A stretch of DNA of 64,000 nt, taken from contig CAWHHB010000005.1 in the NCBI GenBank assembly GCA_963828995.1, positions 249,338 to 313,337 of the forward strand, read 5' to 3'. The translations under genes and the position numbers were made by a program. The notes under the pieces are model-generated. The model searched no databases. It worked only from the letters and a program-made list of their open reading frames with translations, and was not told the DNA's origin. Source of the DNA: an uncultured Actinomycetota bacterium (GTDB lineage Bacteria; Actinomycetota; Actinomycetes; Actinomycetales; Dermatophilaceae). The first letter of the stretch is position 1. Each line of letters begins with the position of its first letter. Positions 1 through 64,000 of this stretch are shown piece after piece.

Positions 1-70
1 ACCGCCTCGGCCGAATGCCGCCGCTGCTGCCGCGGGCGGCGCGAGCGACGACGAGCTCGCGCTCGGCGAG

Positions 71-886
71 GTGTGCCCGCTGGACAACACCGGCATCGTG
101 GCCGTCGCCGGACCGCTGGACGAGGTCGCGGAGCAGGCCCACCGCTCGATTCTGCACGCGCTGGCCGACGACTTCAGCGCCGTCCTCTGCGACCTGAGCG
201 GCGTCACCGGCTTCCCCGCACCCGAGGCGACCGCGCTGCTGGCCTCCGTGGGCTCGGAGGTGCGTCAGTGGCCGGGCACGCCCGTCGGCCTGGTCTGCCC
301 GGCCGTCCGGCTGCGCCAGAGCCTGGGTCGCCACCCCGACAGCCGCTACCTGGTGCTCGCCGAGCGTCGCCGGCAGGCACTGGCAGCGCTGGCCCGCCAG
401 CCCCGGGCCACGATCGTGCGGGCCTCGCTGCCCCCGGTGGCCCGCTCGGCACGCGCCGCGCGCGACCTGGTGGCGCGGACGCTGCTGGACTGGGGCTGGG
501 GCCCCCAGATCGGGAGTGCGACGCTGGTCGTGAGCGAGCTCGTGACGCACGCGATGCTCGACGCCGACAGCGAGCTCTGGGTGACGATCTCGCGATGCGG
601 CTCACAGCTGCGGTTGGCGGTGCGCGACACCAACCGCACGAGCTCCTCGCTCGTGGGGCTGGACCCTGCGCGCCTCACCCACCGCGGGCTGATGCTCGTG
701 GCCGCGGTCTCGGAGTCGTGGGGCGTGCTGCCGACCAGCGTCGGAGGCAAGGAGGTGTGGGCCGTGCTGTCGGCCAACCCGTCATCTGCGCGCGCCCGCC
801 CGCCCGCGGCGGCCGCGGGCGATGCCGCGGCGCGCTCCCGCCGGACGCCTCGCCCGCGGCCGGGGCGTTACCCTCGTCCACCATGA
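71..886 (+). CDS. STAS (anti-sigma-antagonist-like) domain fused to an RsbW/SpoIIAB-like HATPase anti-sigma regulatory domain
   Basis: 271-aa ORF. The N-terminal half is STAS-like (GIVAVAGPLD..AVLCDLSGVTGF). The C-terminal half is RsbW-like (ARDLVARTLLDWGW..ATLVVSELVTHAM..LRLAVRDT..GLMLVAAVSESWGV). Its TGA overlaps the next ATG (ATGA at 883-886). The frame stays open to the window start, so the true start may lie upstream. Confidence 0.55.
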   Translation: MCPLDNTGIVAVAGPLDEVAEQAHRSILHALADDFSAVLCDLSGVTGFPAPEATALLASVGSEVRQWPGTPVGLVCPAVRLRQSLGRHPDSRYLVLAERRRQALAALARQPRATIVRASLPPVARSARAARDLVARTLLDWGWGPQIGSATLVVSELVTHAMLDADSELWVTISRCGSQLRLAVRDTNRTSSSLVGLDPARLTHRGLMLVAAVSESWGVLPTSVGGKEVWAVLSANPSSARARPPAAAAGDAAARSRRTPRPRPGRYPRPP

Positions 887-1530
887 CGGCTCCGACCACG
901 CCGCGGGTGCAGCGCGTGCTGACCACCGCGGAGTGGATGCGCCGGAGCACCGCGTCTGCCGACCTGCTGAGTGAACCGGAACGGCTTCGCGCACAACGCT
1001 TTCGGCGTGAGGATGACCGCCTGGACTTCATCGCTGCGCACCTGCTCGCACGCGAGGTCGTCGCGGAGCTGCTGGGGGTGGCGTCCGCTGAGGTGCGCCT
1101 GGCCCAGTCCTGTCCGGACTGCGGTGCCGACGACCACGGACCGCCGCGCGTGTCGGTCCCGGGGCACGCGGGTGTCTTCACCAGCTGGTCCCACAGTACG
1201 GGCCGGATCGGCGCGGTCGCCGCGCTGGCCCCGGTGGGCTTCGACCTCGAGCGCGTCACCAGCGGCCGGAGCGTCACCGAGGCCGAGGTGCACGTGCTCT
1301 CGCCGGGGGAGCTGGCGCAGGTGCGTGACGCCGCGGATCCACGGGTCGCGTTCCTGCACTGGTGGACCCGCAAGGAGGCACTGGTGAAGGTCGGTGCGAT
1401 CGAGCTCGACGACTTCGGCGGCACGGACCTGAGCGGGCACCCGCAGCGGTGGGGCAGCTGGGCGCTGTCGAGCTGGCACGACCGGGGGAACGACGTCGTC
1501 GCTGCGGTGGCCGCGACGCCCGGCTCCTGA
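883..1530 (+). CDS. Sfp/EntD-type 4'-phosphopantetheinyl transferase
   Basis: In-frame ATG at 883 inside ORF 73..1530. Family motifs are present: FTSWSHSTGRIGAVAA, VGFDLERV (GxDxE) and FLHWWTRKEALVKVG (WxxKEAxxK). It is convergent with the NRPS operon. Confidence 0.8.
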   Translation: MTAPTTPRVQRVLTTAEWMRRSTASADLLSEPERLRAQRFRREDDRLDFIAAHLLAREVVAELLGVASAEVRLAQSCPDCGADDHGPPRVSVPGHAGVFTSWSHSTGRIGAVAALAPVGFDLERVTSGRSVTEAEVHVLSPGELAQVRDAADPRVAFLHWWTRKEALVKVGAIELDDFGGTDLSGHPQRWGSWALSSWHDRGNDVVAAVAATPGS

Positions 1531-1588
1531 CCGGCCGCCGGTGGCGCCCGACGGCGGCGCGCAGTCGGGCCGCGGCGCCGTCGAGTGC

Positions 1589-2661
1589 CTAGCCGTACCG
1601 GCGCAGCTCGTGGAAGAAGTCGTCGACGACGTGCAGCTCGCCGGAGCGGGCCACCTCGTCGTAGACGAACTTGCCGACGGCGAGGTCGAGCACGCCGAGG
1701 CCGAAGGGCGAGAACACCACCGGTCCGGTCGGCCGGCACCGTCACCCGCCCGGCCATCACGTCGTCCAGCGTGCCGAGCAGGAAGTCCCGGTTGCCGGTG
1801 AGCTGCTCGACCAGGTGCGGCGAGGTGTTGGCCTTCAGGCAGTGCTCGACGTCGTCGACGACGTTGGTCGAGGCGAGCAGGATCTCCGGTGCGAGGTCGC
1901 GCAGCGACACGTGCAGCACCACCGGGTGGTGGTCGAACCACGACACGTCGCTGATGTGCGGCTGGCCGGCGACGGTGGCGAAGACCACCAGGTCGCTGGA
2001 GCGGATCAGCTGCTCGGCGCTGTCGTGCACGGTGATCGGGCCGGCGGTGCCCGACTGCTCGAGGTAGCCGCGGAAGCCGGCCGCGCTGTCGGCGGACAGG
2101 TCGTGCACGCCGATCTCGTCGAACGACCAGCCGGTGCCGGCCAGGAAGGTGTGGATGTAGCGGGCGATCAGGCCGACCCCGATGAACCCGACCCGCGTCG
2201 GGCGCGGCCGGCCGCGGCTGAGCCAGTCGGCCGCCAGCGCCGCCGACGCGGCCGTCCGGGTGGCGCTGATGATCGAGCTCTCCAGGCAGGCGAACGGGTA
2301 GCCGGTGTCGTGGTCGTTGAGGATCAGCACGGCCGAGGCCCGCGGGATGCCGGCCGCCACGTTCTCCGGGAAGCTGGAGATCCACTTCAGGCCGTCCACC
2401 CGCACCTGCCCGCCGATCGACGCGGGCAGCGCGATGATCCGGGACGACGGGCGGTCGGGGAAACGCAGGAAGTACGACGGCGGGTTCACCGAGTCACCGG
2501 CACCGTGCACCCGGTAGGTGGCCTCGACCAGGTCCACGATCTCGCTTCTCGCGCCCCTGCAGCGCCTGCTGGACCTGGGCGCCGGAGATCACCGCGAAGG
2601 GTGGCACCGTCACCTGCCCGGGCGTCGCGGACTCCGTTGCGGTGGAACGAGCAGTGGTCAT
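1589..2661 (-). CDS. sbnB: 2,3-diaminopropionate biosynthesis protein SbnB (ornithine cyclodeaminase family), frame-broken in this sequence
   Basis: The core lies in ORF 675..2537: VNPPSYFLRFPDRPSSRIIALPASIGG..GLKWISSFPENV..AVLILNDHDTGYPFACLESSIISATRTAASAALAA..FIGVGLIARYI. The N-terminus (MTTARS..FAVISGAQVQQALQGREK) and C-terminus (VVFSPFGLGVLDLAVGKFVYDE..FFHELRRYG, stop TAG 1591-1589) are in other frames. Frame breaks fall near 2545 and 1725. ATG 2661 overlaps an upstream TGA. Confidence 0.75.
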
Positions 2662-3666
2662 CGAGCGGTCACCTCGACGGTCGGCGAGCAGGTCGGCGAG
2701 CCGCACCGGGTCGGCCATCGCGACCAGCACCTCGCGCGGTCCCTCGAAGGCCTCCCGGCTGTGCGCGGTGCGGATGTTGTCGACCAGCATCAGGTCGCCG
2801 GCCTGCCACGGCTCGCGCGCGGTGTTGGCCTCGTAGACCTCGTTGAGCAGCTGCACGACGTCCTCGCCGATCGGGTCACCGTTGCCGAAGCGGGTGTTGA
2901 ACGGCAGCCCGTCGTCGCCGTAGACGTCGACCAGGTACTCGCGCACCTCGGGGTCGATCGTCCACTCGTTGAGGAAGGCGATCTGGTTGAACCAGCAGCG
3001 CTGGCCGGTGACCGGGTGACGCACCACGGCGCTGCGGCGCTGCCGGGTGCGCAGCCCACCGTCGGGCTGCCACTCGAACTCGATGGCGTTGGCGCGGCAG
3101 TAGCTCTCGACGGCGCGCACGGTCGTCGGTGCCGAACGCCTCGGCGACGGACGCCCCGATCTCGTCGTTGTAGCTGCGGGTGAGCAGCCAGCCCTCCCGC
3201 TCGAACCGCTCGACCAGCTCGGCGGGCAGGGCGTCGAGCACGGTCGGCGAGTCGGCCACCGCGGTCGCGCCGCCGTCGGTGGGCGCGCTCAGGCACGCGA
3301 ACAGCATCAGGCCGGGGAACTCGAGCGGCGTAGCTCAGCTCGTGGTGCATGCACATCGGCTGGTTCGGCGGCCACTTCGACGAGGAGTACACGCCGTCGG
3401 CGTAGGTCCGCCGGGACGCGAAGGCCTCCCGCTCGGTCATCAGAGCGGTGGCCAGCCGCCGGAAGACGGCACCGACCTCGGCCGCGTCGCGCAGCCCGAG
3501 ACCGCGGACCAGGACCGAGCCGTGCTCGGCGACGACGGCGCGCAGCGCGTCGCGGTGCTCGGCCGCCCAGCTCGGTCGCGTCGCCGGCGGCGTCGGCCCG
3601 CAGCATCGGAGGCCTGCCGGGTTGCCGGTCCACGTCGAGCAGTGACGCCGGGGATGAGGACGACAT
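2658..3666 (-). CDS. TauD/TfdA-family Fe(II)/2-oxoglutarate dioxygenase (NRPS-associated hydroxylase type), frame-broken
   Basis: Rebuilt from minus-strand segments. These are MSSSSPASLLDVDRQPG (ATG 3666, AAGGAA RBS), EHRDALRAVVAEHGSVLVRGLGL, MTEREAFASRRTYADGVYSSSKWPPNQPMCMHHELSYA (HxE), LMLFACLSAPTDGGATAVADSP, and VVRHPVTGQRCWFNQIAFLNEW..GDLMLVDNIRTAHSREAF (distal His/Arg). At least 4 frame breaks. The stop is assumed to be the TGA of the ATGA overlap at 2658-2661. Confidence 0.65.
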
Positions 3667-3688
3667 CTGGTTTCCTTTCACTTGCCAC

Positions 3689-6600
3689 TCAGGAGGAGGC
3701 GAACAGGTCGGCGGCGCGCAGCACGGCCTGCGCCGCCTCGGTCGGACGGGTGCGCAGGAAGTAGTGGCCACCGTCGGCGATCTCGTGCAGGTCGACGTGC
3801 TCGGCCAGGACCTGCCAGTCGCGGTGCCGCTCGCGGGTACTCCGCCGTGATCGGGTCGTCGGCGGCGACGACCACGGTGACCGGGGCGGACAGCCTCACC
3901 GTCGGGCGGCGCGTCCAGGGCGTCGGCGAAGTAGCGGTGGGCGGACACGCAGTCGTGCCGGTAGGCGGCACCGACGTGCTCGGCGCGCTGCGCATCGAGC
4001 TCGCCGAGCTCGGTGTAGCCGCTGTCCGCGCTCAGCCCCGCGGCGATCTCGGCGTTGCTGCGCTGCGGTCAGCTCGGCGATGGCGGCGCGCCGGTCGGCG
4101 GCGTCGCCGAGCAGCTGCGCGCCGAGGAACACCCGCTGCACGTCGACCCCACGCTCCTGCAGCCGCCTGGCCGTCTCCACGGCGAACGCGGCGCCCGAGG
4201 AGTGGCCCCACAGCAGCACCCGGGCCAGCCCGAGACCGGTGATCTCGGCGACGACCTGCTCGACCACCTCCGCCATCGGCGCGAACGGCTCACGCTCGGC
4301 GGCCAGGTCGTGACCCGGGCAGCTCGACGGCGTAGACGGCCAGCCCGCTGCCGCGCAGCGCGCCGGCCATCGGCTGGAAGTTCACCGCGTTGCCGCCGGC
4401 GTACGGGAAGCACACGAGGACACCGGACGGCGGACCGTCCGGCTCGCTGACAGGGGCTGGAGCAGCCCGGACCGCTGCTCGCGACCTGCCGTCGACCAGC
4501 GCGGCCAGGTCGGCCAGGACCGGGTGGCGGGTGACGTCCTTGAGGGACACCGCCCGGTCCAGGGCGATGGCCAGCTTCACGGCCGACAGCGACGTGCCGC
4601 CCCGGTCGAAGAAGTGGTCCTGCCGGCCGATCTGGTCCTGCGGGATGCCGAGCACCTTGGCCCAGGCGGCCGCCAGCCGCTGCTCGGTCGGCGTCCTCGG
4701 CGCGTCGTAGTCCTCCTCGACGACGTCGAGCTCTCCGGCGAGCGCGGTCAGCGTCTTCCTGTCGATCTTGCTGTTGGCGGTCAGCGGCAGGCTCTCCCGC
4801 CAGTGGAAGGCCGACGGGACCATGTACTCGGGCAGCGACTGCGGCCAGCCGCTCCCGCAGGACGCTCGATCGTCGAGCGGCTGCTGGCCGGAGTAGAAGG
4901 CCACCAGGTGCTTGCTCTGGTCGGCCCGCTCGGCGACCACCACGGCGCCGTCGCGGACACCGGGCACGCGCAGCAGGGCGTTCTCGATCTCGCCGATCTC
5001 GATCCGGAAGCCGCGGATCTTGACCTGGGTGTCCCGGCGGCCGAGGAACTCCAGCTTGCCGTCCGGGCAGCCAGCGGCCGTAGTCGCCGCCGCGGTAGAG
5101 CCGCTCGCCCTCGCCGGTGCGGGTCGGTCAGGTAGGACTCGCCGGGTGCGCTCGGGGTCGTTGACGTAGCCGCGGCCGACGCAGACCCCGGAGAAGACGA
5201 TCAGCGCCGGGGGCGCCGAGCGGCACCGGCGACAGGTGCTCGTCGACGACGTAGACGTGCACGTTGTTGACCGGGCGGCCGAGCGGCACCCGCTCGCGCG
5301 TCCGGCACGCGGTCCATCACCTCGTGGTTGGTGTCGTCCGAGGTCTCGGTCAGCCCGTAGGCGTTGACCAGCTTGATCCCGGGCTGGGCCGCGAACCAGC
5401 GCTGCGCGAGCTCCTTCTTCAGCGCCTCGCCGGTGACCGACACGCACCGCAGGTCCGGCAGCTCGCGGGGGTGCTGCTCCAGGTAGGACAGGACGACCTC
5501 GAGGTAGGACGGCACGACCTGCAGCACGGCGACCCGGCCGTCGACGATCGTGTCGACGAACCGCTCGACGTCCAGGATCACCTCCTGCTCGACCAGCAGG
5601 GTCCGGCCGCCGACCAGGAGCGCGGAGACCAGCTGCCACAGCGAGATGTCGAAGCACTGCGGCGCGGTCTGGGCGACCACCTGCCCCTCGCCGATCTCCA
5701 GGTCGTCGATCTTGGCGTAGAGGTGGTTGAGCATGCCCGCGTGCTCGCACATCGCGCCCTTGGGCTCACCGGTGGAGCCGGAGGTGAAGTAGATGTAGGC
5801 GAGCTGGTCCGGCGCGACGTCGACGCCGAGGTCGCCGTCGGCGTGGTCCTCGTCGTAGGCCGTCGTCGACGAAGAGCGTCTGCGACCCCGGGCAGCGACG
5901 TCGAGGGCCTGGTCGAGCGTGGTCGTGCTGCCGGGTTCGGTCAGCACGAGCGCGCACCCGGCCCGGGAGAGCGTGGTCGCGATGCGATCGGCCGGGAAGT
6001 GCGGCTCGATCGGCAGGTACACGCCACCGGCCTTGAAGATCGCGAGGACGGCGGCCATCCAGTCCAGGTTGCGCTCGGTCACCACCGCGACGACGCCCTC
6101 GCGGCGCAGCCCGCGCGCCAGCAGGGCTCGTGCCGAGCCGGTTGGCGCGGGCGTTGAGCTCCCGGTAGGTCCACTGCCGGTCGCCGTGCACGGCCGCGAC
6201 GGCGTCCGGGTGCGCCGCGCACCCGCTGCTCGAACAGCTCGTGGAACCGGCGGTCCGGCAGCTCCCGGCGCGGTCCGGCCAGCCCGTCGAGCTGGAAGTC
6301 GCAGCTCCTCGGCGGAGAGCAGGCTCTGCCGCCGGTGCTCGGCGTCCGGGTCGGCGGCGATCAGCGCGAGCGCGGTGAGGTGGTAGCCGGCGATCCTGGC
6401 GGCGCACTCGGCGTCGAGCACGTCGGTCCGGTACCGCAGCCGCAGCACGAGCCGGCCGTCGTGCTGGCGAGATCCCGACCCACAGCACGGTGTCCTCGGC
6501 CAGGTCGCCGCCGTCGCCGGTCGGGTCGAACACGGTCTCGAACGACGGCTCGGTCAGGCCCAGCTCGCGCCGGAGGTCGTCGACCGGGAAGTCCTGGTGC

Positions 6601-6966
6601 GCCAGCAGCTCCGACTCGACCCGATGGGCGTCCAGCACCAACGCCCGCCACGACTCGGGCTCGGTCGTCAGCCGGCAGGGCAGCGGCGGGCGCGCCGTGC
6701 CGGGCGACGTAGCCGGTCGCGACCTCGCGCTCGCCGGACAGCGCGGCCAGCACCTTGGCGTGCGCGGCCAGCAGCACCGAGCTGAGCGGCACCCCCAGCT
6801 CGTCCGCCAGCCGGCGCAGCGCCGCCACGAGGTCGTCCGGGATCGTCGCCTCGTGCTCGGCGACGCCCGGCACCGGGTCGAGGGTCCACCGCGGGATCGC
6901 GGTGAACCCGCCGGCGGCGAGCACACCGCGCCAGAACTCCCGGCCGGCCTCAGTATGCGTTCCCAT
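3689..6966 (-). CDS. Single-module non-ribosomal peptide synthetase: ~200-aa C-domain-like N-terminus, then A, PCP and TE; heavily frame-broken
   Basis: The start is MGTHTEAGREFWRGVLAAGGFTAIPRWT (ATG 6966). A-domain motifs: LAYIYFTSGSTGEPKG, QCFDISLWQ, NAYGLTETS, GKLEFLGRRDTQVKIRGFRIEIGEIE and PLTANSKIDRK. PCP: DHFFDRGGTSLSAV. TE: VLVCFPYAGGNAVNF and LLWGHSSGAAFA (GxSxG), with C-terminus ..GGHYFLRTRP..DLFASS and stop 3691-3689. I count more than 15 frame switches among ORFs 6361..6984, 5766..6926, 5201..6448, 4290..5750, 3896..4276 and 3678..3995. Confidence 0.8.
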
Positions 6967-6980
6967 CAAGTCTTTCCCTT

Positions 6981-9859
6981 TCACTTACCTTGGCAGGTGC
7001 TACCTGCTGCTGACCAGAGCGGCGCCGGCGGTTGTTCTTGCTGGAGCGGCGGGCCGGCAGGGTGACCGGGTGGTCCCGCATCTCCCTGGCCGGGTTGCCG
7101 CCCCACTGGGCGTGCGGCGGGACCTCCTCGCCCTTCATCAGGAAGGAGTCGGGGGCGAGCACCGCGCCGTCGCCCATCGTCACGCCGTAGTGGACGAAGG
7201 CGCCGACCCCGAGCGTGCAGCCGGCACCGATCGTGATGCGGTCGGACTTGAAGGCGCCGTCCTCCTGCGAGTGGCACTGGATCGACGCTGCCCGCGTTGA
7301 GCGTGCAGTCGTCGCCGATGGTGACCAGCGTCCTTCTCGGTCAGCTAGCAGCCGTCGTCGAAGACCCGGCGGCCGATCCGGACACCCAGCAGCCGCCAGA
7401 TCAGGTTCTTGAACGGGGTGCCGTTGAAGACCTGGAGGTAGGTCGACCGCGGGCACCTTCCAGAAGCGTTCGTGCCGCCAGAAGCTGCGGTCGTAGATCG
7501 AGCAGAACTGCGGCCGCAGCGGCCGGAACGCCGTCGACGGCCCGCTCGACCAGCACGAAGTAGACGACGGTGAACAGCGAGGACTGAGCGACGTTGGCCA
7601 GCGCGATCGCCGCACGCGCCGAGCGCGTCGTAGAGGTCCGACGGCGGCCAGGCCGAGCAGGGTGACGCACGAAGACGTAGAGCCACCGCACCAGCAGGAA
7701 CAGCCCGATGGTGACGAGGTTGTGCCTGTTCTTGGCGGCGAGGCGGCGGCGCAGCTCGTCCGCCGCTCGCCAGGTGGTCGAACGTGCTGTCCCGCTCGAC
7801 CGATGCGCGGGATCTCGAAGCTGGGCGAGCCGAGCAGCCCGACGCCCTCGCGGACCTTCCCGTCGATCGGGACCATGACCTTCGTCGCGAGCAGGCAGTT
7901 GTCGCCCGTCCTGCCCTGCGACGGGTAGGCGATGTGGTTGCCGAGGAAGTTGTGCGCCCCGATCGACGCCCGGGACACCCGGAACGACGTGCTCGAGAAG
8001 TCGGCGTTGATGATCGACAGCCCGTCGGCGACCATCGTCCCGCTGCCGACTGAGCTCAGGTACGGGTTCTCGTGCTTCACCTCCGTGCCGAAGTTCGACC
8101 CGGTCTGCTCGCACGTGCGACGAGGTCGTACCCGAGCCACGCGCAGGTAGTGGACGATGTAGGAGCTGTCGCCGAAGAGGTACGGTGAAGAACTTGAGGT
8201 TGGTCATGCGCGCGATCGCCCGGTGGACCGAGTAGTGGAAGCCGTACAGCGGGATAGACCTTGTCCGGCTTGATGAGCGCGGTTGAGCAGGCGCGGGACG
8301 GTGACCACGACGAGCAGGCCGACGAGCAGCGAGCCGAAGAAGAGCACGAGGGAGATGACCAGGGCGTCGACGTAGAACGCCCGGGTCGTGAGCGACCACG
8401 GTCGCCGGGTCCAGCAGCGCCGGCGAGCGCAGGGACCGCGGTGAGCAGCATGATCACGGCCGCCGAACGCCAGCGGCAGGTACGAGCGACCAGCACGTTG
8501 AGCAGCTGCAGCGACGGTGTAGCCGACCCTGCGCAGCGTGCCGCAGTCGGCGGGCTCGACCCTCCGGTAGTCGACCGTCGGTGCGCTGCGCCGGGGACCC
8601 GTGCCAGCGCTCGCCGGCGGGCACGGCCTGCCCGGCGTGCAGCGACGGAGGCGTGGCCGAGCTGGGCCCCGTCGCCCATCGAGGTGTCGATGTCGAGCAC
8701 CGTCTCCTCGCCGACGAACACGTCCCTGCCGAGGGTGACCGGGCCGGTCTGGATCACGCCCGTGCGTGGGCCCGGTAGCAGCTGAGGAACGAGTCCTTGC
8801 GGATGACCGTGCCGTCGCCGATGGTGAGCAGGTCGGTGCACACCGGCACGTTCCGGGAGAGGATCGCGACGCCCCGCCCGATCTTCGCGCCCAGCGCCCG
8901 CAGGTAGAGCGAGTACAGCGGCGAGCCGACGAACAGCAGACCAGCGGGTTCGACCGGACCAGCGTCTTGACGAGCCAGAAGCGGACGTAGGCCAGGCTCC
9001 AGACGCGGATCTGCCGCGGCTTCCACCGACCGATCGAGCACCCACTTGGCCAGCGATCGGGAAGGTGCACAGGACGACGAACAGCGCGCAGCGCCGAAGA
9101 CGACCGACCGCAGGTAGATGTCGACCACGCCCGGTGCCGGCCGAGATCCACTCGTAGCCCGCGGACCACGAGCAGCGCGGCGAGGTAGGAGTACCCGAGG
9201 AAGACCAGCAGCTGCAGCGCCCCGCACAGGACGCCATCCGCAGGCCGGCGGCCCGTGCCGGCGCCGGTGCCGACCACCTCGGCCGGCGACCGGCGAGTCC
9301 GGCACGGCAGGGGCGGGCACGGTGTCGGCGAGCGCCGTCGCCAGGCTGCTGATCGTCGGGTGCTGGTAGATGTCCTTCATCGACACCGACGGCAGGTCGG
9401 CCCGCTTCCGCACCCGGGCGCAGAACTGGGCCATCACCATCGAGTCGGCGCCGAGGTCGTCGAAGAAGTGCGCGTCGACCGGCACGCGGTCGACGTGCAC
9501 GATCCCGGCCAGCACCTCGGCGAGGGTCGTCGTGAGAGTCCGCCCGACCGGCACGGGCGCGGCGTCCACGAGCGCCGTCGCCAGGCTGCTGATCGTCGGG
9601 TGCTGGTAGATGTCCTTCATCGACACCGACGGCAGGTCCTCCCGCTTCCGCACCCGGGCGCAGAACTGGGCCATGACCAGCGAGTCGGCGCCGAGGTCGT
9701 CGAAGAAGTGCGCGTCGACCGGCACCCGCTCGACGTGCACGACGTCAGCCAGCACCTCGGCCAGGGACCGCTCCAGGCTGGTCTCCGGGCGTCGTACCTG
9801 ATCTGGTTGGTTGCCGGTGCGGACAGGTCGGCGGTCAGGATCCCGGCGGACTTCTTCAC
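6981..9859 (-). CDS. PCP-PCP didomain fused to a Pls/PosA-type NRPS terminal region (three hexapeptide-repeat domains interleaved with TM helix pairs); no adenylation domain; frame-broken
   Basis: GTG 9859 has an AAGGAG RBS 8 nt upstream. Two carrier domains each carry FFDDLGADS(L/M)VMAQF. Hydrophobic pairs then alternate with beta-helix-like segments. These segments are IGRGVAILSRNVPVCTDLLTIGDGTVIRKDSF..GPVTLGRDVFVGEETVLDIDTSMGDGAQLGH, then ENPYLSSVGSGTMVADGLSIINADFSSTSFRVSRASIGAHNFLGNHIAYPSQGRTGDNCLLATKVMVPIDGKV, then IGRRVFDDGC..IQCHSQEDGAFKSDRITIGAGCTLGVGAFVHYGVTMGDGAVLAPDSFLMKGEEVP. The stop is either 6981 or 6950, depending on the last frame break. Confidence 0.7.
9330..9809. repeat. 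Tandem 240-bp direct repeat (two units) encoding the two PCP domains
   Basis: Unit 1 (9330-9569) and unit 2 (9570-9809) both begin gagcgccgtcgccaggctgctgatcgtcgggtgctggtagatgtccttcatcgacaccgacggcaggtc. They stay near-identical for ~175 bp and then diverge. The period is exactly 240 bp, i.e. 80 codons. Confidence 0.9.
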
Positions 9860-9912
9860 TACGTGAGCTCCTTGAACCAGCGTTGGCGAATCTCGCGGCA
9901 TGAGCGGCCCCG

Positions 9913-10944
9913 TCAGGTGACGAGGCTGCCGGTGACGGCGTCGGCGGTCTGGTCCAGGCTGTCCGGCGACCAGCCCTCAGCCCCGATCGACGTGAGCAGG
10001 TCCTTGCCGTAGAGGTCCTGCAGCCAGTTGGTCTGGTAGACGGTGTCGAGGTAACGCTCGCCGAGGTCCGGCGCGATGGCCACCGCGGTGAGGTCGCTCG
10101 CCGTCGTGCTGGGCCAGCCAGCCCATGGCCCCACTGACCACCGTGCCGGTCGAGCCGCCGAACAGGAACCCGCGGCGGGCGAGGCGGTGGCAGGCCCGGA
10201 CGGTGTCCACCTCCTCGACGCGCACGACCTCGTCGACGTACGACTCGTCGAGCAGCGGCGGACGCATGCTCATGCCCAGACCGGGGATCATCCGGCGGCC
10301 CGGTGCGTCGCCGAAGGTCACCGAGCCGACGGCGTCGACGGCGACGACCCGCACGGGCCGGTGCCACTCACGGAAGTAGCGCGCGCAGCCCATCAGGGTC
10401 CCGGTGGTGCCGGCCCCGACGAACAGCACGTCCAGCTGCGGGAAGCTGGCGGGCGATCGCCGGCGCCGTCGTGCGGTAGTGCGCCTTCCAGTTGCTCGGG
10501 TTGGTGTACTGGTTGAGCCAGACGTACCGCTCGTCGGAGGCGCACAGCGCGACGCACGTAGTCGATCCGCGCGCCGAGGAAGCCGCCGACGGCATCGGGC
10601 TCGGCGACGATGTGCACGTGGCTGCCCAGCGCCTCCATCAGCCGCCGGGTCGACAGGTTGCAGCGGGGGTCGGTCACGCACAGGAACCGGTAGCCCCTGC
10701 TGGCGGCGATCATGCTCAGCGCCACGCCGAGGTTGCCCGACGAGGACTCGACCAGGATCGAGTCCGGCCGCAGGATGCCGTCGCGCTCGGCGGCCTCCAC
10801 CATCTCGGTGGCGGCCTTGAGCTTGATCGAGCCGGCGAAGTTGAAGCCCTCGCACTTCAGGAAGAGCGAGTGCCCGAAGATGGACCGAAGGTCGACGTAG
10901 AGCTCGTCCTCGTTGAACGCCTCGGGGGCGGATATGACTGTCAC
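9913..10944 (-). CDS. sbnA: 2,3-diaminopropionate biosynthesis protein SbnA (PLP-dependent cysteine synthase family), frame-broken
   Basis: GTG 10944 is preceded by GAGGAGG 6 nt upstream. Sequence: VTVISAPEAFNEDELYVDLRSIFGHSLFLKCEGFNFAGSIKLKAA (PLP Lys)..ESSSGNLGVALSMIAASRGYRFLCVTDP..ERYVWLNQYTNPSNWKAHY..VGAGTTGTLMGCARYF..GFLFGGSTGTV..AIAPDLGERYLDTVY. At least 3 frame breaks (ORFs 10393..11031, 10368..10595, 9977..10855, 9913..10134). Confidence 0.8.
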
Positions 10945-11422
10945 TATGGCCTCCTCATGTAACGCAGCGGGTCGGTGTCGATCTGCTCTGACATCGACTG
11001 TGCCGCCGGAGCCCCGGCTGCCGACAGGCACCCCAGGGCTGGGAGGGCCGCCACCTTGGGTCCGTCTTCGTCTACCCCGGGTCCGCCGTCCGCCGCCCGA
11101 GCAGGATCGACGGGCCGTCGCTGCTGGCGCTCAAGAAGGAACCTGGCCCCCGGCGCCTGACGGACAAAGGGGCTGGTTGGGGTGGTAACAGACACGAAGT
11201 TCTCCTCGCGGTGGTCATCCGTGCGCACCTTGCGGGCGTCATCTGCTGGTGTGTCCCTCAAGGCTCACCGACTCGCCGCCGAGGGCTCTACCGCATACGA
11301 CGCACGTTGACCTCCCGAAAACTTCCCTCACCCGGGCGTCTCGCGCTGTGTACGACTTGCACGGCCTTGTGCGGTTTGTCTTGATTGGGAGGGTCTTGGA
11401 CGCTCTGGGCTCAGGCGGCGGG

Positions 11423-12676
11423 TCAGGACCGGCGGCGCGAGGGTGGCCGTGAGTCCACCAGATCGCGCGCCAGACGACAGCTCGTGGACACCAGTGCCTC
11501 GAGCGGTCCCCGGGGCTCCGTACGGCTCCAGACGCCGGCGAACGCCAGGCAGCCCAGGACCAGCGCTGCGTAGAGCACCACGGGATGGTCCTCGAGCGGG
11601 TACACCGACAGCACCAGGATGTGGGCCGTGTACAGCGTCAGGGCCATGCTGCCGGCAACCGCGACGAGCCGGACCAGCCGCCCGTGCCGGCGCGACCGGG
11701 CCACCAGCAGGCAGACTCCCAGCACCGCCATCGCCACCCCGAGGTCGTGCAGCATCCGCAGCGGGGTGACCGTGTACGGCGCGCGCTGCGCCAGCCACCA
11801 CCACGAGAGGACGGGGTCGGGGTCCCAGAGGACCACGTTGCGCGCCTGGGACGCGCCCAGGTGGGCCGGGGCGGCGGCCCGCAGGTGCTGCAGGCCGCCG
11901 AGCTGGAGCATCAGCAGGGAGGCGACCAGCCACGACACGAGCGCCAGGGCGGCCCCGCCGGCAGCGAGCCTGGCCGCCACCCGCCGCGCGGAGAGGTCCA
12001 GCCGCCCGATCGCGATCCCGGCGCAGATGAAGGCGAGATACTCCACCACCGGGTAGGAGCCGCTCACGAGCAGCGTCGTCGCCAGCTCGACCGGATGGGC
12101 CAGCGCGCCGACCGTGGGCTCGTCCGTGTTCAGGTCGGCGCCGAACGAGGCCAGGACGACCAGGGGCGCGATCACCACGAGCGACAAGGCAATTGACGCC
12201 AGGGCTCGCGAGCTCAACCGGATCAGGGGGATCGCCAGCAGGAACATCGCGCCGTAGTAGGGCAGGATCACGTCCGCGGGCGGGTCGGTGTAGTTGAGGA
12301 CGAGACCGATGAGGCCGATCAGCAGGGCGCGGGTCGCCATCGAGGCGGCCGTGCCGGCGTCCGGCCAGCCGGGCCCAGCGCCGGCCCGTGAGCTGGAGCT
12401 GCTCCGCTGGGCGGCCAGCGCCAGGCTCACGCCGGCCAGCAGGACGAAGGTCGCCAACGCGTGTCCGGCCACCAGCTGCTGGGTGCGGCTGGGGGAGTAG
12501 TCGCTGTGCAGCGTCGCGAAGACGTGCACCGCCATCATGCCCATCAGCGCCACGCCCCGCGCGAGGTCGACGCCCAGGACCCGCCCCCGTCGCGGCCGCA
12601 GGCCGGCCGGCTCGCCCACCCGGTCGGGCGGGGGCGGAACGATGTCGGCGCGGTCTGCGTCGGCGTGCTCGGCCAT
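11423..12676 (-). CDS. Polytopic membrane protein, DUF418/DUF1624-like (acyltransferase-like)
   Basis: Intact ORF 11423..12790. The likely start is MAEHADADR at 12676. It has multiple hydrophobic helices (LGVDLARGVALMGMMAVHVF.., ..LTLYTAHILVL..). This is a family-level guess from sequence pattern only. Confidence 0.45.
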   Translation of the reverse strand: MAEHADADRADIVPPPPDRVGEPAGLRPRRGRVLGVDLARGVALMGMMAVHVFATLHSDYSPSRTQQLVAGHALATFVLLAGVSLALAAQRSSSSSRAGAGPGWPDAGTAASMATRALLIGLIGLVLNYTDPPADVILPYYGAMFLLAIPLIRLSSRALASIALSLVVIAPLVVLASFGADLNTDEPTVGALAHPVELATTLLVSGSYPVVEYLAFICAGIAIGRLDLSARRVAARLAAGGAALALVSWLVASLLMLQLGGLQHLRAAAPAHLGASQARNVVLWDPDPVLSWWWLAQRAPYTVTPLRMLHDLGVAMAVLGVCLLVARSRRHGRLVRLVAVAGSMALTLYTAHILVLSVYPLEDHPVVLYAALVLGCLAFAGVWSRTEPRGPLEALVSTSCRLARDLVDSRPPSRRRS

Positions 12677-12860
12677 GTCGGCTCCCGTCGGTCGAGGACT
12701 CCCCGTTTCGCCCGGTCTGCGGCGGGCACCGGTGTCGTCGAGTGATTTGATTGCGTTCAGGGAGAATGCCATTCGCGCTGTCAGGATCACTGGGAGGGAA
12801 GTTACGTGGTTTCCGCCGAGAGCGACAGAGCCCGAAGGGTGAACGGGTCATCCTTGGGAC

Positions 12861-13415
12861 ATGGACATCGACTGGGCATACGAGCTCGTGGAGCAGGTTG
12901 ACTGGCACTGGCGTGAACAGCTGCGTCCCCGGTACGACGGGCTGAGTGACGAGGAGTACTTCTGGGAGCCGGTGGCCAACTGCTGGAACGTCCATCCCCG
13001 GGGACAGGGTCGGGCGCGGATCGCGGCAGGCGCAGGGGATTTCGTCATCGACTTCGACTACCCGGAACCCTCGCCCGTGCCCGTCACGACCATCGCCTGG
13101 CGGTTGGCACACATGGTCGTGGGCGTGCTCGGTGCCCGGGTGGCCAGCCACTTCGACGGTCCCGCCGTCGACTACCAGAGCTTCGACTACGCGGGTACCG
13201 CTGAGCGGGCGCTACAGCAGCTCGACGGCGTCTACGCAGCGTGGCGCAGCGGTGTCATCGGTCTCGGGGAAGAGGGGCTCGCCCGACCGTGCGGACCTGC
13301 GGAAGGACCGTTCGCGGCCTATCCGATGGCGGCGCTGGTGCTGCACATCAACCGCGAGATGCTGCACCACGGCGCTGAGGTCGCCCTGCTGCGCGACCTG
13401 TACGCCAACCGCTGA
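12861..13415 (+). CDS. DinB-family protein
   Basis: Intact 184-aa ORF with a DinB-like four-helix pattern: WHWREQLRPRYDGLSDEEYFWEPV..TIAWRLAHM..HINREMLHHGAEVALLRDLY. Confidence 0.6.
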   Translation: MDIDWAYELVEQVDWHWREQLRPRYDGLSDEEYFWEPVANCWNVHPRGQGRARIAAGAGDFVIDFDYPEPSPVPVTTIAWRLAHMVVGVLGARVASHFDGPAVDYQSFDYAGTAERALQQLDGVYAAWRSGVIGLGEEGLARPCGPAEGPFAAYPMAALVLHINREMLHHGAEVALLRDLYANR

Positions 13416-13510
13416 TCTCTGTCTCTGCTGGGCGGCTGGTCCGCGAGTCGCCTTGGCAGCAAAGCGGATTGGGCCTGTGGATGGTCTTCCGCGGAATGCG
13501 GCCTGGCTGC

Positions 13511-13516
13511 TAGAAT
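13511..13516 (+). promoter_or_regulatory. Candidate -10 hexamer (TAGAAT) for a leaderless transcript of the DUF222-HNH gene
   Basis: TAGAAT lies 7 nt upstream of ATG 13524, with no Shine-Dalgarno in between. This spacing fits the actinobacterial leaderless mRNA layout. Confidence 0.3.
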
Positions 13517-13523
13517 CGTACGT

Positions 13524-14962
13524 ATGTTCGAGTCCAGCGTGGATGAGGTGGCGGCCGGGGATCTGGCCGGGCTGGCCGCCGCGCTGCTGGGGCTGACCGC
13601 CCGGGACGTGCTGGGTGGTGATCTGGCCTCGGCGCAGGCGGTGGTCGCGGCCACGCAGCGGGTGCTGAACGCGGTCTCGGCGGTGCAGGTGCTGGGGATC
13701 GAGGCGTGGGCGCGGCGGACCGGGTGAGGGCATCGCGGCGGACCGGGCGGCCTGGGGTGCGGCGCACCCGGGGCGGGCCTATCCCGGGCCGCGGGATGAG
13801 CACGAGTTCATGGACTGTGAGCTGGCGCCGGTGCTGCACGTGGCCCCGCGCACCGCGCAGCGGACCTATGAGACGGCCCGGACGGTGTGCGCGGTGCTGC
13901 CGGCCACCTGGGCGGCGATGCGGGCCGGTGACCTGGAGCCGGCCCGGGCCGAGGCGATCGCCCAGGAGGTGCCCCGGCTGCGCCCGGAGGTCTGCGCCCG
14001 GGTCGAGCAGGTGCTGTTTCCGGCCGTGCTGGGCCTGCCGACCGCCCGGGTGCGGGCCGCGGCCCGGCGGGCGGTCGCGGTGGCCGACCCGGACGAGGTC
14101 GCCGAGCGGGCGGCCCGGGCCCGGGCGGCCCGGTTCGTCCTGGTCCGCCCCGGCCTGGATCCGGGGATGAGCGAGTGGGTCGCCGCGCAGCCGGCCGAGT
14201 CCAGCGCCGCGGCCTGGGCCGCGGTGGACGAGCTGGCGCACGCCTACGTCGCCGACGGCGAGCACCGGTCGCTGGAGCCAGGCCCGGGCCGACGCGATGA
14301 TCGACCTGATCCTGGGCCAGGCCACGATCACCACCACGGTCGACCTCAGCATTCCGCTCAGCGCCCTGACCGCGGTGAGCGCGCCGACCGCCCCGACCGG
14401 TCCCGGCGAGGCCACCCGCGGCGACGCTGACCGCGACGCGGCCGGTGTCGGTGGCGGGCAGGGTGGCGGCTGCTCCTGCGGCGGCCACCGATCCCGGGGG
14501 CTTGCCGAGGTGGTCCTGCAGCTGCCGCGGGTCGGGATCGAGGCGGCCCGGGTCGGGCTGATCCCGACCGAGGCGCTGACCGCGCTGCTGACCGACCCCG
14601 ACACCCGGTACCGGGCCGTGCTGCACGACCCGGACACCGGCGCCCTGCTCGCCGTCGACGCCCGGGTCTACCGCCCCCACGAGGCGACCGCCCGGTTCGT
14701 CCGCCGCCGCGACGGCACCTGCCGCTTCCCCGGCTGCGCCACCCCCGCCGCCCGCGCCGACCTCGACCACGTCACCACCTTCGCCACCGGCGGAGACACC
14801 GACCCACCCAACCTGATCACCCTCTGCCGGCGCCACCACCGCCTCAAGCACCACGGCGGCTGGACCCTGACCATGACCCCCACCGGCCACGCCACCTGGA
14901 CCAACGGCATCGGCCAGCGCTACCAAACCCACCCCCTCGACCACCGCCACCTCGCCGCCTAG
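13524..14962 (+). CDS. DUF222 domain / HNH endonuclease (REP13E12-like family), frame-broken
   Basis: Three frame segments: 13524..13727, 13810..14430 and 14297..14962. The C-terminal HNH region is RFVRRRDGTCRFPGCATPAARADLDHVTTFATGGDTDPPNLITLCRRHHRLKHHGGW. Frame breaks fall near 13725 and 14285. Confidence 0.75.
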
Positions 14963-15032
14963 CCAGGCGGCGCGGGGCACGGGTCAGCCTGACCAGCGTG
15001 CCGGCTCCCGCTGGTGCTGCCACTCTAAGCAG

Positions 15033-15557
15033 ATGGCGCTGTCGGTCTGCCTGCTGTTCGACCCCAGGGGCGAGCACGCGGTCCGTGCCCTCTGGTCCCG
15101 TCTGGAGGGGCACGGCGTGCCGACCCTGGCCACGCACACCCATGGTCGGCACCACCCGCACCTGTCCTACGCGGTCCTGCTGCGCTGGGACCTCCAGCTC
15201 GTGCAGGATGCGCTGGCCGTCCTGCCCGACGGGGGACCGTTCCCGATGACGTTCCAGGGCATGGTCGCCTTCCCCCGGGGCCGCGCCTGCCTCGCGCCGT
15301 CGTTGCCGGCGGCGGTGGTGGCGCGACAGGAGGCGGTGTCCACCGCCCTCTCGGCCTGTGGCGCGCTGGTGCACCACCACTACGAGCCCGGACGGTGGGT
15401 CCCGCACTGCTCGCTGTCGCCGCGCGCCAACGGTGGAGCGCTGCCCGTGGTGGCCCAGGCGGTCAGCGACGTGCTGCCGCTGACGGTCCATGCCGCCCGC
15501 GTCGCGCTGGTCGACAGCGCGACCGGTCAGACGTGGCTGCTGCCCACGACGCCGTGA
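15033..15557 (+). CDS. 2H phosphoesterase / 2'-5' RNA ligase superfamily protein
   Basis: Intact 174-aa ORF with two HxS/T-type motifs (HPHLSY and VPHCSL) at the typical spacing. Confidence 0.55.
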   Translation: MALSVCLLFDPRGEHAVRALWSRLEGHGVPTLATHTHGRHHPHLSYAVLLRWDLQLVQDALAVLPDGGPFPMTFQGMVAFPRGRACLAPSLPAAVVARQEAVSTALSACGALVHHHYEPGRWVPHCSLSPRANGGALPVVAQAVSDVLPLTVHAARVALVDSATGQTWLLPTTP

Positions 15558-15722
15558 GTCATCAACAGTCCGAAACCCTGGGGGAGTGCGCTCGTCGGCG
15601 CTGGTCGTGAGGGTGCGCCCTGCCGAGGCGAGGCGAGGCGGGGTGGGGCTGGCCGAGCTGGCGTTGCTCGGTGCAGGGCGAGGCGGTTCGGTGCAGGGCG
15701 AGGCGGTCGCTGCAGGCGGTGG

Positions 15723-16680
15723 TCAGGGCTTGGGCTGGATGACGGCGACCGGTCCGCCCGCCGCGTGCAGGACCGCATGGCTCACCGAGCCGAGGAGCAT
15801 GCCGGTGAAGCCACCGTGACCGCGTGAGCCCACGACGACGATCCCGGCGTCTGCCGATGCGGCGGCGAGCGCCTGACCGGCCCGGCCCTCGACGGCCTGG
15901 CCGGCCACGTCCAGGTCGGGGTGACTCGCCTGCACCATGCCGACCGCCTCGGCGACGACCTGCTCCGCGCGCTCACGTTTGGCGCTGTGCAGGCCGGCTG
16001 TCGTGGGGCGCCGCGTCCCAGTACGCGCGAGCCCACGTCTCGCTGGCGGGCACCTGCCACACCGAGATGACCGTGAGCGGCGCCTCCCAGGTGGCCGCCA
16101 GGTCGGCTGCGAACGTCACGGCCGACGCGGCCGCGAGCGAGCCGTCCACCCCGACCACGACGGGGCGGCCGGGTCCGGGCGGGAGGGCGGGACCGGTGGG
16201 GACGAGCACCACCGGGCAGCAGGCGTGGGCGATGACGGTGAGCGACCTGGCGCCGAGCAGGGCCGAGGTGAAGGCGCCGTGCTCGGCGCGACCGAGCACC
16301 AGCAGGCTCGCCTGCCGGGACGCCTCGACGAGGGCGCCGGCGGCACCACCCGTGGCCGGGAAGCTGCTCGCCTGCACCCCGGGCCCCACCGACAGTGCGC
16401 GCGAGACGCCCTCGTCCGCCACCGCGGTGGCCCGCTCCAGGGCGACGTCACGCAGGTGCTCGGTGCTCGCGCCGGGCCAGACGGGCACGGACGAGTAGTC
16501 CACGGCCGTCAGCACCCGCACGCCGGTGTGCGACTGCGCCGCGGCCGCGGCGGCCCAGTCGACCGCAGCGGAGGCGGAGGGGGAGCCGTCGTACCCGACG
16601 ACGACCGGCTTGGGACTCTGCGTCTCGCGCGGCCGGTCGGGTGCGGGGGCGTCGGCAGGCTCGTGCTCGGCAGCGGTCAT
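15723..16680 (-). CDS. Tandem universal stress protein (two UspA domains), one frame break
   Basis: Domain 1: PVVVGYDGSPSASAAVDWAA..LLVLGRAEHGAFTSALLGARSLTVIAHACCPVVLV. Domain 2: VVVGVDGSLAAASAV..IVVVGSRGHGGFTGMLLGSVSHAVLHAAGGPVAVI. ATG 16680. The frame break is near 15960. Confidence 0.7.
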
Positions 16681-16890
16681 GCAGTCACGGTCGAGCCCGC
16701 CGACCGGCGCCGGGCAGGGGCGAAGGTCCTCCGGCGGTGGCCCGACCCCGCCGGCGGTCAACGGGTCCGGCCGGTCCCCGTCGCGCCGACGACCGGGCCG
16801 AGTCGCCTCGCGGCGGCGCGGGTGCCTGCGGCGATGGACGCGCAGCCTCGTAGGGTCGAGGAGACACCCGCTCCCTGCGAGAGGCGACCC

Positions 16891-18127
16891 ATGACCCTGC
16901 ACGTCGAGTCCGTCCGTGCGCAGTTCCCCGCACTGCGCGGCGGGACCGCCCACTTCGACGGTCCGGGCGGCTCCCAGGTGCCCCGCTGCGTCGCCGAGGC
17001 GGTCGCCTCGACCCTGCTCGGTGGGCTCTCCAACCGGGGCCACGTCAGCGCCGCCTCCCGCCGCGCCGACCAGGTCGTGCTCGAGGCCCGGTCCGCGATG
17101 GCCGACCTCGTCGGCGCCGACCCGCGCGGCGTCGTCTTCGGCCGCAGCATGACCTCCCTGACCTACGACCTGGCACGGACGCTGGCGCGCACGTGGTCAC
17201 CCGGCGACGAGGTGGTGGTGACCCGGCTGGACCACGACGCGAACATCCGGCCCTGGGTGCAGGCCGCGGCGGCGGTCGGGGCGACCGTGCGCTGGGTCGG
17301 GTTCGACCGCGACACCGGCGAGCTGCGTCCCGAGGACGTCGCGGCCGAGCTGTCCGGGCGCACCCGCCTGGTGGCGGTCACCGGAGCCTCCAACCTGCTG
17401 GGCACCCGGCCCGACCTGCCGGCGATCGCCGACCTGGTGCACGCCCGTGACGCGCTGTTCTTCGTCGACGGTGTGCACCTCGTCCCGCACGCCCCGGTGG
17501 ATCTCACCGCCCTCGGAGCCGACGTCCTGGTCTGCTCCCCGTACAAGTTCTTCGGCCCGCACTGCGGTGTCCTCGCGGCGCGCCCCGGGCTGCTCGAGAC
17601 GCTGGAGCCGGACAAGCTGCTGCCCTCCAGCGACGCGGTCCCCGACCGGTTCGAGCTCGGCACCCTGCCGTTCGAGCTGATGGCCGGGACGACCGCGGCC
17701 GTGGACTTCATCGCCGGCCTGTCCCCGCAGGCCACCGGCACCCGGCGCGAGCGGGTGCTGGCGTCGATGGCCGTGGTCGAGGCGCACGAGGACGAGCTGC
17801 TGGGTGACCTCGAGTCCCGCCTGGCCGCACTCGACGGGGTGGTGCTGCACGGACGTGCCGCCGAGCGCACGCCCACGGTGCTCTTCACGGTGCCGGGCCG
17901 GGACCCGGCCGCGGGTGAGCGCTGCGCTGGCCGAGGTCGGTGTCAACGCCCCGTCCGGGTCGTTCTACGCGATCGAGGCGTCCCGCTGGATGGGACTCGG
18001 TGCCGCGGGCGGCATCCGCGCGGGCATCGCCCCCTACACCGACGCCGGTGACGTCGACCGGTTGGTCGACGCCGTCCGGAGCACGCTGGACGGCGGCTGC
18101 ACGCTGGACGGCGGCCGGCGGGGGTGA
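16891..18127 (+). CDS. Class V aminotransferase, cysteine desulfurase-like protein, one frame break
   Basis: MTLHVESVRAQFPAL..FDGPGGSQVP..VAVTGASNLLGTRPDL..FFVDGVHLVPHAPVD..VCSPYKFFGPHCGVL. The C-terminus is in ORF 17804..18127. The frame break is near 17905. Confidence 0.7.
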
Positions 18128-18178
18128 GCGACGCCGTCCGCCGCGGGGCGGGCCGGCGGGCCCACTCCGGGCGTGGGA

Positions 18179-18197
18179 TAAGGTAAGGCTGTCCTAA
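18179..18197. promoter_or_regulatory. IdeR/DtxR-type iron box candidate
   Basis: TAAGGTAAGGCTGTCCTAA matches the mycobacterial IdeR consensus TTAGGTTAGGCTAACCTAA at 15/19 positions, and the degenerate TWAGGTWAGSCTWACCTWA at 18/19. It overlaps the ATG (18197) of the Fe3+ ABC substrate-binding gene and is an AT-rich island in GC-rich DNA. Confidence 0.5.
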
Positions 18198-19275
18198 TGA
18201 AACCGACAGTAAGTGAGACCAACGTGCGTATCCGTGGACGTTCGGCAACCGTGGTGGCCGGTGGACTGACGGCCGTGCTGGCTCTGGCGGCCTGCGGCTC
18301 CGGCAGCGGGGCGCCGGCAGCAGCGGCGCCGGCTCGGGGGGAGACGCGACCACGCTGACCCTCTACAACGCCCAGCACGAGGACCTGATGAAGCTCATGG
18401 TGGCCGGCTTCACCAAGGAGACCGGCATCAAGGTCAACATGCGCAACGGTGAGGACTTCGAGCTGGCGAACCAGATCGTGCAGGAGGGCAAGGCCTCCCC
18501 GGCCGACGTGTTCGTCACCGAGAACTCCCCGGCCATGACCCTGGTCGACGGCGCCAAGGGCTTCACCAAGGTCGACGCGGCCGCGCTCAACCAGGTGCCC
18601 TCGCAGTTCGCCCCCAAGGACGGCAACTGGGTCGGTTTCGCCGCCCGCTCGACGGTGCTGGCCTACAACAAGACCCAGCTCAAGCCGGCTCAGCTGCCGG
18701 CCTCGATCCTCGACCTGGCCAAGCCGCAGTGGAAGGGCAAGATCGGCATCGCCTCGGCCGGCGCCGACTTCCAGGCCATCGTCAGCGCGGTCGTGGCGCT
18801 CGAGGGCGAGGCCAAGGCGGAGCAGTGGCTCAAGGGCCTGAAGGAGAACGCCAAGGTCTACCGCGGCAACAACGCCGTGATGCAGGCGGTCGACAAGGGC
18901 GAGATCCAGGCGGGCGTGATCTACCACTACTACTGGTTCAAGGACCAGGCCGAGTCCGGCGAGAACAGCAACAACACCTCGCTGCACTACTTCGGCAACA
19001 AGGACCCCGGTGCGTTCCTGTCCGTCTCCGGAGCCGGCGTGCTCGCCACGAGCAAGCACCAGAAGCAGGCCCAGCAGCTGGTGACGTTCCTGAACGGCCC
19101 CGAGGGCCAGAAGATCCTCGCCGACAGCGCCGCCATGGAGTACCCGATCGGCAAGGGCGCCACCGCCAACAAGGCGCTCAAGCCGCTGACCGAGCTCGAC
19201 CCGCCCACGGTCGAGGTGTCCACCCTCAACGGCAGCAAGGTCGTCGAGCTGATGCAGCAGGCCGGTCTGCTCTGA
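18197..19275 (+). CDS. Fe(3+) ABC transporter substrate-binding lipoprotein (FbpA/AfuA-like), one frame break
   Basis: The signal peptide has a lipobox: MKPTVSETNVRIRGRSATVVAGGLTAVLALAACGSG. After a frame break near 18340 the sequence continues LTLYNAQHEDLMKLMVAGFTKETGIKV..VFVTENSPAM..GFAARSTVLAYN (ORF 18388..19275). Confidence 0.75.
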
Positions 19276-19337
19276 GCATCCGCACCGAGGAGGTCCACCG
19301 GGCACGGGCCGGGAGTCAGCGCGCTGGCTTCCCGCCC

Positions 19338-20841
19338 GTGCTCGGCGTGCTGTCCGGGCTCGTCGCCCTGCTCGCCCTGGTGCCGCTGTTCTTCGTGGTC
19401 GTCTACACCGTCAGCATCGGCTGGGACCAGGCGTGGGCGCTCGTCGTGCGGCCCCGCGTCGCCGAGCTGCTGTCCAACACCGGCCGGCTGGTCATCGGCT
19501 GCATGCTGCTCACCGCCGTCATCGGCACCGCGGCGGCGTGGGTGGTCGAGCGGACCCGCCTGCCCGGCCGGCGGGTCTGGAACATCCTGCTCGTGGCGCC
19601 GCTGGCCGTCCCGGCCTTCGTCAACAGCTTCGGCTGGGTGTCGCTGACCTCCCGGGTCGAGGGCTTCGGCGGGGCGCTGCTGGTGGTGACGCTGTCGTAC
19701 TACCCGCTGGTGTACCTGCCCGTCGCCGCGGCGCTGCGCGGACTGGACCCCGCCCTGGAGGAGACCGCCCTCAGCCTCGGCCACGGTCCCTGGCGCACGT
19801 TCGCCCGGGTGACGCTGCCGCAGCTGCGGCCCGCGATGTACGGCGGCGCGCTGCTGGTCGGCCTGCACCTGCTGGCCGAGTTCGGCGCCCTGCAGCTGCT
19901 GCGCTACGACACCTTCACCACGGCCATCTACGACCAGTACCGCTCCTCCTTCAACGGCCCCGCGGCGACCATGCTGGCCAGCGTGCTGGTGCTGTGCTGC
20001 CTGCTGCTGCTGCTGCTCGAGATGCGGGTGCGCGGGCACCACCGCTACGCCCGGGTCGGCGGCGGCGTCGCCCGCAGCCTCCCGCGGCGACGGCTCGGCC
20101 GCTCGTTCCTGCCGGTGCTGGCCGGCCTGACCCTGCTCGTCGGCCTGGCCCTCGGCGTCCCCATGGGCAGCCTGGCGCACTGGCTGGTCGTCGGCTCCTC
20201 CACCGCGTTCCCGGTCGGCGAGCTGGTCAGCACCACCCTGAGCACGCTCGGCCTCGGCCTGACCGGCGCGGCGCTGACCATCGCTGCTGGCCCTGCCGGT
20301 CGCCTGGCTCGCGGTGCGCCACCGCAGCGGGTTCGCCACCCTCACCGAGCGCAGCACCTACTTCAGCAACGCCCTGCCCGGCATCGTGGTCGCCCTCGCG
20401 CTGGTGACGGTGTCGCTGCGGGTGGTGCCCGCGATCTACCAGACCATCGGCATGCTGCTCGCGGCCTACGCGATCATGTTCCTGCCCCGGGCCATGGTCA
20501 GCCTGCGGGCCGCGATGTCCCAGGCCCCACCGGTGCTCGACGACGTGGCGCACGCGCTCGGCGCCGGGCCGACGGCGACGTTCCGGCGGGTCACCCTGCC
20601 GCTCATCGCGCCGGGTCTCGGCGCCGGGGCGGCGCTCGTGTTCCTCGCGGTGACCACCGAGCTGACCGCCACGCTGCTGCTCGCGCCGATCGGCACCCAG
20701 ACCCTGGCGACCCAGTTCTGGAGCAACAGCACCAGCATCGCCTATGGTGCGGCTGCGCCGTACGCCGCGCTGATCGTGCTGATCTCGCTGCCCGCCACGT
20801 TCCTGCTCACCCGCGAAGCCCGGAGGTCGACCACCGAATGA
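19338..20841 (+). CDS. Iron ABC transporter permease (two-domain FbpB-like), one frame break
   Basis: Hydrophobic, with two permease halves (..EETALSLGHGPWRTFARVTLPQLRP.. and ..DDVAHALGAGPTATFRRVTLPLIAP..). The frame break is near 20285 (ORF 18729..22238 frame, then 20314..20841). The start codon is uncertain; GTG 19338 was chosen. Confidence 0.75.
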
Positions 20842-21930
20842 CCGCCCTCACGTTGCGGGGTGTCACCAAGTCGTTCGGCAGCACCACCGTGCTGCACGGC
20901 GTCGACCTCGACGTGCCCCCGCGCGAGCTGACCGCCATCCTCGGGCCGTCCGGCTGCGGCAAGACCACCCTGCTGCGGCTGATCGCCGGGTTCCTCGACC
21001 CGGACGCCGGCACCATCCGGTTCGGCGACCAGGAGGTGTTCGGCCCGGGGCGGTCCCTGCCCCCGCAACGCCGCCGGGTCGGCTACGTGCCCCAGGAGGG
21101 CGCGCTGTTCCCCCACCTCGACGTGGCGGGGAACATCACCTTCGGCATGCCGCGGGGCGCCCGGCGCAAGGGCACCCGGGTGGCAGGAGCTGCTCGAGCT
21201 GGTCGGGCTGCCGTCCGCGGTGAGCACCCGCCTGCCGCACGAGCTCTCCGGCGGCCAGCAGCAGCGCGTGGCGCTGGCCCGGGCCCTGGCGCCGTCGCCC
21301 TCGGTGGTCCTGCTCGACGAGCCGTTCGCCTCGCTGGACGCCGGGCTGCGCGAGGGCACCGGCCGGGCGGTGGCCGACGCCCTGCGCCAGGCCAGCGCCA
21401 CCGGCATCCTGGTCACCCACGACCAGGGCGAGGCGCTGTCCCTGGCCGACCAGGTGGCGGTCATGCGCGACGGGCGCCTGGCGCAGGTCGGCACCCCCAA
21501 GCAGGTCTACGACGCGCCCGCCGACCTCGACGTCGCGCGGTTCGTCGGCGGCGCCGTGGTGCTGCCCGCCGTGGTGGCGGGCGGCCACGCGACCAGCGTC
21601 CTCGGCACCCTCGACGTGCCCGTCGGCGCCACCCAGGGCGCCGTCGAGGTGCTCGTCCGCCCCGAGCAGATCGTGCTCACCCCCGCGGGCCACAACAGCA
21701 CGCCGGTCGCCGCGCCCGGCGCCGTACCGCTGGCCCCCGGCGACGGGCCGACGGCCACGGTGCGCGAGGTCAGCTACTTCGGCCACGACTGTGCCGTGCG
21801 CCTGCAGCTGGCCGGCACCGGGGAGCAGGTGACCTCACGGATGGTCGGCGAGGACGCGCCGGCCACGGGCGAGGTGGTCGTCCTGAGCGTCCGCGGGCCG
21901 GTCAGCGTCTACGCACCCGTGGCCGGCTGA
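20838..21930 (+). CDS. Iron ABC transporter ATP-binding protein (FbpC-like), one frame break
   Basis: ATG 20838 overlaps the permease stop (ATGA). Walker A is GPSGCGKTT, the signature is LSGGQQQRV and Walker B is VVLLDEP. The frame break is near 21180. Confidence 0.8.
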
Positions 21931-21957
21931 CCACCCCGGCCTCGCTAGGATTCGCGC

Positions 21958-22983
21958 GTGGGCCACGCACGCTTTCCCGACCGTGCCGCGACCGGGGTGG
22001 TGGAGGTGCGCTCCGACCTCGACGGGCTGGACCGCGGCGGCTTCTGGGCGGTGGTGGTCACCTTCGAGGGCACGGTGACCTGCGTGCGGTTCGCCTCCGT
22101 CACCCGGTCGACGGCGCCACCTGTGGGCGGCGCGGCCGCCCTCTGGCCCGGGGTCGGGTCGGCGTGGCACAGCTCCCTGGACGAGCAGGCCTACCGCGCC
22201 GGTGTGGGCGACATCCGCGACCGGATCGCCGCCGGTGAGGTCTACCAGGTCAACCTCTGCCGCATCCTGAGCCACCCGCTGCCGGACAGCGCCCCGCTGC
22301 ACGCCCTGTACGACGTGCTCGCCGAGGGCAACCCCGCGCCGTACGCCTGCCTGGTGGACGTCCCCGAGGCCGGGCTGGAGGTGGTCAGCGCCTCGCCCGA
22401 GCTGTTCCTGCGCCGCAGCGGCGACCGGGTCGAGTCGCGCCCGATCAAGGGCACCGCGGTCGACGCGGGGGCGATGCTGGCCAAGGACTACGCCGAGAAC
22501 GTCATGATCGCCGACCTCGTCCGCAACGACCTGGGGCACGTCTGCCGGCCGGGCACCGTCAGCGTCGACGCGCTGTGTGCCCCGGAGGAGCACCCGGGGC
22601 TGGTCCACCTCGTCACGACGGTGTCGGGGCGGCTGCGCCCGGGCGTGCGGTGGCGCGAGATCGCCGACGCCACCCTGCCGCCGGGGTCGGTGTCGGGTGC
22701 GCCCAAGTCGTCGGCGCTGCGGGCCATCGCCGAGCTCGAGTCGGCCGCGCGCGGGCCGTACTGCGGTGCCGTGGGCTGGGTCGACGCCGACGCGGGGGAG
22801 GCCTGCCTCGCCGTCGGCATCCGCACGTTCTGGGCCGACCGGGACGAGGCCGGCCGGCGGTGGCTCCGCTTCGGCACCGGCGCCGGCATCACCTGGGACT
22901 CGGACCCGGGGCAGGAGTGGCGCGAGACCGAGCTGAAGGCGGCTCGTCTGGTCGGACTGGCATCTGGAAGGGTCAGGGTATGA
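21958..22983 (+). CDS. pabB: Chorismate-binding enzyme, aminodeoxychorismate synthase component I-like (short form)
   Basis: Intact 341-aa ORF: SPELFL..SRPIKGT..AENVMIADLVRND..PGSVSGAPK..RGPYCGAVGW..RTFW. It is followed by a coupled class IV aminotransferase. Confidence 0.7.
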   Translation: MGHARFPDRAATGVVEVRSDLDGLDRGGFWAVVVTFEGTVTCVRFASVTRSTAPPVGGAAALWPGVGSAWHSSLDEQAYRAGVGDIRDRIAAGEVYQVNLCRILSHPLPDSAPLHALYDVLAEGNPAPYACLVDVPEAGLEVVSASPELFLRRSGDRVESRPIKGTAVDAGAMLAKDYAENVMIADLVRNDLGHVCRPGTVSVDALCAPEEHPGLVHLVTTVSGRLRPGVRWREIADATLPPGSVSGAPKSSALRAIAELESAARGPYCGAVGWVDADAGEACLAVGIRTFWADRDEAGRRWLRFGTGAGITWDSDPGQEWRETELKAARLVGLASGRVRV

Positions 22984-23825
22984 GCGATGACGTGCGGGTC
23001 TGGGTCAACGGTGCGCTGGTGGAGGCGACGGCTCCGGCGATCGCCGCCCTCGACCACGGGGTGACCGTCGGCGACGGGGTGTTCGAGACCTGCAAGGTCG
23101 CCGACGGCCGAGGGTTCGCGCTGGGCCGGCACGCCCGGCGGCTGGACCACTCCCTGGCCGGTCTCGGGCTGCCGGCGGCCGACCACGCGTACATCGACAA
23201 GGGTGTGGCGGCGGTGCTGGACGGCCCGCCGCTCGCCTTCGGCCGGTTGCGCTACAGCGTCACCGGCGGCGCGGGGCCGCTGGGTTCCGACCGCAGCGAC
23301 TCGGCGCTCACCTACATCGTCACGGCCGGCCCGCAGCCCCGGCCACCCGCGCACGCCCGGGTGGTGGTCGTGCCGTGGACCCGCAACGAGCGCAGCGCGA
23401 CCGCCGGGCTGAAGACGACGTCGTACGCCGAGAACGTCGTGGCCCTGGCCTACGCCAAGCAGCGCGGCGGCATCGAGGCGATCTTCGCCAACACCCGCGG
23501 GGAGCTCTGCGAGGGCACCGGCACCAACGTCTTCGTCGTCGTGGACGGCGAGCTGCTCACCCCGCCGCTGGAGTCCGGCTGCCTCGCCGGCATCACCCGC
23601 GAGCTGACCCTGGAGTGGTGTCGCGCCGAGGGGCTGGCCGTGCGTGAGCAGACGATGCCGCTGTCGGTGCTGCAGACCGCCGACGAGGTCTTCATCACCT
23701 CCTCGACCAAGGACGTCCTGGCCGTCTCCGGCGTCGACGACCGTGACCTGCCCGCCCCGGGACCGGTCACGCGACGGGCGGCCGAGATCTTCGCCCGGCT
23801 GTCCGCGGAGCGGGTCGACCCGTGA
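22980..23825 (+). CDS. pabC: Class IV aminotransferase (aminodeoxychorismate lyase-like)
   Basis: ATG 22980 overlaps the pabB stop. Sequence: HGVTVGDGVFET..RHARRLDHS..GLKTTSYAENV..EAIFANTRGELCEGTGTNVF..GCLAGITR. Confidence 0.7.
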   Translation: MSDDVRVWVNGALVEATAPAIAALDHGVTVGDGVFETCKVADGRGFALGRHARRLDHSLAGLGLPAADHAYIDKGVAAVLDGPPLAFGRLRYSVTGGAGPLGSDRSDSALTYIVTAGPQPRPPAHARVVVVPWTRNERSATAGLKTTSYAENVVALAYAKQRGGIEAIFANTRGELCEGTGTNVFVVVDGELLTPPLESGCLAGITRELTLEWCRAEGLAVREQTMPLSVLQTADEVFITSSTKDVLAVSGVDDRDLPAPGPVTRRAAEIFARLSAERVDP

Positions 23826-24307
23826 CCGGGGGGCTGCGGGTCGAGCCGATGACCGACGCCGAGCTCGCGTCGTACCTGCAGGGGTCCCTGGAGGGCTACG
23901 TCCGGCAACGCGTCGACCTGGGCGGGGAGCGGCCCGAGCTGGCCCGACGGATCGCGCAGGAGCAGTACGCCGGGTTCTTCCCCGACGGCGTGCCGGCGGA
24001 GGGGCACGTGCTGTTCACCGGCAGCGACGCCGGCACCGGTGCGACCGTGGGACGCCTGTGGCTGCACGCCCGCAACGACGGGTCCGGAACCAGCGTCTGG
24101 GTCTATGACGTTGAGGTGGACGAGGACCGACGAGGACAGGGCTGGGGTCGAGCGCTGATGACGTACGCCGAGCAGTGGGCCCGCGAGCGGGGCGCCGGCG
24201 AGATCGGTCTCAACGTGTTCGGTGGCAACACCGCGGCCCGCCGGCTCTACACCTCACTGGGGTACGGCGAGCGCTCGGTCACCATGAGCCGGCGGCTGGC
24301 CCCGTGA
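23822..24307 (+). CDS. GNAT family N-acetyltransferase
   Basis: 161-aa ORF containing VYDVEVDEDRRGQGWGRALMTYAEQWARERGAGEIGLNVFGGNTAARRLYTSLGY (acetyl-CoA binding motif). Its start overlaps the pabC stop. Confidence 0.7.
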   Translation: MTGGLRVEPMTDAELASYLQGSLEGYVRQRVDLGGERPELARRIAQEQYAGFFPDGVPAEGHVLFTGSDAGTGATVGRLWLHARNDGSGTSVWVYDVEVDEDRRGQGWGRALMTYAEQWARERGAGEIGLNVFGGNTAARRLYTSLGYGERSVTMSRRLAP

Positions 24308-24759
24308 GCCGCCCGGTCGGTGCTCCCGACGACGGCAAGGCCACCCTGGACGCCGCCGACGACGACTGGGCCTGGCGGCGCAGGATCCGGTCCCACCCCG
24401 CCTCGCACCGGGTCTACCGCATCGTGGTGGGTCTCGTCGGGCTGCTCATCGTGGTCGGTGGGCTCGCGCTGGTGCCGCTGCCCGGGCCCGGCTGGATCAT
24501 CGTCTTCGTCGGGCTGGCGGTCTGGGCCTCGGAGTTCGAGTGGGCCCACCGGCTGCTGCAGTACGCCCGGCACCGGCTGCACGTCTGGAGCCAGTGGCTG
24601 AAGCCCAGACCCTGGTGGGTCAAGGGCCTGGTCGGGCTGGGCACGGCCGTCCTGGTGGCGGCGTTCTTCTACCTGCTCTTTCTGGTGAGCGGGGTCCCCG
24701 GGTTCTTCCCGGACCGGGCCGAGGGCTGGCTGGCCACGGTGCCCGGTCTGGACGGCTAG
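24304..24759 (+). CDS. Small membrane protein with PGPGW motif (TIGR02611-like)
   Basis: GTG 24304 overlaps the GNAT stop. Sequence: LALVPLPGPGWIIVFVGLAVWASEFEWAHRLL, plus a second TM helix. Confidence 0.5.
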   Translation: MSRPVGAPDDGKATLDAADDDWAWRRRIRSHPASHRVYRIVVGLVGLLIVVGGLALVPLPGPGWIIVFVGLAVWASEFEWAHRLLQYARHRLHVWSQWLKPRPWWVKGLVGLGTAVLVAAFFYLLFLVSGVPGFFPDRAEGWLATVPGLDG

Positions 24760-24840
24760 ACCGGGCCGGGGCCCCATTAGGTCACCGGCCGCGGACCGGC
24801 TATTCTTCCTGTCCGTCGCCCGGTTCGCCGGGCTGCCTGC

Positions 24841-24914
24841 GGACGTATAGCTCAGTTGGTTAGAGCGCTCGCTTCACACGCGAGAGGTCAGGGGTTCGAG
24901 TCCCTTTACGTCCA
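24841..24914 (+). tRNA. tRNA-Val (anticodon CAC)
   Basis: 74-nt cloverleaf. Acceptor GGACGTA/TACGTCC, D arm GCTC-AGTTGGTTA-GAGC, anticodon arm CTCGC-TTCACAC-GCGAG, T arm AGGGG-TTCGAGT-CCCTT. CCA is not encoded. Confidence 0.9.
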
Positions 24915-24924
24915 CCGACAGAAC

Positions 24925-24963
24925 ACGAACGGCCCGCAACCCCTGAGGGTGCGGGCCGTTCGT
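24925..24963 (+). terminator. Stem-loop after tRNA-Val (terminator-like, no U tract)
   Basis: A 14-bp perfect stem, acgaacggcccgca / tgcgggccgttcgt, with an 11-nt loop. Confidence 0.4.
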
Positions 24964-25002
24964 CGTACCCGCTCTGCGCGACCGGGCTCGGCGTCAGGTT
25001 GG

Positions 25003-25299
25003 CACTACCGCGACGGCGGGGTGGGGAACCTGCGCTGGGCGGTGCCCGCGCTGCTGCTGTCGACGCTGTTCACGCTCGCCGTCGGCCCGGCGCAGACGCT
25101 GTTCGCCAAGCGCCTCGCCGTGCCCGAGGTCCGCCGGCACAGCCGGTGGTTCTGGAGCTACCTGCTGGTGTCCTCGATCGTCTACACGGAGTGGAAGAAC
25201 ATCATCGCCCGTGTCGCCCAGGTCAAGGAGCTGCTGGGGGAGCACCAGTGGAACGTCACCCCGCGCACCACCGAGACCCCGAACGAGGTGAGCGCATGA
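25003..25299 (+). pseudogene. C-terminal remnant of a family 2 glycosyltransferase (polysaccharide synthase-like)
   Basis: Only the last ~95 aa are recognisable: NLRWAVPALLLSTLFTLAVGPAQ..SSIVYTEWKNIIARVAQVKELLGEHQWNVTPR. The open frame runs back into the tRNA, so there is no N-terminal catalytic domain. The stop overlaps the next ATG (ATGA 25296-25299). Confidence 0.45.
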
Positions 25300-26044
25300 G
25301 CGTCCACACCGACACCGCACCAGCGGTCACGCCCGCTGCGACCCGCGCCGGGTCGCCTGAGCGCCGTGCGCTCCGGTGCGCCGGAGGCCGCCCCGAGGCG
25401 CGCCCGCTCCCGCGAGCTGGAGGGCTACCGGGGCATCGCCGCCCTGGCGATCGTCGCCTTCCACGTCTGCCAGTACGCCCTCGCCCACACGACCAACCCG
25501 GTGTTCTCGGTCGCGCTTCGGGGCGTTCGCGGTCGGCATGGGGCTCGCGGTCTTCGCCGCGTCGCGCCGTTCGGAGCCGCTGTTCCGCGGTGTCTGGCCG
25601 AGCGTGCTGCGGGTGGCGGCGCTGGGCATCGTGCTGGGCGCCACGGCGCTGAACCGGTCCGGCACCTACGGCCAGGTCGCCTACCACGACATCGCCGCGC
25701 TCGGCTGGCTGCTGCTGCTCGCCAGCACGGTGCTCGGGGAGCGGGGCCAGACGTGGTCGCGCTGGCTGTCCTGGCGGCCCCTGACGCTGGCCGGTCTGAT
25801 CAGCTACAGCACGTACATGTGGCACGAGCCGGTCATGATGCTGCTCGGCCACGTCGGGCTGACCAGCCGGTCGGCGGCCGCGCTGCCGTGGTCGATCCTC
25901 ACCGTCCTCGTCGTCTCCGTCCTCGTCGGCGCGATCAGCTACCGGGTCATCGAGTACCCCACCGGCAAGCTGCGGGCGCTCCGCGGGCGGGACGGCCGGT
26001 CGCGCAACTACTACCCCGAGCTGACGTCCACCGGGAACAGCTGA
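25296..26044 (+). CDS. Acyltransferase family 3-like membrane protein, unusually short (~250 aa) and frame-broken
   Basis: The N-terminal motif is RSRELEGYRGIAALAIVAFHVCQY. The C-terminal part is LTLAGLISYSTYMWHEPVMMLL..AISYRVIEYP. Frame breaks fall near 25375 and 25515. The middle TM helices expected in this family appear to be missing. Confidence 0.5.
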
Positions 26045-26085
26045 CCCCGGTCGGCCCTGGACCGGCCCGTGAGACCCTCGTGGGC

Positions 26086-26440
26086 ATGGAGTCGCAGCAG
26101 GGTCACGAGGTCACCGGCATCCGCATCTTCCCCGTCAGCGGCGAGCCCGGACAGAGCCTGGACACGGCGCAGGTCGAGGCCGGGGGTCTGGCGGGGGACC
26201 GGCGCAAGAAGTCCCCCGTGCACCTGGTCAGCAGCGCCCAGCCCGACGTGGAGACGGTCCGGGCCAACCTCGTCGTGACCCTGACGCCGGACGAGCTCGA
26301 GGCCTGCGTCGGCTCGGTGCTGCTGGCCGGGTCGGCGCGGCTGGCGGTCACCACCATCCCCGTCGGGCTGCCCCGGGGTGTACGCCACGGTGGAGACGCC
26401 CGGCGTCGTCTCGGTCGGCGATCCGGTGTCCCGGCCCTAA
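26086..26440 (+). CDS. Small MOSC-domain-like protein, one frame break
   Basis: MESQQGHEVTGIRIFPVSGEPGQSLDTAQVEAGGLAGDRR..ANLVVT. The C-terminus GVYATVETPGVVSVGDPVSRP (stop TAA 26438-26440) is in another frame, with the break near 26375. Confidence 0.45.
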
Positions 26441-26556
26441 CTGCCGCGCGATCGCCGACGGCGGGCCGATAGCATCGATCCGGGTCGCCGCCACGGTGGT
26501 CGACCCACGCCGCCCGGCCGGGCGGCGTAGCCGTCGTCTCGTCCCAAGGAGCACCT

Positions 26557-28530
26557 GTGTCTGCCCTCATCACCGTGTCCGTCGCCGGAAGCGAGCGATC
26601 GGTCGCGGCGGACACGACGGCTGCTGACCTGTTCGCCGACGACAAGGCGGTCGTCGTCGCCCGCGTCAACGACCAGCTGCGCGACCTGGCCCACGTCCTC
26701 GCCGACGGCGACGCCGTCGAGCCGGTGACCATCGACTCCGAGGACGGCCTGGCGGTCCTGCGCCACTCCGCGGCGCACGTGCTCGCCCAGGCGGTGCAGG
26801 AGGTCAACCCCTCGGCCCGCCTCGGCATCGGGCCGCCCATCCGCGACGGGTTCTACTACGACTTCGACGTGGAGGACCCGTTCACCCCCGATGACCTCAA
26901 GAAGCTCGAGAAGGTCATGCAGCGGATCGTCAACGAGGGCCAGACCTTCTCGCGCCGGGTGATCTCCGACGACGACGCCCGCGCCGAGCTGGCCGACGAG
27001 CCCTACAAGCTCGAGCTGATCGGGCTCAAGGGCGGCGCCGCCGAGGCGGCCGAGGGCGCAGGGGCGGAGGTCGGCGAGGGTGCGCTGACCATCTACGACA
27101 ACCTCAAGCGGGACGGCGCGCTGGCCTGGCGCGACCTGTGCCGCGGGCCGCACCTGCCCACCACCAAGCTGCTGGGCAACGCGTTCAAGCTGATGCGCTC
27201 GGCCGCGGCGTACTGGCGCGGCTCGGAGAAGAACCCGCAGCTGCAGCGGGTCTACGGCACCGCCTGGCCCTCCAAGGACGACCTCAAGGCCTACCTCGAG
27301 CGGCTGGCCGAGGCCGAGCGCCGCGACCACCGCAAGCTCGGCGCCGAGCTGGACCTGTTCTCCTTCCCGGACGAGATCGGCTCGGGCATGGCGGTGTTCC
27401 ACCCCAAGGGCGGGATCATCCGCCGCGAGATGGAGGGCTACGTCCGCCAGCGGCACATCGACGAGGGCTTCGACTTCGTCAACACCCCGCACATCAGCAA
27501 GGACGGCCTGTTCCACACCTCCGGGCACCTGCCGTACTACGCCGACACGATGTTCCCGGCGATGGAGCTCGAGGGCGCGGAGTACCGCCTGAAGGCGATG
27601 AACTGCCCGATGCACAACCTCATCTACAGCTCCCGCGGGCGGTCCTACCGCGAGCTGCCGCTGCGGCTGTTCGAGTTCGGGTCGGTCTACCGCTTCGAGC
27701 GGTCCGGCGTGGTGCACGGCCTGACCCGGGTCCGTGGCATGACCCAGGACGACTCGCACACCTACTGCACCCCCGAGCAGGCGCCGGGCGAGATCAGGAA
27801 GCTGCTCGACTTCGTCCTCGGGCTGCTGCGTGACTTCGGTCTCGACGACTTCTACCTCGAGCTGTCGACCCGGGACGACAGCTCCGACAAGTTCATCGGC
27901 AGCGACGAGGACTGGGCGGAGGCGACGCGCATCCTCGAGGAGACCGCGCTGGCCTCCGGCCTCGAGCTCGTGCCCGACCCGGGCGGCGCGGCGTTCTACG
28001 GGCCGAAGATCTCGGTGCAGACCCGCGACGCGATCGGGCGCACCTGGCAGATGTCGACGATCCAGTACGACTTCAACCAGCCCGAGCGCTTCGGCCTGGA
28101 GTTCCAGGCCTCCGACGGCTCGCGCCAGCGGCCGGTGATGATCCACTCGGCCAAGTTCGGGTCGATCGAGCGCTTCCTCGGCGTGCTCGTCGAGCACTAC
28201 GCCGGCGCCTTCCCCCCGTGGCTCGCCCCGGTGCAGGTGCTCGGCATCCCGGTGGCCGACGAGTACAACGAGTACCTGTTCGACATCGCCGACCGGCTGA
28301 AGAAGCAGGGGGTCCGGGTGGAGATCGACATCTCCGACGACCGGTTCCCCAAGAAGATCCGCACGGCGCAGAAGTCCAAGGTGCCGTTCATGCTGATCGC
28401 CGGCGAGGACGACCGGTCGGCCGGCGCGGTGTCGTTCCGCTACCGCGACGGGTCGCAGAAGAACGGCGTGCCGGTGGACGAGGCGGTGGCCGAGATCGTC
28501 GCCGCGGTCGAGGCCCGGGTGCAGGTCTGA
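26557..28530 (+). CDS. thrS: Threonine--tRNA ligase
   Basis: Intact 657-aa ORF with an AAGGAG RBS. It has a TGS-like N-terminus, the editing-domain motif [11 protein letters not shown], class II motifs (FRREM-like [32 protein letters not shown]) and an anticodon-binding C-terminus. Confidence 0.95.
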
Positions 28531-28593
28531 GGGGCGTCAAGGCGGCCGAACCCGCGCGGGCACGGCCCGGCACGCGTGCATAGGATCGAGCAC

Positions 28594-29175
28594 ATGACGC
28601 ACGAGGTGCACGAGCCGGTCTCCGCCGCGCCGGCCGGCGACGTGACCCCGGCGGAGGACTTCGCCGGGGTCAGGGACGGCTTCGAGCGGCTCTGGACCCC
28701 GCACCGGATGGCCTACATCAACGGTGAGCGCCCGACCGACCACGCGGGGGACGGCTGCCCGTTCTGCGCCGCGCCCACCAAGGACGACGCCGAGGGGCTG
28801 ATCGTCCACCGCGGCGAGCACTGCTACGTCGTGATGAACCTGTTCCCGTACAACCCCGGGCACCTGCTCGTCTGCCCCTACCGCCACGTCTCGCTCTACG
28901 TGGACCTCACCGACGACGAGACGGCCGAGTTCACCGGGCTGACCAGGGCCGGCATCCGGGCGCTGGACGCCGCGTCGGCGCCGAACGGGTACAACATCGG
29001 CATGAACCAGGGCGCCGCCGCCGGCGCCGGGGTCAAGGCGCACCTGCACCAGCACGTCGTCCCGCGGTGGAACGGCGACTCGAACTTCCTGCCGGTCATC
29101 GCCCAGACGAAGGCGCTGCCGATGCTGCTGGAGGACGTGCGCCGCCGGCTGGTCGAGGCCTGGCCGACCGGCTGA
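28594..29175 (+). CDS. HIT family protein (Ap4A phosphorylase-like)
   Basis: CPFCAAP..VVMNLFPYNPGHLLVCPYRH..GYNIGMNQGAAAGAGVKAHLHQHVVPRW (histidine triad). The start was taken at the second ATG. Confidence 0.75.
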   Translation: MTHEVHEPVSAAPAGDVTPAEDFAGVRDGFERLWTPHRMAYINGERPTDHAGDGCPFCAAPTKDDAEGLIVHRGEHCYVVMNLFPYNPGHLLVCPYRHVSLYVDLTDDETAEFTGLTRAGIRALDAASAPNGYNIGMNQGAAAGAGVKAHLHQHVVPRWNGDSNFLPVIAQTKALPMLLEDVRRRLVEAWPTG

Positions 29176-29202
29176 GCGTCCGTGCGTCGGCTGGTGCCGC
29201 CG

Positions 29203-31302
29203 TCAGTCCGGCAGGTGGGCCTTGGCGAGGTGGGCGGGCATCTGCTCGTAGCCGATCCGCTCGCGGGTGAAGCCGGCCGTGCCGTGCGAGACCGAGCGCA
29301 GGTCGATCGCGTAGCGGACGATCTCGCTCTCGGGCACCTCGGCGTGCACCGTCGTCCAGCCGGTCCCGTCGGGCTCGGTGCCGAGCACCCGGCCGCGCCG
29401 GGTCTGCAGGTCGGTCATCACCGGCCCCACGTGCTCGTCGTCGACCACGACCTTGACCGCGTCCACCGGCTCGAGCAGCGCCACGGTGGCCTCGGAGACG
29501 GCGTCGCGCAGCGCGAGCGCGCCCGCGGTCTGGAACGCCATGTCGCTGCTGTCGACCGAGTGGGCCTTCCCATCGGTCAACGTCACCTTGAGGTCGACCA
29601 TGGGGAAGCCGGCGAGGCAGCCGCGCTCGGCCTGGGCCCGCACCCCCTTCTCGACGCTGGCGATGAACTGCCGGGGCACCGCGCCACCGACGACCTTGTC
29701 GACGAACTCAAAGCCCCCGCCACGGGGCAGGGGCTCGATGGTGATGTCGCACACGGCGTACTGGCCGTGTCCACCGCTCTGCTTGACGTGCCGCCCGTGG
29801 CCGGAGGACGGCGCGACGAACGCCTCGCGCAGCGGCACCCGCAGCGGCTCGGTCTCGACCGTCACGGTGTAGCGCTCGCGCAGCCGGTCCAGCAGCACGT
29901 CGACGTGGGCCTGGCCCATCGTCCACAGCACGACCTGGTGGGTCTCGGCGTTGTGCTCCAGCCGCATGGTCGGGTCCTCGGCCACCAGCCGCTGCAGCGC
30001 CCCGGCCAGCTTGTCCTCGTCGGACTTGGTCGCCGGGCGGATCGCCACCGGCAGCAGCGGCTCGGGCAGCACCCACGGCTCCACGACGGCGGGGGAGTCC
30101 TTGCTGCTCAGCGTGTCGGTCGTCTCGGCGCGCGACAGCTTGGCGACCGCGCAGAGGTCGCCGGCGATCGCCTCCGGCTTGGGCCGCATCGTGTCGCCCA
30201 GCGGTGAGGACAGCAGCCCGATCCGCTCGTCCTCGTCGTGGTCGTCGTGGCCCTCGACCTCGTGCCCGGCGAACCCGGCGAGGTGGCCGGAGACGTGGAC
30301 GACCGTGTCGGGGCGCATGGTGCCGCTGAACACCCGCACGAGGCTGACCCGGCCGACGTACGCGTCGTTGGTGGTGCGCACCACCTCGGCGACCAGCGGC
30401 GCGTCCGGGTCGCACTGCAGCGGCGGCAGCGCCCGACCGGCGGGGGTCATCGCGGTCGGCAGGGGGTGCATCGTCGGCGGCGGGAACGCGGCGGAGAACA
30501 GGTGCAGCAGCTCGCCCAGCCCCACACCGGAGGCGGTGGACACCGGGACGACGGGGTAGAACGTGCCCCGGCTGACCGCGGTCAGCAGGTCGGCGATGAC
30601 GGTGTCGAGCCCGACCTCCTCGCCGCCGAGGTAGCGCTCGAGCAGCGTGTCGTCCTCGGACTCCTGGATGATCGCCTCGATCAGCGGGCCGCGGTGCGCC
30701 TCGAGCACGGCGTCGTGCTCCGGCCCGGCCGGGGAGAGGACCTGCTCGCCGTCGACCCAGCGGTAGACCTGCCGGGTCAGCAGCCCGAGGTTGCCGGTGA
30801 CGGCCGACCCGCTGCGTACCGGCAGGTACAGCGGCAGGACCAGGTCCCCGAACGCCTCCCGGCACCGCGCCACCGTCCCCTCGATGTCGGCCCGCGCGAC
30901 GTCCAGCTTGGTCACCGCGACCGCGCGCGGCGTGCCGACCGCGGCGCACTCCTGCCACAGGGCCCGGGTCGCGGCGTCGACCCCGTCGGAGGCCGACACG
31001 ACGAACAGCGCGGCGTCCGCGGCCCGCAGGCCGGCGCGGAGCTCGCCGACGAAGTCGGGGTAGCCGGGGGTGTCGATGAGGTTGAGCACCACGCCGTTCG
31101 TCGCGACGGACGCGACGGCCATCTGGATGGACCGCTCGTCGTCGGTGGGCCGGGGCCGGTGCTCGGGGACGGCGGCGGCGACCAGGTGCTCGAACAGGGT
31201 GGTCTTGCCGGAGCCGCTGTGGCCGACGAGCACGACGTTGCGCAGCTCCTCCGGCCGGGTGGGGACGGGGACGGAACCAACGGACGCGGCCTTGGCGCTC
31301 AT
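29203..31302 (-). CDS. Elongation factor G-like GTPase (EF-G paralogue)
   Basis: Intact ORF. G1 is VGHSGSGKTT and G3 is DTPGYPDF. EF-G domains II-V are present (..HGRHVKQSGGHGQYAVC..). ATG 31302 was chosen (MSAKAAS). Confidence 0.8.
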   Translation of the reverse strand: MSAKAASVGSVPVPTRPEELRNVVLVGHSGSGKTTLFEHLVAAAVPEHRPRPTDDERSIQMAVASVATNGVVLNLIDTPGYPDFVGELRAGLRAADAALFVVSASDGVDAATRALWQECAAVGTPRAVAVTKLDVARADIEGTVARCREAFGDLVLPLYLPVRSGSAVTGNLGLLTRQVYRWVDGEQVLSPAGPEHDAVLEAHRGPLIEAIIQESEDDTLLERYLGGEEVGLDTVIADLLTAVSRGTFYPVVPVSTASGVGLGELLHLFSAAFPPPTMHPLPTAMTPAGRALPPLQCDPDAPLVAEVVRTTNDAYVGRVSLVRVFSGTMRPDTVVHVSGHLAGFAGHEVEGHDDHDEDERIGLLSSPLGDTMRPKPEAIAGDLCAVAKLSRAETTDTLSSKDSPAVVEPWVLPEPLLPVAIRPATKSDEDKLAGALQRLVAEDPTMRLEHNAETHQVVLWTMGQAHVDVLLDRLRERYTVTVETEPLRVPLREAFVAPSSGHGRHVKQSGGHGQYAVCDITIEPLPRGGGFEFVDKVVGGAVPRQFIASVEKGVRAQAERGCLAGFPMVDLKVTLTDGKAHSVDSSDMAFQTAGALALRDAVSEATVALLEPVDAVKVVVDDEHVGPVMTDLQTRRGRVLGTEPDGTGWTTVHAEVPESEIVRYAIDLRSVSHGTAGFTRERIGYEQMPAHLAKAHLPD

Positions 31303-31370
31303 GACGACACGATGGCCGCTTGCGGGCGTCGGCACAACCCCGAGTCGGCGGTCAGTACTCTGGGCCCACC

Positions 31371-31983
31371 ATGCTGAACCGATTCGCGCGAGCCTTCTTC
31401 ACCAAGCTCTTCACCCCCGTCGCCCGGCTGCTCCTGCGGCTCGGCATCAGTCCCGACATCGTGACGGTCGTCGGCACCGTCGGTGTGTGCTTCGGAGCCC
31501 TGGCCTTCTACCCCCGGCACGAGTTCTTCTGGGGCACGATCGTCATCACGGTCTTCGTCTTCTCCGACACCGTCGACGGGGTGATGGCGCGGATGTCGGG
31601 CCGCTCCAGCAGCTGGGGCGCCTACCTCGACTCCACGCTCGACCGGGTGGGCGACAGCGCCATCTTCGGTGGGCTGGTCCTGTACTACGCCGGCCAGGGG
31701 CGACCAGCTGTTCATGGCCGGCCTGGCGCTGGCCTGCCTGATCCTGGGCAGCGTCGTCAGCTACGCCAAGGCACGCGCCGAGGGCCTCGGCATGACCGCC
31801 AACGTCGGCATCGCCGAGCGGGCCGACCGGCTGGTCGCCGTGCTCGCGGCCACCGGGCTGGTGGGGCTCGGCCTGCCCGAGGTCCTGCTCACCGTCGTGC
31901 TCGCCCTGCTGGCCGTCGCCAGCCTGGTCACCGTGGTCCAGCGGATGCTCGTCGTGCGCCGCCAGGCCCTCGGCGCGGTGTGA
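31371..31983 (+). CDS. pgsA: CDP-alcohol phosphatidyltransferase (phosphatidylinositol phosphate synthase-like), one frame break
   Basis: FSDTVDGVMARM..GAYLDSTLDRVGD (D-x2-DG-x2-AR..G-x3-D-x3-D). The frame break is near 31700. It is followed by the htrB-like and pimA-like genes, as in the mycobacterial PIM locus. Confidence 0.8.
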
Positions 31984-32933
31984 GCGCGCTCGCCGAGCGG
32001 GCCTCACTGGCCGCCTACCGCGTCGGCTGGTACCTCGTCCGCCGGATGCCCGGCCGCCTGGCCTACCGCACGTTCGACCTCATCGCCGACGTCGCCTGGC
32101 GCCGTGGCGGCGCCGGGGTGCGGCGGCTGCGCAGCAACTACGCGCGGGTGCGCCCCGAGCTCGGGCCGGCAGCGCTGGACGCCCTCGTCCGCGAGGGGAT
32201 GCGCTCCTACCTGCGCTACTGGTGCGACGCGTTCCGGCTGCCCGACGTGGGGGTGGACCAGCTGGTCCAGACGGTCCGCACCGAGGGCGACGGCCCGGTG
32301 CGCGAGCAGCTGGCGACCGGCCGTGGCGCGATCATGTTCTGCGGCCACCTGGGCAACTGGGACACCAGCGCCGCCTGGTCGACCACCCAGCTGGCACCGG
32401 TCACGACCGTGGCCGAGCGGCTGCGCCCCGAGGAGCTGTTCGCCCAGTTCCTCGCCTTCCGCGAGTCGCTCGGCATGCGGATCATCCCGCTGACCGGCGG
32501 CAACGACGTCTTCCGCGAGCTGCTGTCGGCGCTGCGCGGCGGCGCGTTCGTGGCCCTGCTCGCCGACCGCGACCTGACCCAGGGTGGCGTCGAGGTCGAC
32601 CTGTGCGGCCAGCCGGCGCGGATGGCGGTGGGGCCGGCCGCGCTCGCCGTGTCCACCGGCGCGGCGCTGCACCCGGCGTCGGTCCTCTACGAGCCGGCCA
32701 CCGGCCTGCCCGGCGGCCGGCGGCACCGGGTCGTCATCCGCTTCCACGACCGGGTGCCGGTGCCCGCGAGCGGCACCACCCGCGAGAAGGTGCAGCAGAT
32801 GACCCAGGCCTGCGCCGACGTCATCGGCGCCTCCATCCGCGAGCACACGCAGGACTGGCACATGATGCAGCGGGTCTTCGTCGACGACCTGACCGAGCGC
32901 CCGCTGCCCTCCGGCGACCGGGCGTCCGCGTGA
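31980..32933 (+). CDS. Lauroyl/myristoyl acyltransferase family protein (PIM acyltransferase-like)
   Basis: GTG 31980 overlaps the pgsA stop. HX4D motif CGHLGNWD. Sequence ..LADRDLTQGGVEVDLCGQPARMAVGPAALA. Confidence 0.8.
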   Translation: MSALAERASLAAYRVGWYLVRRMPGRLAYRTFDLIADVAWRRGGAGVRRLRSNYARVRPELGPAALDALVREGMRSYLRYWCDAFRLPDVGVDQLVQTVRTEGDGPVREQLATGRGAIMFCGHLGNWDTSAAWSTTQLAPVTTVAERLRPEELFAQFLAFRESLGMRIIPLTGGNDVFRELLSALRGGAFVALLADRDLTQGGVEVDLCGQPARMAVGPAALAVSTGAALHPASVLYEPATGLPGGRRHRVVIRFHDRVPVPASGTTREKVQQMTQACADVIGASIREHTQDWHMMQRVFVDDLTERPLPSGDRASA

Positions 32934-34120
32934 GGATCGGCCTGGTCTGCCCCTACTCCTTCGACGTCCCCGGAGGGGTGCAGTTCCACGTCCGTGACCT
33001 GGCCGAGTACTACCTCGCCCAGGGCCACGAGGTGAGCGTGCTCGCGCCCGCCGACGACGACACGCCCCTGCCGCACTACGTCGTCGCCTCGGGCCGCGCG
33101 GTCCCGGTCCGCTACAACGGCTCGGTGGCCCGGCTCACCTTCGGCCCGCTGACCGCGGCCCGGGTGGGCCGGTGGATCGAGCGGGGCCAGTTCGACGTCC
33201 TGCACCTGCACGAGCCGAGCACGCCGAGCGTGTCGCTGCTCGCGCTGTGGGCGGCGGAGGGCCCGGTCGTCGCGACCTTCCACACCTCCAACCTGCGCTC
33301 GCGGGTGATGCAGGCGGCCTACCCGCTGCTGCGCCCCGGGCTGGAGAAGATCAACGGCCGGATCGCGGTCTCCGAGGACGCCCGGCGCACCGTCACCACC
33401 CACGTCGGCGGCGACGCGGTCGTCATCCCCAACGGGGTCTACGTCGACCGGTTCGCCTCGGCGGTGCCCCGGGCGCAGTGGCAGGGCACCGCGCAGGCGC
33501 CGACGATCGCGTTCCTCGGCCGGATCGACGAGCCCCGCAAGGGCCTGCCGGTCCTGTCCCGTGCGCTGCCGCAGGTCGTGGCGGCGCACCCGGGCCTGCG
33601 GGTGCTCGTCGCCGGCCACGGTGACGAGGAGGCCGCCCGCGAGCGCCTGTCCCCGGACGTCTCCGCCGCCTGCGAGTTCCTCGGCGGGGTGAGCGACGAG
33701 GACAAGGCCGCGCTGCTGGCCTCGGTCGACCTGTACGTCGCGCCGCACACCGGCGGCGAGAGCTTCGGCATCGTGCTGATCGAGGCGATGAGCGCGTGCG
33801 CCCCGGTGCTGGCCAGCGACCTGGCGGCGTTCTCCCGGGTCCTGGACGGCGGCACGGCGGGGGAGATGTTCGCCAGCGAGGACGCCGACGACCTGGCCCG
33901 GCACCTGCTCGCGCTGCTGGCGGACCCGGTCCGCCGGGCCGAGCTGGGGGCCCGCGGCCGCAAGCGGGCCGACCAGTTCGACTGGTCGGTCGTGGCGGCC
34001 GACGTCATGGCCGTCTACGAGACCGTCACCAGCGGCGCGCCGCGGGTGAGCACGACGGCCGAGCCGACCTCGATGTGGCACCGGCTGGTCCGCGGCGGCC
34101 GGACGGCGGCCGGGTCGTGA
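32930..34120 (+). CDS. pimA: GT4 glycosyltransferase, phosphatidylinositol mannosyltransferase PimA-like
   Basis: GTG 32930 overlaps the upstream stop. Sequence: VRIGLVCPYSFDVPGGVQFHVRDLAE..HLHEP..GGESFGIVLIEAMSACAPVLASD (E-x7-E). Confidence 0.8.
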   Translation: MRIGLVCPYSFDVPGGVQFHVRDLAEYYLAQGHEVSVLAPADDDTPLPHYVVASGRAVPVRYNGSVARLTFGPLTAARVGRWIERGQFDVLHLHEPSTPSVSLLALWAAEGPVVATFHTSNLRSRVMQAAYPLLRPGLEKINGRIAVSEDARRTVTTHVGGDAVVIPNGVYVDRFASAVPRAQWQGTAQAPTIAFLGRIDEPRKGLPVLSRALPQVVAAHPGLRVLVAGHGDEEAARERLSPDVSAACEFLGGVSDEDKAALLASVDLYVAPHTGGESFGIVLIEAMSACAPVLASDLAAFSRVLDGGTAGEMFASEDADDLARHLLALLADPVRRAELGARGRKRADQFDWSVVAADVMAVYETVTSGAPRVSTTAEPTSMWHRLVRGGRTAAGS

Positions 34121-34671
34121 AGGACGTCGCGGGCTGGGTCGCGCTCGGCGTCGCGTGCGCCGCGCTCGTCGCCTGGTACCTCTCCTACACCGCGGCGCGC
34201 CTGGACCGGATCCACGCCCGGGTCGAGGGGGCGCTCAGCGCCCTGGACGCCCAGCTCGTACGGCGCGCCGAGGCCACCCTCGAGCTGGCCAACGCCGGCC
34301 TGCTCGACCCGGCCAGCTCGCTGCTGCTGGCCAGCGCGGCCTCGGAGTCGCTGGAGGCCAGCGACGAGCACCACGCCGGCCGCGAGGCGGTCGAGAGCAA
34401 CCTCACCGACGTCATCTCCCTCGCCCTCGCGCCCGACGCGCTGTCCACGCTGCGCGACGACGACGGGCCGGGTGCGGCGGCCCTGCGCCGGATCGCCCAG
34501 GCCAACCACCGGGTGCAGCTGGCCCGCCGGTTCCACAACGACGCCGTCACCGACGTGCGGCGGGTGCGGCGCAAGCGGGTCGTGCGGTGGTTCCGGCTGG
34601 CCGGACACGCCGAGATGCCGCGCACCTTCGAGATCGACGACGAGCTGGCCGTTCTGGAACGCTCGGCCTGA
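34117..34671 (+). CDS. Membrane-anchored hypothetical protein (distantly LemA-like)
   Basis: GTG 34117 overlaps the pimA stop. An N-terminal TM helix is followed by a helical region ([36 protein letters not shown]). The family call is weak. Confidence 0.35.
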
Positions 34672-34752
34672 GCCCCTAGAATCGGGAACGGCTCCCCTTC
34701 ACCGGCGCGGCCGCCGGATCAGCTCGCCACACTTGCGAAAGAGGCAAAACCC

Positions 34753-35662
34753 GTGTCTGCCCAGGAAAGCACCCCCACGCCCGACCACCGGCACCTCGCG
34801 CGTCAAGCGCGGCATGGCCGAGATGCTCAAGGGCGGCGTCATCATGGACGTCGTCACCCCCGAGCAGGCCAAGATCGCCGAGGACGCCGGCGCCGTCGCC
34901 GTGATGGCCCTCGAGCGGGTCCCCGCCGACATCCGCGCGCAGGGCGGCGTCTCGCGCATGAGCGACCCCGACATGGTGCAGGGCATCATCGACACGGTCT
35001 CGATCCCGGTGATGGCCAAGGCCCGCATCGGCCACTTCGTCGAGGCGCAGGTCCTGCAGAGCCTCGGCGTCGACTACATCGACGAGTCCGAGGTGCTCAC
35101 GCCCGCCGACTACGCCAACCACATCGACAAGTGGAAGTTCACCGTCCCCTTCGTCTGCGGCGCCACCCACCTCGGCGAGGCGCTGCGCCGGATCACCGAG
35201 GGTGCGGCCATGATCCGCTCCAAGGGCGAGGCCGGCACCGGTGACGTCTCCAACGCCACGATGCACATGCGCAAGATCGGTGGCGAGATCCGCCGGCTGT
35301 CCTCGATGAGCGAGGACGAGCTCTACGTCGCCGCCAAGGAGCTGCAGGCGCCGTACGAGCTGGTCAAGGAGGTCGCGACCGCCGGCAAGCTGCCCGTCGT
35401 GCTCTTCACCGCCGGTGGCATCGCCACCCCGGCCGACGCCGCGATGATGATGCAGCTCGGCGCCGAGGGCGTCTTCGTCGGGTCGGGCATCTTCAAGTCC
35501 GGCAACCCGGCCCAGCGGGCCGAGGCGATCGTCAAGGCGACCACGTTCTACGACGACCCCGACGTCATCGCCAAGGTCTCCCGTGGCCTGGGCGAGGCCA
35601 TGGTCGGCATCAACGTCGACGAGCTGCCCGAGCCGCACCGCCTGTCCGAGCGCGGCTGGTAA
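34753..35662 (+). CDS. pdxS: Pyridoxal 5'-phosphate synthase lyase subunit PdxS, one frame break near the N-terminus
   Basis: [72 protein letters not shown] 34753 is in a different frame, with the break near 34785. Confidence 0.9.
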
Positions 35663-35674
35663 CCGGCCGCACGG

Positions 35675-35714
35675 CGAACGGCCCCCTGTCCCTGCCGGGA
35701 CCGGGGGCCGTTCG
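35675..35714. terminator. Bidirectional stem-loop between convergent pdxS and kynU
   Basis: A 12-bp perfect stem, cgaacggccccc / gggggccgttcg, is extended by an inner 5-bp pairing (gtccc / gggac). Confidence 0.45.
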
Positions 35715-35730
35715 TCGCGCGCGGGGCCGG

Positions 35731-36975
35731 TCAGGTCACCGCCGCCCGGGCGCTGAACCGTGGCTCGTCGTGCTCCTTGGCCTCCAGGACGGCGGCCAGG
35801 TGCTGCGCCGCCGCCAGCGCGTCGGCGTGGGTGACGTAGAGCGGCGCGAAGCCCAGCCGCACGAGGTCCGGCTCGCGGAAGTCGCCGATGACGCCCCGCG
35901 CGATCAGCGCCTGGACGACGGCGTAGGCCTCGGGGTGGCGCAGCGAGACCTGCGACCCGCGCCGCTCGTCCTCCCGTGGCGTGACCACCTCGAGGTCGAC
36001 GCCGAGACCGCCCAGGCACTCCAGGAAGAACCGGGTGAGCGAGAGCGACTGGGCGCGCACGTCCGCCATGGACAGCCCGTCGTACGCCGTGAGCGCGGCC
36101 TCCAGCCCCAGCAGCGACAGCAGGGGAGCGGTGCCCACCCGGGCGCGGGAGATGCCCTCGGCGGCCCGGTAGTGCGGGCTCATGGCGAACGGCGCGCTGT
36201 GCCCCTGCCAGCCGGTCAGCGGCTGGTCGAACGCCTCCTGGTGGCGCGAGGCGACGTAGACGAAGGCCGGCGCGCCCGGCCCGCCGTTGAGGTACTTGTA
36301 GCCGCAGCCGACGGCGAAGTCGACCCCGTGGGCGTCCAGGTCCACGGGCAGGACGCCGGCCGAGTGGCACAGGTCCCAGCACATCAGCGCGCCGGCGTCG
36401 TGCACGGCCCGGGTGATCGCCTCGACGTCCCAGAGCTCGCCGGTGCGGTAGTCGACCTGGCCGAACGCCGCGAAGGCGAGCCGGTCGGCGTGCTCGGCGA
36501 CCGCGGCGAGCGCCTCCCCGGAGGTGACGTCGACGACCTCGAGGTCGAGCATCCGGGCGACCGAGGCGAGGACGTAGAGGTCGGTGGGGAAGGACCCGCC
36601 GTCGGTGAGGACCACGCGGCGCCCGGGGCGCATCCGCGCCGCCGCCACGAACACCTTGAACAGGTTGACCGAGGTGGAGTCCGTGACGACGACCTGACCG
36701 GGCCCGGCCCCGATGAGCCGGCCGATGACGTCGCCGACCCGCTCGGGGGCGCCCCACCAGTCGGCCTCGTTCCACGAGCGGATCAGCCGCTCGCCCCACT
36801 CGGTGGCGACCACCTGGGCCACCGCCTCGGGGACGGCCGCGGGGAGCGCACCCAGGGAGTTGCCGTCGAGGTAGATCACGCCGTCGGGCAGCAGGAACCG
36901 GTCGCGCGTCCCGGCGAGGGGGGAGGTCGCGTCGAGCCGCGCCGCGCGGGAGGAGAGGTCGTCGGAGGGTGACAT
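35731..36975 (-). CDS. kynU: Kynureninase
   Basis: Intact ORF: YLDGNSLGALP..VVTDSTSVNLFK..MCWDLCHSAGVLPVDL..FAVGCGYKYLNGGPGAPAF..PLTGWQGH. ATG 36975 is favoured because a TAGTTT -10-like hexamer lies 7 nt upstream. Confidence 0.85.
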   Translation of the reverse strand: MSPSDDLSSRAARLDATSPLAGTRDRFLLPDGVIYLDGNSLGALPAAVPEAVAQVVATEWGERLIRSWNEADWWGAPERVGDVIGRLIGAGPGQVVVTDSTSVNLFKVFVAAARMRPGRRVVLTDGGSFPTDLYVLASVARMLDLEVVDVTSGEALAAVAEHADRLAFAAFGQVDYRTGELWDVEAITRAVHDAGALMCWDLCHSAGVLPVDLDAHGVDFAVGCGYKYLNGGPGAPAFVYVASRHQEAFDQPLTGWQGHSAPFAMSPHYRAAEGISRARVGTAPLLSLLGLEAALTAYDGLSMADVRAQSLSLTRFFLECLGGLGVDLEVVTPREDERRGSQVSLRHPEAYAVVQALIARGVIGDFREPDLVRLGFAPLYVTHADALAAAQHLAAVLEAKEHDEPRFSARAAVT

Positions 36976-36982
36976 GCCCCCG

Positions 36983-36988
36983 AAACTA
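36983..36988 (-). promoter_or_regulatory. Candidate -10 (TAGTTT) for leaderless kynU
   Basis: TAGTTT on the minus strand lies 7 nt upstream of ATG 36975, with no RBS. Confidence 0.3.
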
Positions 36989-37006
36989 TCGCCCGGACGC
37001 ACGTCC

Positions 37007-37012
37007 TAGGCT
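37007..37012 (+). promoter_or_regulatory. Candidate -10 (TAGGCT) for leaderless pdxT
   Basis: TAGGCT lies 6 nt upstream of GTG 37019, with no RBS. It sits back-to-back with the kynU element. Confidence 0.3.
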
Positions 37013-37018
37013 GCAGGC

Positions 37019-37657
37019 GTGACTGCAACCCCCGTCAACATCGGTGTCCTGGCCGTCCAGGGCGATGTCCGCGAGCACCTGCGGGTGCTCGAGAGCCTGG
37101 GGGCGCGGGCGACCGGTGTGCGCCGGCCGCGCGAGCTGGACGACGTCGAGGCGCTGGTGATCCCCGGCGGGGAGTCCACCACGATGGACAAGCTGGTGCG
37201 GGCGTTCGACCTGCAGGAGCCGCTGCGCAAGCGGCTCGCCGACGGGATGCCGGCCTACGGCTCGTGCGCCGGCATGATCATGCTGGCCGACCGCATCGCC
37301 GACGCCCGGCCCGACCAGCAGACCCTCGGCGGTCTCGACATCACGGTCCGGCGCAACGCCTTCGGCCGGCAGGTGGACTCCTTCGAGGAGGACCTGCACA
37401 TGCCCCGGGTCGCGGGGGAGACCGGCAGCCGGGACGCCGGGGAGGTCTTCCGGGCCGTGTTCATCCGGGCGCCGTGGGTCGAGGAGACCGGGGCCGGCGT
37501 CGAGGTGCTCGGCACGGTCGAGTGCGGTCCGGCCACCGGCAAGGTGGTCGCGATCCGGCAGGGCAACCTGCTGGCGACGTCGTTCCACCCGGAGGTCACG
37601 GGGGACCACCGGGTCCACGAGTACTTCACGTCCATGGTGCGGGCAGCCCGCGGCTGA
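37019..37657 (+). CDS. pdxT: Pyridoxal 5'-phosphate synthase glutaminase subunit PdxT
   Basis: Intact: [47 protein letters not shown]. Confidence 0.9.
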
Positions 37658-37724
37658 CCCGGGCGCCGGCGACTCGGTATCATCGCCGGGATCTTCGACC
37701 TGAGAACAGAGGAAGCGAACCAAC

Positions 37725-38486
37725 ATGAGCGGCCACTCCAAATGGGCGACGACCAAGCACAAGAAGGCTGCGATCGACGCCAAGCGGGGCAAGCTCTTCG
37801 CCAAGCTGATCAAGAACATCGAGGTGGCGGCGCGCACCGGCGGCGGTGACCTGGCCGGCAACCCGACGCTGTTCGACGCCGTCCAGAAGGCCAAGAAGAC
37901 CTCGGTCCCCAACGACAACATCGACCGGGCGGTCAAGCGCGGCAGCGGGGCCGAGGCCGGTGGCGCCGACTGGCAGACCATCATGTACGAGGGCTACGCC
38001 CCCGGCGGGGTCGCGGTGCTGATCGAGTGCCTCACCGACAACCGCAACCGCGCCGCGGCCGAGGTGCGCACCGCGCTGACCCGCAACGGCGGCCAGCTGG
38101 CCGACCCCGGCAGCGTCTCCTACGTCTTCACCCGCAAGGGCGTCGTCACCGTGCCCAAGGGCTCGCTGACCGAGGACGACCTGCTCGAGGTGGTCCTGGA
38201 CGCCGGCGCCGAGGAGGTCAACGACCTCGGGGAGTCCTTCGAGATCATCAGCGAGGCCAGTGACTTCGTGGCGGTCCGCACGGCCCTGCAGGCCGCCGGC
38301 ATCGACTACGACTCGGCCGAGGCCTCGTTCGTGCCCACCATGCAGGTCGAGCTCGACGCCGACGGCGCCCGCAAGATGTTCCGCGTCATCGACGCGCTCG
38401 AGGACAGCGACGACGTGCAGACCGTCTGGGTCAACGGCGACGTCGACGACGCGGTGCTGGCCGAGCTGGACGAGGACGAGGACTAG
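37725..38486 (+). CDS. yebC: YebC/PmpR family transcriptional regulator
   Basis: Intact: [37 protein letters not shown].. Confidence 0.9.
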
Positions 38487-38662
38487 GTCCGCGCGGACAC
38501 CGACCGGCCGGACCGGCGGCCGCCGCGCCCACGCAGGGCAGCACCGGGTCGACGCCGCGCGGCGTGGCCTGACGCCGGTCCGCCCGGCCGCTGTGTAGCG
38601 TGGGAGCCGAACACCTGTTCGGGCTCCCGCGCAGGTACGACCACGAAGAGAGGCGGACGCCG

Positions 38663-39193
38663 GTGCGCGTGCTGGGTGTCGACCCCGGGCTGACCCGGTG
38701 CGGGCTGGGCATCGTCGAGGGCGGGCTCGGCCAGCCGCTGCGGATGGTCGCCGTCGGCGTCGTCCGCACCCCCACGACCGACGCGCCGGAGGAGCGGCTG
38801 CTGGCGCTGCAGACCGAGATCGACCTGTGGCTGGCCCGGCACTCGCCCGACGCGGTCGCGGTCGAGCGGGTCTTCGCCAAGGCCAACATCAAGGGGATCA
38901 TGGGCACCGCCCAGGCGTCCGCCGTCCCGATGCTGGCGGCCGCGCGGCTGGGCCTCCCGCTGGCGATGCACACCCCGACCGAGGTCAAGGCGGCCGTCAC
39001 CGGCAACGGCCGGGCCGACAAGGCGCAGGTGACCGCGATGGTGACCCGCATCCTCGGGCTCGCCGTCGCGCCGAAGCCGGCCGACGCCGCCGACGCGCTC
39101 GCCCTGGCCATCTGCCACGTCTGGCGCGGTGGCGCCCAGGACCGTCTGCAGCGAGCGATCGCTGCCCAGAACGCGAAGGTGGCCGCCCGATGA
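38663..39193 (+). CDS. ruvC: Crossover junction endodeoxyribonuclease RuvC
   Basis: [54 protein letters not shown] 38663 was chosen. Confidence 0.9.
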
Positions 39194-39790
39194 TCGCGTC
39201 CGTCAGGGGAGAGGTCCTCTCGGCCGGGCTGGACTCGGCCGTCCTCGAGGTCGGTGGGGTCGGCCTGCTCGTGCACACGACGCCCGGCACGGCCGCCGGG
39301 CTGCGCCGCGGCGCCGCAGGCGCGGCTGGCCACCACGATGGTGGTGCGCGAGGAGTCCCTCACGCTGTACGGCTTCGCCGACGAGGACGAGCGGGCCGTG
39401 TTCGAGCAGGTGCAGACGGTGTCCGGGGTGGGGCCCCGCCTCGCCCTCGCGATGCTCGCGGTGCACGCGCCCGACGCGCTGCGCGCGGCCGTCAGCACCG
39501 GTGACCTCGCCGCGCTGACCAAGGTGCCCGGCATCGGCAAGAAGGGCGCCGAGCGGATCGTGCTCGAGCTGCGCGACAAGATCGGCCTGCCCTCCGGCGC
39601 GCCGGCGGCGGCCGTGGCCGCCACGGCCCCGACCGCGCCGTGGCGCGGGCAGGTCCGCGAGGCGCTGGTCGGCCTGGGCTGGTCGGTCAAGCAGGCCGAC
39701 GACACGGTCGACCGGGTCGCCCCCGAGGCCGGCGACGGCAGTGACGTGTCCGGCCTGCTGCGGGCCGCGCTGCGGGAGCTGGGCCGGTGA
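39190..39790 (+). CDS. ruvA: Holliday junction DNA helicase RuvA, one frame break
   Basis: [29 protein letters not shown], then (break near 39310) [60 protein letters not shown]. Confidence 0.9.
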
Positions 39791-40890
39791 GCGGGGTCGA
39801 CGGGCCCTACGACGACGCCTCGCTGGACGCGACGGCCCGGGTCGTCGACCCCGGCGGCGACGACGAGGAGCGTCAGGTCGAGGCGGCGCTGCGGCCCAAG
39901 CGGCTCAGCGAGTTCCCCGGCCAGACGCGGGTGCGCGACCAGCTGCAGCTCGTGCTGGAGGCGGCCCGGCGCCGCGACGCGCCCCCGGACCACATCCTGC
40001 TGTCCGGGCCGCCCGGCCTGGGCAAGACGACGCTGGCCATGATCGTCGCCGCCGAGCTCGAGCAGCCGATCCGGATCACCAGCGGCCCGGCGATCCAGCA
40101 CGCCGGCGACCTGGCCTCGATCCTGTCCTCCCTGGCCAAGGGCGAGGTGCTCTTCCTGGACGAGATCCACCGGATGGCGCGCCCGGCCGAGGAGATGCTC
40201 TACCTGGCGATGGAGGACTTCCGCGTCGACGTCATCGTCGGCAAGGGCCCCGGCGCCACGGCGATCCCGCTGGCGCTCGAGCCGTTCACCGTGGTCGGCG
40301 CCACGACCCGGGCCGGGCTGCTGCCGGCGCCGCTGCGCGACCGGTTCGGCTTCACCGGACACCTCGACTTCTACGCCACCGCCGACCTGGTCCGCATCGT
40401 CAAGCGCTCGGCCGGGCTGCTCGGCGTCGACACCGACGACGCGGGCATCACCGAGATCGCCCGGCGGTCCCGGGGCACGCCCCGCATCGCCAACCGGCTG
40501 CTGCGACGGGTCCGCGACTGGGCCCAGGTGCACGGCCGGGGCGTCGTCGACGAGGAGGCCGCGCACGTGGCGCTGGCCCTCTTCGACGTCGACGACCGGG
40601 GCCTGGACCGGCTCGACCGGGCGGTGCTGGAGGCGCTGTGCCGCCGGTTCGGTGGGGGACCGGTGGGTCTGAGCACGCTGGCCGTCGCGGTGGGCGAGGA
40701 GTCCGACACCGTCGAGACCGTGGCCGAGCCGTTCCTCGTGCGCGAGGGCTTCATGATCCGCACGCCTCGCGGCCGGGCCGCGGCGCCGCTGGCCTGGGAG
40801 CACCTCGGGCTGACGCCGCCGTCGCCGGTGGCCGGAACCTCACAGACCGCGCTGCCGTTGGGAGAGGGTGACGGGCGGTTCGGCGGGTAG
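39787..40890 (+). CDS. ruvB: Holliday junction DNA helicase RuvB
   Basis: Intact: [40 protein letters not shown]. Confidence 0.95.
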
Positions 40891-41075
40891 GCTGCGAACA
40901 TCACGATTGCGTAGCGGACACGGCCGGGTTCCGGCCGGGTTCGTTGGTCGGCGTGGTGCGGCTCACCTAGACTCGCCCGGGCATCGCGGCCCCGGCCGCC
41001 GCCCCTGCGTGTCCGGAGACCCCGGGCCGTCGCAGACTGACAGGCAACACGCACCCACTGATGAGGAACTGACTC

Positions 41076-41400
41076 ATGCCGCAAGGCGCCGGACTCGGCA
41101 ACCTGCTGATCTTCGCTCTGCCGGTCCTGCTGATCGTCTTCATGTTCATGACGCAGCGGCGTCGTCAGCGTGAGGTGAAGGCGGTCCAGAGCAGCCTCAG
41201 CGTCGGTGACGAGGTCACCACCACGTCCGGGCTGCTGGGGCGGATCGTCGCGCTCGACGAGCGCATCGCCACCCTCGAGGTCAGCCCCGGTGTGCAGGTC
41301 CGCTTCGACCGTCGCGCGCTGGCCGGCCCGGCACCGACCGCGGCACCGCAGGACGCGCCCCGAGGACGGCCCCTCCTCACCCGTGAACCCCGCGGAGTAG
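41076..41400 (+). CDS. yajC: Preprotein translocase subunit YajC, one frame break in a C4 run
   Basis: LIFALPVLLIVFMFMTQRRRQRE..VGDEVTTTSGLLGRIVALDE. The natural C-terminus ..PEDGPSSPVNPAE (stop 41398-41400) is reached only if one C of cccc at 41358-41361 is removed. Confidence 0.8.
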
Positions 41401-41406
41401 GACGTC

Positions 41407-43294
41407 GTGGCCATCAACCCCCGCAACCGTCGGCCGCTGCGCGTCCTCGCAGCGCTGTTCGTCATCATCATCGGCCTCTACGGCCTGCTCGCCTCCGTGC
41501 ACACCTGGGGCGAGGCGCAGCTGACCCCCAAGCTCGGCCTCGACCTCGAGGGCGGCACCCAGCTGATCCTCGAGCCCAAGGTGGTCGGCAGCCGCCCCAT
41601 CAACCAGGGCCAGATCGACAAGGCGGTCGACATCATCCGCCAGCGCGTCGACGGCAGCGGTGTCGCCGAGGCCGAGGTCGCCACCCAGGGCGGGCGCAAC
41701 ATCGTCATCTCGCTGCCCGGCAAGCCGGCCCAGAGCACGGTCGACTCGCTGAGCAAGTCCTCCCAGCTGCGCTTCCGCCCCGTGCTGGTCCAGGCGCCGA
41801 ACACCGCGCCCGCCCCGGCACCGAGCGCCACCCCGTCCGGCGACGCCGTCGGCGCAAGGCCACCCCGCCCGCCGAAGGCCGACCCCGCCCGCCAAGGCGA
41901 CCCCGCCGGCGAAGGCGACCGCCAAGCCGTCCGGCACGGCCTCCACCTCGGCCGGGTCCGCCTTCCCGCAGGCGCTGCGCGCCCCGTCGGCCACGACCCC
42001 CACCCCGACCGGCGACGCCACGCCACGCCGGCGGCCGGCCACGCCCGCCGCGAGTGCCCCGGCGACGAGCGCCCCGGCTCCGGCCCCCAGCCCCACGGCT
42101 CCGAGCCCGACCGGCGCGAACGGTGCCACCGGGCACCGCGAGTGACCTGGCCCAGATCACCCCGGCGATCGAGAAGCAGTTCACCGCGCTGGACTGCACA
42201 GGACCCCAAGCAGGTCGCAGGCCATCGTCGACGACCCCGACAAGGTGATGGTGACCTGCTCGGTCGACGGCACGCACCAAGTACATCCTCGGCCCGGCCG
42301 AGGTCGAGGGCCAGGACGTCAAGGACGCCACCTCCGGTGCCGAGCTCAACCAGCAGGGCGCCGCCCACCGGTGGCTACGAGATCCGGCTGTCCTTCAACT
42401 CCAAGGGCACCAAGGAGTTCGGCGACGTCACGACCCGCCTGGTGGCGCTGCAGCCGCCGCAGAACCAGTTCGCGATCGTCCTGGACAACCTGGTCATCTC
42501 CGACCCGCAGACCAACGCGGCCATCACCAACGGCGCGGCGAGCATCACCGGCAACTTCACCGCCGAGAGCGCGCGCGCTGCTGGCCGACCAGATCAAGTT
42601 CGGCGCGCTGCCGCTGTCCTTCTCGCTGCAGACGCAGGACGACATCAGCCCCCAGCTCGGCTCCGACCAGCTGCAGCGGGGCCTGCTCGCCGGCGCGATC
42701 GGCCTGCTGCTCGTGGTCATCTACTCGCTGTTCCAGTACCGCGCCCTCGGCCTGGTCACCGTCGCCTCGCTGCTCGTCGCCGTCGGTGATCACCTACGCC
42801 GCGGTCACGCTGCTGGGCTGGTCGCACGGCTTCCGGCTCACCATGGCCGGCGTCACCGGTCTGATCGTCGTCGATCGGCATCACCGCCGACTCGTTCATC
42901 GTCTACTTCGAACGGGTGCGGGACGAGGTCCGCGAGGGCCGTCCGCTGCGCGCGGCCGTCGACACCGGCTGGAAGCGCGCCCGGCGCACGATCCTGATCG
43001 CCGACGCGGTCAACTTCCTGGCGGCGGCGGTGCTCTACGCGCTGGCCGCCAGCAACGTGCGCGGCTTCGCCTTCACCCTGATGCTGACGACGATCATCGA
43101 CATCCTCGTCGTCATCCTCTTCACCCACCCGCTGCGTGGCGATCCTGGCCAACACGAAGTTCTTCGGTGAGGGCCACAAGTGGTCCGGCTTCGACCCCGA
43201 GCACCTGGGCACCACGCTGCCGCGGTACGCCGGCCGTGGCCGGGTCACGATCGCCGCGCAGCGCGCCGCGGCAGAGGGAGGCCACGCCTCATGA
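41407..43294 (+). CDS. secD: Protein translocase subunit SecD, many frame breaks
   Basis: [36 protein letters not shown].. is followed by an Ala/Pro/Thr/Lys-rich linker. It continues ..[88 protein letters not shown]. At least 8 frame switches. The stop overlaps the secF ATG. Confidence 0.9.
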
Positions 43295-44481
43295 GTCGCT
43301 TCGCCACCTTCGGCAACGACCTCTACACCGGCAAGCGCTCGATCGACTTCGTCGGCCGGCAGCGGCTCTGGTACGCCATCTCCGGCGGCATCATCGTCCT
43401 GGCGCTGATCGGCATCTTCGGCCGCGGGCTCAACTTCGGGCTGGAGTTCCGGGGCGGCTCGGAGTTCCGGGTCGCCCGGCGTCGACGCACACCCAGGACT
43501 TCGAGCAGACCGGCCGCTCGGCGCTCAGCGCGCGGCGGACGGCGCGGACGTGGTGGTCACCAAGCTCGGCACCAACACCGATCCGGGTGCAGACCGAGAA
43601 GCTCAGCGCCGAGCAGACCGAGGCCGGCAAGGCCAAGCTGGCCAAGGCGTTCGGCGTCCCCGAGGCGACGCGATCACCTCCTCGTTCGTCGGCGCCGTCG
43701 TGGGGTTCCTCGGTCAGCGACAAGGCGCGCAACGCGCTGATCGTCTTCCTCGTCCTCGTCTCGCTGGTGCTCGCGGCGTACTTCCGCACCTGGAAGATGT
43801 CGCTCGCGGCGCTGGTCGCGCTGCTGCACGACCTGGTCATCACCGTCGGCATCTACGCCCTCGTCGGGTTCGAGGTCACCCCGGCGTCGGTGATCGGGTT
43901 CCTCACGATCCTCGGCTACTCGCTCTACGACACCGTCGTGGTGTTCGACAAGGTGCGCGAGAACACCGACCGAGGCCGTCGCAGACCGGGCGGAGTCCTA
44001 CTCGCAGGCCGCGAACCTGGCGGTCAACCAGACCCTGGTCCGCTCGATCAACACCTCCGTGGTGGCCCTGCTGCCGGTGGCCGCGATCCTCGTTCGTCGG
44101 CGTTCACCGTGCTCGGTCCGGGCACGCTGCTCGACCTCTGCCTCGCGCTGTTCGTCGGGATCGCGGTCGGCACCTACTCCTCGATCTTCATCGCCACCCC
44201 GCTGCTGGCCGACCTGCGCGAGCGCGAGCCGGCGATGCAGGCAGCTGCGCAAGCGGGCCGAGCGCTACCAGGCGACCCGCGGCCGGGGCGCCCAGGAGGC
44301 CGAGGCCGGCCGCGGCCGGCCCGACGAGGGCACCGGCACCCGGGCGGACCGACCCCAGGACGCCGTACCCGCCGCCCGTGCCGCGGGCACGCCGCGCGCG
44401 TCCACCGGCCGGCCGGTGCACCCCTACGCCCAGACCGGCCCGCGCAACCAGCCCAAGCGTCCCCCCAAGTCCAAGCGATAG
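43291..44481 (+). CDS. secF: Protein translocase subunit SecF, many frame breaks
   Basis: [116 protein letters not shown]. The basic C-terminal tail ends at 44481. At least 6 frame switches. Confidence 0.9.
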
Positions 44482-44494
44482 GCGGCACCAGCCG

Positions 44495-45044
44495 ATGAGT
44501 GAGCAGACCGAGACGACCGCGTCGATCGGCGCAGCTGGTCGCCAGCCGCCTGCGCGACATCCCCGACTTCCCCGAGCCCGGGGTGTCGTTCAAGGACTTC
44601 ACGCCGCTGCTCAGCGACGGCGCCGCCCTGCGCGCCGTGGTCCGGGACATCGCCGCCCGCCGCGCGGGCAGCGTCGACGCTCGTCGTCGGCATCGAGGCC
44701 CGCGGCTTCATCCTCGGCGCGGCCGTGGCCTACGAGCTCGGCATCGGCTTCGTGCCGGTCCGCAAGGCCGGCAAGCTGCCGGGGGAGACGCTGCACGTCG
44801 ACTACGAGCTGGAGTACGGCACCGCCACCATCGAGGTGCACGCCGACGCGTTCGTCGCCGGGCGCCCGCGTCCTGGTCGTGGACGACATCCTGGCCACCG
44901 GCGGCACCGCCGTCGCGACCTGCGACCTGCTCGAGCGGGCCGGCGCCAAGGTGGTCGCGTTCGAGGCGGTGGCCGAGCTCGGCTTCCTGGGCGGCCGCGA
45001 CCGGCTCGGGTCGCGGGTGGTCCACAGCCATGGTCACCCTCTGA
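44495..45044 (+). CDS. apt: Adenine phosphoribosyltransferase, frame-broken
   Basis: [80 protein letters not shown]. At least 4 frame switches. Confidence 0.85.
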
Positions 45045-45120
45045 CCGCGCACGACACCCGGGGGACGGCACGCGGTCCCACGACCGTGGTCACCCCCTGA
45101 GGGCACCTAGACTGGGTGCC

Positions 45121-47484
45121 ATGAGCGAGGACGTGGCTGCCGGCACCACCACTGGGTCGCCGCTGTCCGCCCCGCCGGAGGAGCCGACCGCGGCCGATCG
45201 CCGACGGCCGTCGCGGCGTGCCGGGCGCGGCTGGCCCGCTTCGGCGGTCCGCGCACCGACGTCAACCCGGTGCTCGAGCCGCTGCTGCGCGCGGTCCGGG
45301 CCACCCACCCCAAGGCCGACCTGTCGGTCATCGAGCGGGCCTACGCCGTGGCCGAGCGGGCCCACCACGGGCAGATGCGCAAGAGCGGCGACCCCTACAT
45401 CACCCACCCGCTCGCGGTCACCACCATCCTCGCCGAGCTCGGCATGACCCCGGCGACGCTGGCCGCGGCGCTGCTGCACGACACGGTCGAGGACACGTCG
45501 TACAGCCTGGCCGACCTGACCCGCGGACTTCGGCGACGAGGTCGCGATGCTGGTCGACGGGGTCACCAAGCTCGACAAGGTGACCTACGGCGACGCGGCC
45601 CAGGCCGAGACGGTCCGCAAGATGGTCGTGGCGATGGCCCGCGACATCCGCGTGCTGGTCATCAAGCTGGCCGACCGGCTGCACAACGCCCGCACCTGGC
45701 GCTACGTGTCGCAGGCGTCGGCGCAGCGCAAGGCCCGCGAGACCCTCGAGATCTACGCGCCGCTGGCCCACCGCCTCGGCATGAACACCATCAAGTGGGA
45801 GCTGGAGGACCTGTCCTTCGCGACGCTCTACCCCAAGGTGTACGACGAGATCGTCCGCCTGGTCGCCGACCGCGCCCCGGCCCGCGAGGAGTACCTCGCC
45901 GGCGTCCGCGAGGCGGTCAAGTCCGACCTGGCCGCGGCCCGGATCAAGGCCACGGTCACCGGCCGGCCCAAGCACTACTACTCCGTCTACCAGAAGATGA
46001 TCGTCCGCGGCCGCGACTTCGAGGAGATCTACGACCTCGTCGCGGTGCGGGTGCTGGTGGACTCGGTCCGCGACTGCTACGCCGTCCTGGGCGCGCTGCA
46101 CGCGCGCTGGAACCCGGTGCCCGGCCGGTTCAAGGACTACATCGCGATGCCCAAGTTCAACATGTACCAGTCGCTGCACACCACGGTGATCGGTCCCGAG
46201 GGCAAGCCGGTCGAGATCCAGATCCGCACCCACACCATGCACCGCCGGGCCGAGTACGGCGTCGCCGCGCACTGGAAGTACAAGGAGAACGGCAGCGCCG
46301 GCGCCGACGCCGGGCAGACGGGCGCGAGGGCGACGCGGCCCGGTCAACGACATGGCCTGGCTGCGCCAGCTGCTGGACTGGCAGCGCGAGACCTCCGACC
46401 CGGGGGAGTTCCTCGACTCGCTGCGGTTCGAGATCAACGCCCGCGAGGTCTACGTCTTCACGCCCAAGGGCGTCGGTGATCGCCCTGCCCGCCGGCTCGA
46501 CCCCGGTCGACTTCGCCTACGCGGTGCACACCGAGGTCGGGCACCACTGCATCGGCGGCCGGGTCAACGGCCGGCTCGTGCCGCTGGAGAGCACGCTCGA
46601 GAACGGCGACGTCGTCGAGGTGCTCACCTCCAAGGCCGACGGCGCCGGGCCGTCGCGCGACTGGCTGACCTTCGTCAAGAGCCCGCGGGCGCGCAACAAG
46701 ATCCGCCAGTGGTTCTCCAAGGAGCGCCGCGAGGAGGCGATCGACTCCGGCAAGGACGCCATCGCCAAGGCGATGCGCAAGCAGGGCCTGCCGCTGCAGC
46801 GGCTGATGACCCACGAGACGCTGACCAACCTGGCCGGCGAGCTGCGCTACGCCGACATCTCCGCCCTGTACGCCGCGGTGGGCGAGGGCCACGTGTCCGC
46901 CCAGCACGTCGTGGGCCGGCTGGTCGAGTCGATGGGCGGCGAGGAGGGCGCCAGCGAGGACCTCGCCGAGGCCACCAGCCCCACCCGGGCCCTGCGCCGC
47001 CGCAGCGGCGACCCGGGCGTCGTGGTCGTGGGCACCGCCGACGTGTGGGTCAAGCTGGCCCGCTGCTGCACCCCGGTGCCGGGCGACCCGATCATCGGCT
47101 TCGTCACCCGCGGCAGCGGCGTCTCGGTGCACCGCGCCGACTGCACCAACGCCGAGTCGCTGCTGAGCCAGCCGGACCGGCTGATCGACGTCGAGTGGGC
47201 GCCCTCGGCCGCGAGCGTGTTCCTCGTCCAGCTGCAGGTCGAGGCGCTCGACCGCAACCGGCTGCTCTCCGACGTCACCCGGATCCTGTCCGACCACCAC
47301 GTCAACATCCTGTCGGCCAGCGTCGCGACGTCGCGCGACCGGGTGGCCATCTCGCAAGTTCACCTTCGAGATGGGCGACCCCGGCCACCTCGACCACGTG
47401 ATCAAGGCGGTGCGCAAGATCGACGGGGTGTTCGACGTCTACCGGATCACCGGCGGCAAGGCCACCAAGCCCGAGCCGGTCTGA
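45121..47484 (+). CDS. relA: Bifunctional (p)ppGpp synthetase/hydrolase RelA/SpoT homologue, frame-broken
   Basis: HD domain: [28 protein letters not shown]. Synthetase: [45 protein letters not shown]: [21 protein letters not shown]: [20 protein letters not shown]. At least 5 frame switches. Stop 47482-47484. Confidence 0.9.
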
Positions 47485-47521
47485 CCCGACCCGGGCGCTC
47501 CGACGCGCGGGCGCTGCCCGG

Positions 47522-48976
47522 TCAGCTGCTGAACTCCTCCAGGCCGGCCCGGGCCTGGGCCAGCCACTGCTCGCGGGCCTCGAGGGCCGCGCGGGCCTCG
47601 GCGGTCTTGCGGTCGTTGCCGGTGGCCTCGGCCCTGGTGAGGTCGGCGCGCAGGCCCTCGACGGCGGACTCGAGCTGGTCGACCAGGCTCTGCGCGCGGG
47701 CCGCGGCCTCGGGGTTGCGGTTGGCCCAGCGCTTCTCGTCGGTCTCACGGACGGTCTGCTCGACCCGGCGCATGGCCTTCTCGATCCGCTCGAGGTCGCT
47801 GCGGGGCACCTTGCCGGCGGCGTCCCACGCGTCCTGGATCCGGCGCAGCGACGCCTTGGCGGCCTCGACGTCGGTGACCGGCAGCAGGGCCTGGGCCTGG
47901 GCCAGCAGCTCCTCCTTGACCACGAGGTTGGTCTTGTACTCCTCGTTCTCGGCCGCGACGACCTCGTCCTTGGCGGCGAAGAAGCTGTCCTGCGCGGCCT
48001 TGAAGCGGGCCCACAGGGCGTCGTCGTCGGTGCGCGAGGCGCGGCCGGCGTCACGCCACCGGTCCATCAACCGCTTGAACGCCGTGGCCGTCGGGGCCCA
48101 GTCGGTGCTGGTCGCCAGCTCCTCCGCCTCGGCGACCAGCTTCTGCTTGGCGGCCTTGGCCTCGGACTGGCTGCCCTCGAGCTGGGCGAAGTGCACGCGC
48201 CGGGCCTTGTCGAAGCCGTTGCGGGCCGCGCTGAACCGCTGCCACAGCGCGGTCTCGGACTCGCGGTCGAGCTTGGGACCGCTGCGCTGCAACGCCTTCC
48301 ACTCGTCCAGCAGGGCCCGCATGCGCGCGCCGCTGGCCTTCCACTGGACCTTGTGCTCGGGCTGGGCGGCGATGGACTCCGCCTCGGCGACGAGCGCCTC
48401 GCGCTTGGCCCGGCCCACCTCGCGGGCAGCGCGGCGCTCGGCGTCCTCGGTGGACCGCTTGGCCTGCACCGCGGCCGTGACGGCCTGCACCTTGGCCTCG
48501 AGCGCGGCGAGGTCACCGACGACCCGGGCCTGCGTCGTCTGCTCGCGCAGCTTGGCCAGCGCCTCGGCCGCCTCCTTGGCGGCCAGGTCGGTGTGCGTCA
48601 CCCGCTGCAGCAGCAGCTCGGCGGACGCCAGCAGCTCGTCGTACTTGCGGGTGAAGTAGGCCAGCGCCTCGGCGGGGGTGGCGCCGGGGTAGGAGCCGAC
48701 CTCACGCTCGCCCTCGGGCGTGCGCACGAAGACGGTGCCGGTGTCGTCCACCCGGCCGAACTCCGAGGCCCGGTGGCCGCCGGGGGCGTGCAGACCGGCC
48801 AGCGCGGCCGGGCTGGGAACGGCCGGGCTCGGGGCAGCGGGGCCGGGGACGGCCGGCCGGGGCGTCGGGGGAGCGGGCGCGGCCGCCGGGGCGGCGGCAG
48901 TCGGCGCAGCCTCGGGGGCGGTCTGCTCCTCGGGGCGCGCGTCGTGCTGCTCGATGGACGGGGTCTGCTCGGACAC
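47522..48976 (-). CDS. DUF349 domain-containing protein
   Basis: Intact ORF with repeated helical units (WKA..K..E..LW.RF..A...F). GTG 48976 was chosen, preceded by GAGAAGAAGG. Confidence 0.7.
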   Translation of the reverse strand: MSEQTPSIEQHDARPEEQTAPEAAPTAAAPAAAPAPPTPRPAVPGPAAPSPAVPSPAALAGLHAPGGHRASEFGRVDDTGTVFVRTPEGEREVGSYPGATPAEALAYFTRKYDELLASAELLLQRVTHTDLAAKEAAEALAKLREQTTQARVVGDLAALEAKVQAVTAAVQAKRSTEDAERRAAREVGRAKREALVAEAESIAAQPEHKVQWKASGARMRALLDEWKALQRSGPKLDRESETALWQRFSAARNGFDKARRVHFAQLEGSQSEAKAAKQKLVAEAEELATSTDWAPTATAFKRLMDRWRDAGRASRTDDDALWARFKAAQDSFFAAKDEVVAAENEEYKTNLVVKEELLAQAQALLPVTDVEAAKASLRRIQDAWDAAGKVPRSDLERIEKAMRRVEQTVRETDEKRWANRNPEAAARAQSLVDQLESAVEGLRADLTRAEATGNDRKTAEARAALEAREQWLAQARAGLEEFSS

Positions 48977-48980
48977 GAGG

Positions 48981-49802
48981 TCAGGCCTTCTTCTCGGTGA
49001 CAGCAACCTTGAGGATGCTGATCGGTTGGTTGGGCGCCGTGTTGCCGCTCTGGTCGGCCGGCTTGGCGCCCGCGGCGGCGATCTTGCCCACGATATCCAT
49101 GCCGCCGGTGACCCGGCCGAAGATGGAGTAGCCGGTCGGGTCCTGCAGCGTGGTCTGCTTGTAGACGATGAAGAACTGGCCGCCGTTGCTGTTCGGGTCG
49201 GAGGTGCGGGCCATCGCCAGCGTCCCGGCGGGGAACTGGCCGTCCTTGGGCGCGTTCTCGACGCCGAACCCGTAGCCGGGGCCGCCGCTGCCGGTGCCGG
49301 TCGGGTCGCCGCACTGCAGCACGTAGATGCCGCTGGTCACGAGGCGGTGGCAGGGCGAGTCGTTCCAGTAGCCGCTGCGGGCGAGGCCGAGGAAGGACGC
49401 CACGGTCTGCGGCGCCCTGGCGCCGTCCAGCTCCATCGTGATGTCGCCGCAGGAGGTGGTCACGGTCGCCACGAACGTCTTGCCGGCCGCGGTCGCCTTG
49501 GGCGGCAGCGTGGCGGTGCGGGCGCCGGGGACCGCCGGCGGGGTGGAGCAGCCCTGCGACCAGGGGCGCGGTGGCGCCGGTCGCGCGAGGGCGTGGCGCG
49601 GCTGGGGGTGGCGTCGGGTGCCGCGCATGGCCAGGCTGATCCCGACGACGCCGCCCACCACCAGCAGCACCGCCAGGACGATGGCGACCACCTGCCGGTT
49701 GCGCCGCGCCTCGGCCTCGTGCCGCTGCCGGGCCGCCTGCTGCTTCTCGTAGCGCCGCTTGGCGCGCTCCCGCTCGCGGTCGTTCGGCGACACCTGATGC
49801 AC
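48981..49802 (-). CDS. Membrane-anchored cyclophilin-type peptidyl-prolyl isomerase
   Basis: Intact. An N-terminal TM helix (VVAIVLAVLLVVGGVVGI) is followed by GDITMELDGARAP..CHRLVTSGIYVLQCGDPTGTGSGGPGY..GTLAMARTSDPNSNGGQFFIV. Confidence 0.85.
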   Translation of the reverse strand: MHQVSPNDRERERAKRRYEKQQAARQRHEAEARRNRQVVAIVLAVLLVVGGVVGISLAMRGTRRHPQPRHALARPAPPRPWSQGCSTPPAVPGARTATLPPKATAAGKTFVATVTTSCGDITMELDGARAPQTVASFLGLARSGYWNDSPCHRLVTSGIYVLQCGDPTGTGSGGPGYGFGVENAPKDGQFPAGTLAMARTSDPNSNGGQFFIVYKQTTLQDPTGYSIFGRVTGGMDIVGKIAAAGAKPADQSGNTAPNQPISILKVAVTEKKA

Positions 49803-49877
49803 TCCGTTCCGGCGGCGACGTCAGGAGGGCTGCCCTGACCGCGGTCAGTCTAGGCACGACGGCCGGGCCGGAGAGCG

Positions 49878-50620
49878 GTGGTCGGCTCCGTGTCCGTGCC
49901 CGTTAGGCTCGCCGTCGTGCTGACGATCGGGTTCCCTGCCGCCGCCTTCGCCACCAACTGCTACGTGCTCGCGCCCGGAGCGGGGCAGGAGTGCCTCGTC
50001 GTCGACCCGGGCATCGGGGTCGAGGACCAGCTCGCCGAGGTGCTGCGCGAGCACCGGCTCAAGCCGGCCGCGGTGCTGCTGACCCACGGCCACCTCGACC
50101 ACGTCTACTCGGTCACCCCGGTGTGCGGTGCGCGCGTCCGTCGCCGCGCACATCCACGGCGACGACCGCTACCGGCTGAAGGACCCGCTGTCGCTGCTGG
50201 ACCCCTCGCTGGTCGCCATGCTCGAGCAGCAGTTCGGCACGGCGGCGACCTGGCGCGAGCCCGATGACGTCGTGTCCCTGGCCGACCAGGACACCCTCGA
50301 GCTGGCCGGGCTCACGCGTGCGGGTGCTGCACGCGCCGGGGCACACCGAGGGGTCGGTGATGTTCGCCCTGCCGACGGTGCCGGACGGCGTCGCCGACCG
50401 CGGCCTGGGCTCCACCCTGCTGTCCGGCGACGTGCTCTTCGCCGGCTCCATCGGTCGCACCGACCTGCCCGGCGGCAGCGGGGCGGCGATGACCCGCAGC
50501 CTGCGCGACGTGGTCCTGCCGCTGCCGGACGACACCCTGGTCCTGCCCGGCCACGGCCCCTCCACCACCGTCGAGCGTGAGCGCGCCGCGAACCCCTACC
50601 TGCAAGGACTGTCAGCGTGA
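49878..50620 (+). CDS. MBL-fold metallo-hydrolase (glyoxalase II-like), two frame breaks
   Basis: NCYVLAPGAGQECLVVDPG..VLLTHGHLDHV..HAPGHTEGSV..LSGDVLFAGSIGRTDLPGG..VLPGHGP. Frame breaks fall near 50135 and 50320. The start may instead be GTG 49917. Confidence 0.75.
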
Positions 50621-52017
50621 GCCAGAGCAGAGTCACCCCGATCAGCGGCTTCCCCGAGTTCCTGCCGGGCGACCGGATCGTGGAGCAGCACTTCCTGGAC
50701 GTCATCCGCGAGACGTTCGAGCTGCACGGCTTCGCCTCGGTCGAGACCCGGGCGGTGGAGCCGATCGAGCGGCTCGCCAGCCAGGGCGAGGACGCCGACA
50801 AGGAGATCTACGCGATCTCCCGCCTCGCCGCCGGCCCGGACGACGTCGGCCGCGAGGGCCGGCTGGGGCTGCACTTCGACCTCACCGTCCCCTTCGCGCG
50901 CTACGTGCTGGAGAACGCCGGCAGGCTGCAGTTCCCGTTCCGCCGCTACCAGATCCAGCGGGTATGGCGCGGTGAGCGGCCGCAGGAGGGCCGCTACCGG
51001 GAGTTCACCCAGGCCGACATCGACATCGTCGACGTCGGTTCCCTGCCGGCCCACTACGAGGCCGAGCTGCCGCTGGTCATCGCCGACGCGTTCAGCAAGC
51101 TGCCGGTCGGCCCGTTCCGGGTCCAGGTCAACAACCGCAAGATCCCCGAGGGGTTCTACCTCGGTCTCGGGCTGACCGACGTCAAGACGGTGCTGCGGAT
51201 CGTCGACAAGCTGGACAAGATCGGGCCCGAGCGGGTCGCCGCGCTGCTGGTGGAGGCCGGCGCCACCGCGGAGCAGGCCGCCGCGTGCCTGGCCCTGGCC
51301 GAGATCTCCTCTCCCGACCTCGGGTTCGTCGAGCGGGTGCGCGCCCTCGGCGTGGAGCACCCGACCCTGGACGAGGGCCTGGACGCCCTGGCCGCGGTGA
51401 TGCGCGCCGCGATCGAGCACGCCCCCGGGCTGCTGGTCGCCGACCTGCGGATCGCCCGCGGGCTGGACTACTACACCGGCACCGTCTACGAGACCCAGCT
51501 GGTCGGGCAGGAGTCCTACGGCTCGATCTGCTCCGGCGGCCGCTACGACGCCCTGGCCTCCGACGGCAGGACGACGTACCCGGGCGTGGGCATCTCGATC
51601 GGCGTCTCGCGGCTGCTCGGCCGGCTGGTCGGGCCGCAGGGCCTGTCGGCCAGCCGCTCCACGCCGACCTGCGTGCTGGTGGCCCTCGCCGCCGAGGACG
51701 ACCGCGCCCAGGGCGATGCGGGTCGCCGCGGCGCTGCGCCGGCGCGGCATCCCGGTCGAGGTGGCTCCGGCCGCGGCGAAGTTCGGCAAGCAGATCCGGT
51801 TCGCCGAGCGGCGCGGCATCCCGTTCGTGTGGTTCCCGGGGGCGGGGGAGAGCGGCGACCAGGTCAAGGACATCCGCAGCGGGGCCCAGGTCGACGCCGA
51901 CCCGGCCACCTGGGAGCCGCCGGCGGCCGACCGGCGACCGCACGTCGTCGCCCCGGCGGCGGTCCGGGGCGACGGGGCCGGAGACCGAGCCGGCCGGCTC
52001 AGACCGCCGGGGCCTGA
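50617..52017 (+). CDS. hisS: Histidine--tRNA ligase, frame-broken near the C-terminus
   Basis: GFPEFLPGDRI..FRRYQIQRVWRGERPQEGRYREFTQADIDIV..RGLDYYTGTVYE..GSICSGGRYD..GVGISIGVSRL. After a break near 51710 it continues MRVAAALRRRGIPVEV..KFGKQIRFAERRGIPFVW..VKDIRSG. The stop is uncertain; 52017 was taken. Confidence 0.85.
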   Translation: MSQSRVTPISGFPEFLPGDRIVEQHFLDVIRETFELHGFASVETRAVEPIERLASQGEDADKEIYAISRLAAGPDDVGREGRLGLHFDLTVPFARYVLENAGRLQFPFRRYQIQRVWRGERPQEGRYREFTQADIDIVDVGSLPAHYEAELPLVIADAFSKLPVGPFRVQVNNRKIPEGFYLGLGLTDVKTVLRIVDKLDKIGPERVAALLVEAGATAEQAAACLALAEISSPDLGFVERVRALGVEHPTLDEGLDALAAVMRAAIEHAPGLLVADLRIARGLDYYTGTVYETQLVGQESYGSICSGGRYDALASDGRTTYPGVGISIGVSRLLGRLVGPQGLSASRSTPTCVLVALAAEDDRAQGDAGRRGAAPARHPGRGGSGRGEVRQADPVRRAARHPVRVVPGGGGERRPGQGHPQRGPGRRRPGHLGAAGGRPATARRRPGGGPGRRGRRPSRPAQTAGA

Positions 52018-52622
52018 GCCGCCGGCGGCCGCAGCCCGCTGTCGTGCAGCTCGAGCAGCGCCAGCGCGCGGACGACGTCCGGGTCGTGCGCCCGCCACGC
52101 TCCGGCGGGGTCGTCGGCGACCCGCGCCAGCCGGTGCATCGGCTGGCGCGCCAGGGCGCGCAGCGCGAACAGGTCGAGGTCGGCGTCGGCGTCGATGAAC
52201 CGCTGCGCGGCGGTGGCGCGCCGGACGAACCGCACCCGCAGCAGCAGCCAGAGGCCGGCCACCAGGACGATCGGGATGACCGCCGTGACCAGCCCGAGCA
52301 CCGTCGCGAGGTGGCCCACCGCGACGCCGAGCTGGTGGCCGGCGTCCCGGATCGACGCACCGGTGCCGGCGGCCCGCTGGAAGGGGCCCTGCAGGTCCTC
52401 GCCGACCAGCGGCACCTGGCGCAGGGTGCTGCCGGCGTCCTGCATGGTCGAGCCGAAGCTGCTGCCGGCGCTCTCCAGCCGCTGCGCCGGACCGAGCAGC
52501 TGCAGGGTGGCGTCGTGGACCACGCGCCCGCAGTACGACCACAGCCCGATCCACACCAGCATCCCGACGTCGGCGAGGATCTGGGCGGTGCGGCGGCCGG
52601 TCGTGTCGGCGTACATCTTCAT
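51999..52622 (-). CDS. Hypothetical membrane protein
   Basis: Intact 207-aa ORF with two clear TM helices (ILADVGMLVWIGLWSY and LGLVTAVIPIVLVAGLWLLL). No family was recognised. Confidence 0.4.
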   Translation of the reverse strand: MKMYADTTGRRTAQILADVGMLVWIGLWSYCGRVVHDATLQLLGPAQRLESAGSSFGSTMQDAGSTLRQVPLVGEDLQGPFQRAAGTGASIRDAGHQLGVAVGHLATVLGLVTAVIPIVLVAGLWLLLRVRFVRRATAAQRFIDADADLDLFALRALARQPMHRLARVADDPAGAWRAHDPDVVRALALLELHDSGLRPPAAQAPAV

Positions 52623-52765
52623 GACCGGACCCTTGCACCAGGCCTACCCGGGCGCGACCCCGGCGAGGATAGAGTGACTGCGCTGCCCGCGTGGCGGCAG
52701 GAGACCGGTGCGGCAACGGGGCCGCACGGGCGGATGGATCAACTCAGAGAAGGACGCTGATAGCC

Positions 52766-53883
52766 GTGAAGGTCGCAATCCCTCGCGAAGTCAAGAACCA
52801 CGAGTACCGCGTGGCCATCACGCCGTCCGGCGTGCACGAGCTGGTCAGGAACGGACACGAGGTCTACGTCGAGACCGACGCCGGCGTCGGCTCCTCCATC
52901 CTCAACGAGGACTACGTCGCGGCCGGCGCCACGATCCTGGACACCGCCGAGGACGTCTGGGGCACCGGCGACATGATCCTCAAGGTCAAGGAGCCGATCG
53001 CCTCCGAGTACGACAAGATGCGCGAGGGCCAGACCCTCTTCACCTACCTGCACCTCGCCGCCGACCAGCCGCTGACCCAGGAGCTGGTCAAGCGCAAGGT
53101 CACCGGCATCGCCTACGAGACGGTCGAGCTGCCCGACCGCTCCCTGCCGCTGCTGGCACCGATGTCCGAGGTCGCCGGCCGGCTCGCGCCGCAGGTCGGT
53201 GCCGCACACGCTGATGCGCGCCCAGGGTGGCCGCGGCATCCTCATGGGCGGTGTCTCCGGCGTCTACGCCGCCAAGGTCGTCGTCATCGGCGCCGGCGTG
53301 TCCGGCATGAACGCCGCCGCGATCGCCCTCGGCATGCAGGCCGAGGTGCTGCTGCTCGACCGCAACGTCGCCCGCCTGCGCCAGGCCGACGCGATCTACC
53401 AGGGCCACTGCCAGACGGTCGCGTCCAACTCCTACGAGGTCGAGCGCGCGATCATGGACGCCGACCTGGTCATCGGCGCGGTCCTGGTGCCGGGCGCCAA
53501 GGCCCCGACGCTGGTCACCAACGAGCAGGTCTCGCGGATGAAGCCCGGCTCGGTGCTGGTCGACATCTCGATCGACCAGGGCGGCTGCTTCGAGGACTCG
53601 CGGCCCGACGACGCACGCCGACCCGACCTACCAGGTCCACAACTCGGTCTTCTACTGCGTGGCCAACATGCCCGGTGCGGTGCCGCACACCTCGACCTAC
53701 GCGCTGACCAACGTGACGCTGCCCTACGCCGTCGAGCTGGCCAACCGCGGCTGGCGCGACGCGCTCCGGGCCGACCCGGCACTGGCCCTCGGGCTGAACA
53801 CCTTCGACGGCGCGGTCACCTACGGCCCCGTCGCCGAGGCACACGGGATGCCCTCCACCGTCCTGTCCGAGGTCCTCTCCTGA
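52766..53883 (+). CDS. ald: Alanine dehydrogenase, two frame breaks
   Basis: [85 protein letters not shown]. Frame breaks fall near 53200 and 53605. Confidence 0.9.
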
Positions 53884-54837
53884 GCGCAGCCCCCCAGGGC
53901 GCTCCTCCCACGGCGCTCGACCGCTCGGTCCGGGGGTGGCTGGACCACCTCCGGATCGAGCGGGGCGTCGCCGACAACACCCTCAGCTCCTACCGGCGCG
54001 ACCTCGCGCGCTACCGGGAGTTCCTCGACGGCCGCGGGCGTCACCGACCCCGCGGCCGTCCGCGAGCCCGACGTCGCAGCCTTCCTCGCCGGGCTGCGCG
54101 AGGGCGGCCCCGACCACCCGCCGCTGTCGGCCTCGTCGGCGGCCCGGACCCTCGTGGCCGTCCGCGGCTTCCACCGGTTCCTGGCGGTCGAGGGCGAGAC
54201 CGGCACCGACCCGGCCGGGGCGGTCCGGCCGCCGCGGCCGCCGCAGCGGCTGCCCAAGGCGATCAGCGTCACCGACGTCGAGCGGCTGCTGGCCGCCGCC
54301 AGCGTCGGCGACACCCCCGCGTCGCTGCGGGACCGCGCGCTGCTGGAGATCCTGTACGGCGCGGGCGCCCGGATCAGCGAGGCGGTCAACCTCGACGTCG
54401 ACGACCTCGACCTCGAGGACGGCGGGGGAGGCCTCGTGCGGCTGCTCGGCAAGGGCGGCAAGGAGCGCGTCGTCCCGCTGGGCAGCTACGCCCGCGAGGC
54501 GGTCCGGGCCTACCTCGTGCGCGCCCGGCCCACGTTCGCCACGGCGGGGGTCGGCACGCCGGCGCTGTTGCTCAACCGGCGCGGCGGGCGGCTGTCCCGG
54601 CAGAGCGCGTGGACGGCGATCCGCACCGCGGCCGAGCGGGCCGGCCTCGGTGGCGCGGTCAGCCCGCACACGCTGCGGCACTCCTTCGCCACCCACCTGC
54701 TCGACGGCGGCGCCGACGTGCGCGTCGTCCAGGAGCTGCTCGGCCACGCCTCGGTGACCACGACCCAGATCTACACCATGGTCACCGTCCAGCGGCTGCG
54801 TGAGGTCTACGCCGAGTCGCACCCGCGGGCCCGCTGA
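53880..54837 (+). CDS. xerD: Site-specific tyrosine recombinase XerD, frame-broken; start codon unresolved
   Basis: [110 protein letters not shown]. Frame breaks fall near 54040-54070. There is no ATG or GTG in frame near the 5' end. Confidence 0.85.
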
Positions 54838-55006
54838 ACGGCACCGGCGAACGGTCTGCCGGGCATCCCCCGGGACCCCTCCCCGCCGGTGCCCGGGAGG
54901 CCCTTGGGGGGCCCTGCCTTGAAGCCCCCGCACCGCCGCGGCTAGGGTCGACGCGATCAGCGAGAGGCTGACCGCACTGTTCGCCGGCACCTGGAGTGAA
55001 ACCCCT

Positions 55007-55933
55007 GTGAGTTCAGAGGTGACGACACCCACCGACATCACGACCGACCAGACCCACGCGCACCTGCCCGGCACCGAGGACGCCGGCACGGGCCAGCTGG
55101 GGCCGACCGGCCGTCCGATGCCCGTCTTCGCCGACCCCCCGCCGCTGAACGGCCACGGCCCGGCCCGCGTCATCGCGATGTGCAACCAGAAGGGTGGCGT
55201 CGGCAAGACGACCACCACGATCAACCTGGGCGCTGCGCTGGCGGAGGTCGGCCGCAAGGTCCTGCTGGTGGACTTCGACCCCCAGGGCGCCCTCTCGGTG
55301 GGCCTCGGCGTGCCGACCCACCAGCTGGACGTGACGATCTACAACCTGCTGGTCGAGCGCGGCCACGACGTGCGCGACGTCATCCAGAAGACCCGCACCC
55401 CGAACCTCGACATCATCCCGGCCAACATCGACCTGTCCGCGGCCGAGGTGCAGCTGGTCGGCGAGGTGGCCCGCGAGATGGTGCTCGCCCGGGTGCTGCG
55501 CCCGCTGCTGGACGACTACGACGTCATCCTGGTCGACTGCCAGCCCTCGCTCGGCCTGCTGACCGTCAACGCCCTCACCGCCGCCCACGGGGTCGTCATC
55601 CCGCTGGAGTGCGAGTTCTTCGCCATGCGTGGCGTCGCCCTGCTGGTCGAGACGATCGAGAAGATCTGCGACCGGCTGAACCCGCGCCTGGTCGTCGACG
55701 GCATCCTGGCCACGATGTACGACGGGCGCACCCTGCACAGCAAGGAGGTCGTGCGCAGCGTCGTCGACCACTTCGGCGACCAGGTCTTCCACACCGTCAT
55801 CAGCCGCACGGTCAAGTTCCCCGACGCGTCGCTGGCGGCCGAGCCGATCACCACCTACGCCTCGACCCACGCCGCAGCCGAGGCCTACCGGCAGCTGGCC
55901 CGCGAGCTCATCGCCCGCGGTGGGGCGGCCTGA
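55007..55933 (+). CDS. parA: ParA/Soj-family ATPase
   Basis: Intact: [46 protein letters not shown]. Confidence 0.85.
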
Positions 55934-55938
55934 GCACC

Positions 55939-56851
55939 ATGGCCGAGGCCGACACGGCCCAGCTGGCCCCGCCCCGCGTCGAGCTCACCCCGGGAGGGGT
56001 GATCACCCGGCGCGGCGGCAGCACGCCGTTCGAGGTGCACCTCGACGTCTTCTCGGGCCCGTTCGACCTGCTGCTCGGGCTCATCTCCAAGCACAAGCTG
56101 GACATCACCGAGATCGCGCTGGCCAAGGTCACCGACGAGTTCATGGCGCACATCCGCGCCCACCAGGCCTCGAAGACCGACTGGGACCTCAGCCAGGCCT
56201 CGCGAGTTCCTGCTCGTCGCGGCCACCCTGCTGGACATCAAGTCGGCCCGGCTGCTGCCCCAGCTCGCCCCGCAGGACGAGGAGGACCTCGCGCTGATCG
56301 AGGCGCGTGACCTGCTCTTCGCCCGGCTGCTGCAGTACCGCGCGTTCAAGGACATCGCCGCGTCGTTCGCCGAGCGGATGGCCACGGCCGGCCGGATGAC
56401 GGGGCGGCAGGCGGGGCTGGAGCCGCGGTTCGCCGCGCTGCTGCCCGAGCTGGTGATGGGGGTCACCCCCGAGCAGCTGGCGATGATCGCCGGCCGGGCG
56501 ATGACGCCGCGGGTGGCCCCGACCGTCGGTCTGGAGCACCTGCACGCCCCCGCGGTCAGCGTGCGCGAGCAGGCCGTCCTCGTCATCGACCGGCTGCGGC
56601 GCGAGCGCACCTGCTCGTTCCGGGCGCTGGTGGCCGACGCCGACAGCACGCTGGTCATCGTGGCCCGGTTCCTCGCCCTGCTGGAGCTGTTCCGGGAGGC
56701 GGCCATCACCTTCGACCAGGAGGAGGCCCTCGGCGAGCTGACCGTCCGGTGGACCGGCCAGGACGAGGGCGAGTTCGGCGTCGGCGAGGAGTTCGACGAG
56801 TTCGACGAGGCGCCGGCCCCGGCGGCCGATGACCAAGGAGAGCCGACATGA
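55939..56851 (+). CDS. scpA: Segregation and condensation protein A, one frame break
   Basis: [38 protein letters not shown], then (break near 56205) [26 protein letters not shown].. Confidence 0.85.
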
Positions 56852-57551
56852 GCACTGACCCCGTGAGCCCGGTGCCCGAGGGCCGGGCGGACGAGGACCA
56901 GCCGCACGACGACAGCTGCACGACGACCGGCCGCAGGTCGCCCAGCTGCACGAGGGCGAGCTGCCCGAGGAGCAGGTGGCGTTCGACATCAACGACTTCC
57001 CCGGTGGCGCCCGCGGCGCGATCGAGGCGGTGCTGATGGTGGTCGACGAGCCGGTGACCGAGATCGCCCTGGCCTCGGCGCTGGAGCTGCCGGTGGAGGA
57101 CGTCGTCGCCCACCTGCACGCGCTGGCCGCCGACTACGACGAGGGCAACCGTGGCTTCACGGTGCGCAGCGTCGCCGGCGGGTGGCGCGTCTACAGCCGC
57201 TCGGACTACGCACCGGTGGTCGAGAAGTTCCTGCTGGACGGCCAGCAGGCCAAGCTCACCCAGGCCTCCCTGGAGACGCTGGCGGTGGTGGCCTACCGCC
57301 AGCCGATCTCGCGGTCGCGCGTCAGCGCGGTCCGCGGGGTCAACGTGGACGGGGTCGTCCGGACCCTGCTCACCCGCGGCCTGATCGCGGAGGTCGGTGC
57401 CGAGGAGGAGAGCGGCGCGACCCTCTATGGCACCACCGCCTACTTCCTGCAACGGCTCGGTCTCGGCAGTCTGGACGATCTGCCGGCCCTGGCCCCTTAC
57501 CTACCTGAGGTTGATGTGCTCGACGAACTCGCAGAACAGGGCCGCGCATGA
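56848..57551 (+). CDS. scpB: Segregation and condensation protein B, one frame break
   Basis: AIEAVLMVVDEPV..GWRVYSRSDYAPVVEKF..LTQASLETLAVVAYRQPISRSRVSAVRGVNVDGVVRTL. ATG 56848 overlaps the scpA stop. The break is near 56910. Confidence 0.85.
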
Positions 57552-58556
57552 GCCCCCAGCAGCCCCGCAGCGGCAGCGGCGGTCCCCGACGTGGCAGTGG
57601 CAGCGGCAGCGGCGGCAGGGGGCGGAGGCGGGCCCCGTCGGTCCGGCGGCGCGTCGTCCTCCTCTCGCGGCAGCGCCCCCCAGCGGCGGTCCGGCAGTGC
57701 TCCCGGCGGCGGTGGCTCGCAGCGTTCCGGCGGCCCCCAGCGGGGCAGCAGCGGCACGACCAAGCCCAGCCAGCCGACCCGTCTGCCCGAGCGGCACGAG
57801 CCGCAGGGGCCGCCGGTCGACGTCCACGACCCTGACGGTGTGCGGCTGCAGAAGCTGCTCGCCGCCGCGGGCGTGGGCAGCCGCCGCGTCTGCGAGAACC
57901 TCATCACCGCCGGACGGGTCGTGGTCGACGGCCACGTCGTCACCGAGCTCGGGGTGCGGATCGACCCCGACCGCCAGACCGTGCACGTGGACGGCACCCG
58001 GGTCCAGCTGGACGAGTCGCGCCTCTACCTGGCCTTCAACAAGCCGCTCGGTGTCGTCTCGACGATGAGCGACGACCTGGGCCGCCCGTCGGTGGGCGAC
58101 TACGTGCTCAACCGCAAGGAGCGGCTCTTCCACGTCGGCCGGCTGGACGCCGACACCGAGGGCCTGCTGCTGCTCACCAACGACGGCGACCTGGCCCACC
58201 GGCTGCAGCACCCGTCGTACGGCGTGCCGAAGACCTACCTGGCCCAGATCCCCGGACCGGTGCCGCGCGACATCGGCAAGACGCTGCGCGCGGGCATCGA
58301 GCTCGAGGACGGGCCGGTCAAGGTCGACTCGTTCAAGGTGGTCGACTCCGCGCCCGGCAAGGCGCTCGTCGAGGTGGTGCTGCACGAGGGCCGCAAGCAC
58401 GTCGTACGGCGCCTGCTGGAGGCCGTGGGGCACCCGGTGATCACGCTGGTGCGCACCGACGTGGGCCCGATCCACCTCGGTGAGCTGCGCTCGGGCAAGA
58501 TGCGCCCGCTCACCAAGGCCGAGGTCGGCCGGCTCTACTCAGCAGCTGGACTCTGA
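57548..58556 (+). CDS. rluB: Pseudouridine synthase (RluB/RsuA family) with a Gly/Ser/Arg-rich N-terminus
   Basis: S4 domain: RLQKLLAAAGVGSRRVCENLITAGRVVVDG. Catalytic motif: HVGRLDADTEGLLLLTNDGDLAHRL. ATG 57548 overlaps the scpB stop but is out of frame with ORF 57591..58556, so there is one break in the low-complexity leader. Confidence 0.85.
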
Positions 58557-58562
58557 GGTCGG

Positions 58563-58994
58563 GTGTCCGGGACGCCTCGATACGGTGACGTCGTGAGCGA
58601 CTCGATCCCGGACACCCTCCCGCAGGCCCCCACCGCAGTACGGGCCGTGCGGGGCGCCATCCAGCTCGAGGCCGACGAGCGCGAGCACGTGCTGGCCTCC
58701 ACCCGCGAGCTGGTGACGGCGGTCCTCTCGGCCAACGACCTGACCAAGGACGACGTCATCTCGATCGTCTTCACCGCGACCCCCGACGTGCACAGCGAGT
58801 TCCCGGCGGTGGCCGCCCGCGAGCTCGGCATGGGCGACGTGCCGCTGATGTGCACCCAGGAGCTGGACATCGCCGGGGCGATGCCGCTGGTGATCCGGCT
58901 GATGGCGCACGTCAACACCCCCCGCCCGCGCTCCGAGGTCACGCACGTCTACCTGCGCGGGGCGGCCGCGCTGCGCAGGGACCTGGCGCAGTGA
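58563..58994 (+). CDS. aroH: AroH-class chorismate mutase
   Basis: Intact: VRAVRGAIQLEADEREHVL..DVISIVFTATPDV..FPAVAARELG..VPLMCTQE. The start is possibly further downstream. Confidence 0.8.
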   Translation: MSGTPRYGDVVSDSIPDTLPQAPTAVRAVRGAIQLEADEREHVLASTRELVTAVLSANDLTKDDVISIVFTATPDVHSEFPAVAARELGMGDVPLMCTQELDIAGAMPLVIRLMAHVNTPRPRSEVTHVYLRGAAALRRDLAQ

Positions 58995-60130
58995 CCCTGC
59001 CCGCCGGGGTGCACGTCCGCATCGTCGGCACCGGGCTGATCGGGACGAGCCTCGGGCTGGCCCTGTCCCGGACCGGTGCGCTCGTGTCCCTGGACGACCC
59101 GTCCACGACGGCATGCGCCCTGGCCCGCGACCTCGGGGCCGGGGTGCTGGCCGCCGAGGTGACCGCGGCGCCGGCCGTGGTGGTGGTCGCCGCACCGCCG
59201 GACGCCGTCGCCGCGGTGGTCGTGCGCGAGCTCGCCGCCTGGCCGGAGGCCGTGGTCACCGACGTCGCCTCGGTCAAGCTCGCCGTCCTGGACGAGGTCT
59301 CGGCGCTCGGGGGTGACCTGCGGCGCTACGTCGGGTCCCACCCCATGGCCGGACGCGAGCGGTCGGGCGCGATCGCGGCGCAGGCCGACCTGTTCGAGGG
59401 GCGCAGCTGGGTGGTGGCACCCGGCCCGGAGGCCGGCGAGGCAGCCACCGCCGCGGTGCGCGACCTGGCCCTCGCCGTCGGCGCCGCACCGACCCGGATG
59501 ACGCCCGGCGCCCACGACGCCGCGGTGGCCGCGGTCTCTCACGTGCCCCAGGTCGCGGCCAGCCTCGTGGCCGCCCGGCTGCGCGACCTGCCCGACAGCG
59601 CCGTGGCGCTGGCCGGCCAGGGACTGCGCGACGTCACCCGCATCGCGGCCAGCGACCCGATGATGTGGACCCAGATCCTGGCCGGCAACGCCCCCGCGCT
59701 GCGGGTGGTGCTCGAGCAGCTCGCCGCCGACCTGGACGACGTCCTGCAGGCCGTGCGGCAGCTGGACGACGCCTCCGTCGCCTCCGGGGGTCCGGCCGCG
59801 GCCGGCGCCCCCGTGAGTGCGGGCCGCGGGTCGCGAGCCGTCCTGGCCCGTGCGGTGGCCAGCGGCAACGCCGGCCACGCCCGCATCCCGGGCAAGCACG
59901 GTGCCGCGCCGACGGCGTACGCGACGGTGACGGTGCTGGTGCCGGACGAGCCGGGCGCCCTGGGCCGGCTGCTGCACGACGTCGGCGAGGCCGGCATCAA
60001 CCTCGAGGACCTGCACCTCGAGCACGGCATCGGGGCGCCGGTCGGCCTGGCCGAGCTCGCGGTGCTGCCGGCGGCCGCCGAACCGCTGACCACCGCCCTG
60101 CTCCAGCGGGGCTGGCGCGTGCACGACTGA
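58991..60130 (+). CDS. tyrA: Prephenate dehydrogenase
   Basis: GTG 58991 overlaps the aroH stop. Sequence: VRIVGTGLIGTSLGLAL..DVASVK..YVGSHPMAGRERSG..HDAAVAAVSHVPQ. The C-terminus is ACT-like. Confidence 0.85.
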   Translation: MTLPAGVHVRIVGTGLIGTSLGLALSRTGALVSLDDPSTTACALARDLGAGVLAAEVTAAPAVVVVAAPPDAVAAVVVRELAAWPEAVVTDVASVKLAVLDEVSALGGDLRRYVGSHPMAGRERSGAIAAQADLFEGRSWVVAPGPEAGEAATAAVRDLALAVGAAPTRMTPGAHDAAVAAVSHVPQVAASLVAARLRDLPDSAVALAGQGLRDVTRIAASDPMMWTQILAGNAPALRVVLEQLAADLDDVLQAVRQLDDASVASGGPAAAGAPVSAGRGSRAVLARAVASGNAGHARIPGKHGAAPTAYATVTVLVPDEPGALGRLLHDVGEAGINLEDLHLEHGIGAPVGLAELAVLPAAAEPLTTALLQRGWRVHD

Positions 60131-60139
60131 GCGTCCGCC

Positions 60140-60175
60140 CAGGGCCCTCAGGGCCCTCAGGGCCGTCAGGGAGGC
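60140..60175. repeat. 9-bp tandem repeat (cagggccct x2, then two degenerate copies)
   Basis: cagggccct cagggccct cagggccgt cagggaggc lies in the tyrA-cmk spacer. Confidence 0.85.
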
Positions 60176-60202
60176 CGGCGGGGAACTACTAGTCTTCTCC
60201 GG

Positions 60203-60910
60203 GTGACCGAACCTGTTGCTGCTCTCGTCATCGCCATCGACGGCCCCTCGGGCTCGGGCAAGTCCAGCGTCTCGCGGGCGGTCGCCCGCGGCCTCGGGCT
60301 GGCCTACCTCGACACCGGCGCCATGTTCCGCGCGCTCACCTGGTGGTGCCTGCACGAGCAGGTCGACCTGGACGACCTCGAGGCGGTGGCCGAGGCGGCC
60401 CGCCGTCTGCCGCTGACGATGGGCACCGACCCGGCCGCGCCATCGGTGCAGGTCGGGGGAGTGGCGGTGGACGAGGCGATCCGGCGCACCGAGATCTCGT
60501 CGTCCGTCTCCCGGGTCGCCACCAACCTCGAGGTCCGTGCCGAGCTGCTGCGGCGCCAGCGCGACATCATCGCCGACTGCTCCACCGCCGGCAGCGGGGT
60601 GGTGGCCGAGGGCCGCGACATCACCACCGTCGTGGCGCCGGACGCCGACGTCCGGATCCTGCTGCTGGCCAGCGAGGAGGCCCGCCTGGCCCGACGGGCC
60701 AAGGAGCTGCACGGCGAGGCCCACGCCGAGGCGGTCGACGCGACCCGTGACCAGATCGTCCGCCGCGACCGCGACGACTCCTCGGTCTCGCAGTTCATGC
60801 AGGCGGCGCCGGGCGTCGACACGGTGGACACCTCCCACCTCGACCTCGAGCAGTCGGTGCAGGCCGTGCTCGACGTGGTGGCCACGCGCACCGGGCGGGT
60901 CCGCGCCTGA
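60203..60910 (+). CDS. cmk: Cytidylate kinase
   Basis: Intact: IAIDGPSGSGKSSVSRAVA..LDTGAMFRA..EGRDITTVV..RRDRDD. Confidence 0.9.
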   Translation: MTEPVAALVIAIDGPSGSGKSSVSRAVARGLGLAYLDTGAMFRALTWWCLHEQVDLDDLEAVAEAARRLPLTMGTDPAAPSVQVGGVAVDEAIRRTEISSSVSRVATNLEVRAELLRRQRDIIADCSTAGSGVVAEGRDITTVVAPDADVRILLLASEEARLARRAKELHGEAHAEAVDATRDQIVRRDRDDSSVSQFMQAAPGVDTVDTSHLDLEQSVQAVLDVVATRTGRVRA

Positions 60911-60918
60911 CCGCGGCC

Positions 60919-60974
60919 GACCGGCCCGACGGGCCTGACCGGCCCGGACGGGTCCCTGACCGGCCCGGACGAGG
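60919..60974. repeat. ~18-21-bp tandem repeat, three copies (gaccggcccggacgggtccct-like)
   Basis: gaccggcccgacgggcct / gaccggcccggacgggtccct / gaccggcccggacgagg lies immediately after the cmk stop. Confidence 0.85.
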
Positions 60975-61042
60975 CACCACCGAAAGTGCGAGACAATGGA
61001 CGTTGATCCCGCACCACCCCCCACCTGCCGAAGGACCCTGCC

Positions 61043-62521
61043 GTGAGCCAGCACCCCGAGACCGTCGACTCCGTCGAGAGCGACGACTCCTCGGTCGAAC
61101 ACGCCCTGCGCGTCGGCCTGGAGGAGTTCGAGCTCGACGACGCCGACCGCTCGCTGCTCGAGCGCGCCGCCGAGGGTGTCGACGGCGAGGAGGAGGCCGG
61201 CCCGCTGCCGGTGGTGGCCATCATCGGTCGCCCCAACGTCGGCAAGTCCACGCTGGTCAACCGCATCATCGGCCGCCGTGAGGCCGTCGTCGAGGACGTC
61301 CCCGGGGTCACCCGTGACCGCGTCGCGTACGACGCCGAGTGGTCCGGCCGCCGGTTCACCCTCGTCGACACCGGTGGCTGGGAGGTCGACGCCCGCGGCA
61401 TCCACCTGCGCGTGGCCGAGCAGGCCGAGGTCGCCGTCGACCTGGCCGACGTGGTCATGTTCGTGGTCGACGCCACGGTCGGCGCCACCGACACCGACGA
61501 GTCGGTCGTCCGGCTGCTGCGCCGCTCCGGCAAGCCGGTCATCCTGGTGGCCAACAAGGTCGACGACGCCCGCGCCGAGGCCGACGCCGCGATGCTGTGG
61601 TCGTTCGGGCTGGGCCAGCCGTGGCCGGTGTCGGCGCTGCACGGCCGCGGCAGCGGTGACGTCCTCGACGCCGTCCTCGCCGTCCTGCCCACGGTCTCCG
61701 CGGCCGGCGGCGCCTACGCCCGCGGCGGACCCCGACGCGTCGCGCTGGTCGGCCGGCCCAACGTGGGCAAGTCCAGCCTGCTGAACAAGCTGGCCGGCGA
61801 GGACCGTGTCGTCGTGGACCACGTCGCCGGGACCACCCGCGACCCGGTCGACGAGATGATCGAGCTCGGCGGCAAGACGTGGCGCTTCGTCGACACGGCC
61901 GGCATCCGGCGCCGGGTGCACCAGACCCGCGGCGCGGACTTCTACGCCTCGCTGCGCACCCAGACCGCGCTGGAGAAGGCCGAGGTGGCGGTGGTCCTGA
62001 TCGACGCCGAGCACCCCATCGCCGAGCAGGACATCCGGGTCGTGCAGCAGGTGATCGACGCCGGGCGTGCCGTGGTCGTGGCCTACAACAAGTGGGACAC
62101 GATGGACGAGGAGCGGCGCTACTACCTCGAGCGCGAGATCGAGAAGGAGCTCGTGCAGATCCCGTGGGCGCCGCGGGTCAACATCTCGGCGCTGACCGGT
62201 CGTCACATGGACCGCCTGGTGCCGGCCATCGAGACCGCGCTGGAGTCCTGGGACACCCGCGTCTCGACCGGCCGCCTCAACGCCTTCCTCGGCGAGATCG
62301 TCGCCGCCAACCCGCACCCGGTGCGGTCGGGCAAGCAGCCGCGGATCCTGTTCGCGACGCAGGCCTCGACCCGCCCGCCGCGGTTCGTGCTGTTCGCCAG
62401 CGGCTTCCTCGAGGCCGGCTACCGCCGGTTCGTCGAGCGCCGTCTGCGCGAGGAGTTCGGCTTCGAGGGCACCCCGATCGAGGTCTCGGTGCGGGTCCGG
62501 GAGAAGCGGCGCAAGAAGTGA
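61043..62521 (+). CDS. der: Ribosome biogenesis GTPase Der (EngA)
   Basis: Intact, with two GTPase domains ([18 protein letters not shown]; [22 protein letters not shown]) and a KH-like C-terminus. Confidence 0.95.
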
Positions 62522-62621
62522 CGGCGCCCCTCGGGCGTGCGGCGGCCGGCCGCTCGTCCGAGGGCGATTCGGAGCCGGGCGCCCCCGTGCGCTAGTGTTC
62601 CTCTCGCTCGCCTGAGCATCC

Positions 62622-62695
<74 letters not shown>

Positions 62696-62713
62696 CGGGA
62701 AGCACGACACCAG

Positions 62714-62743
62714 AGGCCGCCTCGGAGAGATCCGGGGCGGCCT
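62714..62743 (+). terminator. Stem-loop after tRNA-Pro
   Basis: aggccgcctcgga-gaga-tccggggcggcct forms a ~13-bp stem (one G-U pair) with a 4-nt loop. There is no U tract. Confidence 0.4.
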
Positions 62744-62769
62744 TCGGCGTCTCACGGGGGCGAGGCAGT

Positions 62770-63200
62770 GGACGACGAGCCGCGCGCGGCCGTCGTTCAG
62801 CGCCAGCACCCGGTCTGCCGCCGCCACTGCCGCGTCGTCATGGGTCACGCACCACGGCGACGCCGTGCTGCCGGCGTGGTGGCGGAGCTCGGCGCCCAGG
62901 GCCAGGAGCAGGCGCCGTCGTTCGCCGCCGGAGACGGTGAAGGCCTCGATGCGGGTCGAGAGCCCCTCGTGCAGCCCCTGCAGCCACCTCTCGAGGCCGA
63001 CGTGGACGTCTCGTAGGGCGACACCTCCCGGCCCGCCCAGCCGCAGCGCAGGCGACGTGCCCTGAGCCCCGGGCGCGAGGTGGTGGTTGGCGGCCCCCGG
63101 AGGTCGGATGGCGCCGTGACCCGCGCACCGGGGCCGGTGGCGACGAGCGCCGGTGGTTCCGGGGGTGACAGCGCGCGGAGCCTGCAGCAGCGGTCACAGG
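62770..63200 (-). pseudogene. Decayed remnant of an ABC exporter ATP-binding domain (CydC/CydD-like)
   Basis: Minus-strand fragments: ALVATGPGA.. (degenerate Walker A region), then ..GLERWLQGLHEGLSTRIEAFTVSGGERRRLLLALALG (signature region), then ..VTHDDAAVAAADRVLALNDGRA (C-terminal end). The Walker B segment is missing and the whole TM domain is absent. The remnant lies between tRNA-Pro and the DUF222-HNH gene. Confidence 0.4.
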
Positions 63201-63213
63201 CGCTCAGGCGCCC

Positions 63214-64000
63214 TCAGGCGGCGAGGGTGTCGTGGTGGTTGACCGGGTGGGTGAGGAACTGCTGGCCGAACGGGTCGGTCCAGGTGCACACCCCGCCGGC
63301 GTCCATCACCACCTGCCACCTGGTGGTGTGCTTCATCCGGTGATGCCGCCGGCACAACGTCAGCAGGTTCGACCCGACGGTGCGGCCCAGCGGCCAGGGG
63401 ATGACGTGGTCCAGGTCGCAGAACCGGGCCGCCCGCGCGCAGCCCGGGGCCCGGCAGGTCCCGTCCCGGTGGGTGACGAACCGGCGCACCGCCGGCGAGG
63501 GGGTGTACCCGGCGGCGCCGGTCTCCACCGTGGTCCCCGAGGCCGGGTCGAGCAGCACCCGGCGGATCCGGGTGTCGAACCGCTCACAGATCCCGGCCAC
63601 CACGTCCCCGGGGATGACCCCGACGCCGGGGATCTGATAGCCCATCGCGCAGACCTGCTGCCAGGACGGGCCGACCACCACCCCCTCCTCGTCCAGCACC
63701 GGCCGGTCGACCGGGGCGTCCACGGTCAGCGTCTCCACCGGCATCGTCAGGTGCACCGTGGTGCTCACCTCGACCCGGGCCAGGACCAGGTCCACCAGCG
63801 CGTCGGCCCGGGCCTGGTCCGCGGACAGGTCCGGGTCCTCGGCCCGCAGCGCGCAGGCGTGGTCCTCCACCGCCGCCTTGCACAGCGCCGACTCGTGCGC
63901 CGGCAGCACCGCCACCCACTCACTCAGCCCCACCACGTGGGAGGGGTACACCCGCACCGACCGCTCCAGCCGGGCCTTGGCCGCCCGGACCCGGACCGCG
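63214..64000 (-). CDS. DUF222 domain / HNH endonuclease (REP13E12-like), 5' end beyond the window
   Basis: ORF 63214..63957 stays open upstream to the window edge. HNH region: RFVTHRDGTCRAPGCARAARFCDLDHVIPWPLGRTVGSNLLTLCRRHHRMKHTTRW. It is a diverged paralogue of 13524..14962. Confidence 0.75.
   Translation of the reverse strand, partial: AVRVRAAKARLERSVRVYPSHVVGLSEWVAVLPAHESALCKAAVEDHACALRAEDPDLSADQARADALVDLVLARVEVSTTVHLTMPVETLTVDAPVDRPVLDEEGVVVGPSWQQVCAMGYQIPGVGVIPGDVVAGICERFDTRIRRVLLDPASGTTVETGAAGYTPSPAVRRFVTHRDGTCRAPGCARAARFCDLDHVIPWPLGRTVGSNLLTLCRRHHRMKHTTRWQVVMDAGGVCTWTDPFGQQFLTHPVNHHDTLAA

Follow-up and report, generated by a model that had tools for sequence, protein, structure and literature searches.

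A widespread actinobacterial gene cassette that may encode a two-component synthetase for a diaminopropionate-derived homopoly(amino acid)

The window, the 64,000-nucleotide stretch of DNA that was analyzed here, carries a cassette of five minus-strand genes that is widespread, highly conserved and not peculiar to this genome. The genes encode SbnA, a membrane polymerase without an A domain, a protein composed of half a C domain, an A domain, a PCP and a thioesterase (TE), a TauD-family oxygenase and SbnB. Judged from the encoded proteins, the chances are about even that the cassette specifies a two-component synthetase of the Pls/PDAP type for a cationic homopoly(amino acid) derived from L-2,3-diaminopropionate (L-Dap). 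To our knowledge, very few cationic homopoly(amino acid)s have been found in nature, and all characterized synthetases of such polymers are single A-PCP-membrane proteins. Epsilon-polylysine is used as an industrial food preservative.

Organization of the locus

An earlier note on this DNA had proposed a gene order from sbnA to sbnB together with a convergent gene for a 4'-phosphopantetheinyl transferase (PPTase). The order and the domain calls were confirmed by HMM searches on the rebuilt proteins, with the C-like part of the NRPS protein represented only by a fragment of the Condensation profile. On the minus strand, sbnA (9913-10944) is followed by the genes for the A-less Pls/PosA-type membrane polymerase (6981-9859), the NRPS-type protein, referred to as the loader (3689-6966), and the "SyrP-like" TauD/TfdA-family Fe(II)/2-oxoglutarate oxygenase (2658-3666), and by sbnB (1589-2661). 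The junctions are short or overlapping, as had been noted: the oxygenase gene adjoins or overlaps sbnB at 2661, and the stop of the polymerase gene lies within about 15 nt of the start of the NRPS gene. The PPTase gene (883-1530) is located on the plus strand, where codon-usage stitching shows coding. Its product matches PF01648 of the ACPS superfamily with 30.1 bits (cutoff 25), in agreement with an Sfp-type enzyme, and is probably the priming enzyme of the three PCP domains of the cassette. The gene adjoins the cassette in only two of 84 related loci (L002 and L025).

Upstream of sbnA lies a spacer of 481 nt (10945-11425) with a lower G+C fraction of about 0.675, which, as its position suggests, likely serves the operon as a promoter or regulatory region. 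Neither an Rfam family nor a sigma-70 consensus was detected in this spacer, and no IdeR-type iron box was found in the window, including the region upstream of sbnA. Directly upstream of the operon and on the same strand, an intact, stop-free frame of 474 codons (11426-12847) encodes a membrane acyltransferase-family protein (PF07786, PF01757, PF04235). It is a neighbor in only three of the 84 related loci and may be an accessory gene outside the conserved cassette. No exporter is encoded within the cassette. An Fe3+-type ABC importer is encoded at 18.2-21.3 kb, with unrelated genes between it and the cassette.

Frameshifts and protein reconstruction

The open reading frames listed by the program for the cassette are broken into fragments, in a window with a G+C content of about 72%. 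The proteins were therefore rebuilt in two ways, with a codon-usage Viterbi stitcher and with a protein-guided DP alignment in which frameshifts were allowed. Owing to the frameshifts, neither a plain list of open reading frames nor plain tblastn was of use. Across the 9.4 kb of the five genes, the frameshifts number about 62, and there is a single in-frame stop. The frameshifts are densest in the polymerase gene (33 frameshifts and an in-frame TAG at 7345-7343), followed by 19 in the loader gene, four in the oxygenase gene, three single-base insertions in sbnA and two in sbnB. Correction of the reading frames by protein-guided alignment, which the earlier note had called for, restored proteins with 78-89% identity to intact orthologues, in which the catalytic motifs are retained.

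Of the 62 frameshifts, about 51 consist of one inserted base at a site that is not part of a homopolymer. Homopolymer-linked sequencing error was considered as their source and rejected, as the mean longest run was 2.41 at frameshift sites versus 2.44 in the background. A second hot spot of equal density occurs in the same window, in yajC-secD-secF-apt-relA, and the database protein that is 100% identical to the RelA of the window is likewise incomplete, a fragment of 310 aa encoded on a metagenome contig of 370 kb. Named relatives of this RelA share at most 76-91% identity with it, with unclassified Actinomycetota and Cellulomonas MAGs as the closest. Because most of the frameshifts are non-homopolymer single-base insertions and like hot spots are present in secD, secF and relA, the frameshifts of the cassette are assembly errors and not gene decay. 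The dead cluster that the earlier note had allowed for is therefore dismissed. Genuine frameshifts in a non-functional cluster would explain their number, the in-frame stop, the heavy load of the polymerase gene and a density above that of much of the window. However, bacterial pseudogenes are expected to show a deletion bias, the opposite of the insertions seen here, and the equally dense second hot spot, the fragmented RelA match and the conservation of the corrected proteins also contradict decay, which is considered very unlikely.

Supply of diaminopropionate

SbnA (10944-9916), which is of the PLP-dependent type, was recognized by TIGR03945 with 386.7 bits (cutoff 349.95) and also matches PF00291. 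Over this span it is 78% identical to SbnA of Streptomyces atratus in the frameshift-aware alignment. The gene starts with a GTG at 10944 and is preceded by a GAGGAGG ribosome-binding site. SbnB (2661-1592), which is of the NAD-dependent type, scored 420.1 bits against TIGR03944 (cutoff 326.9) and shares 88.5% identity with its S. atratus counterpart in the same kind of alignment. Both assignments are thus at the equivalog level, and the two genes occur as a pair in 51 of 63 untruncated related loci. Poly(L-Dap) is made by a Pls-like enzyme that is accompanied by supply genes of this kind, as shown for PDAPs with NjxA and NjxB of Streptomyces albulus PD-1 (PMC4668381).

A membrane polymerase without an A domain

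The rebuilt polymerase contains two PP-binding domains and matches TIGR02353 with 703.9 bits (cutoff 423.1) over positions 2-695 of the 695 positions of the profile. No AMP-binding match was found in the HMM scan of the stitched protein, and the N-terminus lies only about 30 residues ahead of PCP1 in the corrected sequence. The split Pls-type polymerase described before is thus borne out. The PCP domains are arranged in tandem (about 9765-9570 and 9525-9320), and the LGADS motif with the serine to which phosphopantetheine is attached occurs twice. The corrected protein shows hydropathy maxima at about 213-268, 459-514 and 712-761. These correspond to six TM helices, which are paired as three hairpins and flank three soluble domains, each of about 185 aa. 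The soluble domains C1 and C3 are homologous to each other (27.6% identity, E 7e-16), and the in-frame TAG falls in C3. The soluble domains look like hexapeptide-repeat acyltransferases; a solved structure of any TIGR02353 domain was not found. After frameshift correction, the protein is 80% identical to its homologue P0004.

PF00501 is absent in about 110 of the best 120 polymerase homologues, and the number of PCP domains on the homologues varies from one to six. The homologue of Pseudonocardia nigra has one additional TM helix, the seventh, as well as two domains for peptidoglycan binding. The closest A-bearing relatives share 63-69% identity with the polymerase and possess the pocket code DFECLSVVT(K); some of their A domains are truncated. 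To judge from these codes, they look like poly-Dab/poly-Dap synthetases, some of them with vestigial A domains. T-only polymerases also occur as orphans without partner genes, which, together with the stop and the 33 frameshifts of the polymerase gene, has to be set against a two-component reading.

The architecture is shared with Pls, the synthetase of epsilon-poly-L-lysine, and PosA, which produces delta-poly-L-ornithine (PMC10522769). Both belong to TIGR02353, combine six TM helices with three soluble domains (about 180 aa each) and are proposed to polymerize via the side-chain amine from a PCP thioester. However, they harbor in cis an A domain with a "mode 1" pocket, in which position 3 is Glu; the polymerase of this locus lacks such a domain. 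The survey conducted for PosA applied a length window of 1100-1800 aa and thus left out T-only proteins below 1100 aa, which account for about 100 of the best 120 homologues. PDAPs resembles the polymerase in having a carrier domain, a TIGR02353 region with three soluble domains in tandem, set between TM helices, and no classical C domain. In contrast, PDAPs is one A-PCP-membrane protein with the code DFEYVGTVTK, whereas the polymerase of the locus is A-less with two PCPs and the predicted activation of Dap is assigned to the separate loader with the code DIWQSTADDK, beside a conserved TauD-family oxygenase. The synthetase of poly(gamma-L-diaminobutanoic acid) from Streptomyces celluloflavus, with the code DFECLSAVTK (PosA paper, Supplementary Table 2), differs by one position from the code of the A-bearing relatives and has the same membrane architecture. 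Here too the protein of the locus differs by the lack of an A domain, and the cassette supplies Dap instead of Dab.

The loader protein

The loader comprises the C-terminal lobe of a C domain (about 6966-6290), an A domain (6200-4715), a PCP (4630-4445) and a thioesterase (4360-3692). HMM searches identified AMP-binding (251.9 bits), PP-binding and Thioesterase (62.1 bits, PF00975 cutoff 26.4) domains, and the frameshift-corrected sequence contains the motifs GGTS in the PCP and GHSSG and GGHYF in the TE. The protein is 80.9% identical to its orthologue from L002 after correction. The Condensation match covers only positions 190-278 of the profile and remains below the cutoff, and when the N-terminal profile A2 is aligned with the C domains of McyA and AmbE, the best solved relatives of this part, it covers only their residues 207-450 and 200-427, respectively. 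The catalytic N-lobe (HHxxxDG) that would complete the C domain was not found in the loader, and there is no coding room for it upstream. The "C-like" part of the earlier note is thus only the C-terminal lobe of a C domain and cannot condense. In the best explanation, it is a non-catalytic remnant or a docking platform.

Alignment against GrsA with MAFFT yielded the Stachelhaus code DIWQSTADDK for the A domain in the corrected sequence. With Asp at positions 8 and 9, Trp at position 3 and Ala at position 7, it matches an L-Dap-type "mode 3" pocket, and L-Dap is the predicted substrate. This type of pocket is known from the third A domain of SulM in sulfazecin biosynthesis (code DVWEMNADDK; PDB 9N1V), in which these two Asp residues hold the beta-amine of Dap (PMC12042044). 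The remaining Ile and Gln of the loader code, at positions 2 and 4, recur in BLAST homologues of this domain, in which position 2 is Ile and position 4 often Gln (PMC12042044). The likeness is confined to the pocket: with 269 bits SulM A3 is not the top PDB match of the loader A domain and was rejected as a close overall relative. Since the overall similarity is ordinary, the match of the pockets is possibly convergent. SulM also differs in being a multimodular monobactam NRPS with a full C domain, whereas the loader is a single protein with half a C domain, and the cassette harbors neither a sulfotransferase nor a methyltransferase.

The TauD-family oxygenase

The oxygenase (3666-2661) matches PF02668 with 148 bits, and the metal triad His-x-Asp/Glu...His is represented by "HHE" and "AHSR" in the corrected sequence. 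It shares 88.6% identity with the S. atratus orthologue, and homologues with 88-94% identity, one of them annotated as "SyrP-like", are present in many Streptomyces and Pseudonocardiaceae. The nearest solved relatives, At3g21360 (E 3e-22) and the sulfoquinovose dioxygenase SqoD (E 9e-21), show low similarity and give no pointer to the substrate. Carrier-dependent enzymes of the TauD/SyrP type act in modules that tether, modify and release a substrate, such as SyrP, AmbC/AmbD with AmbE, DdaC with DdaD, and the L-alanosine pathway. The location of a TauD-family gene beside an A-PCP(-TE) protein is common to these modules and to the cassette.

Distribution of the cassette

The polymerase search yielded at least 428 matching places in a collection of species-representative genomes. 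The five core genes occur together in 51 of 63 untruncated related loci from many genera, in 18 of them in the order of the window; therefore, the arrangement does not reflect chance. An intact copy is present in the complete genome of S. atratus (CP121214.1, about 1,500,108-1,509,338), and the gene order of metagenome contig L002 is identical to that of the window. Many cultured Streptomyces, Pseudonocardia and Amycolatopsis strains harbor the cassette, the proteins of which are unusually conserved across genera. The TE, which is present in 30 of the 51 complete cassettes (about 60%), and the PPTase are not conserved parts. In variant cassettes, a T-only polymerase and the TauD-family protein are accompanied by a stand-alone A domain without a PCP. 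The earlier note could not match the gene combination to a characterized cluster, and no paper describing the cassette was found in the searchable literature; the combination is nevertheless widespread.

Proposed function and alternative products

In the proposed pathway, SbnA and SbnB would convert O-phosphoserine and glutamate to L-Dap, as expected from their equivalog HMM membership and the published chemistry of these enzymes, and the PPTase would prime the three carrier domains. The pocket code and the gene linkage suggest that the A domain of the loader adenylates L-Dap. It would charge its own PCP and, in trans, both PCPs of the polymerase, a step to which the missing or vestigial A domains of the polymerases and the variants with a carrier-less stand-alone A domain point. 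The oxygenase may then oxidize either Dap on its carrier or the growing chain, which is N-beta-acylated. This step lacks a clean chemical rationale, because a beta-hydroxylated Dap thioester with a free amine is an unstable carbinolamine. By homology to Pls and the PDAP synthetase, the TIGR02353 module would link Dap thioesters via the side-chain amine to an isopeptide oligomer or polymer that is released at the membrane, while the TE might edit or hydrolytically clear the PCP of the loader. That the loader has a TE and a dedicated PCP would also be in keeping with a small-molecule pathway of the "tether, modify, release" kind.

A Dap-derived, possibly oxidized oligomer or polymer, as suggested in the earlier note, appears to be the best-supported product due to the SbnA/SbnB equivalogs, the L-Dap-type "mode 3" code and the affiliation of the polymerase with the poly-Dap/poly-Dab branch. 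The code of the A-bearing relatives is close to the L-Dab code and the L-Dap code of proven polymer synthetases, which favors the two-component synthetase; against it, the nearest of these relatives are Dab-like in code and do not show the PDAP code. The siderophore-like product also named in the note is not supported. SbnA and SbnB were first described from a siderophore pathway, and staphyloferrin B or another Dap-containing siderophore would be consistent with the importer at 18.2-21.3 kb. However, no IucA/IucC-type synthetase was encountered among those genes of the 1-21 kb region that were scanned or read, or in the related loci with called genes, the window lacks an IdeR-type iron box, and the importer is set off by unrelated genes and absent from the conserved cassette. 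A siderophore cluster is thus exceedingly unlikely.

Rather improbable, by comparison with a polymer, is a small Dap derivative that is bound to the loader PCP, modified by the oxygenase and released by the TE, following the logic of DdaD/DdaC in dapdiamide and of L-alanosine biosynthesis, or a Dlt-like modification of the envelope, in which the TIGR02353 protein moves single Dap-derived units to a lipid or wall acceptor. The A-PCP-TE and TauD arrangement, the peptidoglycan-binding domains and additional helix of the P. nigra homologue, the unusual conservation across genera and the lack of an exporter are in line with such products. Yet the TE is missing in 21 of the 51 complete cassettes, the nearest A-bearing relatives carry pocket codes that match those of proven homopolymer synthetases, and all characterized TIGR02353 enzymes that were found are polymerases. 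Alternatively, the cassette could produce the comb-like poly[beta-(L-Dap-L-Dap)], with the PCPs of loader and polymerase presenting two Dap units and the dipeptide repeat being polymerized. According to the accounts of it in PMC9606270 and PMC10522769, this polymer was isolated from a Streptomyces that also produces poly-lysine (Takehara 2021). A literature search yielded no report of the genes for this polymer, and two kinds of carrier domains and a Dap-type A domain are present in the cassette. However, a second amide-forming catalyst is not evident, since the C-like part lacks the catalytic N-lobe, the number of polymerase PCPs varies, and the oxygenase, although conserved in 51 of 63 loci, would have no role in that structure. 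This origin of the comb-like polymer is therefore regarded as quite unlikely.

Implications

Three features set this group of loci apart, namely a polymerase without an A domain, an adjoining loader of the predicted Dap type and a conserved TauD-family oxygenase. Within the two-component reading, it is tentatively suggested that the product is a new polycationic isopeptide, a TauD-tailored (hydroxylated or dehydro) Dap chain that is made by a loader feeding the tandem carriers of an A-less polymerase and is perhaps delivered to the wall. A tailored Dap polymer would extend this class of enzymes by loading in trans and by a new polymer chemistry, and would provide genome miners with a five-gene signature that is present in cultured Streptomyces, Pseudonocardia and Amycolatopsis. 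If the suggestion of a TauD-tailored chain is correct, these loci would constitute a large overlooked branch of the homopoly(amino acid) synthetases.

Reconstruction of the cassette and origin of its frameshifts

The ORF list for 1-16 kb of the window (G+C about 72%) is a tangle of overlapping fragments, and a GC3 frame plot revealed that the coding frame switches every few hundred bases across 1.5-11 kb. As the earlier note had advised, the frames were corrected, using a Viterbi stitcher based on codon usage, for which long intact ORFs of the window served as training data, and, in a second rebuild, a protein-guided DP alignment with frameshifts permitted; the cassette proteins were recovered. 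On the minus strand, SbnA (10944-9916; TIGR03945, 386.7 bits, cutoff 350) is followed by the polymerase (9859 to about 6981), which comprises two PP-binding domains and then a TIGR02353 match of 703.9 bits (cutoff 423) spanning profile positions 2-695 of 695; no AMP-binding domain was detected in the rebuilt protein by HMM search. Next comes the loader, an NRPS protein (6966-3692) consisting of a partial Condensation domain (profile positions 190-278 only), an adenylation (A) domain (TIGR01733, 368 bits), a PCP (T) domain and a thioesterase (TE). It precedes a TauD-family oxygenase (3666-2661; PF02668, 148 bits) and SbnB (2661-1592; TIGR03944, 420 bits, cutoff 327). Gene junctions are short or overlapping, and a PPTase of the ACPS superfamily (883-1530, plus strand) is convergent with the cassette. 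These spans and domains agree with those proposed in the earlier note. Positions 1-883 (plus strand) encode a product of about 290 aa that terminates immediately ahead of the PPTase, has no Pfam match and, on visual inspection, looks like a STAS/anti-sigma-factor-like regulator.

The guided alignment placed 33 frameshifts in the polymerase, 19 in the loader, four in TauD, three to four in SbnA and two in SbnB, and about 51 of these approximately 62 are single extra bases. A homopolymer-linked origin was rejected, as the longest run averages 2.41 at the sites versus 2.44 in the background. Frameshift density is patchy along the window, with hot spots at 4-10 kb, 42-46 kb and 62-64 kb. The second contains yajC, secD, secF, apt and relA (15 and 8 frameshifts per 2 kb), which could hardly be tolerated in broken form by a living cell; the third lies downstream of der (10 per 2 kb). 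Because a database protein that is 100% identical to the window RelA is itself a 310-aa fragment, from a 370-kb metagenome contig, the breaks probably sit in the deposited assembly. The frameshifts of the cassette are assembly errors. A dead cluster, considered possible before, is not borne out, since after correction the proteins share 78-89% identity with intact orthologues and retain their motifs (LGADS twice, GGTS, GHSSG, HHE and AHSR). One caveat is an in-frame TAG at 7345-7343 (minus strand), the sole nonsense codon detected across the five genes; it falls within the polymerase's third soluble domain, at a position that homologues fill with Trp or Gly. The cassette is real and, on the available evidence, intact.

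Substrate and loading

Alignment with GrsA (MAFFT) yielded the ten-residue pocket code DIWQSTADDK for the loader, identical in the window and in L002, a related metagenome contig. SulM A3 (code DVWEMNADDK) has been crystallised with L-Dap (L-2,3-diaminopropionate); in that structure the beta-amine is held by the Asp residues at code positions 8 and 9 ('mode 3'), and BLAST homologues of SulM A3 carry Ile at position 2 and, frequently, Gln at position 4 (PMC12042044). The loader pocket agrees with this description, including Ile2 and Gln4. Overall similarity to SulM A3 is ordinary, so that within the A domain only the pocket argues for Dap. As the pocket fits mode 3 and SbnA/SbnB are tightly linked, L-Dap is the likely substrate.

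Residues 1-225 of the loader align with C domains over the C-terminal lobe only (best matches: McyA 8jbr residues 207-450, E 7e-18; AmbE 7r9x residues 200-427), and the sequence upstream is too short to encode the catalytic lobe. We interpret this half domain as a structural remnant or a docking surface.

In favour of loading in trans are variant cassettes, found in Amycolatopsis and Streptomyces, that combine a T-T-polymerase, a TauD 76-83% identical to that of the window and a stand-alone A domain without PCP and with a different pocket, and that lack SbnA/SbnB. Loading in these variants must, by prediction, proceed in trans, because their only carriers sit on the polymerase. Judged by gene content, the constant partner of TauD is the polymerase with its carriers, not the Dap genes. 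Four variants (L030, 10001-19257; L008, L024 and L046) have the A code DASVATMRSK, and an FAD/Rieske oxidoreductase lies nearby.

Architecture and ancestry of the polymerase

The polymerase has a Pls-type layout: three TM hairpins flank three soluble domains, each about 185 aa long and resembling hexapeptide-repeat acyltransferases; the first and third of these domains are clearly homologous. Among 5,459 relatives (E <= 1e-10; best 74% identical), the A domain is missing in about 110 of the best 120. A-bearing relatives are 63-69% identical and have the code DFECLSVVT(K), in which Glu at position 3 is a mark of polymer synthetases; proven codes are DFECLSAVTK for L-Dab (diaminobutanoate), DFEYVGTVTK for L-Dap and DAESIGTVVK for Lys (PosA paper, Supplementary Table 2). 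In some of these relatives the fused A domain is truncated to a remnant. The simplest history suggested by these sequences is that the ancestor was a poly-Dab/poly-Dap-type synthetase, which lost its own A domain through decay after a separate loader took over.

Tandem PCPs number one to six per relative (P0006; P0043, P0030, P0120; L053, L059). In the Pseudonocardia nigra homologue of the A-less polymerase (P0016, locus L007), three PCPs are combined with a seventh TM helix and two C-terminal PG_binding_1 domains, and its C-terminus would therefore lie outside the cell, touching the wall. The L002 polymerase terminates with about 200 aa of low-complexity sequence (12900-13633), a tail of repeated proline-rich and Gly/Ser/Gln-rich units that is absent from the window polymerase.

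Distribution of the cassette

At least 428 matches were confirmed when one genome from each species was scanned, and 80 loci were fetched. The syntenic loci sought by the earlier note exist: polymerase, A protein, TauD, SbnA and SbnB occur together in 51 of the 63 untruncated loci (tblastn). Eighteen of these 51 complete cassettes share the gene order of the window and 30 include the TE. L002 has an identical order, PPTase included; a second contig (L001) carries a rearranged cassette without TE. Hosts include Streptomyces lydicamycinicus, S. jeddahensis, S. spinoverrucosus and S. gossypiisoli, besides Pseudonocardia, Amycolatopsis, Actinomadura, Geodermatophilus, Blastococcus and a Dictyobacter MAG, and the cassette genes are intact in a complete S. 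atratus genome. Neither the PPTase nor the upstream membrane acyltransferase gene (11426-12847) often adjoins the cassette in related loci. Some genomes have two polymerase copies. Orphan T-only polymerase genes (L010, L012, L035), whose surroundings within 10 kb lack A, TauD and Sbn genes, have MFS transporters, a methyltransferase and a pirin as neighbours.

The window flanks carry unrelated genes, including a DinB-like gene. Positions 13500-21300 encode a DUF222+HNH protein, a 2'-5' RNA ligase superfamily protein, a tandem Usp protein (minus strand), a class-V aminotransferase and an Fe3+-type ABC importer (binding protein, permease, ATPase), none of which recurs beside the cassette at other loci. 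The window TauD is 88-90% identical to many Streptomyces proteins, whereas RelA is about 81% identical to a Kitasatospora protein, the sole Streptomycetaceae protein among the named RelA matches; this difference hints at horizontal spread of the cassette.

Possible products and relation to known systems

In the proposed mechanism, to which we give an even chance, the separate loader would activate Dap and the A-less polymerase with its tandem PCPs would polymerise it in a Pls-type manner. C3 hydroxylation of a free-amine Dap thioester would yield an unstable carbinolamine, and TauD may for this reason act on an N-beta-acylated unit. The cassette could instead make the known comb-like Dap polymer, for which no reported genes were found in the literature searched, but a second enzyme for condensation is not apparent, and this polymer would leave TauD without a role. 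Other candidate outcomes are a small Dap derivative formed by tether-modify-release or a Dlt-like modification of the envelope. In favour of this reading are the logic of A-PCP-TE plus TauD and the P. nigra homologue with its seventh TM helix and two peptidoglycan-binding domains; against it, the TE is dispensable in 41% of cassettes. The siderophore-like product also envisaged earlier did not hold up, as neither NIS (IucA/IucC-type) synthetases among the genes examined in 1-21 kb nor an iron box in the window were found.

Like the proposed polymer route, poly(L-Dap) synthesis in S. albulus PD-1 pairs SbnA/SbnB-like proteins (NjxA/NjxB) with a membrane enzyme, there a single A-PCP-membrane protein (PMC4668381), and Pls and PosA share this one-protein design. 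In contrast to these systems, the window polymerase carries tandem PCPs but no A domain, the loader is encoded separately and has another type of Dap pocket, and in cassettes of this type TauD is conserved and the TE optional. The PosA survey covered lengths of 1100-1800 aa and left out T-only proteins below 1100 aa, about 100 of the best 120 polymerase relatives. The parts of the cassette are ordinary; their combination is a variant of cationic-polymer synthetases of which no description was found in the open-access literature searched. As the polymerase belongs to the TIGR02353 family but has no cis A domain, we call the cassette a variant predicted to work like a Pls-type synthetase, not a canonical member.

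Follow-up and report, generated by a model that had tools for sequence, protein, structure and literature searches.

This locus raises the question of how a Pls/PosA-type synthetase that carries no adenylation (A) domain could have its carrier (T) domains loaded. In the 64-kb stretch of DNA analyzed here (the window), the gene belongs to a five-gene diaminopropionate (Dap) cluster, which comprises the Pls-type gene, a partner NRPS, TauD, SbnB and SbnA, with the following features:

1589..2613, minus strand: SbnB-like dehydrogenase (L-Dap synthesis), 81-91% to orthologues by tblastn
2660..3650, minus strand: TauD/TfdA-family Fe(II)/2-oxoglutarate oxygenase, from a stitched translation
3689..6984, minus strand: partner NRPS, truncated C-A-T-TE, ~1085 aa, from a stitched translation; probable start ATG 6966
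6981..9859, minus strand: T-T-(TM/C1-C3) Pls/PosA-type synthetase gene, ~939 aa after frame correction, A domain absent; from frameshift-aware alignment to the homologue P0003
7088..9229, minus strand: TIGR02353 terminal region, from NCBIfam, hydropathy and the AF2 model of P0003
~9246-9042, 8485-8291 and 7721-7539, minus strand: TM1-2, TM3-4 and TM5-6, subdivisions of the terminal region
9028-8491, 8281-7737 and 7526-7085, minus strand: C1, C2 and C3, subdivisions of the terminal region
9318..9512, minus strand: carrier domain 2, second PF00550 stretch, LGADS with Ser140 at ~9443-9441; tandem duplicate of domain 1
9570..9764, minus strand: carrier domain 1, PF00550 at aa 33-97, LGADS with Ser60 at ~9683-9681
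9913..10944, minus strand: SbnA-like PLP enzyme (L-2,3-diaminopropionate synthesis), GTG 10944 with an AGGAGG RBS; 93% to SbnA of locus L001 by tblastn

The A-less synthetase and its reading frame

Owing to frame breaks, the Pls-type gene could not be reconstructed from a plain ORF listing and ordinary tblastn, and it was rebuilt with a GC3-based stitcher and frameshift-aware protein-to-DNA alignment. The window sequence of the gene contains ~33 indels and one in-frame TGA in 2.9 kb; because it is not one ORF as sequenced, the domain calls all depend on the frame-corrected translation. The first-pass annotation had started the gene at GTG 9859 with a good RBS, 54 nt from the sbnA stop. The start codon (9859-9857) and its RBS (AAGGAG at 9873-9868) hold, with an in-frame TAG at 9862-9860 just ahead, but the gap to the sbnA-like stop (TGA 9915-9913) is 53 nt. 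The N-terminus VKKSAGILTADL aligns with MKKSTEILTADL of P0003, the closest homologue, while the TGA at 6983-6981 is a plausible end of the gene, its C-terminal tail being without conservation.

The density of frame breaks, with an in-frame stop among them, might suggest that both the broken frame and the missing A domain reflect misassembly or a decaying gene. This reading is scarcely credible. Compared with three orthologues, 30 of the 34 differences of the Pls-type gene are +1-nt insertions; the frame-corrected protein keeps 143/143 invariant and 175/176 near-invariant columns, and GC3 is near 100% throughout. The essential genes secD and secF, also within the window, are broken to the same degree (~23 frame switches). 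Given this and the retention of all invariant residues, the frame breaks of the window are technical errors, not gene decay, and we rejected the pseudogene reading. No homopolymer or motif context was evident at the insertions in a search limited by alignment ambiguity. A hidden A domain, which the first-pass annotation had considered a corrected assembly might reveal between sbnA and the carriers, was likewise rejected along with misassembly, because only 53 nt separate the two genes, with the TAG immediately upstream of the start, and because two independent clean assemblies (L001 and L002) carry the same A-less gene ~50 nt after the PALP gene. The window contains a single A domain (~4608-6300), in the gene next to the Pls-type gene, as had been proposed for the locus.

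Pfam detected two PP-binding domains and Hexapep in the frame-corrected protein, and no AMP-binding domain was found in the same search. NCBIfam TIGR02353 was matched over the full profile (1-695/695) at aa 210-914, with 829 bits against a cut-off of 423. A Pls/PosA-type terminal region preceded by two T domains, with the A domain lacking, is thus borne out, as is the claim of three soluble segments split by hydrophobic helix pairs: hydropathy of the frame-corrected protein gives six TM helices as three pairs, and the AlphaFold model of P0003 (80% identical, pTM 0.70) shows a pair of carriers, each a 4-helix bundle, along with three TM hairpins and three beta-helix domains. For the terminal region, Foldseek matched solely left-handed beta-helix acetyltransferases. 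PDB searches by sequence and fold turned up only carrier domains and beta-helix acetyltransferases, and no TIGR02353 region with a solved structure. The T units form a 225-nt direct repeat (9302-9526 and 9542-9766, 91% identical). Their copy number ranges from 1 to 6 among homologues, and 40 homologues keep the LGADS Ser without exception; judged by this invariance, the T domains are under selection. Of the traits of the Pls/PosA family of cationic homo-poly(amino acid) (CHPA) synthetases, the full-length TIGR02353 region, the six TM helices in three pairs and the T domain directly upstream are present, and the N-terminal cis A domain and the Glu at A-domain code position 3 are missing.

Cluster neighbours and the partner code

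The SbnA and SbnB copies in the window are frame-broken, with 75-93% and 78-91% identity, respectively, to orthologues across loci (84% and 90% to those of locus L050, from Streptomyces sp. NBC_00873). The clean L050 orthologues pass the NCBIfam equivalog models (SbnA, TIGR03945, 385 > 350; SbnB, TIGR03944, 419 > 327). The TauD orthologue matches PF02668 at 4.7e-45, and its best PDB relative is At3g21360. A PPTase-like gene adjoins the cluster but was left out of the system because it is not conserved beside orthologous clusters (0 matches in the loci examined). In several loci, a membrane Acyl_transf_3/DUF418 protein adjoins the cluster. Rfam returned nothing near the cluster.

The partner NRPS matches the Pfam families Condensation (190-279/456, the C-terminal subdomain only), AMP-binding, PP-binding and Thioesterase, the last with the nucleophile motif GHSSG (Ser). 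It always keeps its own T domain, whereas the TE is lacking in 12/58 scorable loci, such as L002. Its A-domain code is DIWQSTADDK, with Trp rather than Glu at position 3, and is identical in 11/12 orthologous clusters checked in several genera; the remaining one, L024, has DIWQSTCRDQ. In SulM-A3 of sulfazecin synthesis (code DVWEMNADDK), the crystal structure shows that Asp8 and Asp9 bind the L-Dap beta-amine, a two-Asp mode that the authors found in no other known gene cluster (PMC12042044). With the same code spacing, the two domains share D1, W3, A7, D8, D9 and K10 (6/10) and differ at positions 4-6 (E-M-N in SulM, Q-S-T in the partner), including position 6, where the Asn that belongs to this binding mode ('mode 3') is Thr in the partner. 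SulM is a modular monobactam NRPS without a link to a Pls-type polymerase, unlike the partner. On the basis of the specificity code, we infer that the partner A domain activates L-Dap.

Distribution of A-less Pls-type genes

We compared loci from species-representative genomes, and at least 63 of these loci contain the cluster. A partner A domain (>=60% identical) lies within 2.5 kb downstream of the T(n)-Pls gene in 63 of the 73 evaluable loci, in the layout T(n)-Pls, [truncated C]-A-T(-TE), TauD, SbnB and SbnA. TauD is present in 62 of these syntenic loci, SbnB and SbnA in 59 each, and the adjacency spans several families and many actinomycete species. The A domain is absent in ~70/80 of the best genome loci; it is also missing from 32 of 80 representatives that have the TIGR02353 region complete and stem from the 150 clusters (50% identity) with the highest scores. 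The split design, which the first-pass annotation had called unusual, is so only against the characterised Pls, PDAP synthetase and PosA, and is common in sequence space. That this architecture might also prove already characterised found no support, since neither an A-less Pls-type enzyme nor its cluster was described in the open-access literature searched. NCBI labels the A-less proteins 'Pls/PosA family NRPS', and they represent a variant of this known family that is common but has apparently not been studied. Their escape from the published CHPA family survey follows from its retaining only proteins of 1100-1800 aa.

Three representative proteins (P0171, P0148 and P0127) are fusions of the Pls-type protein with the partner: P0171 is T-Pls-C*-A-T-TE, and P0148, a single 6.9-kb ORF in L082, is T-Pls-C*-A-T-TE-TauD, which hints from its architecture that TauD acts on a carrier-bound substrate, in the manner of carrier-dependent TauD/SyrP-like amino-acid hydroxylases. 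In the sister clusters L011, L022 and L041, T-T-Pls precedes TauD and a stand-alone A domain of 581 aa that has no carrier; the only carriers found beside it are those of the Pls-type protein. This cluster type has the A code DASVATMRSK, wholly different from DIWQSTADDK, whereas TauD is ~80% identical between the two types, which makes one shared substrate hard to reconcile. In 10/73 loci, A-less Pls genes lack this partner NRPS, and L017 contains two A-less Pls genes with no A domain among the ORFs scanned there.

In canonical relatives, the A3 motif is intact and the code is DFEC[LIM]SxVTK (Phe2/Glu3). In the nearest relatives that retain a remnant of the N-terminal A domain, A3, A8 and A10 are lost or the remnant is truncated, and Glu3 survives among this clade only in these dead cis remnants. 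The loss of the cis A domain coincides with the presence of the partner. L016 retains a dead cis A domain and still has the partner NRPS. In a neighbor-joining tree of the terminal regions, which has long terminal branches and no support values and so offers a hint only, the A-less, dead-A and fused forms group together. Some relatives bear C-terminal peptidoglycan-binding, TPR or aminotransferase domains. Some genomes hold paralogues both with and without an A domain, as for P0103 and P0037 on one contig and for the three loci of Pseudonocardia yunnanensis.

Trans-loading and its alternatives

The conserved adjacency, the fusions, the decayed cis A domains in relatives and the carrier-less A domain of the sister clusters together strongly suggest, on comparative sequence evidence, that the Pls T domains are loaded in trans by the neighbouring A domain. 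Our favoured reading, which we consider reasonably likely, is a membrane-embedded CHPA-family polymerase that forms amide bonds iteratively, has lost its cis A domain, is trans-loaded with L-Dap made by SbnA/SbnB and yields a TauD-tailored, Dap-derived product. The ancestor would have been of the PDAP/PDAB type, with the canonical A-T-(TM/C1-C3) architecture, and its cis A domain would have decayed and then been lost in the clade of the Pls-type gene. SbnA and SbnB, assigned to their families through the orthologues, would supply L-2,3-diaminopropionate. Judging from its code, the A domain in the neighbouring partner NRPS ([truncated C]-A-T-TE) would activate this amino acid and load the tandem Pls T domains in trans as well as the partner's own T domain. 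The TauD-family oxygenase, whose linkage is nearly invariable, most likely tailors the monomer while it is carrier-bound, and the three beta-helix domains would, by homology to Pls, couple T-bound units to a free amine to give an isopeptide-linked oligomer or polymer derived from Dap. A polymer based on Dap is the probable product. The TauD step is without obvious chemistry, because beta-hydroxylated Dap would be an unstable hemiaminal.

The partner has a T domain of its own, in most loci together with a TE, and might therefore catalyse a separate reaction or hand the substrate over by a different route. In one such scheme, which we regard as unlikely as a whole, the partner A domain loads only its own T domain, TauD tailors the monomer there, and the unit is then transferred to the Pls-type protein, either with C1-C3 taking the partner T as donor or with the TE-like domain moving the aminoacyl group to the Pls T domains. 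The constant retention of the partner T and the fusion of TauD directly behind A-T-TE in P0148 are in keeping with it, and the truncated C domain ahead of the partner A might serve as a platform on which the oxygenase docks, an idea that comes from work on siderophore beta-hydroxylases. The alpha/beta-hydrolases SyrC and CmaE set a precedent by shuttling aminoacyl groups from carrier to carrier. These shuttles use a Cys nucleophile, however, whereas the partner TE has the Ser motif GHSSG, typical of hydrolytic TEs; as the TE is missing from 12 scorable loci, it is not an obligatory shuttle. In the sister clusters, moreover, the locus shows no option other than loading the Pls T domains directly.

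More doubtful still is that no homopolymer is made and that the T(n)-TM/C1-C3 protein links a single Dap-derived unit, or a small number of them, to some other acceptor, for instance part of the cell envelope or a small-molecule scaffold. The soluble domains do resemble left-handed beta-helix O/N-acetyltransferases, recombinant Pls esterifies polyols (PMC9606270), and both the C-terminal domains of some relatives and the Acyl_transf_3/DUF418 protein beside several clusters would suit another acceptor. However, the characterised TIGR02353 enzymes all make a homo-oligomer or polymer, this equivalog-domain model is matched at twice its cut-off, and the cluster has no conserved acceptor-building genes. 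We give even less credence to loading by an A domain encoded elsewhere, for example in a canonical CHPA synthetase, with the neighbouring NRPS serving a separate pathway. The paralogues in some genomes and the 10 loci without the partner would fit such an arrangement, but the adjacency in the other 63 across several families, three independent fusion architectures and the coincidence of cis A loss with the partner all speak against it.

The system has several close known counterparts. PDAPs of Streptomyces albulus PD-1 (PMC4668381) likewise has a TIGR02353-type region, TM helices and three tandem soluble domains, and obtains L-Dap from SbnA/SbnB homologues, there named NjxA/NjxB. It does, however, activate Dap on its own, as one A-T-(TM/C) polypeptide, whereas here the A domain is absent, two T domains are present, the Dap-type A domain with an unrelated code sits on a separate C*-A-T-TE protein, and a TauD oxygenase is conserved too. 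The Phe2/Glu3 signature of PDAP/PDAB synthetases (PMC10522769) is common to the vestigial cis A domains of the clade and the nearest canonical intact ones (D-F-E-C/S-L-S-x-V-T). Pls (S. albulus) and PosA (A. baumannii; PMC10522769) share the terminal domain, the three pairs of TM helices, an upstream T domain and three soluble domains of ~180 aa, but both follow the A-T-(TM/C) layout and have Glu as the third code residue, and PosA forms a single-gene operon. In streptothricin synthesis, as summarised in PMC9606270, ORF5/ORF18/ORF19 similarly divide activation and carrier between proteins and make a diamino-acid isopeptide oligomer; there the stand-alone A domain (ORF19) itself forms the amide bonds, and no TIGR02353 membrane domain is involved, unlike in the Pls-type system.

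It is possible, though still a tentative proposal, that the clade is a distinct class of split CHPA synthetases in which an unrelated, SulM-like Dap A domain replaced the cis A domain, and TauD oxidises the carrier-bound monomer ahead of polymerisation to a poly-amino acid that the literature searched does not link to genes. The characterised CHPA synthetases for epsilon-polylysine, poly-Dap, poly-Dab, poly-ornithine and poly-beta-lysine are all single A-T-(TM/C) proteins, and polymer genome mining that relies on this architecture and the cis A code misses a large conserved A-less group. The clade is a natural experiment in which dead, truncated and absent cis A domains are found with replacement by a trans partner, and the fused Pls-partner forms could be expressed directly. 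If the model of trans-loading and tailoring is true, the two-Asp mode of Dap binding extends beyond SulM, so far its only case, and the polymerase would be separable from monomer selection, which may allow the engineering of cationic isopeptide polymers, used as food preservatives, antimicrobials and cell-penetrating carriers.

Organization and integrity of the gene cluster

The gene for two carrier (T) domains followed by a Pls/PosA terminal region (T-T-Pls) belongs to a cluster of five same-strand genes, in which SbnA- and SbnB-like proteins, predicted to make L-2,3-diaminopropionate (L-Dap), flank a nonribosomal peptide synthetase (NRPS) and a TauD-family oxygenase.

10944-9913 (-), SbnA-like, first of five
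9859-6981 (-), T-T-Pls gene, second
(-), NRPS of about 1085 aa, third: C-terminal part of a condensation domain (C*), adenylation (A), T and thioesterase (TE) domains
4608-6300 (-), A domain of this partner NRPS, the only A domain in the 64 kb
(-), TauD-family oxygenase, fourth
2613-1589 (-), SbnB-like, fifth

No single ORF covers the T-T-Pls gene. The G+C content of the window is 70-76%, and translation in all three frames together with a plot of GC3 by frame revealed that the coding frame of this gene changes approximately every 100 nt; a GC3-based stitcher required about 30 shifts. Frameshift-aware alignment with P0003, the closest homologous protein, counted 33 indels plus a single in-frame TGA, and yielded a corrected protein of 939 aa that retains 143/143 invariant and 175/176 near-invariant columns of a 40-homologue alignment. 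Relative to three orthologous genes, the window copy differs in length at 34 places, 30 of which are insertions of a single base, and GC3 is near 100% inside each frame piece. Six-frame Viterbi analysis of the whole window detected two hot zones of frame switching, 2-10 kb and 42-46 kb, outside which switching is near background (0-4 per 2 kb, with a single 2-kb bin reaching 6). The second zone corresponds to secD/secF, which need about 23 shifts; apt and relA come next. Neither homopolymer nor motif context was found at the frame-breaking insertions (2000-10000 and 42000-46000). A natural pseudogene is ruled out by the +1-insertion bias, the kept invariant columns, the GC3 and the equally broken secD/secF; as the pattern is unlike such decay and a living cell would keep secDF intact, the breaks are sequence errors and T-T-Pls is a real gene. 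The presence of apt, relA, parA and scpA/B-like genes assigns the window to the core chromosome. Its only Rfam matches are tRNA genes at 24841-24914 and 62622-62695. The best matches of the window point to a Pseudonocardiaceae-like actinomycete as its probable source.

The start proposed in the first-pass annotation, GTG 9859-9857, is correct: it is preceded by AAGGAG 8 bases upstream and directly by an in-frame TAG, and the N-terminus from this start lines up with that of P0003. The TGA of the sbnA-like gene lies 53 nt upstream. The T-T-Pls stop, TGA 6983-6981, overlaps a possible GTG of the partner NRPS gene, for which ATG 6966 is the more likely start.

Several features adjoin the cluster. 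Upstream of sbnA, a membrane protein matching HGSNAT/Acyl_transf_3/DUF418 is encoded at 11423-12790 (-); its homologues adjoin the cluster in loci L001 (87% identical), L002, L008, L019 and L026, and in L059, L064 and L072 they precede Pls-type genes. This protein might act with the cluster in modification or export. A 4′-phosphopantetheinyl transferase-like gene (PF01648, WTRKEA motif) at about 1016-1589 (+) faces the cluster, and no homologue was found beside the orthologous clusters among the loci examined. A peptide upstream of sbnA, ...GPGVDEDGPKVAALPALGCLS...MSEQIDTD.LRY.RRP*, is conserved between 10944-11261 (-) of the window and L001:886-1137; its end coincides with the sbnA start and the coding signal of the region is weak. 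This stretch may represent a leader or a short ORF ahead of sbnA.

Domain anatomy and distribution of the A-less design

Pfam identified two PP-binding stretches in the T-T-Pls protein and a hexapeptide match within its last soluble domain; an AMP-binding domain was not among the matches. The NCBIfam equivalog domain TIGR02353 ('Pls/PosA family NRPS') matches positions 1-695 with 829 bits (cut-off 423). Hydropathy indicates three pairs of TM helices, and the AlphaFold model of P0003 (mean pLDDT 73, pTM 0.70) comprises a pair of carrier bundles, three TM hairpins and three domains rich in beta structure. A sequence search found no solved TIGR02353 structure. The two carrier units constitute a 225-nt tandem repeat at 9302-9766, 91% identical at the nucleotide level. 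As tblastn located the sole A domain of the 64 kb in the next gene, the A-less T-T layout described in the first-pass annotation is confirmed.

That annotation was largely right, except that it regarded the design as unusual; we found it to be widespread. A protein homology search returned >4800 matches, named by NCBI 'Pls/PosA family non-ribosomal peptide synthetase' or 'phosphopantetheine-binding protein'. Among the best 120 proteins, precomputed Pfam annotation lacks AMP-binding in 113 and places it N-terminally in 7; 13 of the proteins carry one T, 62 carry two, 44 carry three and a single protein carries six. Relatives were confirmed at at least 559 of 597 matched stretches (one genome per species), and in about 70 of the best 80 loci the ORF is free of A-like sequence, the other 10 retaining a complete or partial remnant. 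Matches at E <= 1e-30 came from 1093 clusters of a representative library built at 50% identity. The domain census of 80 representatives with a complete terminal region counted an N-terminal A in 39 (a few of them degenerate), a partial A in 6, an A downstream of the terminal region in 3 and no A in 32, of which 7 also lack T and may be truncated gene calls. The published family survey applied a length window of 1100-1800 aa and therefore misses proteins like T-T-Pls.

Carrier number ranges from 1 to 6 tandem repeats among homologues P0001-P0120, a spread that suggests frequent unequal recombination. Some A-less relatives, P0014 (L006), P0124 and P0131, are extended at the C-terminus by two peptidoglycan-binding domains, by TPR repeats or by a class-III aminotransferase.

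In a rough NJ tree, the window gene clusters with A-less, dead-A and fused forms. More distant canonical relatives, A-T-(TM/C), preserve the core motifs, and their code reads DFEC[LIM]SxVTK; with Phe second and Glu third, it bears the signature of the PDAP/PDAB types, the Dap- and Dab-polymer synthetases (PMC10522769). In the nearest relatives with an N-terminal A, A3 is ruined (e.g. YTSDSDGRPTG, YTAGANGRLRG), A8 is altered, and the C-terminal subdomain with the A10 lysine is missing or the domain is plainly truncated. Various stages of decay are represented by P0046 (L016), P0103, P0064, P0053, P0026, P0028, P0023, P0122, P0125 and P0134. L016 combines a dead cis A with the partner NRPS, TauD and SbnB.

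Linkage to the partner A domain and its predicted substrate

The partner A domain is located within 2.5 kb downstream in 63 of the 73 evaluable loci, which span Streptomyces, Pseudonocardia, Micromonosporaceae, Propionibacteriaceae, Streptosporangiaceae and others. These syntenic loci carry TauD (62), SbnB (59) and SbnA (59); a fused TE is present in 46 and missing from 12. L050, a clean orthologous cluster from Streptomyces sp. NBC_00873, encodes SbnA and SbnB that pass their equivalog models and an NRPS with the same C*-A-T-TE layout as in the window. The two functions are also fused, as T-Pls-C*-A-T-TE in P0171, T-Pls-C*-A in P0127 and T-Pls-C*-A-T-TE-TauD in P0148 (2309 aa, one 6.9-kb ORF at L082:6001-12930 on a 37-kb contig). 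A P450 gene follows P0148, and neither SbnA nor SbnB was found within 6 kb. L017 harbors a convergent A-less Pls-type pair, 9947-12871 (+) and 13664-16270 (-), of 974 and 868 aa; the scan of neighbouring ORFs revealed no A domain, and genes for an AraC regulator and an esterase lie nearby.

The core motifs of the partner A domain are intact (FTSGSTGEPKG, NAYGLTE, GRRDTQVKIRG, NSKIDRK). Its ten-residue code, DIWQSTADDK, is shared by 11 of 12 checked orthologous clusters; the exception, L024, has DIWQSTCRDQ. The code resembles DVWEMNADDK of SulM-A3, whose L-Dap-bound crystal structure has Asp at positions 8 and 9 holding the beta-amine, a mode that the authors found in no other known cluster (PMC12042044); the partner A occurs in 63 loci. 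Given this SulM-A3-like code and SbnA/SbnB in the operon, the monomer is most likely L-Dap.

Possible modes of action

A sister cluster type (L011:9971-15777, also L022 and L041) encodes, in this order, T-T-Pls, TauD and a 581-aa stand-alone A without a carrier (code DASVATMRSK), and lacks SbnA/SbnB within 10 kb. Both cluster types thus pair the Pls-type gene with TauD, 77-81% identical between them, despite the differing A domains; a simple hydroxylation of Dap at its beta position would yield an unstable product. The T domains of Pls-type proteins do not behave like relics: they are kept across homologues and vary in copy number by tandem duplication. Together with the synteny, the fusion proteins, the sister cluster type and the decay of the cis A domain, this speaks for a partner A that serves the Pls-type protein and would load its T domains in trans.

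The partner A might instead load the T domain of its own C*-A-T-TE protein and the monomer then be handed to the Pls-type protein, a relay that we consider unlikely; in the sister clusters, the Pls T domains are the sole carriers found beside the stand-alone A. More improbable still is a non-polymer acyltransferase that attaches Dap-derived units to another acceptor, although the Foldseek matches in the PDB, left-handed beta-helix acetyltransferases only, would fit it.

A branched Dap polymer was reportedly described by Takehara 2021, and no gene assignment for it was found in the literature searched; nor did the searchable literature yield a characterized A-less Pls-type variant. The PDAP synthetase that has been characterized shows the canonical A-T-(TM/C) architecture (PMC4668381) and thus differs from the window system. 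Since the cis A domain is missing while the other defining sequence features are present, T-T-Pls is filed as a putative variant of the cationic homo-poly(amino acid) (CHPA) synthetases that would be supplied in trans, linked to Dap and associated with TauD.
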